Position numbers and translations under genes: made by a program
In this document: piece by piece, positions 1 to 32,000 of the stretch
How the letters are laid out: every line of letters starts with the position of its first letter
How positions within the stretch are numbered: position 1 is the stretch's first letter
Notes under the pieces: generated by a model
Databases searched by the model: none
Seen by the model: only the letters and a program-made list of their open reading frames with translations
What the model was told of the DNA's origin: nothing
Origin: Halomicronema hongdechloris C2206
GTDB taxonomy: Bacteria > Cyanobacteriota > Cyanobacteriia > Phormidesmidales > Phormidesmidaceae
Length of the DNA: 32,000 nucleotides
NCBI RefSeq assembly: GCF_002075285.3
Contig: NZ_CP021983.2
Location: 2,490,001-2,522,000 of the forward strand
Reading direction: 5' to 3'

Positions 1-194
1 GATAAGCGATTGATCATTGAGATGGCCATGGGGGGCGATAACATCGCCAAAAACTCCGAGTCTAGAAACGGAGCATGGTAGTGCAGGGGCACGCCAGTCG
101 GCGGACGGTGTCCGCTTGTTAGCCCTTTGATCAGCACTTTATTTTCACGCGAATCCCTGATTAAGTTTGGCGTCTCGGCTCTAGGCTGACAATA

Positions 195-984
195 ATGGCA
201 GTAGACGTCAGCAATTCTGGAGGGATGGCTCAACTACAGGCCTTGATATTTGACGTAGACGGCACCTTGGCGGAAACGGAGCGGGATGGCCATCGGGTGG
301 CCTTTAACCAGGCCTTTGCCGAGGCGGGGCTGAATTGGCAGTGGTCGGTGGGCCTCTACGGCAGCCTATTGCAGGTAGCGGGGGGCAAGGAGCGGATTCG
401 CTATTTTATCCGGCGCTATTTGCCTCAGTTTCAGCCCCAGGAGGAGTTAGAGGCCCTGGTCGCTCGCTTGCATCGGGCCAAGAATAAGCATTTCAAGGCG
501 ATTTTGCAGAGCGGTGCGATTCCGCTGCGGCCAGGGGTGCAGCGGTTGATTGCTGAAGCTCGTGCCCAGGGGTGCGCCTTGCGATCGCAACCACCAGTGC
601 CCTAGAGAACGCCATGGCCTTGCTAGAGGCTACCCTAGGCCCCGAGTCCCCCGCCTGGTTTGAGGTGATCGCCGCCGGGGACATGGTATCGGCCAAGAAA
701 CCGGCCCCCGATATTTACCAACTAGTGCTAGATAAGCTGGCCCTGCCCCCCCCAGCCTGCCTGGCCATTGAAGACAGTCAGCAAGGGCTAATGGCAGCCA
801 CCGCCGCCGGGCTCACCACCCTGGTCACACCGTCAACGACTACACCCGCAACCAGCCCTTGCCGGCGGCTCGGCTGGTGGTGAATCACCTGGGGGATCCG
901 ACTCATCCCTTCCAGGTCCTGTCTGGCCAGGGGTATCACACCTACTATGTCAGCCTAGAATTGGCCCAGTCCCTATTGCTTTAG
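195..984 (+). pseudogene. cbbY: HAD-superfamily phosphatase, CbbY-like, split over three reading frames
   Basis: The N-terminus ALIFDVDGTLAETERDGHRVAFNQAFAEAGL carries HAD motif I (DxDGT) and the typical CbbY continuation. The reading frame switches at ~575 (G-run, ...AQG|VRLAIATTSALENA in the 572-883 ORF) and again at ~825 (...LVT|VNDYTRNQP...VNHLGDP...SLELAQSLLL, stop TAG 982-984). Each switch is consistent with one missing base. Confidence 0.7.
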
Positions 985-994
985 TCAGAATCCC

Positions 995-1645
995 ATGCCT
1001 CTCTCCGCTAGTCTCTGGCAGGCCAACCAAGACCTAAGCCAAGCCTGCTTGCACCATCCCTTCGTCCAGGGTATTGGTGATGGCAGCCTGCCCCTGCCCC
1101 AGTTTGCCTATTATGTGGGCCAGGATGCCTTTTTCTTAGAGGCCTTTGCCCGGGCCTACAGCATTGCCGCCGCCAAGGCCCCAGATTGGCCGGGCTTTCA
1201 GACCTGCCACCATCTGGCGGCAGGGGTATTGCAGGAATTGAATCTGCACCAAGGCTATGCCGCCGAGTGGGGCATCGATACCCACCGGGTCAGCCCCGGG
1301 ACCGCCACCCGCCAATATACTGACTTTCTCCTGGCCACGGCCTGGGGGCAGCCGGTGGGGGTAACGGCGGTGGCCATGGCCCCCTGTATGCGGCTCTATG
1401 CCTTTCTGGGCCAGACCCTGGCCGCCGAGGGCATGCCGGAGCACCGCTACAGCGACTGGATTCGCACTTACAGCAGCGATGAGTTTGAGCCCCTGGCCCA
1501 ACAGCTGGAGCACCTGATCGACGCCTACAGCCAGGACACGCCGCTGGTCCGCTCTAGCTACCGCTATGCCATGGTCTGTGAACAGGCTTTCTTCCAGGCG
1601 GCCTGGGAGACGCCGCCAGAGGCTACTGGGTCAACGCCCGAATAA
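995..1645 (+). CDS. tenA: TenA / thiaminase II family protein (heme-oxygenase-like fold)
   Basis: 216-aa ORF. It contains LWQANQDLSQACLHHPFVQGIGDGSLPLPQFAYYVGQDAFFLEAFARAY and later YTDFLLATA, which is the pattern typical of TenA/PqqC-like proteins. Confidence 0.7.
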   Translation: MPLSASLWQANQDLSQACLHHPFVQGIGDGSLPLPQFAYYVGQDAFFLEAFARAYSIAAAKAPDWPGFQTCHHLAAGVLQELNLHQGYAAEWGIDTHRVSPGTATRQYTDFLLATAWGQPVGVTAVAMAPCMRLYAFLGQTLAAEGMPEHRYSDWIRTYSSDEFEPLAQQLEHLIDAYSQDTPLVRSSYRYAMVCEQAFFQAAWETPPEATGSTPE

Positions 1646-2354
1646 AGCTAGAGAGTTCCGACAGCAGGCGGCGGCGGGGGCGGGCCCGAGTGGTTTCTGA
1701 GCCCTCGCCTGCAGCGGCGTCATCGGCCCCACTGAGTAGGCGATCTAGGGCTTCGCCGCTGGGTTTCTGGGGCCGCTCCGCCAGCAACTCGTACTGGTTT
1801 GCGGCCGTCTCCTGCCATACTTGCCAGGGTTCCGGATAGCAGCGCAGCAGCACCACGTCCTGTTGCGATCGCAAATAGTAGCTAGACTCCAGGGTATTCA
1901 AGAAGCGCTGCCGCAGCTGCCGCCCAGCATAGCCGATGCCGATGGTAGCCACATCTTCTAGCTTCGGGTTCAGCAGCACCACAAAGCTACCCGCGGCCTC
2001 ATTACACAGGGCCTCGACCGTTCCCACCTCCACCGAGGAAGGTTCCACCACCAGAATCACCGCTTCTTCACTGGTGCCTTGCCCCTTGACCTCCCCCAGG
2101 CCACGAATAGTGAAGTCAGGATTGTCCCAATCGCGCTTGGCCAGGGCCGCTGCTCCGGCATCGGGAAAGAGCACCTTGAAGGATAACCCCATCTGCCGAA
2201 ACACCGGGTAAAACTGCTGGGCCACAGGCATGATCTTCAATTCGGGGATGACGATCTCCACCAGAATGCGCGGCACCCCATTACTAATGGCCGCGGCGGT
2301 GGCCTCGCGGGCCTGTGCGATCGCATCCTCTAAACTGCGGGGAACTCCAGCCAT
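1623..2354 (-). CDS. DUF1995 family protein
   Basis: 243-aa ORF. The N-terminus SLEDAIAQAREATAAAISNGVPRILVEIVIPELK matches the cyanobacterial/plastid DUF1995 signature. The start lies 3 nt after the stop of the upstream cysteine desulfurase, suggesting an operon. Confidence 0.65.
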   Translation of the reverse strand: MAGVPRSLEDAIAQAREATAAAISNGVPRILVEIVIPELKIMPVAQQFYPVFRQMGLSFKVLFPDAGAAALAKRDWDNPDFTIRGLGEVKGQGTSEEAVILVVEPSSVEVGTVEALCNEAAGSFVVLLNPKLEDVATIGIGYAGRQLRQRFLNTLESSYYLRSQQDVVLLRCYPEPWQVWQETAANQYELLAERPQKPSGEALDRLLSGADDAAAGEGSETTRARPRRRLLSELSSFIRALTQ

Positions 2355-2357
2355 GGC

Positions 2358-3524
2358 TTACACCTGAGACACTACCAAAGGCGCCAGCGAACGAGTCAGC
2401 ACCTGTTGCAGCACCATGGCCGCCCAGTCCACATCGGCCTCGGTCGTGTGCCGCCCCAGGGTGAGGCGAATGCCGCACTTAGCTTCCCGGTCGCTGTAGC
2501 CCATTGCCTTGAGAATCGGGCTGGGACTCAGCTTACCACTGTGGCAAGCCGAACCAGCACTGATGCCAATGCCGGCCAGATTCATCTGCCGCACCAGGGT
2601 CTTACCACTGACTTGCTGGCCATCGGCCGCCGTCACACAAAAACTGACATGGTGGGGTAAGCGATTGCGGCGATCCCCGGTGGGCGCCAACCCCGGCACC
2701 CTGGCCAGGTGATCAAAGAGGCGATCCCGCAGATGAATCAACCGCAGCGTCTCCGCCGCCATCTCCTGGGCCGCCAACGCCGCCGCCACCCCAAACCCGG
2801 CCAGACTGGGTAGGGCCTGGGTGCCCGAACGCAGCCGAAACTCCTGGCCACCGCCGCCCAGCAATGGCATCAGCTCTACCCCAGGGCGCACATACAGAGC
2901 ACCGGCCCCTTGGGGACCATAGATCTTATGGCTAGATAGAGACAACAAATCCACCGGCAGCCGTTGCACATCGATGGGCAACCGCCCCGCCACTTGCACC
3001 GCATCCGTATGGAAGAGGGCCCCGTGCTGCCGTACCCACTGGCCCAGGGCCTCGATCGGCTGCAGGGTGCCCACCTCGCTCTGGCCGTAGATCACCGACA
3101 CCAGCACCGTATTGTCTCGTAGCGCCTGTTGCCCCTGCTCCGGATCTACCCGCCCGTCGCGATCGACAGGCAGCCAGGTCACCTGCCAACCCCGCTGCAG
3201 CAACAACCGTACCGGTTCCGCCACCGCCGAGTGCTCCACACTGGAGACCACTATGTGCTGAGGCCGAGTATAGCGATGGGCCACCCCCATGATGGCCAGG
3301 TTATCGGCCTCGGTGCCGCCAGAGGTGAAGACAATGGCGTCCATGGGCGCATTTAACAGCTGGGCCACCTGCAGCCGCGCCTGTTCTAAAATCGTAGCGG
3401 CCCGATTGCCCCACTGGTGCAGGCTAGAGGGATTGCCCCACTGACTCGTCAGCACTGATTGCATGGTGGCAATGGCCTCTGGTCGCGGCGGGGTAGTGGC
3501 ACTATGGTCCAGATAAATTTGCAT
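2358..3524 (-). CDS. Cysteine desulfurase (NifS/IscS-like, class V aminotransferase)
   Basis: 388-aa ORF. It has IYLDHSATTP at the N-terminus, the PLP-lysine motif SLSSHKIYGPQGAGALYVR, and the C-terminal active-site loop SAGSACHSG. Confidence 0.85.
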   Translation of the reverse strand: MQIYLDHSATTPPRPEAIATMQSVLTSQWGNPSSLHQWGNRAATILEQARLQVAQLLNAPMDAIVFTSGGTEADNLAIMGVAHRYTRPQHIVVSSVEHSAVAEPVRLLLQRGWQVTWLPVDRDGRVDPEQGQQALRDNTVLVSVIYGQSEVGTLQPIEALGQWVRQHGALFHTDAVQVAGRLPIDVQRLPVDLLSLSSHKIYGPQGAGALYVRPGVELMPLLGGGGQEFRLRSGTQALPSLAGFGVAAALAAQEMAAETLRLIHLRDRLFDHLARVPGLAPTGDRRNRLPHHVSFCVTAADGQQVSGKTLVRQMNLAGIGISAGSACHSGKLSPSPILKAMGYSDREAKCGIRLTLGRHTTEADVDWAAMVLQQVLTRSLAPLVVSQV

Positions 3525-3590
3525 GGCAGTTCTCGTTAGCCAGCCCGTTAGGCCGCCCGATTCGTTGTCTCCGCTACACTGTTCATCCTA

Positions 3591-3630
3591 TCAGCGTCTC
3601 CTGAAGCTTATCAGCGTCTCCTGAAGCTTA
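3591..3630. repeat. Perfect 20-bp tandem duplication (tcagcgtctcctgaagctta x2) in an intergenic region
   Basis: Read directly: 3591-3610 is identical to 3611-3630. Confidence 0.95.
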
Positions 3631-3914
3631 CCTGAGAGCCCTATATCGTTGAACATCTACTGGTACTTGTTCGCATATTGACTATATTGTTGGATTAGTT
3701 TGGCCACCAATCGAGCCGTTGGGGTGCATATGCCATGTTTGCGACGGATAACACCCCTAATTTTGGGATTAGATGGCACTTTTGACAGATAATATCCCGA
3801 AAGCAGGCATTAGTCAGCAAATCTGACCTCTAATTCTTGAAAAGATAGGATTATCCGTACAGATCTGACATTAGAATTAATAGTCATGGCTACAAACAGG
3901 CAAAGAGAACCAAT

Positions 3915-4667
3915 ATGGAAGATTACCAACTCTTGATAGACCTCCATAAGGGTGCTGACCGGCAGGGACCAGGCGGTGATGCAGAGACAAGGATGGCCAT
4001 CGATCTGTCTATGGTGGACAGGGCTGCACCGCTGCAAATTGCCGATATAGGCTGCGGAACGGGATCTTCCACGCTCTTGCTTGCTCAACAATTGAATGCT
4101 CAAATTACGGCAGTGGACTTCCTTCAGGATTTTCTTGAAGTGCTGGAGAGTAAAGCTGATAGAGCAGGGCTTTCTGGAAAAATATCTACCCTTTCGGGTT
4201 CGATGGATAGCTTACCCTTTAGCGAGGGGGAGTTTGACGTCATCTGGTCTGAGGGCGCAATATACAATATCGGCTTTGAAAAAGGTGTAACGGACTGGAG
4301 ACGTTATCTGAAAGTTGGCGGAATATTGGTTGTTTCGGATATCACTTGGATTACAGCCTCCCGTCCGTCGGAACTCCAGACATATTGGCAGGGCGAATAT
4401 CCCGAAATAGATGTGGCCTCTGCAAAGATTGGCCTGTTGGAGAAGAAGGGCTATGCTCCGATTGGCTATTTTGTTTTACCGGAGTATTGTTGGCTAGATA
4501 ATTATTATCGGCCTATGCAGAATAGCTTTAAGAGTTTTCTTAACCGGAATGGCAACAGTGAAGAAGCACAAGCAATCGTTGAAGCGGGAAATCGAGAAAT
4601 TGAACTGTATGAGAAATATAAAACTCACTACAGCTACGGTGTATATATTGCAAAAAAGCTAGATTAG
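3915..4667 (+). CDS. Class I SAM-dependent methyltransferase (AT-rich islet)
   Basis: 250-aa ORF with SAM-binding motif I IADIGCGTGSSTLLLAQ and the post-I acidic residue in VDF. It is clearly more AT-rich than the flanking genes. Confidence 0.75.
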   Translation: MEDYQLLIDLHKGADRQGPGGDAETRMAIDLSMVDRAAPLQIADIGCGTGSSTLLLAQQLNAQITAVDFLQDFLEVLESKADRAGLSGKISTLSGSMDSLPFSEGEFDVIWSEGAIYNIGFEKGVTDWRRYLKVGGILVVSDITWITASRPSELQTYWQGEYPEIDVASAKIGLLEKKGYAPIGYFVLPEYCWLDNYYRPMQNSFKSFLNRNGNSEEAQAIVEAGNREIELYEKYKTHYSYGVYIAKKLD

Positions 4668-4697
4668 CGAACGCCATGACGTTAAGAATGAATTGCT

Positions 4698-4904
4698 GTG
4701 TTGATGTCACGTTCTCTGAGCATGGTTCACGGCTTCCATGGCGAGTCGCCCCATGGCATTGCGATCGAACTCCAAGACCCAGACGACACCATCCGAGGAT
4801 TCATTGATGTACTAGTTGTGCAAGAACGTCTCTGGATTTTGACGGTTGAGTCTAAACGAACCAGTATTTCTATCCCTGCGGCTTTGCCACAACTCCTGGC
4901 CTAG
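4698..4904 (+). pseudogene. Possible truncated fragment of a restriction-endonuclease-like (HSDR_N-type) protein
   Basis: The segment FIDVLVVQERLWILTVESKRTSISIPAALPQLLA resembles the core strand-E/K motif and the following Q..AY helix of cyanobacterial HSDR_N-like proteins, but the ORF stops immediately afterwards. This rests on weak, pattern-only evidence. Confidence 0.25.
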
Positions 4905-5024
4905 TAACCTCTGCCCACTCGGGAAGTACCCGCAGGGGTAATAGTAAAACCCGGAAAGCTTGGATAGCGTTGAGGCGTTGGGAACCAATCGCCGCACCTA
5001 TCCATTATCAAGGGGAAGCCAGCC

Positions 5025-6290
5025 ATGCCCTACAAGCTTATCAAAGGTCAGTTCCACATCTTCTATCCAGACATCCCTCGACAAGGCCCAGAACCAGACG
5101 GCGATACCCTCAAATTTCAGCCGGATAATCCGGGATTGGTAGAACAGCTACACCACGAAAATCCAGGTACGGCTGCCCCAGACTTTAATAGCCGGGGTAT
5201 GATCAATCTGCGGTTTGAAGGGATTGATGCCCTGGAGACCCACTTTCGAGGTACCCACCAAAACTTGAAGTGGGCGCTCGCGGCTCGCGATGCCGTTCTC
5301 CAGGCTGCTGGGTTTGGCGCAGTGAAATTTTGGGATGATTTGCCCTACAAAGTCCAATCCGTCGACCACCATCCCCGTCCTGGATATATTTTGGCAAATA
5401 CCCTGGATGGCCATGGTCGTATCATTGCCTTTGCCTATGCGGGCACGACATCACTAATGGATGGAGCCGAAAATTGGCTGGATATCCCGACATTAGAAAC
5501 CAGCATTAATGCCAAGCTAATTGTCTCTGGTCTAGTCTATCCAGCGTTCTATACGACGCTGCCAATAGAGTTGCAGGAAACCCTGGCCGACTCTACCCGA
5601 CAGGCAAGGGGGCAGCAGCTCGGCCTATGGCCGACGGCAACTGCTACTCCGACTATGTCAGCAACCATCACGGATCTGGCCATGTTAGAAGAACTGGTGA
5701 TTTGGCCGAAACTATTTCGTCGGCTGGCCAGCTACTTCTCTGCCGGCAACACCACATTGGCTAACTTTGATGACTGGTTGAGGGCAGATGTGAAAGACCG
5801 AGATGATCGGGTGCTGTTGCCCAACCGAGAGCTAGGAAACATGCATGACCTAATTGCCATCGACGGCAATCGGCTCACCATGGTTTACTCACCCGAAGAC
5901 ATCATTATTCTGCCGGATGAGTCATCAGGCGGTGTCTCCCCGGTTACTCATCCAGCACCTCGGAAAGCTGGAGTAGTGCGCATCATTGCGGCTCTGGTTA
6001 ATCCTATTGGGCCAGAGAAGGGCAACGAAACTGTCACGTTGATTAATACATCTGCTGCCGCGATCTCGTTAGGCGGCTGGGCCATTAAAGACCGGCAGGC
6101 TAGAACCGGAGAGCAGTTGACCGGCAGTCTGGCGCCAGGGGCAGTGCGGCAGGTGCGGCTCTCTTCTCAGATTCGCTTGGGTAATTCAGGGGATACGATT
6201 ACCCTAGTTGATGAAACCGATCAGATCATTGATCAGGTTTCCTACGACCAGAAAGCGGGGAAACAGCAAGGCATAACGCTAATTTTCTAA
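5025..6290 (+). CDS. Staphylococcal-nuclease-like (thermonuclease) protein with C-terminal lamin-tail domain (LTD)
   Basis: SNase-like motifs are PDGDTLKF and INLRFEGIDALETH. The C-terminal ~105 aa (from ~5973) read VRIIAALVNPIGPEKGNETVTLINTS...LGNSGDTITLVDETDQIIDQVSY, which is typical of an LTD. Confidence 0.7.
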   Translation: MPYKLIKGQFHIFYPDIPRQGPEPDGDTLKFQPDNPGLVEQLHHENPGTAAPDFNSRGMINLRFEGIDALETHFRGTHQNLKWALAARDAVLQAAGFGAVKFWDDLPYKVQSVDHHPRPGYILANTLDGHGRIIAFAYAGTTSLMDGAENWLDIPTLETSINAKLIVSGLVYPAFYTTLPIELQETLADSTRQARGQQLGLWPTATATPTMSATITDLAMLEELVIWPKLFRRLASYFSAGNTTLANFDDWLRADVKDRDDRVLLPNRELGNMHDLIAIDGNRLTMVYSPEDIIILPDESSGGVSPVTHPAPRKAGVVRIIAALVNPIGPEKGNETVTLINTSAAAISLGGWAIKDRQARTGEQLTGSLAPGAVRQVRLSSQIRLGNSGDTITLVDETDQIIDQVSYDQKAGKQQGITLIF

Positions 6291-6303
6291 GCATTACAGA
6301 GGA

Positions 6304-7218
6304 ATGATTATGCCTCTACATCGGTCACTCCCTAGGTGTAAGTTGACACTACTATGGGCTGTTTTTGCCTGTGCTCTAGTCTCGGGGATCAATCCTGCAT
6401 CGGTTTATGGACAAGTGCCCTCTACTGAAGAACAGCAGTGGCAGGCAGACCAATTGTTGGAGGAAGGATGGCAAGCCCTTCGGGAGCTTGAGGGAGATCC
6501 GTTGCCATCCTTGCAGGACGCTCTGGCCATTTATCAAGACATCGGCGATCGCGCTGGAGAAAGCCGAACGCTAAATACTTTAGGTTACCTGTATGATTTG
6601 AGGGGCCAGCCTCGACAGGCGTTTGAGCATTATCAGCGAGCCTTGACCATTGCATCTGAAATTGAAAACCGAACCGAACAGAGCAGAGCCCTACAAGGTT
6701 TGGGGGACATCTGTCAGACTTGGGGCGGAAATGTAGGCTTATTTTGTGCTGTTAATTCAGAGAGAGAACGACAAGCACTTGAGTTCTATCAGCAAGCTTT
6801 AGCCATTGCAAGAGAAGCCGGTGATTTGACTCAACAGGCCAATGCCCTTGGGAAATTAGGGTATATCTACGAAAAGCTAGAGCAATATGAACACGCGGTT
6901 GAATCCTATGAGCAGCAACTTGCGATTTATCGACAAATAGAAGTTCATCCCTGGAATTTAAGTTTTCTCCTACGCACGCTAGGACATCTTTATTCGGGTT
7001 TAGGGCGAGATGCAGAAGCGATTGACATCTACGCTGAGTTTGTTCAGATTATGGAAAGATTCCGAGCAAACCTGCAAGAGTTGCCTGCCGCTGAACAGCA
7101 AGAATTCACTCAAGAGTTTGTTACATCGACTTATCAGGCATATGCTAATCTCTTGCGTCAGCAAGGGCGAAAGCAAGCAGCCCAGCAAATATTAGAGCTG
7201 CTGAAAGTTCCACAGTAG
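6304..7218 (+). CDS. Secreted tetratricopeptide-repeat protein
   Basis: The N-terminal signal-like segment is CKLTLLWAVFACALVSGINPASVYG. TPR-type units recur (LNTLGYLYDLRGQPRQAFEHYQRAL, LGKLGYIYEKLEQYEHAVESYEQQL). Confidence 0.7.
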   Translation: MIMPLHRSLPRCKLTLLWAVFACALVSGINPASVYGQVPSTEEQQWQADQLLEEGWQALRELEGDPLPSLQDALAIYQDIGDRAGESRTLNTLGYLYDLRGQPRQAFEHYQRALTIASEIENRTEQSRALQGLGDICQTWGGNVGLFCAVNSERERQALEFYQQALAIAREAGDLTQQANALGKLGYIYEKLEQYEHAVESYEQQLAIYRQIEVHPWNLSFLLRTLGHLYSGLGRDAEAIDIYAEFVQIMERFRANLQELPAAEQQEFTQEFVTSTYQAYANLLRQQGRKQAAQQILELLKVPQ

Positions 7219-7405
7219 GCTACCTTGGGGTAAGGCCACAAAGGGTAGTAGAATTTCTCGCTCTCTGCGTAGTCTAGTAGGTGTACGAGACGAGACGCTC
7301 CCATGCAGTGGCAACGGCAAGCCTTCACCATCTGCCCAATCCTTCGCTTGCCAGGTTCAGCACACCGAAACCAGGGCCACATCACTAGAATTTCAGCGAG
7401 GAGAT

Positions 7406-7696
7406 GTGGTGATGTTCAGTCAATTCAAGATGAAACCGGATAAATCGCAGTCTGAGCTAGCAACGGTCATTAGCCAGATGATGCCCGGAGTGCTGCAGAT
7501 GATTCCGGGTTTGCAGTGGGCGGCGATGTGCCCGAGCACTGACGCATCCACGATCGCTTCACTTGCTCGCTGGAATAGCCGCGACGATTTCGAGTCCCTT
7601 GGTCAGAAGCCCGGTTTTGATCAGGAAACTAGTTACTGGCAGGATTACGCGAACAACGAACACGGTTTGTATGATGTTGTCCAGGTCATTCGTTAA
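7406..7696 (+). CDS. Small hypothetical protein (possibly ABM/Dabb-like fold)
   Basis: The ORF lies directly upstream of the MFS gene, and GAGGAG at 7398-7403 favours the ATG at 7412 as the start. I recognise no strong motif. Confidence 0.35.
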   Translation: MVMFSQFKMKPDKSQSELATVISQMMPGVLQMIPGLQWAAMCPSTDASTIASLARWNSRDDFESLGQKPGFDQETSYWQDYANNEHGLYDVVQVIR

Positions 7697-7705
7697 AACT
7701 CAATC

Positions 7706-8929
7706 ATGACCAGGACAGCCCCCTCCTCTCAACCCAGTCCCGATTCTTTTGTCATCAAGGCAACGCTATTGCTGGCAAGCACTCTAACAGTGATGTCAGG
7801 AGCAACCATCGCCCCCTCGCTGCCTGCAATGCAGGAACATTTTTCAGCAGTCGCCAACTCCGAGTTTTGGGTGCGACTGGTGCTCACCATTCCGGCCCTG
7901 TTCATCGTGATTGGCTCTCCCATTGCCGGACAAATAGTGGACAAGATTGGCCGCAAGCCTCTGCTCTTGGGCGCTGCTGTTCTTTACGGTCTGGCCGGCG
8001 GATCGGGGTTTGTGCTGGACTCGATTGTTGCGATTTTGGCGGGGCGGGCGCTGCTCGGGCTGGCGGTAGCGGGCGTCATGGTGAGTGCCACGACCCTTAT
8101 CGCTGATTATTACAGAGGAGATGCCCGCGCCAATTTCATGGGATTGCAGGCCGCTTTCATGGGGTTTGGCGGTGTCCTGTTTTTATCAGTCGGTGGTTTC
8201 ATCGCCGATTTGAACTGGCGCTTGCCGTTTTTGATTTATCTTTTCTCCTGGCTGTTGCTGCCGACAATTTTGCTAGTGCTATACGAACCGTCTCGTCCAG
8301 TGACTGATGCCAGCGTTGCAGTAGGCATTCCTCAACAACCGTTGCCAATCAAGCTGTTAATACTCATCTATGGTTCCGTATTGCTTCAGCAGATTGCCTT
8401 TTATCTGATTCCGGTGCAACTCCCGTTTCATCTGCGGCAGGTGGCTGGCGTGGGCGCTTCACAGACTGGAATCGCGATCGCCTGTGCCACACTCTTCAGC
8501 GCGCTGACGTCTATGCGCTACGGCAAGGTCAAGCGGCAATTGAGTTTTATTAGTATTTTGGCGATCGCCTTTGGGCTGATGGGTCTCGGCTATATCGGCC
8601 TGGGACTGGTGAGCAACTACTGGCTGGTGCTGTTGATTTTGGTGCCTGCTGGCATGGGCTTGGGGTTGATGATGCCTAACCTGAATGTCTGGGTCTCAAA
8701 CGAAGTCTCAGATACGATGCGGGGACGAGCGCTGGGTGGATTAACAACGTTTATGTTTCTGGGGCAGTTTCTCTCACCCATTGCTTCTCAGCCCTTTCGG
8801 CAAAATCTCGGTATGACTACTACCTACGGATTAACAGGGGTACTGCTGTTGACCTTAGGGATACTCATTGGGATCTTTCGGAAGCAAATTTGCTATCTCG
8901 TAAAGAGTACCGTGGGTACCGAAAGATGA
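7706..8929 (+). CDS. MFS transporter
   Basis: 407-aa ORF with about 12 hydrophobic segments and the MFS loop 2-3 motif GQIVDKIGRKPLLL. Confidence 0.85.
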   Translation: MTRTAPSSQPSPDSFVIKATLLLASTLTVMSGATIAPSLPAMQEHFSAVANSEFWVRLVLTIPALFIVIGSPIAGQIVDKIGRKPLLLGAAVLYGLAGGSGFVLDSIVAILAGRALLGLAVAGVMVSATTLIADYYRGDARANFMGLQAAFMGFGGVLFLSVGGFIADLNWRLPFLIYLFSWLLLPTILLVLYEPSRPVTDASVAVGIPQQPLPIKLLILIYGSVLLQQIAFYLIPVQLPFHLRQVAGVGASQTGIAIACATLFSALTSMRYGKVKRQLSFISILAIAFGLMGLGYIGLGLVSNYWLVLLILVPAGMGLGLMMPNLNVWVSNEVSDTMRGRALGGLTTFMFLGQFLSPIASQPFRQNLGMTTTYGLTGVLLLTLGILIGIFRKQICYLVKSTVGTER

Positions 8930-9097
8930 GCATTATCTTGGGTTAGCAGCCCAACCTATCCAAAGTTTGGCATCCCGCTTTAGCCATCTCCCAAAATCTC
9001 GCAGATTAGTAGCTGAGTAGCTGAGCTTGAAGCGTTAGTCCCCAAAGAGAAAGCATGGGGAGGCAAGCGGACTCAATGGGTGGAGAGATTGGAACAG

Positions 9098-9126
9098 GGC
9101 AGTGATGCTATGAGAGCATGCCTGCC
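9098..9126. terminator. Hairpin between the convergent MFS and methyltransferase genes (candidate terminator)
   Basis: GGCAGTGATGCT (9098-9109), a 5-nt loop, then AGCATGCCTGCC (9115-9126). This gives a 12-bp stem with one G-U pair, followed by ttgatgtt on the + strand. Confidence 0.4.
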
Positions 9127-9139
9127 TTGATGTTCCTGC

Positions 9140-10108
9140 TTAGCAACACCCTCCACCCCCGTAGTGCCAGGTCGACTCGGTGATGAGCACATCGCCAGGG
9201 AATTGCCGGGCCAACGCCTGGGCCGTTTTATCGCACACTGCTAAGGGGAGTCCCTGTTGCAGCAGGTGGCCGGCGTCATCATCGAGAAATGGTTCTGGGC
9301 CAGCGTAAATGGCTGTTTTGCCGGTGAAGATACAGGCCCCGTCCTCGGGAATCGGGACTTTGAATGAAACCGTGTCTAGACTTTCGAGCACCAGGGGCTG
9401 ATCGAGAGCATAGGTCTGGGCATCTAGCAGACGATAGGGACGCCGGGCGCGGACTTCGATCTGGCCGAAGCCAATGCCAACCAAGGAGTGAATATACTCG
9501 CGATAGGTCAGGGCGCCAGAGAGACAGAGCGCCCGCAATCGTTCATCCTGCTGCAGATGGGGCGGAATCGGACGGGTAGCGATTGGATCGCTCATGATTA
9601 ATCGCCCGCCGGGTTTTAACACTCGATACGCCTCCGATAGGGCGCGATGTAAATCATCGGGTTCGAAAATATTGAATAGGCAATTTTGGGCCACCACATC
9701 GACGGCGGCATCCGGCACCGGCAGGGCCAAGGCATCCCCTGCCAGCACAGAGATGAAATCAGGGCTAAACCAGGGGTTCCCAGCCGCGGCCAACTGTAAA
9801 TTGCGGACAGCTGCCCGGCGCATCTCCGGCACCGGATCCACGGCAATCACCCCGCCGGGATGACGACAAAAATAGGCAAACTGCAGGGCCTCTAGGCCAC
9901 CGCCCACGCCAATATAAAGCACTGTGGGAGACCCGGCCAACTCGGTGGGATGAACCGTGGAACCGCAGCCATAGTTCATCTGCTGCATGATCTCCGGAAT
10001 GGTCAATTCTGGCCATTGCAGCGGTGGACTGCTGAGACAACACAGGCCCACCTGCGGGGTGTCTGCCGCAGCAGCATACACTTGAGCAGTTGTCTCTAAA
10101 TAACTCAT
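9140..10108 (-). CDS. ArsM-like SAM-dependent methyltransferase
   Basis: SAM motif VLYIGVGGGLE, then VIAVDPVPEM, DVVAQNCLFNIF and AYRVLKPGGRLIMSD. Cysteine motifs at ArsM-like positions are GLCCLS, NYGCGSTVHP and ALCLSGAL. The protein ends in GGGGCC. Confidence 0.6.
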   Translation of the reverse strand: MSYLETTAQVYAAAADTPQVGLCCLSSPPLQWPELTIPEIMQQMNYGCGSTVHPTELAGSPTVLYIGVGGGLEALQFAYFCRHPGGVIAVDPVPEMRRAAVRNLQLAAAGNPWFSPDFISVLAGDALALPVPDAAVDVVAQNCLFNIFEPDDLHRALSEAYRVLKPGGRLIMSDPIATRPIPPHLQQDERLRALCLSGALTYREYIHSLVGIGFGQIEVRARRPYRLLDAQTYALDQPLVLESLDTVSFKVPIPEDGACIFTGKTAIYAGPEPFLDDDAGHLLQQGLPLAVCDKTAQALARQFPGDVLITESTWHYGGGGCC

Positions 10109-10137
10109 CGATAGGGAAAACTCGCGACAATGGAGGG

Positions 10138-10980
10138 TTATTGGCGATTGAGGGACCAGTCGTAGTCGAGGTAGTCGAGGGTGTAGTCGCCCTGCAGCAG
10201 GTAAGCCCGCTGCTCGGGGCTGACATACTGGCTGATGAAATTCAACGTGGCTCGCTGTTTACCATTGCCGGTAAACCCTGATTCCACTGCATAGCGCGGT
10301 TGCCAGTCTTCACCAAACCAGTCAAAGATGGCGGAAATGGCCACACGGTTGGCGTCGCGATCGATCTGCAGGCCATGGGGACTCGCTAACCAACGGCGCA
10401 CTTGATCCTCGAGTTGTTGGTCTAGGCGTGCCCCGGTATAGGGGGCTTGGCGCAGGGGTGGGCAGCTCTGGGCGGCACACACTAACGCCGCGTGGATGCG
10501 GGGTTCTGAGAACTCTTGGCGTAAGATGTCGTGTTCGATCGCATCTAGGGTCAGGGACTGGCCTGCGACGGTGTGGCGTTTGATTTTCCAAACACCAAAG
10601 ATGTCTTTGATGCTGTCTTTGAGGGGATCTTCATTGATGATGGACTGCAAGGTAATAGCGTTGTAGGCATTGATCAGGAAAGCGATTTGATCGGCATCGC
10701 TCCAGGCGGCATAGGTGTCGGGAGCCACAGCGCCGAGGCGGTCGATAAATTGGGTTAAGGGTTGGGGATTGGCTTGCAAGGCCCGATAGTCCACTAAGCC
10801 TTGCTCATCGACGTAGGTGGCTAAGACCGTGGCATAGTCGTCGTAGGAGAGCCGTGTGGCTGAGGCCGGTGTCGCAGCTGAGGGGGTGGACGTCTCACGT
10901 TGGCTCACCAGGGAGGCGCTAGAGCACCCCGATAGCAGGGCGATAGTGACCATGAGGGTCAGGGCTGTGGGCTTGAGCAT
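10138..10980 (-). CDS. DUF547 family lipoprotein
   Basis: The internal start MLKPTALTLMVTIALLSGCSS provides a lipobox. DUF547 core motifs are AFLINAYNAITLQ, IEHDILR and PRIHAALVCAAQSCPPL. The track ORF 10138-12123 reads through from the upstream gene (see findings). Confidence 0.75.
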   Translation of the reverse strand: MLKPTALTLMVTIALLSGCSSASLVSQRETSTPSAATPASATRLSYDDYATVLATYVDEQGLVDYRALQANPQPLTQFIDRLGAVAPDTYAAWSDADQIAFLINAYNAITLQSIINEDPLKDSIKDIFGVWKIKRHTVAGQSLTLDAIEHDILRQEFSEPRIHAALVCAAQSCPPLRQAPYTGARLDQQLEDQVRRWLASPHGLQIDRDANRVAISAIFDWFGEDWQPRYAVESGFTGNGKQRATLNFISQYVSPEQRAYLLQGDYTLDYLDYDWSLNRQ

Positions 10981-11014
10981 GGCTAATCTCGAATCCGCGT
11001 ACGCGATACCTCTG

Positions 11015-12271
11015 TTATGCAGCATGTTGGTAGACCAAAGCTGACCTGTCCCTAAGTTTTTGATGAGGGCTGCCTGAGACTGTCTGAGAGGAGTGCCCCA
11101 GGGTCCACAGCCACCCCACGATAAAGGGCAGCCACAGCAGCAGGCGCTCGGCGGTGGTGAGTCGCCAGTCGGGCAGGCGTGGGGCAGGACGAAGTAAACG
11201 AAGCTGGATAGGCTGAGCCAGCGCACGCCCCAGTTCTGGCTGGGCACGGCGAAGGGCACAATCCAGGTGAAGTACCAGAAATGAACGATGGGGCTCAGCA
11301 AGAACACCCCAAACCAATAGCCGTCGGTGAATTGTCGCAAGGTATTGGTTCGCAGCAGTAACCAGAGGACAACCACAGCCAATGGTATGCCGTAGATCCA
11401 GTTGGCTTGTAAGGATGCCGGCCAGACTTGGGCCACCCAATGGGGGATGAATTCGGCACTGCGGCCATGGGAGACGAAGGTAGAGCTGGTGGGGATCAAC
11501 GGGCAGGTGCCGCCCCGACAAAATACCAGCGCCGACAGCCCCATCGGTAGACTGCCGAGCCCGGCGATCCAGAGGGTACGCCCCAGCGTCCGTTGCCGCA
11601 GCGATCGCATCATCAGCCAGGCCAACAGGGGCAGTGAGATCCATTTCACGGCGATGCTGAGGCCCAGCAACAGGGAGCTCCAGAGCCAACGCCGCCCCTC
11701 GACGCGATCCTCGGGGGGCTCTAGCAGCAACCAGGCCGCCACCAGAGGCAAGATAAACCAGCTGTCGTAGTGAGCGCCGCCGGCGAAGGCATAGATCACC
11801 ATGGGATTCCAAGCATAGAGGATGGCGTTGCTAGGCCCAAAGCGACGACTCAGCAGCCAGCCCACCAGCAGATCGGCAGCTACAAAGGCCAGCTTAAACA
11901 GCAACACACTGACTGCGATGGCGGCCAAGCCCCGAAACCCCAGTTGGGTCAGAGGGGGATAGATGGCCGAGACGTCGAGGTGGTTGATCTGGGACCACCA
12001 CTCGGTGCGATAGGGCAGGAGAGCTGGGGCATTCGGCGGCAGATGGTAGGGGCTGAAGCCCAGGGTCTGGATATAGCCCTCCCAGAGATAGCGCCACACA
12101 TCGTCCCCGGGCTCCATGGGCAACAGCAGCAGCCGCGGTGCGATCGCACCGCCCCCAGAACCACCCCCCCGGCACCGACTGCAGCCCCCACGACAGCATG
12201 AACCCGGCCGCCATCACCGCCGCTGCCGCCCAGAACTTATACACCCGTCTCCAGGTGGAAGACATTGCCAT
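11015..12271 (-). pseudogene. Polytopic membrane glycosyltransferase (GT-C fold, DUF2029/GT87-like) with two compensating frameshifts
   Basis: The N-terminal TM piece MAMSSTWRRVYKFWAAAAVMAAGFMLSWG (frame of 11894-12271) joins the 661-aa ORF frame at the run at ~12163-12170. The middle part reads PMEPGDDVWRYLWEGYIQTLGFSPY...IYPPL plus many TM segments. The C-terminal piece LPDWRLTTAERLLLWLPFIVGWLWTLG...* (frame of 11015-11812) is reached at the GGGG run at 11181-11184. Confidence 0.55.
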
Positions 12272-12352
12272 GGGGGCTCATCAGGGTGGCCCCCAGCACC
12301 AGCAAGCCCACACTTATCCCCAGGACGTGAGATCTCAGGGGTCGCCGCCACA

Positions 12353-13108
12353 CTACTGTGACCTCCCGAAGCCCATGGCCTTGACCCACCGATGCCAATA
12401 CAACCGTCCCAGGGTACCGAGAATCACGGCCCCCGCCTGCAGGCTGCCCACGACGGTGCCAGAGATTTTAGAGCGGCCTCCCTGGCGCTGGTGATAGGCC
12501 ACCGGCACCTCGCAGATGGCCAAGCCACACTCCACGGCCCGCACCTGCATCTCCACCGTCCAGCCAAAGCCGCGATCCCGTAAGTGCAAGGTGTCTAAGG
12601 CCAGCCGCCTGATCACCCGCAGCGGCCCCAAATCCCGGTAGCGATAGCCCCAACCCAGCCTAATCAGCGTCGTGGCCAGGCGATTGCCCCAGCGTTGGGC
12701 CGGGGAGAGGGCGGCCCGGCCAGGGGCAGTGGCAGTGCGATCGCCCAGGATCAGGTCATAGCGCTCCCGTCGGGCTAACAAACCAGGCAGCGCCTCTAGG
12801 TCATCGCTGCCATCGCCGTCACAGAATACAATCCATTGCACCGACTCTGGCAGCTGCTGGATGCCCCGCCAGCAGGCTTGCCCATAGCCCGTAATTGGGT
12901 CTTGCCAGACCTCCGCCCCACTGGCAGCCGCCACCGCAGCACTGTCATCGCTGCTGCCATTGTCCACCACGCGCACTTGCCGCAACCCAAGCCGGTGCAG
13001 GGCTTGAATCACCCCGGCAATGGTGCTGGCTTCATTGCACACCGGAATCACCACCAGCACCGACGCCAGCTGGGTAGCCGTCACAGGTCTAGACACTCCT
13101 TGAGGCAT
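12353..13108 (-). CDS. Family 2 glycosyltransferase (dolichyl/polyprenyl-phosphate sugar transferase-like)
   Basis: Motifs are VVIPVCNEASTI, VVDNGSSDDSAAVA and the DxD-type FCDGDGSDD. Confidence 0.8.
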   Translation of the reverse strand: MPQGVSRPVTATQLASVLVVIPVCNEASTIAGVIQALHRLGLRQVRVVDNGSSDDSAAVAAASGAEVWQDPITGYGQACWRGIQQLPESVQWIVFCDGDGSDDLEALPGLLARRERYDLILGDRTATAPGRAALSPAQRWGNRLATTLIRLGWGYRYRDLGPLRVIRRLALDTLHLRDRGFGWTVEMQVRAVECGLAICEVPVAYHQRQGGRSKISGTVVGSLQAGAVILGTLGRLYWHRWVKAMGFGRSQ

Positions 13109-13135
13109 GACATGCTGCCTTGACGCACTAGTCCC

Positions 13136-13795
13136 TCATCGGATTACTACTGGCAGCTGCTTCAGCACCGCGACGATCTCGTCGGGATCCTGGCGCTGTT
13201 TGTAGTCGCTATTGACGAAGGCGTGGGCAATAGTGCCGTCGGTATTGACCACATAGGTGGCTGGCAGCGGCAGCTCGAAGCTGTTATCGCCGTTGTAGGC
13301 AGGCAGATCGATGCCCAAGGACTGGTAGACGGAACGCAGGGCTGCCGGCACCGTGAACACCAGGCCAAACTGCCGGGCTACCCGGTTGCCCACATCGCTG
13401 AGTACCTCGAAGGAAAACTCATGCTTCTGGGCCGTGGAGAGAGAATTGTCTGGGGTCTGAGGCGAAATGGCCACCAGGCTAGCCCCTTGAGCTTGGATCT
13501 CAGGCAACGCCTGTTGCAAGGCCCGCAACTCCAGGTTGCAATAGGGGCACCAGCCGCCGCGGTAGAAGGAAATCACCACCGGACCCGATTTCAGTAGCTC
13601 ACCGATGGCCACCTCGCGACCGGTGGCATTGGGCAGAGTAACATCGGGGATGCGATCGCCCTGCTTGAGGCTGTCGTCGGTGATGCCTGAATTGGCTAGT
13701 TCCTCAGCCGCTGCTGCCATCTTGGCCTGGACCTCTCCTGGCAGTTTGGCGGCTGTCTGCTGGGCCAGGTCGGCCAGATCTTGGGTCAAGCTCAT
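13136..13795 (-). CDS. AhpC/TSA-type peroxiredoxin-like thioredoxin-fold protein
   Basis: Motif FYRGGWCPYCNLELRAL. The preferred start is the ATG at 13795, with AGGAG seven nt upstream. The track ORF extends to 13834. Confidence 0.75.
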   Translation of the reverse strand: MSLTQDLADLAQQTAAKLPGEVQAKMAAAAEELANSGITDDSLKQGDRIPDVTLPNATGREVAIGELLKSGPVVISFYRGGWCPYCNLELRALQQALPEIQAQGASLVAISPQTPDNSLSTAQKHEFSFEVLSDVGNRVARQFGLVFTVPAALRSVYQSLGIDLPAYNGDNSFELPLPATYVVNTDGTIAHAFVNSDYKQRQDPDEIVAVLKQLPVVIR

Positions 13796-13921
13796 GGATA
13801 GTCTCCTAATCCGTATCGTTATCCGTGTCGTCATTCACGGTTCACTCACGGATAGTCTCTGCCACAGAGGTGAGAGTCACCTGAGAATGGCCTGAACCCT
13901 TCCTGGGATAGCCCCGGTAGT

Positions 13922-14104
13922 CTAGGGAGAAGCCCCGGCAAACCCCTTTCGCTGCCAGTGGGCAGTGCCTCCCGGTAAGGCGTAGACCTGCTGAAATCCC
14001 AGGCGTTGCATCATGGCTAGGGTGCGGGCGCCACGTCATACTCTTTTCCCGACGTCGATAGCGATGATGCAGTTCATGCCTATCTTGCCGACCGTCAACG
14101 CCAG
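13922..14104 (-). pseudogene. Remnant of a rhodanese-homology-domain gene, with an in-frame TGA, at the edge of the AT-rich KAP islet
   Basis: The minus-strand reading is ...IIAIDVGKRV*RGARTLAMMQRLGFQQVYALPGGTAHWQRKGF.... This parallels the active-site loop and C-terminal helix/strand of single-domain rhodaneses such as GlpE. The catalytic Cys position is Asp, TGA lies at 14036-14038, and no intact N-terminal half is present. Confidence 0.35.
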
Positions 14105-14342
14105 TCAGCAACGGTTCGACAAGAAATGGAACAACGATTTGATCCGATTGGAATTCGCGATTGCTTGCTAGACGGAATCAGCCTCAGTCGTTCAAATGAT
14201 TCAGTTGAGGGAATTATTTTAATCGCTGAGTGTAGTCTTGACGGAAAGTGGGAAAGACAAGTCAGATGTCTGCCCCTTCAATAACTAGCCCTGACTGCTA
14301 AGGTAATGGTAATACCTCCCAGAATTTTTCCAAAATGAGTTT

Positions 14343-14380
14343 TCGGAATATTAGGTGATGATCGGAATATTAGGTGATGA
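14343..14380. repeat. Perfect 19-bp tandem duplication (tcggaatattaggtgatga x2) overlapping the annotated KAP start
   Basis: Read directly: 14343-14361 is identical to 14362-14380. Confidence 0.95.
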
Positions 14381-16437
14381 GAGGAGTTTATAGGCCTTCT
14401 AGCAAAATATTTGAATTATTTCACGAGTTTTCGAGTATGTTAGCAAACATATTAAGCCATAAATTTAGAGGACCTATCACAATGGAAGACGGTCATGCGA
14501 AGCCCAAAATGTCAGCTAATAGTCACGTAAGAGAATATCTAAATTATTACTGTAGACTACCATGTGAGCCTAGATTTGCCGTTTTATTAAAGGGAGAATG
14601 GGGCTCTGGGAAAACATGGTTCATAAATAGATATGAGGAGATCCTAAAAGAAAGAAACCAAAAATGCCTGTATATCAGTCTTTATGGAATCAGCAATGTT
14701 GCCGAAATAGATGATAAATTTTTCCAGTTGCTGTATCCCATAAGGTCATCAAAAGGAATGGCAATTACTGGGATTATTGTTAAGGGATTATTGAAAGGGG
14801 CATTAAAAATCGATTTAAATAGTGATGGTAAGGATGATGCTACTTGGAATATTCAAATTCCAGAAATCAATTTTCCTGAGCGCTTAAAGGATATCAATCA
14901 AAGTATTTTGATATTTGATGACCTAGAACGTTGCAGTATAGAGCTCGGAAATTTACTAGGATATATAAACTATTTTGTAGAGCATCAAGGCTTGAAGGTA
15001 ATTCTTATTGCAAATGAAGATGAGCTAAGCAAAAACGAAAGCTACAAAGCCATAAAAGAAAAATTGATTGGCAAGACATTTAGTATATCTCCTGATTTTA
15101 GAGATGCGATGGAAGATTTTGTATCTCAAGTCCATAATGAAGACGCTAAAAATTTCTTACTTAAAAACTCCGAAAAAATAAGAGATCTATACAACAGCAA
15201 AAATTATCAAAATCTAAGAATCCTGAATCAGATTATTTTGGAATTTGAAAGGATTTTTGAAAAATTACCAGGCGAGGTAAAGAGCCGATCGGAGATCCTA
15301 GAAAATATATTAGAAAACTTTGTAAATTTTTCCACCGAAATTAGTTGTGGTTCGATACATCCCAAAGATTTGAATAAGCTATGGGAAGAGTATAATCATA
15401 TGCTAATAGGTGATAAAAGTTCTTCCAATCCAAATGGAAAAGAAAATGAGGAGATTTTTTACCGAAGAATTTTTGGGAGACATGACTTTTTTAATAGTCC
15501 ATTCCCAAATCTATATTGGTGGGAGGTACTCTTTGATAAGGGAGTTATAGACGAACAGGAATTAAAGCAATCAATACTAAGTAGCAAGTATTTTCAAGAT
15601 GAAAATACGCCTGACTGGACAAAATTGTGGCATTACTCAGAACTTGACGATGACAAATTCAATGATTTGATCAAGAAAGTTGAGGTTGACTATGGCAACA
15701 GAATATTCACCGATATTGGCATCATAAAACATATAGTTGGACTTTTCCTAAAGTTCTCTGATGCCGGAGTTTATCCTAGATCCAAACAGGATATCCTAGA
15801 AGATTCTAAAAGGTATATTGACGATCTTAGGAGTAAAAATAAATTAGAGCCTTTCCCTAAATCTTCAACTTTACCTGAAACGATTGGTCATATCATAGGC
15901 GGTTACCAAAGCCTTGAATTTATGGGGAAAGAATTTGAGGAATTCGAGGAATTTTGCAATCATCTCAATGAAATTAGGCAGTTGGTTACGATTGATAAAA
16001 TCCGTGAGGACGCTCTATGCCTGCTTGATATGATGAAAAATGACGTGAATAAGCTGTATAGGATTCTTTGCTTCGACAGTTCTCCTGCTCAAGATGAGTC
16101 AGAGCCAAGGTATCATGAGATCCCGATATTAAACTATATACCTTCTGCTGATTTTATGGCAAGCATACTTACCATGAAACCTGAGGAGCAACGGAATGTC
16201 TTCTCAATAATTTCTGAAAGATATAAGTATCAGAACATTAATAAAAAATTGATTGAAGAATTGGAATGGCTAAAATCAGTCCAGACTTTATTGTTAGAGG
16301 AATCTTCCTGTAGGCAAGGTAAGCTTAGTGAATTTCGTTTAAAAGAATTCAACACGTATTATCTGAAAGAAACAATTGCTAGGCTTGCCACTGGGAAAGA
16401 AACTTCTGGAGAAGAGAAACTAGGCGAGGTCCAATAG
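14374..16437 (+). CDS. KAP-family P-loop NTPase
   Basis: Walker A GEWGSGKT (14593-16), Walker B-like ILIFDDLERC, a long alpha-helical C-terminal region, and a very AT-rich sequence. The start is uncertain: the ATG at 14482 has AGAGGA nine nt upstream and may be the real start. Confidence 0.8.
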   Translation: MMRGVYRPSSKIFELFHEFSSMLANILSHKFRGPITMEDGHAKPKMSANSHVREYLNYYCRLPCEPRFAVLLKGEWGSGKTWFINRYEEILKERNQKCLYISLYGISNVAEIDDKFFQLLYPIRSSKGMAITGIIVKGLLKGALKIDLNSDGKDDATWNIQIPEINFPERLKDINQSILIFDDLERCSIELGNLLGYINYFVEHQGLKVILIANEDELSKNESYKAIKEKLIGKTFSISPDFRDAMEDFVSQVHNEDAKNFLLKNSEKIRDLYNSKNYQNLRILNQIILEFERIFEKLPGEVKSRSEILENILENFVNFSTEISCGSIHPKDLNKLWEEYNHMLIGDKSSSNPNGKENEEIFYRRIFGRHDFFNSPFPNLYWWEVLFDKGVIDEQELKQSILSSKYFQDENTPDWTKLWHYSELDDDKFNDLIKKVEVDYGNRIFTDIGIIKHIVGLFLKFSDAGVYPRSKQDILEDSKRYIDDLRSKNKLEPFPKSSTLPETIGHIIGGYQSLEFMGKEFEEFEEFCNHLNEIRQLVTIDKIREDALCLLDMMKNDVNKLYRILCFDSSPAQDESEPRYHEIPILNYIPSADFMASILTMKPEEQRNVFSIISERYKYQNINKKLIEELEWLKSVQTLLLEESSCRQGKLSEFRLKEFNTYYLKETIARLATGKETSGEEKLGEVQ

Positions 16438-16606
16438 GTTAATATCGATTGCCTTCTCACCGATAGCGGTAACAGGGGGGAGTCAATGCCAAAGTCGGCA
16501 AATCGAGGTAATCGCTACGACCAAGCAACTGATGTGCCAAGGTACAGGGACAAAGGAAGGTCTACAATGACGGTAAATCCAGGAATCCTCTGGCTAGCTG
16601 CAGATA

Positions 16607-19600
16607 ATGGTTGAGGAGACACCGCTCCTACAAATTCATCTGTTGGGCGATTTTTGCATCTTCGATCAAAGCGGTACCGTCATTGACATCCGGTTGCGAT
16701 CGCAAGAGCTGCTCGCCTATCTGATTCTGCACCGCCATACCCCTCAGCCCCGGCGACGGGTTGCGGCAGTCCTCTGGCCCGATGACCTAGAGAGTCAGGC
16801 CCGTACTCATCTTAGGAAAGAGCTCCATTACTTGCGACGAACCTTCCCCATCATTGAGCAGATCGTCGTGATCACCCCTCGGACCCTCCACTGGCATCCT
16901 CAAGGGGCCTGCCAGGTGGACCTGGAAATCTTTGAAACCACTTTAGCCACCGCAGAGGACTCCAAAGGCCATGGGGCTTGCCAAAAGCTGGAGTCTGCCC
17001 TCGGAGTGTATCGAGATGACCTATGGCCAGACTGTGAGGCCGACTGGCTGTATCCAGAGCGAGAACGGCTGAGACAGCGCCATGTTCGCGCCCTGGCCCA
17101 GACGACTCGACGGCTGCAAGAGCTGGGGGAAACGGCGAAAGCGATTACCCTGGGCCGACAGTGGTTACAGGCTGCCCCCCTAGACGAAGGCGGCTATCAA
17201 ACGCTGATGGCGCTCTATGGAGAGATGGACGATCGCGCCACGGCCCTACAGCTCTACCACCAATGCATGACCGCGTTGCAAACCGAACTGGGGGTATCAC
17301 CGAGCGCGACGACGGCTGAGCTCTATCAGCGGTTGCTGGTGGCTGCAGAGGTCAGCGACGATTCCCTGCCTTCGTCAGCTCTGCTCGCTGGAGAATCCAT
17401 TCCCGTGCCCGCCCCCCTGCCCCTAGCGCCCCCCACTGCCACTAAAGCGTTGGTCGGCCGCGACGAGCTGTTCCCCGCCTTAGAACAATGGCTGTTACCC
17501 ACTGCCATAAGGTCTGCCCCCCTCTTGCTCCTAACGGGAGAACCAGGCATTGGCAAGACCCGTTTGCTGGAGGCGCTGGCTGAGAGTGCAAGCCACCATC
17601 ATTTTCAGCCGTGCTGGGGTCGGGCCTTTGCTGCCGAGCAGCTGCGTTCCTACGGCGTCTGGATCGATCTGCTGCGGACAGTCTCTGACACTGAGCTTTT
17701 TTCGAGTCTCAGAGAGGTGTCAACCGACCTGCGCGATGCCCCGTTGGAGCGACTGCCTAACCGTGGACAGTTATTGGACGCCATTGTTCAGGGCCTAAGG
17801 GCCGTGACCCAGTCGGAGCAAGCCTTACTGCTGCTCTTTGACGATATTCACTGGTTAGATGAAGCCTCCACCACGCTGTTACACTATGTGTTTCGCTCCC
17901 TTGGCCACGGACCATTGCGCATCGCCTGTGCGGCTCGTGGTCAGGAGTTACAGGACAATCCAGCCATATCCAGCCTGCTAAAGTCCCTGCGACGGGCAAA
18001 TCGGTTACAGGAAGTGGCGGTGCCGCCGCTTTCCCCCGAGGCAGTTTGGACACTGGTGCAACCATTGCCCAATCCCGATCCGGACCATCCCCTCAACCCC
18101 CAGCAGATCTATGCGGACAGCGGCGGGAATCCGCTCTTTGCCCTGGAAGCGGCCCGTGCCCTGACTCAAGCCACCAGTACCCTGCCGGATCTGATTGACG
18201 ATCGCCTGCAACGATTAGATCAAGCCGCTCGGGATCTATTGCCCTGGGCCGCCGCCTTGGGTCGCCGATTTGACCCAGACACCTTGGCATCGGCGGCGGG
18301 CTATCTCCCCATGCAGTTTCTCACCGCGATCGAGCAGCTAGAAGCGCAGCAGATCGTTTGCCCAGTGCCCGCAAGTCAGGCCGATGGCGACGGCTACTAC
18401 GACTTTGCCCACGATTTGGTGCGCCAGGTGGCCTACGACCGTCTATCGCAGCCGCGACGGCGACTCATCCACCGACAGCTCGCCAAAATCCTCAATGCTC
18501 AAACCGTAGATGATGACCTGGCGAGCCAGGTGGCTTACCATGCCGAGCTTGCCGATGATCATGCCCTCGCCGCCCAGGCTGCTGCCGCCGCCGCCGCCCG
18601 TAGTTTGCGCTTATTTGCCTACAAAGACGTGATTCAACTCGTGGCTCAGGGCCTACATCACTGTCAATTTCTGTCCAGGGGTGAGCGCCTCTGCCTATCG
18701 GCCCAGCTCCTGCGAACTCGGGTACTGGCGGGCATGGCCACCGAAGAAAGCGCTATCGTCGAATCTCAGCTACAGCAGCTCACCGCCGAGTTGGAAGGCC
18801 TATCGATGCCTGAAGCCGAGCTCATCGTTCAGGAGGCGTTAAACTTTTTGCACTACGATCAGGGCAACCTCGCAACCGTGCATCAGCAGAGCCTCAGGGC
18901 CTTGGATGCCTTACCCCCCAGCCCTCAACTCCAGGCCCAGAGCCTGGCGGCCAATGGCTGCTGCTTAGCCGAAATTGAGCGGGACATGGATCGGGCCGAA
19001 GCCGTCCTGCTGGAAGCCCAGGCCATCGCAGAACGATTGGGGTTGAAGCTGATTGATGTTGCCACCGGGTTAGGCTGTATCGAGCGGTATCGAGGCCACT
19101 ACGGACAGGCCCGCACCTACTTGCAGCAGGCCTTACAGCTTGCCCAGAATCAGCGGCATTTTGTGGCCCAGGGATATGCCTTGAGCCAATTGGCCATGAC
19201 CGGCTGGGACTGGCATCAACCAGACATCGTCGCTGTTCAGGCATTAGTGCAGTTGGCCAAGCGGCTCCCCCAGGGCAGTGAGGGCAGTTTTGCCGCCGCC
19301 TTGATGGCGTTGAGTGCCTATGCCGATGATCCGGATGCGACCGAGGCGTTGGATCTAAAGCTGCATCAGTTAAATCAGCTCGACGCCCAGCGCAAGCTAG
19401 TCTTTATTGCCAGCCACGCCTGTGAAATCGCCCTGGCCCATCATCAGCAAGCAGCCGCCCGACGCTATGGGACCATGGCCCAGCAAGCGGCTCAGCAGGT
19501 GGGGCATCCTAACGATCTGGTAATGACAGGTGCCCTGCAGGTGCTAACTGCCAATCAAGCCGCTGAGCAACAGGCTTCGTGGCAGCAGCTTCAGCACAAC

Positions 19601-19741
19601 CCCGATATCAATGATTGTCGCTGCAGCGCTCGGGCTCGGTCATTATATGAGCAGGCACAACGGGTAATGCAGCCGTCCATGGCCAAGCGGCATACGCTTC
19701 AAGATAGCTGCCGACGGAGTGCGGTGAACCAAACGATGTGA
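16607..19741 (+). CDS. SARP/BTAD-family transcriptional regulator with AAA/STAND ATPase and C-terminal TPR-like region (AfsR-like)
   Basis: The N-terminal part is LLGDFCIFDQSGTVIDIRLRSQELLAYLIL...RRRVAAVLWPD. The BTAD-like segment is YQTLMALYGEMDDRATALQLYHQCMTALQTELGVSPS. Walker A is GEPGIGKT (17537-60) and Walker B is LLLFDDIHWLD. Confidence 0.8.
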   Translation: MVEETPLLQIHLLGDFCIFDQSGTVIDIRLRSQELLAYLILHRHTPQPRRRVAAVLWPDDLESQARTHLRKELHYLRRTFPIIEQIVVITPRTLHWHPQGACQVDLEIFETTLATAEDSKGHGACQKLESALGVYRDDLWPDCEADWLYPERERLRQRHVRALAQTTRRLQELGETAKAITLGRQWLQAAPLDEGGYQTLMALYGEMDDRATALQLYHQCMTALQTELGVSPSATTAELYQRLLVAAEVSDDSLPSSALLAGESIPVPAPLPLAPPTATKALVGRDELFPALEQWLLPTAIRSAPLLLLTGEPGIGKTRLLEALAESASHHHFQPCWGRAFAAEQLRSYGVWIDLLRTVSDTELFSSLREVSTDLRDAPLERLPNRGQLLDAIVQGLRAVTQSEQALLLLFDDIHWLDEASTTLLHYVFRSLGHGPLRIACAARGQELQDNPAISSLLKSLRRANRLQEVAVPPLSPEAVWTLVQPLPNPDPDHPLNPQQIYADSGGNPLFALEAARALTQATSTLPDLIDDRLQRLDQAARDLLPWAAALGRRFDPDTLASAAGYLPMQFLTAIEQLEAQQIVCPVPASQADGDGYYDFAHDLVRQVAYDRLSQPRRRLIHRQLAKILNAQTVDDDLASQVAYHAELADDHALAAQAAAAAAARSLRLFAYKDVIQLVAQGLHHCQFLSRGERLCLSAQLLRTRVLAGMATEESAIVESQLQQLTAELEGLSMPEAELIVQEALNFLHYDQGNLATVHQQSLRALDALPPSPQLQAQSLAANGCCLAEIERDMDRAEAVLLEAQAIAERLGLKLIDVATGLGCIERYRGHYGQARTYLQQALQLAQNQRHFVAQGYALSQLAMTGWDWHQPDIVAVQALVQLAKRLPQGSEGSFAAALMALSAYADDPDATEALDLKLHQLNQLDAQRKLVFIASHACEIALAHHQQAAARRYGTMAQQAAQQVGHPNDLVMTGALQVLTANQAAEQQASWQQLQHNPDINDCRCSARARSLYEQAQRVMQPSMAKRHTLQDSCRRSAVNQTM

Positions 19742-19753
19742 ATGGAGTAGTGT

Positions 19754-20020
19754 ATGGCGCGAATTGTGGTTGAAACGACCTACGATCCTCCCATCAGTCA
19801 GGCGCTGTGGGATGAATTGGTGGAACGGGGCATGCCGTGTCTGGTGGAGCGCAATATCACTTGGAAGCAGACGTATTTGTCGTGCGATCGCAAACGCAGC
19901 ATCTGTGAACTGGAAGCCGCCGATGCCGACACGGTACGGGCCGCCTACCAGCGGGGAGATATTCCTTACGATCAGATTTGGTCGGCTGATTTAATTGAGA
20001 CCTTGCCCGCCACGATTTAG
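19754..20020 (+). CDS. DUF4242-like small protein
   Basis: 88-aa ORF with the pattern ITWKQTYLSCDRKRSICELEAADADTVRAAYQRGDIPYDQIW, typical of DUF4242 proteins. It starts 13 nt after the SARP regulator stop. Confidence 0.45.
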   Translation: MARIVVETTYDPPISQALWDELVERGMPCLVERNITWKQTYLSCDRKRSICELEAADADTVRAAYQRGDIPYDQIWSADLIETLPATI

Positions 20021-20075
20021 CTAGCCGTCTAGGCTATACCCGAGGACCTAAAAATGCTGTTGGCTTACAGCTATA

Positions 20076-20104
20076 GCAACTGTCCTCAGCCTAGGGACAG
20101 TTGC
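20076..20104 (+). terminator. Perfect 10-bp stem / 9-nt loop hairpin downstream of the DUF4242 gene
   Basis: GCAACTGTCC (20076-85), loop tcagcctag, then GGACAGTTGC (20095-104). No U-tract follows, so terminator function is uncertain. Confidence 0.35.
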
Positions 20105-20455
20105 AGTCAGGTAGCTCCCTAGGCGAGGAGTCCCCCGAGCGATTCCCAATGCCCTAAGCGACCTGACAAACGCAATAGGACAGTTCGCCGATAACTTCAG
20201 GTGTTTTCCTCGTCCAAATGTGCAATACCCGAAAAAAGGGACTCGGCTCGTTATACCGAAACAGATTCAATGATCAGAACGAGTGACATGACGCTTTGAC
20301 CATGACTGTTCAGGTACCTGACCTGTCAGCCTGGGCCACCCAGTTATCAGTGAATGCTTGCTGGTTGCAAACTCCAGTTACCGAACATCTAGGGAACGCT
20401 CAAAGTACGGATAGGGGACGGTCCGGTTTCTAAGGTTGAATCATGTAATCCAACT

Positions 20456-21601
20456 GTGGAAACCATGATGACAACACCGGACACCCTCATCCCAACCGAT
20501 TCTCAAGCGGCTCCTCCTTTTGACCCCGATAAAGCCGAAGCCTTCGCGGGTAGTCTGCTAGCCACCCTGAATGCTGGTGGGCTGTCGCTGATGATTTCTA
20601 TCGGTCATCGTACCCACTTATTCGACGTGCTGGCCGACCTGCATCCGGCCACCAGTCAGGAGGTTGCCGATGCGACCTATTTGCAAGAACGCTACGTGCG
20701 GGAGTGGCTCAACGCGATGACTGTGGGTCGAATTGTCAATTACGACCCGGCTAGCCAGACCTACCACTTGCCCACCGAACACGCCGCTTTTCTCACCCGC
20801 GCTGCTAAAGCAGACAATATTGCCAGCATTTTCCAGCATATTGCGAGCTTGGGCCTAGTCGAAGATGCAATCGTCCGCTGCTTTTTGGCCGGCGGCGGCG
20901 TGCCCTATGCAGAATTCACCCGCTTCCATGCGGTGATGGCAGAAGACAGCGGCCAGACCGTTGTCGCTGCCCTGGAAGATCAGATTTTGCCCATCGTGCC
21001 AGGTCTGGTGGATCGGCTGAAAGCAGGGATTGACGTGCTGGATGTGGGCTGTGGCTCTGGGCGAGCGCTCAACAAGCTGGCCCAGCTATTCCCGGCCAGT
21101 CGGCTGGTGGGCTACGACATTTCAGAAGACACCATTGCGATCGCCACCAATGAAGCTCAGGCGGCTGGCCTCACCAATGTGCGCTTTCAGGTGAAAGATG
21201 CTGCCCAAATTGACGAAGTCGAACGCTACGACCTGATCACCAGCTTCGATGCCGTTCACGACCAGGCCCGTCCTAACGAGGTACTGCGCAAAATCTACAC
21301 CGCTCTGCGTCCAGAAGGTGGGGTCTACCTGATGCAGGATATCCGCGCCTCCAGCCAGGTGCAAAATAACCTGGACCATCCCATGGCCCCGTTCCTGTAC
21401 ACCATTTCCTGCATGCACTGCATGACGGTGTCGCTGGCTGAGGGTGGCATGGGGCTGGGCACCATGTGGGGCCGCGAACAGGCGATGGAAATGCTGGCAG
21501 AAGTAGGCTTTCAACAGGTTGAGCTGAAGGAACTGCCCCACGACATCGTCAACGACTATTACGTGATTCGCAAGGGCGTGATTCGCAAAGGAGGGGCGTG
21601 A
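20456..21601 (+). CDS. Class I SAM-dependent methyltransferase with an N-terminal helical/winged-helix-like domain
   Basis: Motif I VLDVGCGSGRALNKLAQ, then GYDISE and DLITSFDAVHD. The real start is probably the ATG at 20465/20468 rather than the GTG at 20456. Confidence 0.75.
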   Translation: METMMTTPDTLIPTDSQAAPPFDPDKAEAFAGSLLATLNAGGLSLMISIGHRTHLFDVLADLHPATSQEVADATYLQERYVREWLNAMTVGRIVNYDPASQTYHLPTEHAAFLTRAAKADNIASIFQHIASLGLVEDAIVRCFLAGGGVPYAEFTRFHAVMAEDSGQTVVAALEDQILPIVPGLVDRLKAGIDVLDVGCGSGRALNKLAQLFPASRLVGYDISEDTIAIATNEAQAAGLTNVRFQVKDAAQIDEVERYDLITSFDAVHDQARPNEVLRKIYTALRPEGGVYLMQDIRASSQVQNNLDHPMAPFLYTISCMHCMTVSLAEGGMGLGTMWGREQAMEMLAEVGFQQVELKELPHDIVNDYYVIRKGVIRKGGA

Positions 21602-21769
21602 TGTGTCAGCTCTGCAGCCTGGCGAACCTGGTGAATCGCGGCTCGCCGCTCGGAGCCCAGCCTCAATCTCTTTCGAGTTGGGGTGCTCTGCAAACGTCAG
21701 GGCCGCTGCGATCTAACTATCCCGCCGATTCTACTCAGCCTTTCCCACTCCCCAAGGAGCCAATCCCCC

Positions 21770-22975
21770 ATGACTGTTATACAAGACCGCTATCCAACTA
21801 AGATCTCCGACTGGCCGACAGACCCTAGAGCCATCGCCCATGAAGTTGCCAATGACCTCAGTCAAACCGAGCAAGATCGCGATCGCATCGCGGGCATTCC
21901 CGATGACGAAGTCCCGCTACTGAAAGAGTCCGGGCTGCTGCCCTTGATGGTGCCCAAAGCCCATGGCGGTGCTGGGGCCAGCTGGCCAGAAGCCATGGAC
22001 ATCGTCAAGATCCTAGCCAAAGCGGATAGTTCGACCGCTCAGCTCTACGGCTATCACCTGCTGCTGTCGGTGGTGCCCCACCTGATTGGCACTACCGAAC
22101 AAGCCACTCATTACTATCGGGAAACGGCCCAGCACAATATCTTTTGGGCCAACGCCATCAACACCCGCGACAGGCGGTTAAAGTTGGAGCCCGACGGGAA
22201 TGGATTTCGAGCCATCGGTATCAAAACCTTTTGCACCGGAGCCGTGGTGGCAGACCGACTGATTTGTGCCGCCGCCCAACCGGGTAATCCGCTGCCTGCC
22301 ATGGTTGTGGTTCCTGGCAATCGCGCTGGCCTCACCTATAACCACGACTGGGATGTGTTGGGGCAGCGCCGCACCGCCAGCGGTAGCTTTACCTTTGAGA
22401 ATGTGCGGGTAGAGCCCGCCGAAATCCTGGGACCACCGCCGAATCTGGAGAGTGCCTTCCCCACCGTGCTGGGGGTAGGCGGCCTGCTGGTGCTGTCGGC
22501 AATTTTTACAGGGATTGCCGAAGGGGCGCTGGAAACCACCCTCGCCTACACCCAGACCAAAGCTCGCCCCTGGGAAACCGCCACGGTGGAAAAGGCCACA
22601 GACGATCCCTATGCGCTGCGCCGATATGGCGAACTGTGGGCGCAGCTGCAAGGGGCGATCTCCCTTACCCAGCAGGCCACGGCCCAGTTCCAGTGGGCCT
22701 GGGATAAAGAACAAGCTCTGACCTATGCAGAACGCGGCGAAGTTGCCATTGCTGCCGCCGCCGCCAAAACCCTATCTATCCAGGTGGGGTTGGCCATCAC
22801 TAACCAGATGTTTGACCTGATGGGGGCGCGATCAGTCGCTAATCGCTATGGCTATGACCATTACTGGCGCAACCTGCGCACCCTGACCCTACACGACCCG
22901 CTGGACTACAAGCTGTTCGACATCGGCAACTGGGTGGTGAATGGCACAGCCCCAGTCCCCAGTTCTTATGCGTAA
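21770..22975 (+). CDS. Acyl-CoA dehydrogenase-fold flavin monooxygenase (SfnB/DszC-like)
   Basis: The start at ATG 21770 has AAGGAG at 21754-59. The sequence LLKESGLLPLMVPKAHGGAGASWPEAMDIVKILAKADSSTAQLYGYH and the C-terminal RNLRTLTLHDPLDYK are typical of this family. The track ORF start (21683) is probably too far upstream. Confidence 0.7.
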   Translation: MTVIQDRYPTKISDWPTDPRAIAHEVANDLSQTEQDRDRIAGIPDDEVPLLKESGLLPLMVPKAHGGAGASWPEAMDIVKILAKADSSTAQLYGYHLLLSVVPHLIGTTEQATHYYRETAQHNIFWANAINTRDRRLKLEPDGNGFRAIGIKTFCTGAVVADRLICAAAQPGNPLPAMVVVPGNRAGLTYNHDWDVLGQRRTASGSFTFENVRVEPAEILGPPPNLESAFPTVLGVGGLLVLSAIFTGIAEGALETTLAYTQTKARPWETATVEKATDDPYALRRYGELWAQLQGAISLTQQATAQFQWAWDKEQALTYAERGEVAIAAAAAKTLSIQVGLAITNQMFDLMGARSVANRYGYDHYWRNLRTLTLHDPLDYKLFDIGNWVVNGTAPVPSSYA

Positions 22976-22983
22976 CCATCGAC

Positions 22984-24273
22984 CCCTTAGTGGCGCAGAG
23001 AAGTGCTGAAAGTGCTGCTGTATAAGGACTCTCAAATAGGACAAGAGGGTATTTCATGAGAAGCTGAAGTTCCCCAACTACCGCTAACCTCATGGAAACG
23101 CCTATCGTCAACTGGAAGACCAATTACGTCAATGGGTCGAGCCCAAAGACCAACGCCATCTGCAGGGCTTCACTGAAATGCTGGCGGCCATCTTGCAATC
23201 TGGCCAGGCCTGCTTGGGGAAATGGATTCCTTACTTGGATCACCGCGGGTGTAGCGCCCGGGCTCACTTGGAACGTGTAAGCTATTTTCTCCGCAATGAG
23301 CAGATCACTGCGGAACGGGTCTACCGGCCCTTGTTACGCCATGTGCTGCCCGCGTTTGCTGGGGAAGCTGTCCTGTTGACCTTGGATACGAGTCTGCTGT
23401 GGAATCACTGGTGCTTGATAGAGGTGTGCTTGGCTTGGGGCGGGCGGTCGCTCACGCTGACCCAACAGGTAATTGAACATCGCAGTGCCACCATCCGTTT
23501 TGAACAATACCACGGGGTGCTGGAGTGCGCCCGTCGAGCCTTACCGCCAGGGAGTCAGGTGACGCTTTTGGCCGACCGAGGCTTTGAACATGGAGACTTG
23601 ATCCGTTGGCTTAATCGCAATCACTGGAACTGGTCGATTCGCGTCAAGTCAGACTTGCTGGTCACCCTGGCCCAGGGGCGAACTCAACCCGTCGAGGCCC
23701 TCTGTCCACCGCCGAATCAGGCGTATCTCTTCCCCAACGTGCAGGTGCTTGAAGATATCAAGGCGCATCTGGCGACGGCCAACGTGCCGGACGCTCAAGA
23801 CACCTGGGCGGTGTTGTCGAACCAACCTCCCTCGCTACAGACCTTCGCGCTCTATGGCCAGCGGTTCGGTGGGATTGAGCCCCATTTTAAGGATTACAAG
23901 TCAGCAGCATTTGACCTCTTGGAGACGGGACTGCGGGAAGCCGAGATGCTGACCCGTTTAGTCATGCTGTTGGACGCCGCCTCGCTCATTGCCCTGATAC
24001 TTGGCCTGATGCTTGTCCACGCAAAACAGCGGGCTCGGATTGACTGGCATGGGGAGCGGGGGTTGAGTTTTCTGCAACTTGGTCTGCGTGAGTTGGCTCG
24101 GCTGTGCTACCAGCGATTACCTCTGCCCAAACTTCGGGCTTTGACCAAAGGCCATCCATCTCCGGCCTGTGCCTCACGCTGTAAACGTGAGGCCTTAGAT
24201 TGTCGCGTTGAGTTCTCTAAGGTCGTTGTGTTCTCATCTTGAGACTGTTCTGAGTTTTCTGCACCACTAAGGG
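22984..24273 (+). mobile_element. Complete IS4/IS701-like insertion sequence (~1.29 kb) with terminal inverted repeats
   Basis: IRL is CCCTTAGTGGCGCAGAGAA (22984-23002). IRR, as the reverse complement of 24255-24273, is CCCTTAGTGGTGCAGAAAA (17/19 identical). The element encloses a single DDE transposase gene. I could not identify a convincing target-site duplication. Confidence 0.8.
23178..24242 (+). CDS. DDE transposase (IS4/IS701-like); the 5' end is apparently frameshifted
   Basis: Motifs are LLTLDTS, LLADRGFEHGDLIRWL and YGQRFGGIEPHFKDYK (Y-R-E-K signature). The same frame stays open upstream to 23088 and encodes AYRQLEDQLRQWVEPKDQRHLQGFTE, a typical N-terminus for this family. The only nearby ATG (23092) is one base out of frame. 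Confidence 0.8.
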   Translation: MLAAILQSGQACLGKWIPYLDHRGCSARAHLERVSYFLRNEQITAERVYRPLLRHVLPAFAGEAVLLTLDTSLLWNHWCLIEVCLAWGGRSLTLTQQVIEHRSATIRFEQYHGVLECARRALPPGSQVTLLADRGFEHGDLIRWLNRNHWNWSIRVKSDLLVTLAQGRTQPVEALCPPPNQAYLFPNVQVLEDIKAHLATANVPDAQDTWAVLSNQPPSLQTFALYGQRFGGIEPHFKDYKSAAFDLLETGLREAEMLTRLVMLLDAASLIALILGLMLVHAKQRARIDWHGERGLSFLQLGLRELARLCYQRLPLPKLRALTKGHPSPACASRCKREALDCRVEFSKVVVFSS

Positions 24274-24577
24274 TTTTGACCTCAAGCAGACCCAGCCTAA
24301 CCTAAAATGGCCACACCGTTACTGTCCAGTGGTTCATCGCTTGTCATTGCCCGGATTCTGGGTTGCTGTTGAGCGCCACCCTGAAGCTGTCGTTGAGACG
24401 ACGGTTTAGATAAGGCAGCACCCGTTTCGATCGCATTACTGCTGAGCGGCATTTTGTGCGATCGGGCAGTGGTTGGCAGCAAAGACTTTATATAAAATCT
24501 TCGAGTGATTTATGAGAATAATGGAGCTCTGAACGCTTGTCAAAAGACATAGGCTATTAGTATCTCTTGACATAGAG

Positions 24578-24593
24578 TGTGATCTGAATCACA
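24578..24593. promoter_or_regulatory. Perfect CRP-family palindrome TGTGA-N6-TCACA
   Basis: TGTGATCTGAATCACA was read directly, and TTGACA lies just upstream at 24567-24572. The site sits in the ~1-kb AT-rich non-coding stretch upstream of the JAB gene. Confidence 0.4.
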
Positions 24594-25334
24594 TATTCAT
24601 CGAGTAAAAGCAATGAATGTGGATATTTAAAGGTTTTTTGAACAAAAGGCTGAGCTAGTGATCTCAAATGTTACCCTCTAGGGTAATAGCGCATCTTGAT
24701 TCTTTGGTAAATAATTGAGGCGTGCAAGAGTGAACCAGCAAGCCAACTGACATCGAACTGACTGGTTAGCATCTATCAGTATTTCAGCATCTACCAAAAC
24801 TATTCGGGCTCTTTGGACTAAACTATGCTGACTGCATTACTAAAAACCTCGAATCCCTTATGTAGCAATACTTGTAGGTCTTAGAAACTCAAACAGAGTC
24901 ACGAATGCCGCAAAATCCTGCGCCGTAAGGATTCTAGCGATTTTCAGGGCTGTATTGCATACCCTAGCCGGAAGACCCACTATTCGTGAAGCAAAAGCCA
25001 GGTTCCTTAGATGACTTTGAAGTGGAAACTTGAATAGTAAACCTCCGAGTTTCAACTTGTGGGCATTACCTTAGTATGCTGAATACGGTTAATGGCTTTT
25101 TCAGGCTCAGCATAAAAATTTTTGGCGATATGATTGCGAAGATTTCGCGGAAAGAGAATTTTGGCGAATAAATGCCTCACAAAGACTATCTTCCCTAATA
25201 AATCTTGCTTAGTAATACGTACAAGAATTTTGGAATCTCGAACAGTATGTGTAGTTCTGAAGAAGCACATAATTAGTGATAAAATTACGCAATCCAATGG
25301 GTGTACGGTATCTTTTTTGATTAGGTACGATTTT

Positions 25335-26282
25335 ATGGCTAGCTATAGCAAGCAGGGATCTAAATTTAAAGCCCTAGTCTATGAAGGTGAATTACAACGT
25401 ATTTCTGGTTGGGTTGAGGAATATCCGAATTTAGAAACGGGTGGAGATCTATTTGGATTCTGGACACATTCTGGATTCCCAGTTGTTCAATTTGTATTGG
25501 GTCCTGGCTCAAAAAGTAGACATAACCCAACCAGTTTTTACCAAGATAAAGATTACTTGGTTGAAAGTGGTAGTCTTCTCAGGAGTAAGCATGGCTTACA
25601 ACATATTGGAGAGTGGCATTCTCATCATCAACTTGGATTGGCTCAACCTAGTCAAGGAGATGAAAATACAGTTTTTAGAGCATTAGAAAAATACAAATTT
25701 CCCAAGTTTTTACTTTTCATTGCGAATTTAAGACCTAACTCAGGAAGTCGTTGCCAAAGAAGCAAATGGACGGTCAATGTAGGGAGCTTTTTATTCACCC
25801 GATCTATACCTAAGTATCAGGTTGGCCAATGGGTAGTTTTACCAGAAAATAGTCCAATTCGGTCAACTTTACATCAGAGCTGGCCTCAAAGTTCATCCTT
25901 TGAAAAAACTTGCCTCTCAAATAGTTGGAAGGTTGACCAAACCTCACTGGAAGCTGAAATCCTGGAGCCAACTCAACCAATTGAAATCGCTGAATATCTG
26001 TGGTACTCGAAACCAGAGGGACAAAATTTGCTGAAGGAAATTGATTCCGACCTAAAACAAGTCTTTAAAGACTGCCAAATGTTTCGAACAGTCACAGGAA
26101 GTATTTACTTTACTTTCAAATATGGTCTGGATTACTGGCGAGTTAACTTACCTAATAACTTTCCTGATTCATCACCAACATTACAAGTTAACGAGGGGGA
26201 ACCAATATCGATTGAAGAGTATTCTAGCCAAACAAACTTAATAAATGATTTGAAAATATACTTAAAAATTCGAATGAAATAA
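25335..26282 (+). CDS. JAB/MPN (JAMM) metalloprotease with C-terminal E2/UEV/RWD-like extension
   Basis: The preferred start is the ATG at 25335 (MASYSKQG...), because the upstream part of track ORF 25134 is low-complexity. The JAMM motif is ETGGDLFGFW ... GEWHSHHQLGLAQPSQGD (25617-25661). The C-terminal SIYFTFKYGLDYWRVNLPNNFPDSSPTLQV parallels the flap region of the next gene. Confidence 0.8.
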   Translation: MASYSKQGSKFKALVYEGELQRISGWVEEYPNLETGGDLFGFWTHSGFPVVQFVLGPGSKSRHNPTSFYQDKDYLVESGSLLRSKHGLQHIGEWHSHHQLGLAQPSQGDENTVFRALEKYKFPKFLLFIANLRPNSGSRCQRSKWTVNVGSFLFTRSIPKYQVGQWVVLPENSPIRSTLHQSWPQSSSFEKTCLSNSWKVDQTSLEAEILEPTQPIEIAEYLWYSKPEGQNLLKEIDSDLKQVFKDCQMFRTVTGSIYFTFKYGLDYWRVNLPNNFPDSSPTLQVNEGEPISIEEYSSQTNLINDLKIYLKIRMK

Positions 26283-26297
26283 AAGGTTGATAAAGTT

Positions 26298-26762
26298 ATG
26301 AATTGGAGTAAGATCCAGCAAAAACGTTTACTGATAGAGAAGGAAATTCTCAAGAAGTACTTCCCTGCATTTAAGTGGGTTAATCCTACTGATTCCAGTA
26401 ATACAAGAATAGAAGGCAACGTATGCACTAATTCTATGAAACTGTACACTCTCAGAGTGTATATACCTTCAGATTTTCCTAATTCACGTCCTGATATGGT
26501 TGTAACCTTGCCATATCCTCTTGAAGGATGTTCAGGAAATGACTTGAAAGATTATGGTGCGAGTTCAAGTATGCACACGCTGGATCCAAGAGATGGCTAT
26601 GTTCAAATTTGTCACTATAAAGATTGGACAGACAACCTAACCGTTTACTTGGTTGTCTTAAAAGGAAGAATTTGGCTTGAAGCATATGAAGCACACAAAC
26701 GTACTGGACAACCTTTGGACCACTTCTTACCTCATATGCTTGGTGGTGCAGAAAACTCCTGA
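26298..26762 (+). CDS. Stand-alone prokaryotic E2-like (UBC-fold) protein
   Basis: The N-terminal helix is QQKRLLIEKEILKKYFP. The beta-meander plus flap is KLYTLRVYIPSDFPNSRPDMVV. An HPN-like MHTL has His93 (26574-76), and the candidate catalytic Cys105 lies in VQICHYKDW (26610-12). The gene starts 15 nt after the JAB stop. Confidence 0.7.
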   Translation: MNWSKIQQKRLLIEKEILKKYFPAFKWVNPTDSSNTRIEGNVCTNSMKLYTLRVYIPSDFPNSRPDMVVTLPYPLEGCSGNDLKDYGASSSMHTLDPRDGYVQICHYKDWTDNLTVYLVVLKGRIWLEAYEAHKRTGQPLDHFLPHMLGGAENS

Positions 26763-26790
26763 AACCCTTATGGATAAAGGATTCTCATTA

Positions 26791-26906
26791 AGACCGTCAT
26801 TTTTGGCTTTCTCAAAAAATTGGACGAGGGCAGTAGGTTTCAGCCGATGTTTTGGCTGTTCAAGCCATCCACTGTGAGACTCAAAAAAGTTTTCTGCACC
26901 ACTGAG
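26791..26906 (+). mobile_element. Truncated 3' end, including the right inverted repeat, of a second diverged copy of the IS at 22984-24273
   Basis: gttttctgcaccactgag (26889-26906) matches gttttctgcaccactaag (24254-24271) at 17/18 positions. TGAGACT, including the transposase stop codon, sits at the same offset in both copies (26875-81 vs 24240-46). The upstream frame ...AVGFSRCFGCSS..* loosely parallels ...RVEFSKVVVFSS*. Confidence 0.6.
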
Positions 26907-27031
26907 CCTCATATGTAATGAACAAATATATACTTGCAATGGAAAATTGAAACCATAGCATATCAGTTTTTGAACAAATCTATCCTGCCTCTACGTAATT
27001 ATTTCAGTGAACATTAAGGAGGACAAATCCA

Positions 27032-27223
27032 ATGACAGATTCTCAAAATGTGCAGGAACATCTAGAGATTATGACTGAAGAAGGGGCTGCGCCACCCAAC
27101 CAAGAACTCGTTTTCGACCCAACAACAGGCCAGCTAGTTGTAAAGAGCATAAGTGATCCTAAGCCTAATCCTGATGCTGTGACTGCGACCCAAATTGCTG
27201 AAGATGGTTTCTTCCAGGAGTAG
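27032..27223 (+). CDS. Small (63 aa) acidic, proline-rich protein of unknown function located 5 nt upstream of the E1-like gene
   Basis: A strong SD, AAGGAGG (27016-22), lies 9 nt upstream of the ATG. The stop is 5 nt before the E1-like ATG. The sequence is MTDSQNVQEHLEIMTEEGAAPPNQELVFDPTTGQLVVKSISDPKPNPDAVTATQIAEDGFFQE. I recognise no family. Confidence 0.6.
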   Translation: MTDSQNVQEHLEIMTEEGAAPPNQELVFDPTTGQLVVKSISDPKPNPDAVTATQIAEDGFFQE

Positions 27224-27228
27224 TAGTT

Positions 27229-28530
27229 ATGAATTCATATCTTGTCTACATGCACCAGGAGCAAGTCCAAGCGATCTACCAAAACTTTATTGCTTCTGGA
27301 ATAAACACAATTCGTGGAATTGCGTTTGAGTTTGATGACGGTGATGTTTTTCATATTTATACATCAGAACCCAAAACTCAGATCTCTGGTTATCCCTGTG
27401 CTTCCCTCATTCAATTTCTAGATCGATTACCTACCAACGAAGCAGGTCTAGCGATGGCTAAACAGCTTCGTAACACAATGCAAAATAATGGTGTCAATTC
27501 TTCTAGACATATATTGATTATTCTATTCTCAATAGAGGATGGTCAGTTAAAGCATCATGTTTTCGCGAGTAGAGCTGAAGGCGAATTCCAAGAAGGAGTT
27601 ATGAAATTTCTTCCTGGGAGATCCGAGCTTTATTCTCGCAGTAAAGGAATCTTGGAAACTTCAATCTTAGAGAACTGCAAAGTTGGGATTGTTGGCCTGG
27701 GTAGTGGTGGTTCTAGTATTGCAGTAGAACTGGCTAAAGCAGGAATTGGTAATTTTGTGTTGATTGACTATGATCGACTGGAATTAGCCAACATTGCTAG
27801 GCATGTTTGTGGGACAGGTGATCTTGGTCGTTATAAAACTAAGGCGGTCAAAGATGCACTATATGGCAAGAATCCTCACATTCAGGTTGACAGCGCCGAG
27901 CTCGATATTAACGAAAATTTAGAGCAAACCAAAATACTGCTTAAAGACTGCAATTTAATTATTGCAGCTACTGACAACGATCGCAGTCGTTTCAATTTAA
28001 ATAGTATTTCCTTGGAATATAGAATTCCTACTATTTTTGGTAGAGCATTAACTCGTGCTATTGGAGGTGATGTTCTAAGAGTCCGCCCTCATCAAGGACC
28101 TTGTTTAAGATGTATTTTTACCAAAGATTTTCTAGCAACCCGTAAACAGGAAATATCCACGTCTACCCAGGCTAGGAAAGATACACCAGCCTATGTCTCA
28201 GATGAAGAGGTTAACGCAACTGTTCAAGTTGGATTGTCTTCTGATATTGTGCCCATCTCAAACATGGTTGTGAAACTGGCATTAGTAGAGCTGTCTAAAG
28301 GTCGAGCCAGTGGCATTGCTTCCCTAGAAGAAGATTTGATTGCGAACTTTTACATTTGGGCTAATCGGCGTGAGCAAACCTATGCTGAATGGCCAAAGAT
28401 GGAATATGGTTCAAGAACACCCTCTATCCTGCGGTGGTACGGTGCAAAGTGGGAGCGCAACGCAACTTGCCCCGCCTGTAACGAAGACCATGAACTACTG
28501 GATGAGGAAGACAATATTTTTGCTAGTTAA
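27229..28530 (+). CDS. ThiF/MoeB/E1-like adenylating enzyme with an unassigned ~145-aa N-terminal domain
   Basis: The Rossmann motif is KVGIVGLGSGGSSIAVELAKAGIGNFVLIDYDRLELANIARH (GxGxxG at 27694-27711), followed by ATDNDRSR. Two CxxC pairs, GPCLRC (28102-13) and CPAC (28468-79), resemble the Zn site of MoeB/ThiF/MccB. Confidence 0.8.
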   Translation: MNSYLVYMHQEQVQAIYQNFIASGINTIRGIAFEFDDGDVFHIYTSEPKTQISGYPCASLIQFLDRLPTNEAGLAMAKQLRNTMQNNGVNSSRHILIILFSIEDGQLKHHVFASRAEGEFQEGVMKFLPGRSELYSRSKGILETSILENCKVGIVGLGSGGSSIAVELAKAGIGNFVLIDYDRLELANIARHVCGTGDLGRYKTKAVKDALYGKNPHIQVDSAELDINENLEQTKILLKDCNLIIAATDNDRSRFNLNSISLEYRIPTIFGRALTRAIGGDVLRVRPHQGPCLRCIFTKDFLATRKQEISTSTQARKDTPAYVSDEEVNATVQVGLSSDIVPISNMVVKLALVELSKGRASGIASLEEDLIANFYIWANRREQTYAEWPKMEYGSRTPSILRWYGAKWERNATCPACNEDHELLDEEDNIFAS

Positions 28531-28683
28531 GAAGATAAACACTATTTTCTCGGCTCTTCTGGATATCAGGTGATAAGCGTGGCAAGGGTTTCAGCCTTGT
28601 TAATGCTATTTTTTGTATCCAATTGACCATTTTCAACCATAAACCCAAAAGAGCCATTTTCTCGATGTAAAACACTTAAAAAC

Positions 28684-31600
28684 ATGAATGACTTTGAAGC
28701 AGCTCAGTTACTACAGCAAGGTATTCAGCATTTCCGGGTTGGTCAATTGGATCTAGCCGCCGATTCCTTTCGTGAAGCCTTAAGGATATCCAAAGTTCTT
28801 GGAAACCGCGCTGTTGAGGGAGTAGCTCTCACTGTTCTGGGCAATGTCTACCTTAACCAAAACAAATACCAGCAAGCGATTGAAGCTCAGGAACAAGCCC
28901 TAGCGCTCTCCAAAGAGACTGGTAACTATGCCGGACAGGGAGCAGCCCTAGGTGGATTAGGATTGGCTTACCTTAAGCAAGGTCAAACTCAACGAGGTGC
29001 TGAGCATCTTGAAGACGCATTACCCATCTTCAAACAAATTGGCGATCGCGCGGGAGAATGTCAGGTGTTGAGTGGGTTGGGAAATGCCTATACCCAATCA
29101 GAAGAATATGCAACCGCAGTGAAGTACCTTCAGCAAGCACTAACAGCTGCTAGGGAAATCGGCAATCCTGTCGGGGAGGCCACAGCTTTGGGTGGCTTAG
29201 GAGAGGTTTACCTTAAGCAAGGTCAATATCAAAAAGCCATTGAGTCTTTGAAGCCGGTGTTACCCATCTTCCAGGAAATGGGCAATCGCCCATGGCAAGG
29301 AGAAACCCATATTAACCTGGCAAAGGCCTACGACAATTTGCAGCAGTACACAGAGGCAATTACTCATTATGAACAGGCCTTCAACATTTTTCAAGATTTG
29401 GGCGATCGCAATAAAGTCGGCAATCTACTGCTTAATCTGGGCATTGATCAGGGGCAACTGGGTCAATATTCTGAGTCTGCCTCCTCCTATCAAAGAGCTT
29501 TATCAACTTTCCAGGATGACGGTGATCAAGCGGGAGAAGGAAAGGCTCTGCTGAATTTGGGCATTACCTGCTCTTATCTGGCGCAATATTCAGAAGGAAT
29601 CCGTTTCCTGAGTCAAGCCCTTAGCATTTTCCAGCATCTGGGTGATCTGAGGAGTCAAGGAATCGTTTTAGAGCGTCTGAGCTATACCCACATGGGATCA
29701 GGCCAGTTCACAGAAGCCATCAGCTTTTTCCAGCAAGGTTTAGATATTGTCCGAATGAGTTGCGATCGCCTGACAGAGGGCACAATCCTAAGCAATTTAG
29801 GCTATGCATTGACGCAAACAGGGGAATATCAACAAGCTCTCGAACATCTCAACCAAGCTTTAAGTATCGCTCATGAACTCGAAAACTCTATTCTCAAAGG
29901 TCAAGCTTTATCATTTTTAGGAAATTTATATCTTGATCAGGGCAAATATCAAGAAGCCATTGAAACTCAGAGATATGCTTTATCAATTCTAAGGAAGACT
30001 AACAACGCTTTGGGACAAGCCGCAGCTTTGGGTTGCATAGGACTTGCCCACTTGCAACAAAGTCAATATCAAGAAGGCATTAAGCATCTTGAGGAGGCGT
30101 TGCCAATCTTCAAACAAACTAGATACCGATTTGGAGAATGCCAAACTTTAAATGGTTTAGGTAATGCCTATACTCAGTTACAAGACTATCCAAGCGCCAT
30201 TGATTATTTCCAGCAAGCACTGAAAATTGCGAAGGAAATTGGTAATTGTGTAGGAGAAGCAACAGCATTAAGTGGATTAGGTGATGCTTATCTACAACAT
30301 GGTCAATATCAAGAAGCGATCGATGCTTTGCAGTCAATAATACCGATTTTGCCAGAAATTGGCGATCGCCAGTTGGAGCAGACCATATATATTAATTTGG
30401 GCAAAGTCTATACTGAGCTTAAACAATTTAAGGCAGCAATCCAATCCTTTGAGAAAAGCTTAAAAATCACTCGAGAACTTGGTGCTCGGATAGAAGAACT
30501 GCTTGCCTTAAGTAGCTTAAGCACTCTAAATTTTGAAGCTAAGAGATTTGAGAGCACAATAAAATATTCTAGGCAGATTTTAACTCTTTTAGACAAGAAG
30601 AGCGATACTGAATTAAACCTCGAAAATGAAGTGAAACTCAACATTTTGTCAGAGGCAAAATACAATATCGGCACAGCTCATCTATATAAGCAAAAAGGCA
30701 TAAGAACTGACAATTTAGAGTTAGCCATTCGCTATCTTAAAGAAGCCTTACAAGGATATTCTAGAGACAACCTTTCCTCTGAGTGGGCAAAGGCTCATAA
30801 TAATCTTTCCATTGCATATTTGGATAGAATTCGAGGTGGTAAAGCAGAAAATATAGAGAATTCAATTAAGCACTCAAAAAACACCTTAGAAGTTTATACA
30901 ATAGAGGAGTACCCTGAAGAATGGGCTAGAACTCAACTTAATTTAGGTCATGCTTACTTGGCAAGAATACTTGGTGAGAAAGTAGCTAATCTTCAAGAAT
31001 CAATCGGCTTCTGTCAGCGAGCTTTATCTGTTTTTACTCAGAAGGAATCTCCTGAGTATTGGGCGAAATCACAAAGTAACTTGGGAGCTGCCTATGCTAC
31101 TCTTGCTAAGCAAAGTAGTCTTAAGGTGGGTTTCCTAGATTATGTGAAGCAGGGTAAACCTAAAGTCACCTCAGAAAACTTTTCCAATTTTAGTACTAGC
31201 AACTATGAAGAAGTAAAGCATAAATTTTTAGAAAAAGCAATTGAAAGCTTTACGCTTGCTTTGCAATTTCTAGATGAGACAAACTCTCCCTTTGATTGGG
31301 CACAGGTTCAGATGAATTTAGGAGCTGCTTTCTTAGATAAGTCTGAAATCATAGAATTGAAAGAGAAAGATAGATTGATAGATCTAGCCATTAACTCTTT
31401 TGACTCTGCCCTAAGGGTCTTTACTCCTATTAAGACTCCTGAGAAGTGGGCAGAAGTGAACAATCACATGGCAGTTGCATATATCAAGAGACTGAAAAGT
31501 GAAACAGGAGATAAGGCTGAGATTTTTAGTAATTCAGTTGTTCGTTTCCAAGATACGCTACAAATTTATACGCGCGAGGCTTTTCCTCAAAAATATGCAG

Positions 31601-32000
31601 AGGCCCAACACAATCTTGGACGAGCCTATAAGTATGCTGAGAACTACAGTGCGGCATACGATGCATTCTATGAAGTCATTGAAACCTTAGACTATCTGCG
31701 TAGTGAGATAAGTCCCAAATCAGGCATACAAGAAGACAAGCAGAAGCTGACGGAAGCATGGAACCATGTTTACCAGGAGATGGTGCAGCTCTGTTTGAAG
31801 CTTGATAAGCCTATAGAGGCAATTGAATATGTTGAACGGAGTAAAACCAAGAGTCTTGTTGAGCTTCTTACAAATAAAGAAAATTACTACGAACATGAAA
31901 CATCTCTAAGTCGAATCCGTGATGTTGGAAGGATTTCCTTTGCTGATATTCAAGACCTGATTGACGATCAAACTGCGATCATCGAATGGTATATCGCAGA
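28684..32000 (+). CDS. Giant TPR-repeat protein, 3'-partial (over 1105 codons with no stop before the window end); probable TPR-CHAT protease
   Basis: This ORF is not in the supplied track. I translated it by hand from ATG 28684 (MNDFEAAQLLQQGIQHF...) to the last base and found no stop. It contains about 14 canonical 40-aa TPR units, then W-containing repeats (P.EWA..Q.NLG.AY), then EYVERSKTKSLVELL...DQTAIIEWYIA. That order matches the usual lead-in to a CHAT domain in cyanobacterial proteins. The catalytic part would lie beyond the window. Confidence 0.75.
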   Translation, partial: MNDFEAAQLLQQGIQHFRVGQLDLAADSFREALRISKVLGNRAVEGVALTVLGNVYLNQNKYQQAIEAQEQALALSKETGNYAGQGAALGGLGLAYLKQGQTQRGAEHLEDALPIFKQIGDRAGECQVLSGLGNAYTQSEEYATAVKYLQQALTAAREIGNPVGEATALGGLGEVYLKQGQYQKAIESLKPVLPIFQEMGNRPWQGETHINLAKAYDNLQQYTEAITHYEQAFNIFQDLGDRNKVGNLLLNLGIDQGQLGQYSESASSYQRALSTFQDDGDQAGEGKALLNLGITCSYLAQYSEGIRFLSQALSIFQHLGDLRSQGIVLERLSYTHMGSGQFTEAISFFQQGLDIVRMSCDRLTEGTILSNLGYALTQTGEYQQALEHLNQALSIAHELENSILKGQALSFLGNLYLDQGKYQEAIETQRYALSILRKTNNALGQAAALGCIGLAHLQQSQYQEGIKHLEEALPIFKQTRYRFGECQTLNGLGNAYTQLQDYPSAIDYFQQALKIAKEIGNCVGEATALSGLGDAYLQHGQYQEAIDALQSIIPILPEIGDRQLEQTIYINLGKVYTELKQFKAAIQSFEKSLKITRELGARIEELLALSSLSTLNFEAKRFESTIKYSRQILTLLDKKSDTELNLENEVKLNILSEAKYNIGTAHLYKQKGIRTDNLELAIRYLKEALQGYSRDNLSSEWAKAHNNLSIAYLDRIRGGKAENIENSIKHSKNTLEVYTIEEYPEEWARTQLNLGHAYLARILGEKVANLQESIGFCQRALSVFTQKESPEYWAKSQSNLGAAYATLAKQSSLKVGFLDYVKQGKPKVTSENFSNFSTSNYEEVKHKFLEKAIESFTLALQFLDETNSPFDWAQVQMNLGAAFLDKSEIIELKEKDRLIDLAINSFDSALRVFTPIKTPEKWAEVNNHMAVAYIKRLKSETGDKAEIFSNSVVRFQDTLQIYTREAFPQKYAEAQHNLGRAYKYAENYSAAYDAFYEVIETLDYLRSEISPKSGIQEDKQKLTEAWNHVYQEMVQLCLKLDKPIEAIEYVERSKTKSLVELLTNKENYYEHETSLSRIRDVGRISFADIQDLIDDQTAIIEWYIA
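28825..30415 (+). repeat. Intragenic segmental duplication: two ~510-bp four-TPR blocks (28825-29335 and 29905-30415), offset by 1080 bp
   Basis: The first block reads ALTVLGNVYLNQNKYQQAIEAQEQALALSKETGN...LSGLGNAYTQSEEYATAVKYLQQALTAAREIGNPVGEATALGGLGEVYLKQGQYQKAIESL. The second reads ALSFLGNLYLDQGKYQEAIETQRYALSILRKTNN...LNGLGNAYTQLQDYPSAIDYFQQALKIAKEIGNCVGEATALSGLGDAYLQHGQYQEAIDAL. Confidence 0.8.

Follow-up and report, generated by a model that had tools for sequence, protein, structure and literature searches.

The window analysed here, a stretch of 32,000 nucleotides from Halomicronema hongdechloris C2206, carries towards its end five open reading frames (ORFs) on the + strand that had been reported in an earlier note on this DNA, and we found all of them at the positions given there. 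They encode a JAMM peptidase (25335..26282), a stand-alone E2 (26298..26762), a 63-aa protein that we refer to as s63 (27032..27223), an E1-like adenylating enzyme (27229..28530) and a giant TPR protein (28684..32000) whose reading frame is still open at the window end. The same note had placed these genes in an AT-rich island flanked by IS elements. The island is indeed AT-rich, with a GC content of 0.37-0.47 between 24 kb and the window end and of 0.54-0.66 across most of the remaining window, but an IS element was seen on one side only, where a DDE transposase gene (23178..24242, + strand; Pfam DDE_Tnp_1, 2.7e-7, above the cut-off) marks the upstream edge of the low-GC region. The accessory or defence-like context that had been proposed is supported by this position of the cassette in a low-GC island adjoining an IS element.

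A relative of this IS element lies within the operon itself. A MITE of 168 bp with terminal inverted repeats (26739..26906, no strand assigned) sits at the exact original stop codon of the E2 gene, flanked by the 9-bp target duplication CCTCATATG at 26730-26738 and 26907-26915, and the 32 nt after the stop codon of the transposase gene (24240-24271) recur at its end. The last seven codons of the present E2 gene derive from the MITE, and removing the element in silico yields an E2 that ends in ...PHM-stop and matches its homologues. The insertion also accounts for the gap of 269 bp between the E2 and s63 genes, for which the cyanobacterial genome loci have 5-130 bp. Further downstream, a terminator-like hairpin followed by a T-run (28580..28602, + strand) lies between the E1 and TPR genes. 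It is the sole such site in 24200-29200 and, with one found against 4.1 expected from shuffles, not above chance by itself; its position alone gives a faint indication that the TPR gene may be transcribed separately from the four-gene unit.

The three enzymes

The first gene of the cassette, whose ATG at 25335 agrees with the starts of its homologues, encodes a putative JAMM/MPN+ metallopeptidase (residues ~1-165) followed by a C-terminal RWD/UEV-like domain (~166-315). The protein matched the PADLOC JAB model at 2e-13, whereas the Pfam Prok-JAB match (4.7e-5, 23.7 bits) fell just below the cut-off of 25 bits and the NCBIfam matches were all sub-threshold, with 17 bits against a cut-off of 200 for Cap3 and 40-52 bits against 320 for the 6A-MBL cap2_3 models. 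The JAMM motif E...HxH...S..D is present, and its residues E34, H95-S-H97, S106 and D109 are kept in 26 of 27 homologues; judged by these residues, the active site of the peptidase is intact. The earlier note had described the C-terminal part as an E2/UEV-like tail, and an hhalign comparison with the E2 family lends this support (probability 70%, E 4e-5, 57 columns). The same comparison showed that the domain is without a Cys, which suggests an inactive UBC-like fold, and an additional weak Pfam match of the JAB protein was to the UBC-like domain of FANCL.

The next gene encodes the putative E2, with Cys105 as candidate catalytic residue. Its UBC fold, on which the earlier note had made its reading depend, is recovered in the AF2 model (pLDDT 91.3), in which secondary structure elements follow the order H-E-E-E-E...H. 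When the model was compared with the PDB using Foldseek, the best 50 matches were all E2 enzymes, with a probability of ~1 and TM scores of ~0.45-0.54. The His/Cys pair noticed in the sequence proved to be conserved as well, His93 in all 76 homologues and Cys105 in 75, and further E2 hallmarks are invariant (W110, P61 and P65, each 76/76), the proline-rich flap being formed by P57, P61 and P65. His93 sits in the sequence M-H-T-L and not in H-P-N. No Pfam (UQ_con, Prok-E2), NCBIfam or PADLOC model matched the protein at E<=1, and its membership of the UBC family therefore rests on fold and motifs.

The E1-like enzyme is readily recognized by its ThiF domain (Pfam, 1.6e-34; 119.6 bits against a cut-off of 28.1) and matched the PADLOC CBASS 'E1-E2' models at up to 4e-33. 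An N-terminal α/β domain (residues 1-~140) precedes the ThiF adenylation domain (147-310); the other parts are a pair of Zn-type CxxC motifs and a flexible, acidic C-terminal tail that ends in ...EEDNIFAS. The first 140 residues show no resemblance to ThiF, which leaves the protein with a single ThiF domain. Both CxxC pairs, which had been spotted from the letters alone, are invariant among homologues, as are the Gly-rich ATP loop G-L-G-S-G-G-S and the associated R and D residues. No catalytic Cys of a crossover loop or CYS domain is conserved between the two CxxC pairs, and the sole other conserved Cys lies in 'RHxCG' (80 of 91 sequences). Using the AF2 model of a naturally fused E1 homologue as Foldseek query, we obtained Cap2 as the best match (1e-17, 430 aligned columns), followed by BubCD, UBA5 and Atg7. 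These enzyme identities bear out the earlier proposal of an E1, E2 and JAMM conjugation module in which E1 and E2 are separate proteins.

The 63-residue protein and the conserved core

The most informative component of the cassette is s63. The earlier note had treated this ORF as a bystander, a view that does not hold: the protein is conserved like the enzymes and occurs in the tandem and fusion architectures typical of Ubl substrates. Its conservation is seen in a search of 1.84 billion representatives. At some 110 loci, drawn from at least five phyla, s63 occurs together with JAB, E2 and E1, and co-occurrence, a conserved motif and gene fusions all mark it as the fourth component of the core. 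The JAB, E2, s63 and E1 core was met again at 27 loci from genomes and 80 from metagenomes, which is more than chance. All four genes were found in cyanobacteria, actinobacteria, proteobacteria and Binatia, in three gene orders, and also in Bacteroidota and on unassigned metagenome contigs, while no s63 gene was detected in a Planctomycetota locus. The complete core is present in 28 of 51 E1 clusters, most of the others being truncated contigs; in five clusters JAB, E2 and E1 are present and s63 was undetected. From this distribution, the cassette seems to be a widespread four-gene kit for ubiquitin-style protein tagging.

The earlier note had found no β-grasp Ubl ending in Gly-Gly, and there is none in the window. 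Among ORFs of at least 70 aa, no further conserved gene adjoins the core in the 27 and 86 loci inspected, and therefore no β-grasp gene travels with it. Instead, a protein of 63 residues that bears no relation to ubiquitin seems to occupy the 'ubiquitin' position. The conserved part of s63 comprises L-x-F-D-P-x-T-G-x-L (residues 26-35), P-D (47-48) and G59-F60-F61, followed by two variable residues. Among 87 distinct s63 units the last motif reads GFF in 72, GFA in 12 and GYF in 3. Conservation ends at this motif, and the ORF itself ends 0-8 residues beyond it in 57 of the 87 units, in some exactly at GFF. The protein occurs alone, in tandem or N-terminal to E1, E2 or JAB: 16 of the 87 units are fused ahead of E1, and we also found two-copy tandem proteins, an s63-s63-E2 fusion and an s63-JAB fusion. 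Tandem and fused forms are the behaviour of bacterial Ubls, from which we infer that s63 is probably the moiety that is activated by E1 and conjugated. The terminus itself is unusual for the adenylation pocket of an E1, given that s63 ends in a bulky Phe-Phe and not in Gly-Gly. In the window, moreover, GFF precedes Gln-Glu, both non-conserved, and a modifier role requires processing to be assumed.

An AF2 model of a natural fusion of s63 to E1 shows s63 as a helix and a β-hairpin (pLDDT ~80-86), and its 'AEEGFF' end is flexible (pLDDT <50). The confident packing of s63 on E1 suits a stable subunit equally well. We weighed the reading that s63 associates with E1, or with a complex of E1, E2 and JAB, without covalent linkage and acts there as a subunit or regulator. 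It might, for instance, recruit E2 or serve as a gate, with its aromatic C-terminal motif as a docking peptide, and the true substrate would then be the E1 tail, a partner protein or, where one is present, a CD-NTase. A unit that is predicted with high confidence to fold within the fused protein, and that is joined to any of the three enzymes, would be expected of a subunit of one complex; its tandem copies could suit a dimeric E1, and a similar motif, [DE]-x-[IF]-F-[GA], is found in the tail of E1 in 32 out of 91 sequences, which suggests a common docking site. UBA5, one of the structural matches of E1, employs C-terminal linear motifs as docking elements in just this manner. In Bradyrhizobium, a CBASS-linked E1 seems to retain a degenerate N-terminal s63-like stretch despite the presence of a CD-NTase, which fits a structural role. 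Nevertheless, we regard this reading as unlikely. Sequence conservation in s63 reaches precisely as far as GFF, which also closes several of the ORFs, as is typical of a C-terminus that is reactive or processed; fusions always have s63 on the N-terminal side, so that cleavage would free its C-terminus; and a JAMM peptidase always accompanies it. No other component of the cassette has a conserved C-terminus fit to be the substrate, nor did the partner proteins show a conserved C-terminal motif able to act as an alternative one.

The TPR gene and other variable neighbours

The fifth gene had been described as encoding a TPR protein of more than 1105 aa, in agreement with the 1105 codons that we count from 28684 to the window end, where the frame is open; it matched Pfam TPR_12 at 5.5e-106. 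The last 190 residues are collinear with, and 41% identical to, residues 4-189 of the reference protein P0225, the region ahead of its CHAT domain (355-681), and the last 24 residues in the window align to P0225 residues 263-286. CHAT matches in the four proteins used as collinearity references (P0225, P0221, P0195 and P0231) range from 1e-46 to 5e-52. By this collinearity, a CHAT (caspase-like) protease domain very probably follows in the TPR protein beyond base 32000.

We found no homologue of the TPR gene beside other cassette loci. A CHAT gene lies just downstream of the cassette in a Nocardia locus (5e-44) and on a cyanobacterium-like metagenome contig (9e-47), and a weak CHAT match occupies the same position in a Pseudonocardiaceae MAG. 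Elsewhere the neighbouring slot is taken by Septu PtuAB, by ClpB-like or FtsH-like AAA+ proteins, by HTH-NB-ARC STAND NTPases or by CBASS remnants. The PtuA/PtuB genes start 2-35 bp downstream of the cassette or have an overlap of 21-46 bp with the E1 gene, and some cassettes reside in islands that also contain BrxC/D, TerB, resolvase and VapE genes. In 18 of the 39 clusters with usable flanks, none of these partner genes was present, and effector coupling is therefore not universal. The earlier expectation that all five genes co-occur thus fails for the fifth, TPR-CHAT gene, which has no counterpart by most homologous loci; none of the other findings that the earlier note had named as speaking against its claim was made outright. 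As far as gene neighbourhoods tell, the TPR-(CHAT) gene is a variable neighbour outside the conserved core.

These data also bear on the suggestion that the five genes form one unit, in which conjugation by the cassette controls, or is read out by, the downstream TPR-CHAT protease. The TPR gene shares its strand and its low-GC island with the cassette and follows it after a gap of 153 bp, two or, counting the weak match, three other loci carry CHAT genes downstream, and a precedent for Ubl conjugation alongside caspase-like effectors exists in the FtsH ternary systems (PMC7159879). However, the great majority of the ~110 loci are without a CHAT or TPR neighbour, the N-terminal parts of the CHAT proteins from the window, the Nocardia locus and the cyanobacterium-like contig are not detectably orthologous, the terminator-like hairpin separates the E1 and TPR genes, and the CHAT domain lies outside the window. 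Chance adjacency is plausible too, as filamentous cyanobacteria have many TPR-CHAT genes. Taken together, we consider a five-gene unit rather improbable; the basis for a link between cassette and TPR-CHAT protein is 3-4 loci.

A candidate mechanism and its relation to known systems

We favour, at somewhat better than even chances, the reading that the locus is a four-gene Ubl-like conjugation module in which a small non-β-grasp protein would replace the Ubl or CD-NTase and which would serve as an accessory of defence islands. In the mechanism that we envisage, the JAMM peptidase would trim the few residues past Gly-Phe-Phe or, in other genomes, a tandem copy or a fused enzyme. The folded N-terminal two-thirds of s63 would then dock on the N-terminal domain of E1, its flexible aromatic tail entering the adenylation site and becoming adenylated. 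The acyl group would move to Cys105 of E2, perhaps directly, a possibility that arises because E1 is without a crossover-loop Cys. Finally, target proteins would receive s63 on their amino groups. This ligation may be reversed by the JAMM enzyme, whose presumed role is both to mature the 63-aa protein and to strip its conjugates. The module as a whole would be a mobile accessory of conflict and defence islands, placed by differing effector or sensor genes, and the TPR-(CHAT) protease of this locus may be a regulated partner or a mere island neighbour.

At less than even chances we put the bolder proposal that s63 represents a new class of modifier, a ~40-residue non-β-grasp 'mini-ubiquitin' ending in Gly-Phe-Phe that would be matured by a JAMM peptidase out of precursors in tandem or fused to an enzyme, activated by a Cap2-like E1, carried by a UBC E2 of canonical appearance and used as a portable arm in at least five phyla to feed or gate varied executioners. 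These would be the Septu nuclease, the ClpB-like and FtsH-like unfoldases, the STAND NTPases and the CHAT caspase-like proteases. If this is true, E1-E2 chemistry would be independent of the β-grasp fold.

A small peptide gene directly upstream of a ThiF-like enzyme that carries both a Zn tetracysteine site and an additional N-terminal domain also recalls RiPP pathways of the microcin C type, in which such an enzyme would adenylate the peptide at its C-terminus as MccB does with MccA, and sequence and structure comparisons of E1 brought up MccB and PaaA, among others. Yet MccB ranks structurally below Cap2 and BubCD, a JAMM peptidase and a UBC-fold E2 bearing an invariant Cys always go with the peptide gene, the conserved part of s63 is a unit of ~40 residues and not a short core peptide, and no conserved exporter, immunity or tailoring genes lie nearby, all of which makes this explanation very improbable. 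Least credible of all is ordinary sulfur-carrier metabolism, as implied by the GenBank and JGI name of E1 ('molybdopterin-synthase adenylyltransferase'), given that the NCBIfam MoeB/ThiF equivalogs match far below their cut-offs (ThiF, for example, 93 bits against 275), that there is neither a MoaD or ThiS β-grasp partner nor a rhodanese domain, and that E1 is obligatorily linked to E2 and the JAMM peptidase in a mobile island context.

Among known systems, pupylation (Pup, PafA, Dop, Mpa) resembles the favoured conjugation module in using a partly disordered, non-β-grasp modifier of ~60 residues, and some cassettes directly precede a ClpB-like or FtsH-like AAA+ gene, recalling its tag-plus-unfoldase logic. 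The enzymes differ, however, being E1, E2 and JAMM here, whereas Pup, which has no sequence relation to s63, is ligated by glutamine-synthetase-like enzymes via a side-chain carboxylate. FtsH ternary conflict systems of multicellular bacteria likewise link AAA+ proteases and caspase-like effectors with prokaryotic E1, E2 and JAB (Kaur et al. 2020, PMC7159879), but their β-grasp Ubl fused to E2 and EAD1, RING E3 and vWA-MoxR components were not seen here. The 6A-MBL type, an E2-E1-JAB triple fusion with a metallo-β-lactamase (MBL) gene, was rejected, as the genes are separate, no MBL gene is present and the NCBIfam cap2_3 match is partial and far below its cut-off.

Closer parallels are offered by the Bub and Bil systems. 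In Bub (Iyer 2006 family 6e / DUF6527), whose BubCD is the second-best structural match of E1, tandem modifier domains occur and the modifier is fused N-terminally to a pathway enzyme and released by JAB: BubAB is a Ubl-E2 fusion that is cut by its JAB domain after the Ubl C-terminus (PMC11601596). Bub differs in its Ser and Tyr oxyesters and its DUF6527 serine protease, and we rejected membership since no extra conserved gene adjoins the core and the active-site residue of E2 is Cys in 75 of 76 homologues. Bil (BilABCD; Iyer 2006 families 6c and 6d) has an equivalent set of four parts, in that a single operon of defence islands encodes an E1, an E2, a JAMM peptidase and a small modifier (PMC11601596, PMC11601603). 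BilA, however, is a β-grasp Ubl of one to three domains with a C-terminal Gly, whereas s63 is a predicted helix and β-hairpin ending in Gly-Phe-Phe, and in the E1 described here a single adenylation domain follows an N-terminal domain that is not of the ThiF type; the lack of such a Ubl and the single ThiF domain (147-310) led us to reject Bil membership.

Type II CBASS was rejected too, since no CD-NTase or nucleotide-activated effector is encoded among the window ORFs scanned. This upholds the earlier statement that the locus is not CBASS; yet Cap2/Cap3 is the lineage to which its E1 and JAB come nearest, as seen in the structural proximity of E1 to Cap2 and its PADLOC 'E1-E2' matches and in the matches of JAB to Cap3 and cap2_3 models. 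In Cap2 the E2 and E1 are fused, and here they are separate ORFs; the Cap2 E2 domain is without the canonical UBC hallmarks (His, Trp, Pro-rich flap) that this E2 retains, and the cassette further differs in its E1 without a crossover-loop Cys, its JAB with an extra RWD-like domain and its dedicated 63-aa protein in the substrate slot. In both systems the genes are accessory and stand by effector genes, and a distant cassette member on a conjugative plasmid adjoins a CBASS CD-NTase fragment and a Cap4-like SAVED nuclease. Cap2, too, acts on a substrate other than a β-grasp Ubl, namely a protein whose C-terminal tail is flexible: Cap2 adenylates this disordered tail, its E1 Cys is dispensable in vitro, and Cap3 cleaves precisely after the CD-NTase C-terminus (bioRxiv 10.1101/2022.03.31.486616). 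In its presumed mechanism, the module would thus be a split relative of CBASS Cap2/Cap3 that follows the four-part logic of BilABCD.

Gene content of the island and conservation of the four-gene cassette

Five ORFs reported in the earlier note on the plus strand were recovered by ORF listing and translation: a JAMM peptidase gene (JAB, 25335-26282, 315 aa), an E2 gene (26298-26762, 154 aa), a small ORF of 63 aa that we call s63 (27032-27223), a ThiF-type E1 gene (27229-28530, 433 aa) and a TPR gene that starts at 28684 and is still open at the window end after 1105 codons. GC content is 0.37-0.47 between about 24 kb and the window end versus 0.54-0.66 in most of the remaining window, and a DDE transposase gene (23178-24242) lies closely 5' of the low-GC cassette region. 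A protein of Halomicronema hongdechloris C2206 matches the window E2 with 100% identity. The approximately 1 kb 5' of JAB (24272-25334) contains no recognisable gene, and the minus-strand ORFs at 24858-25055 and 25052-25297 showed no Pfam match and no similarity to the HTH-NB-ARC STAND family. A second low-GC patch (14374-19741, GC 0.33-0.39) encodes a KAP-family P-loop NTPase (14374-16437) matching PDC-S49, a candidate defence gene in PADLOC (1.5e-224), followed by a 1044-aa BTAD and AAA_16 protein of the SARP/AfsR-type STAND class (16607-19741). Because of these two genes, the wider neighbourhood looks like a defence or conflict region.

A 168-bp MITE (26739-26906) interrupts the operon; it has terminal inverted repeats, and a 9-bp target site, CCTCATATG, is duplicated around it (region 26730-26915). 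Its insertion point is exactly the original E2 stop codon, so that E2 gains seven residues (LGGAENS) and the gap between E2 and s63 is enlarged to 269 bp; excision in silico regained the ...PHM-stop end found in homologues. The right end of the MITE (26875-26906) and the 32 nt directly 3' of the transposase stop (24240-24271) share 78% identity, suggesting that the MITE is probably a derivative of that IS family. Even when up to 3 mismatches were allowed, no matching IS left end turned up in the window.

An E2-profile pattern scan of 185,579 species genomes yielded 27 loci from cyanobacteria, actinobacteria, α- and γ-proteobacteria, Binatia and Planctomycetota. Using phmmer with the window proteins, we found JAB, E2, s63 and E1 together in nearly all 27, arranged as JAB-E2-s63-E1, s63-E1-JAB-E2 or E1-JAB-E2-s63, and no match to the TPR protein in any of them. 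The proposal of a five-gene unit including the TPR gene was thus not borne out, and the conserved core consists of four genes. The same four genes were present on contigs of E1 homologues (one Chitinophagaceae genome, Bacteroidota, the others metagenomic) and in 80 metagenome loci. When E1 proteins were clustered at ≥80% identity, 28 of 51 clusters had all four genes, most of the remaining clusters being truncated contigs. The E1 search returned >1,200 proteins at E≤1e-20, the best 120 of which share 46-69% identity over most of their length. With about 110 loci inspected, the cassette family is large and phylogenetically wide. Three members reside on conjugative plasmids, and no relatives were found in IMG/VR viral contigs. 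On the Acaryochloris marina plasmid pREB3 (273,121 bp), no s63 or E1 lies within 10 kb of JAB and E2 (locus L014, 9063-10444); the E1 homologue P0113 possibly comes from pREB3 too, so this cassette may be split or rearranged. In a Hormoscilla sp. symbiont MAG (L004, 5834-7224 and 10666-12095), E1 is split into two ORFs (128 and 320 aa) and the adjoining STAND gene is in at least five fragments, and the module appears to be decaying.

The enzymes and the 63-residue protein

JAB matched the PADLOC JAB models (2e-13) as well as the NCBIfam Cap3 and 6A-MBL cap2_3 models, the latter two well under the cut-offs, and the JAMM residues E34, H95xH97, S106 and D109 are kept in 26 of 27 homologues. A second domain, spanning residues ~166-315, is conserved across phyla, and hhalign aligned it with the E2 family profile (probability 70%, E 4e-5, 57 columns) across the β-meander and the 'P-x-d-F-P-x-S-x-P' flap. 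Given that this tail has no cysteine, the profile match points to an RWD/UEV-like inactive E2 fold, in line with the E2/UEV-like tail that had been suggested for this protein. E2 itself had no match in Pfam, NCBIfam or PADLOC; the top 50 PDB matches of its AF2 model (pLDDT 91.3) are all enzymes that conjugate ubiquitin or SUMO. Across 76 distinct homologues H93, W110, P61 and P65 are invariant (76/76 each) and C105 is present in 75, confirming the proposed E2 fold with its His93/Cys105 pair.

E1 contains a ThiF domain (1.6e-34); both of its CxxC pairs are invariant, the cysteine of 'RHxCG' is near-invariant, and no conserved cysteine was found in the crossover region of the E1 alignment. The AF2 model of a naturally fused E1 homologue had Cap2 as its best structural match (1e-17, 430 columns), followed by BubCD, UBA5, Atg7, MoeB, ThiF and MccB. 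The alignment with BubCD (JAB-E1), which covered ~450 columns in Foldseek, raised the idea that the E1 N-terminal domain is a degenerate JAB/MPN domain, which hhalign did not support (probability 0.2% against the JAB family); on weaker grounds, we take the domain to be Cap2-linker/Atg7-NTD-like. The flexible C-terminal tail of E1 (28489-28530) combines an acidic stretch with [IF]-F-[GA], here EEDNIFAS. The motif [DE]-x-[IF]-F-[GA] is found in 32 of 91 sequences, mostly cyanobacterial (alignments A2 and A3), is similar to the G-F-F end of s63 and might act as a pseudo-substrate, as a docking motif or as a site of self-conjugation.

The conserved core of s63 reads L-x-F-D-P-x-T-G-x-L-v-v, then P-D-x-V, then A-x-[DE]-G-F-F. 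The 87 distinct s63 units terminate in GFF (72 units), GFA (12) or GYF (3) as their motif, and conservation ends at the motif, the residue right after it being most often Gly or Ala. The ORF stops 0-8 residues past the motif in 57 of these units, and 16 continue directly into E1. A scan covering 1.84 billion representatives revealed stand-alone proteins of 50-99 aa, some of which end exactly at ...GFF, two-copy tandems, and fusions of the types s63-s63-E2 (P0267), s63-JAB (P0297) and, several times, s63-E1; in fusions s63 is always N-terminal. Large matches to the s63 query (750-1950 aa, 4-9 matched stretches) were discarded as Kelch/FG-GAP β-propellers, since the FDPxTGxL hairpin resembles a propeller-blade motif. 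Repeated, sub-threshold-looking FDPxTGxL matches to such blades occur in P0263, P0271, P0272, P0278 and P0284, and these false positives would taint any naive census of the s63 family. When an s63-E1 fusion was modelled with AF2, a helix (3-18) and a β-hairpin (26-41) were predicted for s63 at a pLDDT of about 80-86, and 'AEEGFF' and the E1 C-terminal tail scored below 50, so the predicted s63 resembles a folded body that ends in a flexible tail.

The N-terminal position in fusions, the tandems, the sharp C-terminal motif followed by disposable residues and the invariable presence of E1, E2 and a JAMM peptidase alongside s63 all point one way and make up the signature of Ubl precursors. Direct precedents exist: BubAB is a Ubl-E2 fusion and the JAB domain of BubCD cuts right behind the Ubl C-terminus (PMC11601596), Cap3 cleaves exactly where the CD-NTase ends, Cap2 adenylates a protein that is not a Ubl on its disordered tail, and in vitro Cap2 can do without its E1 cysteine (bioRxiv 10.1101/2022.03.31.486616). 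The main rival explanation is that s63 serves as a non-covalent E1 subunit or docking peptide, which fits its confident packing in the AF2 fusion model, the similarity of the E1 tail motif to the s63 end, and a remnant resembling s63 at the start of a Bradyrhizobium E1 that is encoded beside a CD-NTase fragment. That a partner protein is the E1 substrate was rejected, as no conserved C-terminus was found in the PtuA, PtuB, ClpB-like, FtsH-like, STAND or CHAT proteins encoded near cassettes. The Ubl-precursor features, the Bub and Cap precedents and the lack of an alternative partner C-terminus together lead us to prefer s63 as the modifier, with the 63-aa ORF most likely being the 'missing Ubl'. 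On this reading, s63 would be matured by the JAMM enzyme, adenylated by E1, carried on Cys105 of E2 and ligated to targets.

Neighbouring genes and biological role

In eight E1 clusters, genes for Septu PtuA (PADLOC 1e-58 to 3e-70) and PtuB (HNH) start 2-35 bp past the E1 stop or overlap the E1 gene by 21-46 bp. Three such loci (L028:3545-5633, L030:9239-11372 and L032:9286-11312), from one Chitinophagaceae genome (Bacteroidota) and two metagenome contigs, are six-gene operons, JAB-E2-s63-E1-PtuA-PtuB, in which Septu is equipped with E1/E2/JAB as an accessory arm. A ClpB-like double-AAA+ protein is encoded 3-330 bp downstream of the cassette in six clusters (within L102-L113, e.g. L110:8984-11584 and L105:3652-6243), and an FtsH-like AAA protease 20-21 bp downstream in three loci, being 552 aa long in L099 (9382-11040) and L104 (1598-3256). 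By comparison with Pup and Mpa, the AAA+ neighbours hint at a tag-and-unfold or tag-and-degrade link. An HTH-NB-ARC STAND NTPase gene, once with WD40 repeats, accompanies the cassette in 18 cyanobacterial or cyanobacterium-like loci and lies on the opposite strand upstream of JAB in 16 of them. CHAT-domain proteins were detected in L019 (5e-44), L101 (9e-47) and, weakly, L016. On the Bradyrhizobium barranii conjugative plasmid pBb323S2b (L114, 5844-12214), a distant split JAB-E2-E1 set adjoins an N-terminally truncated CD-NTase ORF (a CBASS cyclase fragment), a Cap4-like SAVED endonuclease (1e-243) and a TIR protein; it is possibly a decaying type II CBASS with unfused Cap2, and the N-terminus of its E1 looks like a degenerate s63 copy. 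BrxC/D, TerB, resolvase or VapE genes occur in the islands around some cassette loci, and 18 of the 39 clusters with usable flanks had none of the listed partners.

In the window, the slot 5' of JAB, where a divergent STAND gene flanks most cyanobacterial cassettes, gave no hit to an intact or decayed HTH-NB-ARC STAND gene in tblastn and HMM searches. The neighbour here is the TPR protein, encoded in the same low-GC island as the cassette. Over its final 190 residues it aligns collinearly with the stretch that precedes CHAT in TPR-CHAT homologues, and on the strength of this collinearity a CHAT domain probably follows beyond the window end; the homologues retrieved with the TPR C-terminus as query were all ≤700 aa long, and the Halomicronema protein was not one of them. 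A terminator-like hairpin separates the E1 and TPR genes, and functional coupling of the cassette with TPR-CHAT in this genome is a tentative possibility.

Judged by its variable neighbours, the module seems to behave like Cap2/Cap3, as a portable conjugation arm that serves a range of effectors in defence or conflict. Or it could, like Bil, work on its own as a four-gene system carried along in defence islands. The interpretation put forward in the earlier note is partly supported: the enzyme identities and the defence-type context hold, and the five-gene unit does not.

Significance and comparison with known systems

Bacterial E1/E2/JAMM operons are now viewed as ancestors of ubiquitination and as antiviral devices, and to our knowledge the characterised cases all use either a β-grasp Ubl, as in Bil and Bub, or, in CBASS, the CD-NTase itself. 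In the cassette family, the Ubl slot appears from the sequences to be occupied by a tiny unrelated protein with Ubl-like precursor architectures. If s63 is truly conjugated, it would represent a third kind of E1-dependent modifier, imply an E1 pocket able to take an aromatic C-terminus, and offer a compact four-gene system that is easy to test. The variable neighbours would then reveal the reuse of one conjugation module to regulate unrelated immune effectors, namely Septu PtuAB, ClpB-like and FtsH-like AAA+ proteins, STAND NTPases, CHAT proteases and CBASS. We found no description of the s63 cassette family or of the Septu-E1/E2/JAB operon in the searchable literature, and an earlier description may exist.

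The families defined as 6a-6e comprise an E2-E1-JAB fusion with an MBL gene (6a), CBASS Cap2/Cap3 (6b), Bil (6c and 6d) and Bub (6e) (Iyer et al. 2006, PMC1779556), and the s63 cassette family lacks defining features of each. It has no MBL gene, in contrast to 6a, and neither a CD-NTase nor a fusion, in contrast to CBASS Cap2/Cap3; moreover, the window E2 has the canonical hallmarks (His, Trp, Pro) that are reportedly absent from the E2 domain of Cap2 (bioRxiv 10.1101/2022.03.31.486616). Unlike Bil, the cassette has neither a β-grasp Ubl nor an IAD-AAD-CYS E1, and unlike Bub it has, as far as its predicted proteins indicate, no DUF6527 protease or oxyester chemistry. Its parts list mirrors that of BilABCD, and in its working the cassette would come closest to Cap2/Cap3 with a dedicated mini-substrate added.

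Follow-up and report, generated by a model that had tools for sequence, protein, structure and literature searches.

Ubiquitin-type systems in bacteria

In the bacterial systems with E1, E2 and JAB proteins that have been characterized, the operon also encodes the protein that is activated at its C-terminus: a CD-NTase in CBASS and a ubiquitin-like protein (Ubl) in Bil and Bub (PMC11601596; 10.1101/2022.03.31.486616). In type II CBASS, Cap2 and Cap3 bring a homodimer-type E1 domain, a Cys E2 and a JAB to bear on a protein that does not have the beta-grasp fold (10.1101/2022.03.31.486616). In Bub the modifier can be produced as an N-terminal fusion to the E2 (BubAB), in 1–3 copies, and released by a JAB; an invariant Tyr in the Cys-less crossover loop of BubCD forms an oxyester (PMC11601596). 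The Bil (BilABCD) and PRTRC/6d systems are organised around four genes, for a small protein, an E2, a JAB and an E1, and are found in mobile or defence contexts. Their small proteins are beta-grasp Ubls ending in Gly; Bil has a multidomain E1 (IAD-AAD-CYS), and PRTRC includes JAB-N and further genes (PMC1779556, PMC11601596).

In the MccA/MccB and PaaP/PaaA pairs, the gene for a short, ribosomally made product lies just upstream of that for an E1-like enzyme with an N-terminal peptide-binding domain; neither E2 nor JAB is involved and the end products are small-molecule antibiotics. Pup is an acidic, non-beta-grasp tag of ∼64 aa, disordered and ending in GGQ or GGE, which is ligated via a Glu side chain by PafA/Dop, enzymes of the glutamine-synthetase fold; E1 and E2 play no part in this ligation. 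The reader of Pup is Mpa. To our knowledge, ubiquitin-type conjugation employs beta-grasp proteins or else, in systems that resemble CBASS, a large enzyme's tail.

A four-gene island in Halomicronema hongdechloris

The window considered here, the whole stretch of 32,000 nucleotides that was analysed, comes from Halomicronema hongdechloris C2206. Its G+C content falls from ∼0.57–0.60 to 0.37–0.45 from ∼24.3 kb through the end of the window, and a gene for an IS4-type DDE transposase (23178–24242) is located just upstream of this low-GC island. The island accommodates four genes on the + strand. The first encodes a JAB/JAMM metallopeptidase (25335..26282); the ORF is open from 25134, and translation probably starts at the ATG at 25335, giving a protein of ∼315 aa as in relatives. 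It is followed by the gene for an E2-like (UBC-like) protein of 154 aa (26298..26762), by a 63-codon ORF, here termed S (27032..27223, stop codon included), and by the gene for an E1-like adenylyltransferase of 433 aa (27229..28530), assigned to the ThiF family by profile match. A terminator-like hairpin followed by a T-run (28580..28602, + strand), which lies 50 nt past the E1 stop codon and was recognized by consensus match only, is the probable end of the operon. The gene after the E1 specifies a TPR protein of at least 1105 aa and runs off the end of the window. A scan of the whole window against Rfam gave no match.

The reading frame of S extends from the ATG at 27032 to the TAG at 27221–27223 and has the product MTDSQNVQEHLEIMTEEGAAPPNQELVFDPTTGQLVVKSISDPKPNPDAVTATQIAEDGFFQE. 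A Shine-Dalgarno sequence, AAGGAGG (27016..27022, + strand), precedes the ATG by 9 nt, and five nucleotides (27224–27228) separate the stop codon from the E1 ATG at 27229. An earlier note, made from the sequence of the window, had drawn attention to this ORF, and its description is accurate: the coordinates are exact, the ORF ends 5 nt before the E1, and AAGGAGG, which was singled out as the best Shine-Dalgarno sequence of the island, is the sole copy in the low-GC island, with three copies in the window as a whole. The product had been called acidic and proline-rich, in agreement with 12 Asp and Glu versus 2 Lys and Arg residues, 6 Pro and a pI of 4.05.

S is a member of an unannotated gene family

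The 63-codon ORF is a real gene. Its dN/dS ratio is 0.16 against the Trichodesmium and 0.11 against the Microcoleus orthologue, with pN of ∼0.25 and with synonymous sites near saturation in both comparisons. A word-indexed search with S retrieved five relatives, an exhaustive profile search 212 proteins at E≤1e-3 and a second profile search 147 proteins; when profile hits and ORFs from the genome loci were pooled, the full S motif was present in ∼155 distinct sequences. The set of 212 includes long proteins with multiple hits that were rejected as relatives: they are propellers of the Kelch or FG-GAP type, in which the motif of the blades imitates the FDPxTG hairpin of S.

Members of the family are 55–90 aa in length, combine an L-x-F-D-P-x-T-G-x-L hairpin with a P-D-A-V motif and with I-A-x-D-G-aromatic-F/A near the C-terminus, and are adjacent or fused to an E1, E2 or JAB. 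The S protein of the window displays every one of these elements and matches P0001 at 100%. All relatives carry the label 'hypothetical protein' and none contains a Pfam domain; S itself, scanned against Pfam, NCBIfam and PADLOC, matched no family. No relative was found in IMG/VR, and a phage origin was discarded on this ground. The translation signals comprise the strong ribosome-binding site and short gap to the E1 described above, and 4-nt overlaps in relatives.

A short ORF without a database family could be a chance frame, or a decayed fragment of the E1 devoid of function. The low dN/dS, the ∼150 relatives with invariant residues, the occurrence of S at 75 of 76 loci and the strong ribosome-binding site refute this explanation, whose probability is negligible.

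Linkage of S to E1, E2 and JAB

S is the fourth part and the sole non-enzyme of a conserved JAB-E2-S-E1 cassette. Linkage was surveyed in 80 genome loci around E1 relatives, whose ORFs were searched with S, E1, E2 and JAB profiles; 76 loci were assessable, and the set spans at least six phyla (Cyanobacteria, Bacteroidota, Caldisericota, Actinomycetota, Verrucomicrobiota, Fibrobacter and others). S is directly upstream of the E1, or fused to it, in 75 of the 76, and all four parts are present in 70. As a free gene it sits directly before the E1 at 64 loci; at seven of these, from Barnesiella and Bacteroidaceae, the copy is divergent and was missed by the HMM. Nine loci contain S solely as an N-terminal fusion to the E1 and two contain both free and fused copies. 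The one locus without S is an orphan E1 on the Acaryochloris plasmid pREB3. The gene order in actinobacteria is S-E1-JAB-E2, as opposed to JAB-E2-S-E1 in the window; as S adjoins the E1 in spite of this permutation, it stays with this enzyme.

The earlier note had suggested examining whether the small ORF is conserved beside homologous E1 genes and whether a canonical Ubl gene sits elsewhere in the loci of relatives. The counts given above answer the first question in the affirmative, and no canonical Ubl gene recurs. More broadly, no other small ORF family, beta-grasp Ubl candidates included, was recurrent in or beside the cassette at the loci scanned. A universal fifth gene is also absent from the cassette, and the larger accessory genes are clade-specific.

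Fusions and tandem copies

In every fusion S occupies the N-terminal side, so that a single cut would free its C-terminus; Ub and the Bub precursor BubAB (PMC11601596) are arranged likewise. Fusions to the E1 are in-frame at the N-terminus of the enzyme, with a linker of 3–10 residues after GFF, and they account for the size of ∼494 aa of many E1 relatives. Two S units precede the E1 in P0160, found on 13 contigs, and the E2 in P0149, which has five cluster members and occurs on at least 6 contigs; an S-JAB fusion, P0151, is known from a single contig. Tandem S-S proteins are represented by P0134, P0144, P0170 and P0249. The S-S-E2 locus (L098) is arranged as JAB-[S-S-E2]-E1 and its E1 carries no S. 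A different locus (L097) keeps a complete free S although the N-terminus of its E1 contains two degenerate repeats that consist of the hairpin only.

The view that S is a split-off piece of the E1 N-terminal domain was considered and rejected, as the S-S-E2 protein beside an S-less E1, the tandem S-S proteins and the coexistence of free and fused copies indicate that S is an independent module. Fused copies without the C-terminal motif or its Gly were also encountered, namely P0052 in L097 and the E1 of Bradyrhizobium plasmids, and these count against a role of S as a modifier.

Conserved elements and predicted fold of S

Three elements of S are conserved: the hairpin L-x-F-D-P-x-T-G-x-L-V-V, the motif P-x-P-D-A-V and the C-terminal motif I-A-x-D-G-(F/Y)-(F/A). 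In the window, where all coordinates refer to the + strand, the hairpin delineated by alignments and AlphaFold2 corresponds to residues 24–39 (ELVFDPTTGQLVV, 27101..27148), and the two motifs, taken from the alignments, to residues 45–50 (PNPDAV, 27164..27181; D48 is invariant in alignment A5) and 55–61 (IAEDGFF, 27194..27214). Residues 2–17 (27035..27082) form an N-terminal helix predicted by AlphaFold2 that is variable in sequence with a conserved Leu11, and residues 62–63 (QE, 27215..27220) constitute a variable tail, a candidate for removal by the JAB.

Gly59 is the sole invariant column in 63 diverse members; F28, D29, D48 and G59 are invariant in 120 members, and the hairpin positions L26, P30, T32 and G33 are conserved at ≥90%. 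Position 60 is aromatic and position 61 is F, A, M or L. Beyond position 61 the sequence is unconserved and the tail usually extends for 0–10 residues: S ends exactly at position 61 in 14 of 155 members and earlier in none. The family has neither Gly-Gly nor a terminal Gly, and Gly59, where present, as in most members, always precedes two conserved residues. A clade from Barnesiella, Tannerella and Bacteroidaceae harbours P, D or V in place of Gly59 and keeps the aromatic pair alone, as in ATQIAKKDYYLL. No conserved Lys was found in the S alignments.

The product had been described as largely disordered, a description that the AlphaFold2 prediction does not support. The model built from the S protein of the window and 120 relatives consists of a helix (residues 2–17), a hairpin (24–29/34–39), a short strand and a second helix (53–59), with a mean pLDDT of 76.7 and a pTM of 0.56; pLDDT is low (∼55) for residues 61–63 only. 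A natural S-E1 fusion, P0015, which was modelled as a stand-in for co-folding of S with the E1, shows the same S elements with pLDDT of 72–88 across the S part. Comparison of the S model with the PDB by Foldseek yielded no fold match (best E 1.1) and nothing ubiquitin-like, and no Pfam Ubl family matched S at E≤1. S is thus predicted to be a small folded domain that is neither disordered nor of the beta-grasp type. A disordered, Pup-like peptide was among the candidates for S and was rejected on the strength of the AlphaFold models. The stretch IAEDGF lies in a helix in these models and is compatible with a Schellman-type cap: the hydrophobic I55 followed by D58-G59-F60 makes IAxDGF fit a helix C-cap motif.

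The partner enzymes

Conservation of the enzymes was measured over 65–68 non-identical cassettes. The JAB keeps E101, H162-x-H164, S173 and D176 (ORF numbering) and possesses a C-terminal domain of ∼180 aa. The E2-like protein bears the UniRef label 'UBC core domain-containing' and has no family match in Pfam, NCBIfam or PADLOC; its His93 is invariant and its Cys105 (codon 26610–26612) is present in 66 of 67 sequences. The E1, which matches ThiF at 1.6e-34, comprises an N-terminal domain (∼1–135), an adenylation domain (∼136–420) and two CxxC zinc motifs, and keeps GxGxxG, R191, K203, D249 and both CxxC pairs. Judged by the invariant JAB motif, by His93 and Cys105 of the E2 and by the ATP- and Zn-binding residues of the E1, the enzymes of the cassette look active. 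The crossover-loop segment of the E1, assigned by position as the stretch from the first CxxC to the QVGLSSD helix, contains no conserved Cys; its invariant residues are E308 and Y322.

Among proteins of solved structure, those closest to the E1 in sequence are ThiF, MoeB, MccB, UBA5, PaaA and Cap2; by structure, Foldseek places Cap2 (7to3) first, together with BubCD, UBA5, Atg7 and MccB. In sequence, the E1 resembles BubCD only marginally (E=5e-5 over 49 residues). As Foldseek aligns the whole E1 model to BubCD, the 135-residue N-terminal domain may be MPN-like. The idea that this domain is an inactive JAB was addressed by hhalign against the cassette's own JAB, which returned a non-significant probability of 1.5%.

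The presence of MccB and PaaA among the closest solved relatives, along with the translational coupling of a small ORF to an E1 with an extra N-terminal domain, evokes precursors such as MccA and PaaP: the E1 would convert S, as a ribosomal peptide of this kind, either to a peptidyl-adenylate or by cyclisation, and the JAB would be the processing peptidase. Such a role is extremely unlikely. The cassette includes an E2-like protein with conserved Cys and His, and the complete set of four parts recurs at 70 loci; no exporter, immunity or tailoring genes are conserved in it. Conservation in S spans the whole 60-aa fold, not a leader followed by a variable core, and S is found fused to enzymes. 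Furthermore, S ends in QE and its relatives in varied residues, whereas MccA ends in Asn.

The C-terminal tail of the E1 bears a motif similar to that of S, an acidic-small-aromatic-Phe pattern that reads EEDNIFAS in the window (28504..28527, + strand), DDxFFG in the fused clade and GFFG in actinobacteria. The E1s of Bacteroidota and Caldisericota have no such C-terminal tail, though S is present. The tails raise the question of whether S is an acceptor rather than a donor, with another C-terminus, for instance that of the E1, being ligated onto S or onto a protein recruited by S. Cyanobacterial and actinobacterial E1 tails often end in FFG or in IFA plus S or G (NIFAS here), that is in a small residue, and small last residues are those that E1 enzymes normally adenylate. 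However, the Bacteroidota and Caldisericota E1s that keep S lack the tail, and S has no conserved Lys; we consider an acceptor role very unlikely.

S as a candidate modifier

From the patterns outlined above we favour a reading of S as the precursor of a non-beta-grasp modifier that would be trimmed by the JAB, adenylated by the E1 and carried by Cys105 of the E2; we give this reading an even chance of being correct. According to this scheme, S would be synthesised as a precursor and the JAB would free an end located at or just after IAxDG-aromatic-F/A, which in the window would take off Q62-E63; in the natural S-E1 and S-S-E2 fusions, the JAB would detach S from the downstream enzyme. The ThiF-type E1 would adenylate the freed carboxylate, the acyl group would pass to Cys105 of the E2-like protein and from there to an amine on a target, and the JAB would be able to reverse the linkage. 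Cleavage, adenylation and transfer, and likewise the identity of the reactive residue of S, are steps that we infer.

Several observations argue for S as a modifier. Characterized operons with these enzymes encode the activated protein, and S is the sole candidate for it in all lineages. The arrangement of motif and tail, which is precursor-like, points in the same direction, as do the fusions with S at the N-terminal side, the occurrence of S in tandem, its tight coupling to the E1 and the retention of a complete free S in L097 beside an E1 with degenerate repeats. A substrate without the beta-grasp fold has precedents, since Cap2 of CBASS adenylates the tail of a CD-NTase and MccB and PaaA adenylate peptides. 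The first of the options put forward in the earlier note, a minimal or non-beta-grasp modifier adenylated by the E1, stands as regards its class: a non-beta-grasp modifier, conserved with E1, E2 and JAB, is the best-supported one.

The second option, a JAB cut after Gly59, fares less well. The invariance of Gly59 in most of the family, where it forms the sole invariant column of the 63-member set, speaks for it as the reactive end; the two conserved residues that follow, the fit to a helix C-cap, the P, D or V of the Barnesiella/Bacteroidaceae clade and the lack of any member ending before position 61 speak against it, and a cut after Gly59 is weakened as a universal rule by the clade without this residue. 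Position 61, supported by the members that end there naturally, is tentatively favoured over Gly59, which would make F61 the likelier of the two candidates for the reactive end in the window. This choice comes at a cost, as Phe, Ala, Met or Leu would have to be adenylated, and no E1 adenylating any of these as a C-terminal residue was found among characterized E1s.

Other considerations, too, weigh against S as a modifier. Gly-Gly and a terminal Gly are both lacking. The location of the motif in a predicted helix would make it part of the fold, leaving tail-less members with little free tail to enter the E1 pocket, and the acidic-aromatic motif, as it is present on the E1 tail, could equally serve for docking or be a reactive end. 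The latter two features would suit a non-covalent adaptor, regulator or pseudosubstrate whose hairpin and C-terminal motif dock on the E1 N-terminal domain, the E2 or the JAB. Here S would assemble or gate the enzymes or recognise the target, and the conjugated protein would be another one, such as the E1 through its FFG/NIFA tail or an unlinked protein. A single shared docking pocket would explain the copies of the motif on S and on the E1 tail of cyanobacteria and actinobacteria; in the minimal E1s UBA5 and Atg7, tail motifs recruit partners. The S-E1 fusions of many relatives, with a linker of merely 3–10 residues and confidently modelled, also accord with an adaptor, as do the hairpin-only copies, the existence of one Gly-less fused copy and the fact that the universal feature is an aromatic pair and not a terminal Gly. 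On the other hand, an adaptor would leave the tail-less E1s of Bacteroidota and Caldisericota without an encoded substrate, and would not explain the N-terminal position of S in varied fusions, the tandem copies, the succession of a conserved motif and a free, variable tail, or the complete free S beside an E1 bearing S-like repeats. An adaptor role, which takes in the third option of the earlier note, a regulator of the E1, is the main rival of the modifier and is somewhat unlikely.

Comparison with described systems

As in type II CBASS, a homodimer-type E1 domain, a Cys E2 and a JAB are associated here with a protein that is not predicted to be of the beta-grasp type. The PADLOC profile for the Cap2-type 'E1-E2' matches the E1 of the window (4e-33) and that for the Cap3-type 'JAB' matches its JAB (3.5e-13), these matches covering the E1 and JAB parts only. 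In contrast to CBASS, E1 and E2 are separate genes and there is neither CD-NTase nor effector; the role of substrate presumably falls to a dedicated protein of 63 aa with a conserved end that is aromatic and not Gly, and the catalytic Cys of the Cap2 crossover loop has no conserved counterpart in this E1.

Several traits of the cassette recall type I Bub (6E; BubAB, BubCD). The Ubl-E2 precursor BubAB resembles the S-S-E2 protein of L098 (PMC11601596); the E1 has no crossover Cys and displays an invariant Tyr, Tyr322 here, whose equivalence is by position only; and the E1 has an extra N-terminal domain, the whole model being alignable to BubCD. The differences are that S is not predicted to be of the beta-grasp type, that the E2 has Cys instead of Ser and that the JAB is a separate protein; DUF6527/BubE was absent from the neighbour genes scanned against Pfam. 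The four-gene logic of Bil and PRTRC/6d is also recognizable, but the Gly-terminated beta-grasp Ubls, the multidomain Bil E1 and the additional PRTRC genes set these systems apart from the present cassette. S recalls Pup in being an acidic, non-beta-grasp protein of similar size and in having AAA+ unfoldase genes after the cassette in two clades; the two have no sequence similarity, and PafA/Dop and a C-terminal GGQ or GGE are absent here.

The cassette is not described in the operon catalogue of Iyer 2006 (types 6a–6e) or in the papers on Cap2, Bil and Bub. A full-text literature search, in which subscription journals were thinly covered so that an earlier description is possible, disclosed nothing closer than these systems. 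We class the cassette with the ubiquitin-type conjugation machineries, its small partner being of a new kind. As S and the E2-like protein lack a Pfam, NCBIfam or PADLOC family, such cassettes are invisible to automatic annotation.

Accessory genes and biological significance

The genes next to the cassette vary with the clade. Thirteen cyanobacterial loci, the window not being among them, have an HTH-STAND NTPase gene, usually divergent, upstream of the cassette. In seven Bacteroidales loci a diverged ClpB-like AAA+ gene comes after the E1, with a gap of 4–10 nt in five and of ∼240–260 nt in two; the products score 920–1006 bits, below the ClpB cut-off of 1232. Four of these loci encode a 336–341-aa protein next, and in three of the four DUF4407 comes thereafter. 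Seven Flavobacterium-type loci contain a PAN/Cdc48/IteA-like AAA ATPase gene after the E1, at a distance of 17 nt in two and otherwise an overlap up to ∼530 nt, and five of the seven have a WYL-domain regulator upstream. A PtuA/MADS3-like AAA_15 ATPase gene is located 15–24 nt after the E1 in four loci from Bacteroidota and Verrucomicrobiota. Bradyrhizobium plasmids carry a distant JAB-E2-E1 version adjoined by nuclease and TIR genes, with a weak S-like segment discerned by eye at the E1 N-terminus.

This clade-dependent variation in accessory genes suggests that the cassette is a mobile module for conflict or defence. Its unfoldase neighbours hint at a tag-and-unfold logic in some lineages, one that would not apply directly to the window. 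In its boldest form, S would be a third independent prokaryotic tag after Pup and the beta-grasp Ubls: a 60-aa protein conjugated by E1 and E2 via an aromatic C-terminus and read in some lineages by the ClpB-like or PAN/Cdc48-like AAA+ unfoldases encoded after the E1. We regard this proposal as distinctly doubtful; were it correct, ubiquitin-proteasome-like logic would operate on a different tag.

If S is a modifier, it would show that a different tag can be handled by re-tooled E1/E2/JAB machinery, and the cassette would add one more compact four-gene conjugation pathway to those of bacteria, which are probably related to conflict or defence. S would in that case also provide a small, readily synthesised substrate with which to probe what E1 and JAB enzymes require of a C-terminus.

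Gene boundaries and the E2-like gene

The JAB peptidase gene of the cassette (25335–26282) lies in a reading frame that is open from a TTG codon at 25134, corresponding to a product of 382 amino acids. As the alignment of all relatives begins near residue 68, the upstream stretch (25134–25334) is probably not part of the protein, and on this comparison of sequences the true start is probably the ATG at 25335, giving a peptidase of 315 amino acids. Further downstream, an untranslated gap of 269 nt (26763–27031) separates the stop codon of the E2-like gene (26298–26762) from the start of S, the gene for the 63-residue acidic mini-protein proposed as a modifier (27032–27223). In most relatives this spacing is roughly 10–100 nt or the two genes overlap.

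Among the genome loci fetched around E1 relatives (L-numbers), those of Trichodesmium (L003–L008 and L018) display an E2-like gene matched by two overlapping open reading frames in different frames, for instance 3248–3649 and 3564–3758 in L003. The split is present in every independent contig and is a frameshift: either it is programmed, or the gene is a pseudogene.

Occurrence of the S hairpin outside complete S proteins

The hairpin of S (xFDPxTGxLxV) is also found by itself, as one to three additional repeats placed at the N-terminus of the E1 or before a complete S (L097, 2686–4134; proteins P0194, P0184 and P0215 from the S profile search). Because this same motif occurs in the blades of Kelch and FG-GAP propellers, these proteins also obtain scores with the S profile.

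Genomic neighbourhood of the cassette

AAA+ genes are observed downstream of E1 in relatives. Seven loci (L078, L084, L088, L089, L090, L092 and L093) encode a diverged ClpB-like double-AAA+ protein of ∼857 amino acids, whose score falls below the NCBI ClpB cut-off; the gene starts 4–10 nt past the E1 stop codon in five of them and ∼240–260 nt past it in L088 and L090. The copies of L088, L090 and L092 are only 46–53% identical to that of L078. In L078, L089 and L093 the ClpB-like gene is followed by genes for a 336-residue protein and a DUF4407 protein; a protein of the 336 type is also present in L092, and L060 and L062 likewise harbour both genes downstream of the cassette. Seven further loci (L075–L077, L079, L081, L083 and L085) encode a protein of 500–575 amino acids with a classic-clade AAA domain, for which the best names are the anti-phage ATPase IteA, PAN, Cdc48 and Mpa, all far below their cut-offs. 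This gene lies 17 nt past E1 in L076 and L079, and the arrangement ranges from overlap to ∼530 nt in the other five; five of these loci also have a WYL-domain regulator on the upstream side.

In the window, a large TPR-repeat open reading frame of at least 1105 amino acids (28684–32000, forward strand), which extends past the window end, starts 153 nt 3′ of the E1 stop codon and past the terminator-like hairpin (28580–28602). In Nocardia (L087) the cassette is followed by a gene for a CHAT-domain protein of 1100 amino acids. An IS4-type DDE transposase gene (23178–24242) marks the edge of the cassette-bearing island. A second low-GC block (14000–16500, G+C 0.33–0.39) accommodates a KAP-family P-loop NTPase gene (14374–16437), next to which lies that of a BTAD-STAND-TPR regulator (16607–19741).

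A distant JAB-E2-E1 version is found on plasmid pBb323S2b of Bradyrhizobium barranii (L096, 2035–8405), adjoining genes for a protein with a dsDNA nuclease domain and one with a TIR domain. Its E1 is 38% identical, and the N-terminus of this E1 contains, by eye, an S-like segment without the glycine.

E1 termini and possible transfer routes

The C-terminal tail of the window E1, EEDNIFAS (residues 426–433; 28504–28527, forward strand), is similar to the C-terminal motif of S, AEDGFFQE. In cyanobacteria and actinobacteria the last residues of the E1 are DDxFFG, EDNIFA(S/G) or GFFG, and in Bacteroidota and Caldisericota the E1 terminates immediately past the second CxxC.

The crossover-loop segment of the E1 (27229–28530) contains an invariant Glu308 and an invariant Tyr322 (codon 28192–28194) and lacks a conserved cysteine, and the E2-like protein retains Cys105. 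A Tyr oxyester has been reported for BubCD, the E1 of the Bub (6E) pathway. Taken together, the absence of a conserved loop cysteine, the invariance of Glu308 and Tyr322 and the retention of Cys105 suggest that transfer proceeds either from the adenylate directly to the E2 or through a Tyr oxyester like that described for BubCD.

Follow-up and report, generated by a model that had tools for sequence, protein, structure and literature searches.

The window, a 32-kb stretch of DNA from Halomicronema hongdechloris C2206, ends within a gene whose first 3.3 kb, out of about 4.5 kb, almost certainly encode the front part of a repeat-rich caspase/separase-like protease of the TPR-CHAT type. With good confidence, this segment can be read as encoding roughly the first 70% of a cyanobacterial TPR-CHAT protease of ~1500 aa (clan CD), a reading that takes in the operon and the mechanism proposed below. 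The protein type is already known: TPR-CHAT proteins are very common in cyanobacteria and form a large annotated family, of which the window gene is an ordinary member.

The frame opened by the ATG at position 28684 runs for 1105 codons to the end of the window without a stop, as claimed by an earlier, sequence-only reading of this DNA, while 54-104 stops are found in the other five frames over 28684-32000. Shuffling this segment yields open runs of ~74 codons, 139 at the most, and the probability of a 1105-codon run arising from composition is about 1e-32. The same reading pointed out that this 3.3-kb frame is absent from the ORF track and has no stop inside the window; this is indeed the case, since the list leaves out any ORF running off the window. 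The sole listed ORF within the segment is an 88-aa antisense one (30408-30674). The residues MNDFEAAQLLQQG encoded at ATG 28684 align with residue 1 of the orthologues P0121 and P0122, and an in-frame stop lies 19 codons upstream; judging from this alignment, ATG 28684 is the true start. Extending the comparison in the other direction, about 400 further codons are expected past base 32000. A megablast search of positions 25000-32000 against plasmids gave no match.

Sixteen 40-aa TPR units follow each other in perfect register in the first zone of the protein. Their membership of the TPR repeats is clear from Pfam, TPR_12 (PF13424) matching at E 5.5e-106 over 10 stretches and TPR_1 (PF00515) at 7.9e-76; the array of ~14 canonical TPRs described beforehand is thus present, but with two units more. 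Two blocks of this array, A and B, share 54% protein identity, a value that drops to 29-35% at all other multiples of 40 aa, and are separated by 1080 bp, that is 360 aa or nine TPR units. When 28684-32000 is compared with itself, the best 300-nt window at this offset is 70% identical, as compared to 56% or less at any other offset. The duplication and its offset had both been seen correctly in the sequence-only reading, while the size of the blocks had been underestimated (~170 aa instead of ~195 aa each). The duplication is old and precedes the split from P0121, because orthologous blocks of the window protein and P0121 (A-A 0.69, B-B 0.71) are closer to each other than paralogous ones (A-B 0.52-0.57), and because third codon positions of A and B are 44% identical. 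Position 2 is identical at 79%, and, from this difference between codon positions, purifying selection on the old duplication is evident.

The second zone is formed by six longer helical repeats anchored at W701, W747, W793, W872, W922 and Y971, the last being degenerate; the five Trp-containing motifs quoted in the sequence-only reading are all found, at the first five of these positions. These repeats exhibit a periodicity of 138 bp (46 aa) and match TPR_12 weakly (1.8e-11). Alignment identifies them as the consensus repeat among CHAT-protein relatives. The third zone harbors the helix ERSKTKSLVELL and terminates with TAIIEWYIA; in an alignment of 31 CHAT proteins, E, R, K and L of the former and Y of the latter do not vary. 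This terminal segment aligns to TAILEWYLL of P0121, strand E196-203 of the P0121 model, and the last nine residues of the window are predicted to form the first beta-strand of the protease module. The conserved TPR-CHAT junction, from the ERSK helix to the TAIIEWY strand, is present in the window protein. The tail had been regarded as a linker preceding a CHAT domain: the position is right, but the model suggests that its end already belongs to the protease. To note, a ~60-aa helical hairpin located in between the ERSK helix and the first strand in P0121 and P0122 is missing from the window protein.

Table 1. Features of the TPR-CHAT gene and of the gap upstream of it (positions in the window)
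Feature	Position	Strand	Basis
Terminator-like hairpin and T-run between the E1 and TPR genes (gap of 153 bp)	28580..28612	+	1 site vs 3.2 expected in shuffles, not significant alone
TPR-CHAT protease gene (almost certain), 5' 3.3 kb, cut by the window end	28684..32000	+	Open frame, orthologue-shared start, collinearity with P0121/P0122
Zone 1, sixteen 40-aa TPR units, residues 5-644	28696..30615	+	Register table; Pfam TPR_12 5.5e-106, TPR_1 7.9e-76
Duplicated block A, residues 41-235, five TPR units	28804..29388	+	54% aa identity to block B
Block B of the duplication, residues 401-595, offset from A by +1080 bp	29884..30468	+	54% aa identity to block A
Zone 2, six longer Trp-anchored helical repeats (46-50 aa, one of 79 aa)	30778..31629	+	Motif positions; 138-bp periodicity
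ERSKTKSLVELL helix, conserved pre-protease motif, residues 1051-1062	31834..31869	+	Conservation; helical in orthologue model
TAIIEWYIA, residues 1097-1105, predicted first beta-strand of the C-terminal separase/CHAT-type module	31972..31998	+	Alignment to P0121 model

Full-length relatives were recovered by a homology search using all 1105 residues. A search with the tail (residues 621-1105) returned matches of 849 aa or less, apparently length-filtered at ~1.75 times the query. The closest relatives, P0121 (1547 aa, 59% identity) and P0122 (1552 aa, 50%), are collinear with the window protein over 97-100% of the fragment, to its last residue. In both, PF12770 CHAT is matched at E ~1e-48, and the motifs IVPYRGLHMLPFHALP, HFACHG and LSACETG are present. 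The His/Cys dyad is intact in P0121 (HFACHG 1376-1381, LSACETG 1422-1428) and in P0122, as well as in five further proteins of the module described below. A Pfam search of the 1105 available residues finds no CHAT match, which is expected because the match of the orthologues begins ~120 residues past the point at which the window ends. Collinearity, the CHAT domains of both orthologues and the invariant tail together support the earlier proposal of a TPR array leading into a CHAT domain, which would lie past base 32000. Extrapolating from relatives that are at most 59% identical, we infer that the missing ~400 residues encode an active His/Cys protease. Relatives at E < 1e-30 number in the hundreds and are nearly all cyanobacterial; a metagenome search with the unique tail returned a single relative (36%), and those relatives of the tail that are carried by plasmids bear the annotation "CHAT domain-containing protein". 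The existence of a CHAT-less subfamily was considered and rejected, proteins with ~175-190-aa tails being mostly partial and broken off inside CHAT.

Related TPR-CHAT genes do not stand alone. In ten of ten related loci, including those of both orthologues, they adjoin a gene for a ~115-aa protein and a gene for a ~500-aa membrane-anchored protein. These two genes come after the TPR-CHAT gene in all nine loci sampled, with gaps of 3-27 bp or overlaps, whereas in a Pseudanabaena mobilizable plasmid the pair precedes four tandem CHAT genes. By analogy with these relatives, none more than 59% identical, the window gene likely opens an operon of three genes, the ~115-aa and ~500-aa ones lying just past base 32000. 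The ~115-aa proteins share an [RK][AG]PG motif, invariant in the seven sequences compared. The ~500-aa family comprises at least 357 clusters; its model (pLDDT 85.5, with a C-terminal transmembrane helix) suggests a cytosolic alpha/beta domain, followed by a long helical stalk and terminated by a membrane anchor. The layout is CorA-like, and the anchor is sometimes replaced by a second CHAT domain, as in P0316, where it is fused to the N-domain of this partner. Fold searches yield only weak CorA matches (E 2.5e-3 or higher, TM 0.25 or lower), and the likeness to CorA is treated as an architectural resemblance rather than as homology. Pfam, NCBIfam and PADLOC contain no model for either partner family. 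The literature searched yielded no description of this module of three genes, an absence that is no proof of novelty; the partner module, which lies outside the window, is possibly undescribed.

A mechanism can be proposed from the precedents of Csx29 and separase. The protease would be held inactive by the TPR array, serving as a sensor or as a platform for binding, and once a trigger is bound the His/Cys dyad would be able to cleave a partner. The cleaved partner would most plausibly be the ~115-aa protein, at the basic residue of [RK][AG]PG, or else the ~500-aa protein, and cleavage would activate the membrane-anchored ~500-aa protein. More tentatively, the window gene may encode the sensor-protease of a three-gene system that is widespread in cyanobacteria and so far undescribed, in which trigger-dependent proteolysis by the CHAT dyad would release or activate a membrane-acting effector, a CRISPR-independent counterpart of Csx29/Csx30 in abortive infection or programmed cell death.

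The same protein could instead fulfil a developmental or cell-biological role rather than one in conflict or defence, which we consider rather unlikely. The precedent is HetF, a cyanobacterial CHAT protease reported to have a role in the divisome and cell division and in heterocyst differentiation (PMC8406250). The module is moreover located beside the same housekeeping genes (DUF1816, SpoU, RNase III, STAS, CarA) in loci L009 and L019, which fits a stable cellular role as well as defence, and PADLOC holds no model for it. Genomic setting argues for the conflict role: the window gene belongs to a low-GC island that follows a transposase, two NTPases, one of the PDC-S49 KAP type and one STAND, are encoded in the same 32 kb, a mobilizable plasmid carries the partner pair with its four tandem CHAT genes, and both copy number and flanks of the module vary between genomes. 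Such an island, horizontally acquired and next to a transposase, would also be compatible with a gene that is decayed or truncated, its protease region having been lost or interrupted a short way past the window end. Decayed copies do exist, since one Planktothrix group of relatives ends early, before CHAT begins, at one shared point ~180 aa past the ERSK motif, and the window protein lacks 60 aa just before the protease module as compared to its orthologues. Decay is nevertheless improbable, as the 1105 codons are intact, the last 205 residues keep 53% identity to P0121, the old duplication bears the mark of purifying selection, and, among 59 tail-matching proteins that extend 330 residues or more beyond the match, 58 keep CHAT.

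Two further readings would give the TPR-CHAT protein other partners. Upstream of the gene, on the same strand and in the same low-GC (37-45%) block starting right after a DDE transposase, lies a cassette encoding a JAB protein, a 154-aa E2-like protein, a 63-aa peptide and an E1. The TPR-CHAT protein might be the effector of this cassette, in one protease system controlled by ubiquitin-like conjugation. The short gap between the two favors this, and so does the account of Kaur, Burroughs, Iyer and Aravind (2020; PMC7159879), which describes conflict systems coupling JAB/E1/E2-Ubl/E3 sets to caspase-like effectors. The adjacency, however, is conserved on neither side. An exact look-up of the E1 protein returned no match, E1 relatives in genome contigs do not exceed 64% identity, and the closest cassettes (63-64%) have no adjoining CHAT gene, the one in Pseudanabaena locus L002 being flanked by Mfd and transketolase; conversely, an E1, E2 or JAB gene is found in none of the 10 loci of the TPR-CHAT module. 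The hairpin in the gap gives a weak indication that the E1 and TPR genes may be transcribed separately. Searches of Pfam, NCBIfam, PADLOC and PDB with the 154-aa protein, as a single sequence or as a three-sequence profile, returned no match, and its identity as an E2 is not confirmed. The arrangement recalls the Ubl-coupled "FtsH ternary" systems, where a JAB/E1/E2 set is found near a caspase-like protease. These are rare in cyanobacteria and need MoxR, vWA, a double FtsH AAA+, a RING E3, a Ubl-E2 fusion and EAD1 (PMC7159879). None of the first five is found among the window ORFs by Pfam, and no room is left for an EAD1 at the N-terminus of the TPR protein, where the TPR units start as early as residue 5 and the orthologues align residue for residue. 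Cassette and TPR-CHAT gene are independent neighbours in one low-GC block, and a functional coupling of the two has only a slim chance. A role as a Craspase-type Csx29 protease (type III-E CRISPR) working with Cas7-11 would agree with Csx29 being the best structural and PDB sequence match of the orthologue C-terminus, but it is effectively refuted by the context. No CRISPR-like repeat array is present in the 32-kb window or in any related locus, Cas7-11 or other cas genes are absent among the window neighbours and in related TPR-CHAT loci, and Csx30 or Csx31 occur neither in the window nor in any related locus. The protein is also twice the size of Csx29 (1105 aa in the fragment, ~1550 aa in the orthologues), 12-14% identical to it, and accompanied by other conserved partners. 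The reference made to Craspase in the sequence-only reading stands as an analogy of structure only.

Returning to the TPR-CHAT protease and its three-gene module, the gene alone is one more copy in a very large annotated family and matters little. A useful by-product of its analysis is the tight linkage of this TPR-CHAT branch to two families without models, including a CHAT fusion and plasmid-borne arrays. To our knowledge, the substrate or trigger is known for only a handful of bacterial CHAT proteases (Csx29, SAVED-CHAT, HetF). With its candidate cleavage motif, the conserved operon provides a substrate hypothesis that can be tested directly and that applies to many CHAT proteins.

Among proteases of known structure, Csx29 of the type III-E Craspase (PDB 7Y8T, 8D9G, 8EEY) resembles the TPR-CHAT protein most, by its TPR region and CHAT fold. 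With the orthologue C-terminus model, Foldseek ranks Csx29 first (3e-13, probability 1.0), before separase (1e-10), DdvA (4e-6) and SAVED-CHAT (1e-3), and the sequence match to Csx29 in the PDB (E 3e-8) aligns the CHG and ACET motifs. Csx29 is ~700 aa long, docks on the Cas7-11-crRNA complex, is switched on by target RNA and cleaves Csx30, which is encoded in the same locus; in the TPR-CHAT module, the locus-encoded substrate is a candidate only. The TPR-CHAT protein possesses ~22 repeats and is about twice as long, with low identity in the fold alignment, and Csx30, Csx31 and RpoE are replaced by the unrelated ~115-aa and membrane-anchored ~500-aa proteins. In separase (PDB 9HN0, 5FBY), helical repeats likewise precede a two-lobed protease module bearing a His/Cys dyad. 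The protease is kept inactive until its inhibitor is removed, which makes separase a useful model for regulation, whereas it is eukaryotic, cleaves cohesin and is controlled by securin and Cdk1, homologues of which are not present in the window. SAVED-CHAT (type III-B CRISPR protease cascade, PDB 8TL0), DdvA (CHAT anti-sigma factor, PDB 8ROT) and HetF all carry a CHAT catalytic domain and illustrate how bacterial signalling uses CHAT domains as switchable proteases; they differ in context and in the sensor part, which is SAVED in the first, a transmembrane anti-sigma architecture in the second and absent from the third. The closest resemblance is to the cyanobacterial proteins named "CHAT domain-containing tetratricopeptide repeat proteins" by NCBI PGAP (PF12770 and PF13424), which display the same layout of TPRs, Trp repeats, ERSK...EWY junction and C-terminal CHAT. 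No essential difference separates the window protein from this family, although its nearest relative is only 59% identical; the copy is long (~1500 aa expected), carries the old five-unit duplication common to P0121 and is devoid of the 60-aa hairpin.

The frame at 28684-32000 (+) opens with an ATG and stays open up to the window end, 1105 codons on translation with zero stops; the sequence-only reading had likewise called it uninterrupted. The five alternative frames of this stretch contain 54-104 stops, shuffled sequence yields open runs of ~74 codons (maximum 139), and the base composition sets the chance of a 1105-codon open frame at ~1e-32. The sole entry of the ORF list in this interval is an 88-aa antisense ORF (30408-30674) because ORFs running off the source go unreported, which agrees with the explanation first given, the want of an internal stop. 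On sequence grounds, ATG 28684 is the correct start codon: an in-frame stop lies 19 codons 5' of it, and the N-terminus, MNDFEAAQLLQQG, aligns to residue 1 in two full-length orthologues, P0121 and P0122.

These relatives were retrieved by a homology search with all 1105 residues; P0121 (1547 aa) shows 59% identity with 97% of the query covered, and P0122 (1552 aa) 50% with 100% covered. They align collinearly with the window protein up to its final residue and extend for ~400 residues more, including a CHAT domain (PF12770 matches at E 4.8e-49 and 1.6e-48) bearing the motifs IVPYRGLHMLPFHALP, HFACHG and LSACETG. The window protein ends at the equivalent of P0121 residue ~1143, and the PF12770 match starts ~120 residues later; a ~60-aa helical hairpin present in both relatives is absent from the window protein. 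A metagenome scan with the tail returned a single relative (36% identity), and a search of plasmid sequences gave no near match to the window DNA.

The tail was examined as a marker of a following CHAT domain. Among 31 aligned CHAT proteins that it retrieved, the consensus is EAIEYVERSKTRNLVELL ... IxFxxIQxLLDxxTAIIEWYI; its E, R, K, L and Y are shared by all 31, and it always runs on into the CHAT motifs. Residues 1001-1105 match 110 proteins, 59 of them continuing for 330 or more residues past the matched part; both dyad motifs occur by a strict pattern in 52 of these 59, and six of the other seven have a precomputed PF12770 match. The shorter proteins are mostly partial sequences interrupted within the CHAT domain. 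One Planktothrix group shares a premature endpoint ~180 aa past the ERSK motif, 5' of CHAT, so decayed copies of TPR-CHAT genes do exist. An intact 5' portion, 3.3 kb long, of a cyanobacterial TPR-CHAT gene lies in the window; the family is a well-known kind of protein, and an active CHAT domain very probably follows beyond base 32000, in support of the earlier reading of a TPR array leading into CHAT.

Zone 1 (residues 5-644) comprises sixteen 40-aa units in unbroken register, matching Pfam models TPR_12 (E 5.5e-106) and TPR_1 (7.9e-76); the TPR array stands as first read, with sixteen units instead of ~14. Self-comparison confirms the duplication at an offset of +1080 bp, where identity over 300 nt peaks at 70%, compared with at most 56% at any other offset. 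The blocks are indeed paralogous, although not ~170 aa each: residues 41-235 (A) and 401-595 (B) are 54% identical, against 29-35% at every other multiple of 40 aa, a layout of five TPR units copied nine units downstream. Blocks A of the window protein and P0121 are 69% identical and blocks B 71%, whereas A-to-B comparisons give 52-57%; the duplication is, from these sequence comparisons, old. Second codon positions of A and B are 79% identical and third positions only 44%, which argues that both copies have been maintained under selection. All five Trp motifs quoted for zone 2 were located (W701, W747, W793, W872, W922), with a sixth, degenerate one at Y971; the spacing is 46-50 aa, with one interval of 79 aa, and the repeats have a weak TPR likeness. 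Zone 3 contains ERSKTKSLVELL (residues 1051-1062) and terminates in TAIIEWYIA (1097-1105).

A structure model of P0121 residues 940-1547 (pLDDT 78.5, pTM 0.79) displays helical repeats, then an alpha/beta module whose first beta-strand is the equivalent of TAIIEWYIA. What had been read as a linker is thus, in this model, partly the start of the protease module. Foldseek searches of the PDB with the model retrieved the TPR-CHAT protein Csx29 of Craspase (E 3e-13, prob 1.0), separase (E 1e-10), the CHAT anti-sigma factor DdvA (E 4e-6) and SAVED-CHAT (E 1e-3). A plain sequence search with the orthologue C-terminus also finds Csx29, at E 3e-8, and lines up the His and Cys motifs. No CRISPR array was found in the 32-kb window and no Cas protein among the window ORFs examined, so the comparison with Craspase is structural only.

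Downstream of each orthologue lie two genes that are conserved between the loci: the first products are 116 and 118 aa long (58% identity), the second 514 and 483 aa (66%). The genes upstream of P0121 and P0122 are mutually unrelated. The ~500-aa family is cyanobacterial, with at least 357 clusters and no Pfam match. Seven members were sampled (Coleofasciculus, two from Moorena, Nostoc, Geitlerinema, Microcoleus, and a metagenome), and 7/7 loci present, in order, a TPR-CHAT gene (906-1519 aa), a 112-121-aa gene and the ~500-aa gene, with gaps of 3-27 bp or overlaps. The module is found in 10/10 loci (L009 and L012-L019, chromosomal or metagenomic; L020/L021, plasmid). On the latter, the mobilizable Pseudanabaena plasmid NZ_AP017561.1 (125566-140714), the partner pair precedes four tandem CHAT genes. 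The small protein, fused to a DUF2887 protein in one Coleofasciculus locus (L013), harbors an invariant [RK][AG]PG motif in 7/7 sequences. The third protein, the ~500-aa one, is confidently predicted (pLDDT 85.5) to combine an alpha/beta domain with three very long helices and a TM helix at the C-terminus, with weak fold matches to CorA only (E >= 2.5e-3, TM <= 0.25); in P0316, its counterpart at L017, a second caspase-like/CHAT domain (FSGHS...NSCDG) replaces the membrane tail. Neither the CHAT part nor either partner is covered by a PADLOC model. Both partner genes probably stand after the window's CHAT gene.

Two distantly related cyanobacterial contigs (L009, 2324-5968; L019, 10796-14774) have the same housekeeping genes beside the module, DUF1816, SpoU methylase, RNase III, STAS and CarA, a hint that in some lineages its place on the chromosome is old and stable. 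At L009 (23207-24644) and L014 (9982-15978), genes with a TPS (two-partner-secretion) domain are found within a few kb of the module; one at L009 encodes an 1804-aa TPS and CHAT protein.

Features of the window upstream of the TPR gene
Feature	Coordinates	Strand	Evidence
KAP-family P-loop NTPase	14374-16437	+	near full-length PADLOC PDC-S49 match, E 1.5e-224
BTAD-AAA_16-TPR protein, 1044 aa (STAND/SARP-like NTPase)	16607-19741	+	
DDE transposase	23178-24242		
JAB-like peptidase	25335-26282	+	PADLOC JAB, 2e-13
Protein of 154 aa, E2-like only through its position and an HTL...CH motif	26298-26762	+	no family matches
Conserved 63-aa peptide	27032-27223	+	kept in L001 and L002
ThiF/E1	27229-28530	+	PADLOC 'E1-E2', 4e-33

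The JAB/154-aa/63-aa/E1 cassette lies directly 5' of the TPR gene, on the same strand, 153 bp away. Complete four-part counterparts are present in Spirulina subsalsa (L001, 8287-11284), with the 63-aa peptide joined in frame to the E1 N-terminus, and in a Pseudanabaena MAG (L002, 971-3902). The 154-aa protein has the conserved motif MHTL...ICHY, the 63-aa peptide the conserved text …FDPTTGQLVV…AEDGFFQE, and the ThiF/E1 resembles CBASS Cap2. A search for entries identical to the window E1 protein gave none, and in a genome contig scan its closest relatives are at most 64% identical; the closest non-cyanobacterial ones (31-33%) belong to Candidatus Hodarchaeota (Asgard archaea) and Paceibacterota MAGs (L004-L007). 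Neither a CD-NTase nor a recognisable Ubl was found in the neighbours examined, with 26768-27262 (-, 495 bp) and L001/L002 scanned incompletely. The cassette may be an undescribed variant of a ubiquitination-like pathway.

Ubl-conjugation sets coupled to caspase-like effectors have been described, which would favor a single system here; as presented in that source, they require MoxR, vWA, FtsH, a RING E3 and EAD1 and are rare in cyanobacteria (Kaur et al. 2020, PMC7159879). None of these five components was found among the window ORFs scanned with Pfam. No CHAT gene stands beside the cassette in L001 or L002, the latter being flanked by Mfd and transketolase, and E1, E2 and JAB genes are absent from 10/10 TPR-CHAT module loci. 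The 153-bp gap also contains a terminator-like hairpin, not significant alone. On these grounds, the cassette is treated as an independent neighbour of the TPR gene.

Both share a 37-45% GC block (~24300-32000) that begins immediately past the DDE transposase gene, in surroundings of 54-66% GC (54-61% in the left flank, 17-24 kb); this contrast and its onset suggest a horizontally acquired island. The KAP NTPase gene, whose PDC-S49 match is to a PADLOC candidate defence family, sits in a sharp 33-39% GC islet within 57-66% GC DNA, and the BTAD-AAA_16-TPR gene lies directly 3' of it. Together with the other items, the latter lends a defence-island character to the right half of the window. Perfect tandem duplications occur at 3589-3630 (20 bp x 2.1) and 14343-14380 (19 bp x 2), the second overlapping the KAP NTPase start codon region.

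The only potentially new point is the partner-gene linkage, which is situated outside the window. A tentative scheme may be drawn by analogy: the TPR array would sense a trigger, the CHAT protease would then cut a partner, with the basic residue of [RK][AG]PG as a possible site, and this cleavage would activate the membrane-anchored ~500-aa protein. In some genomes plasmids and islands carry the module, and defence, cell death and development are candidate roles. HetF offers a precedent for the developmental one, while the sensor-protease scheme is patterned on Csx29 with Csx30 and on separase.
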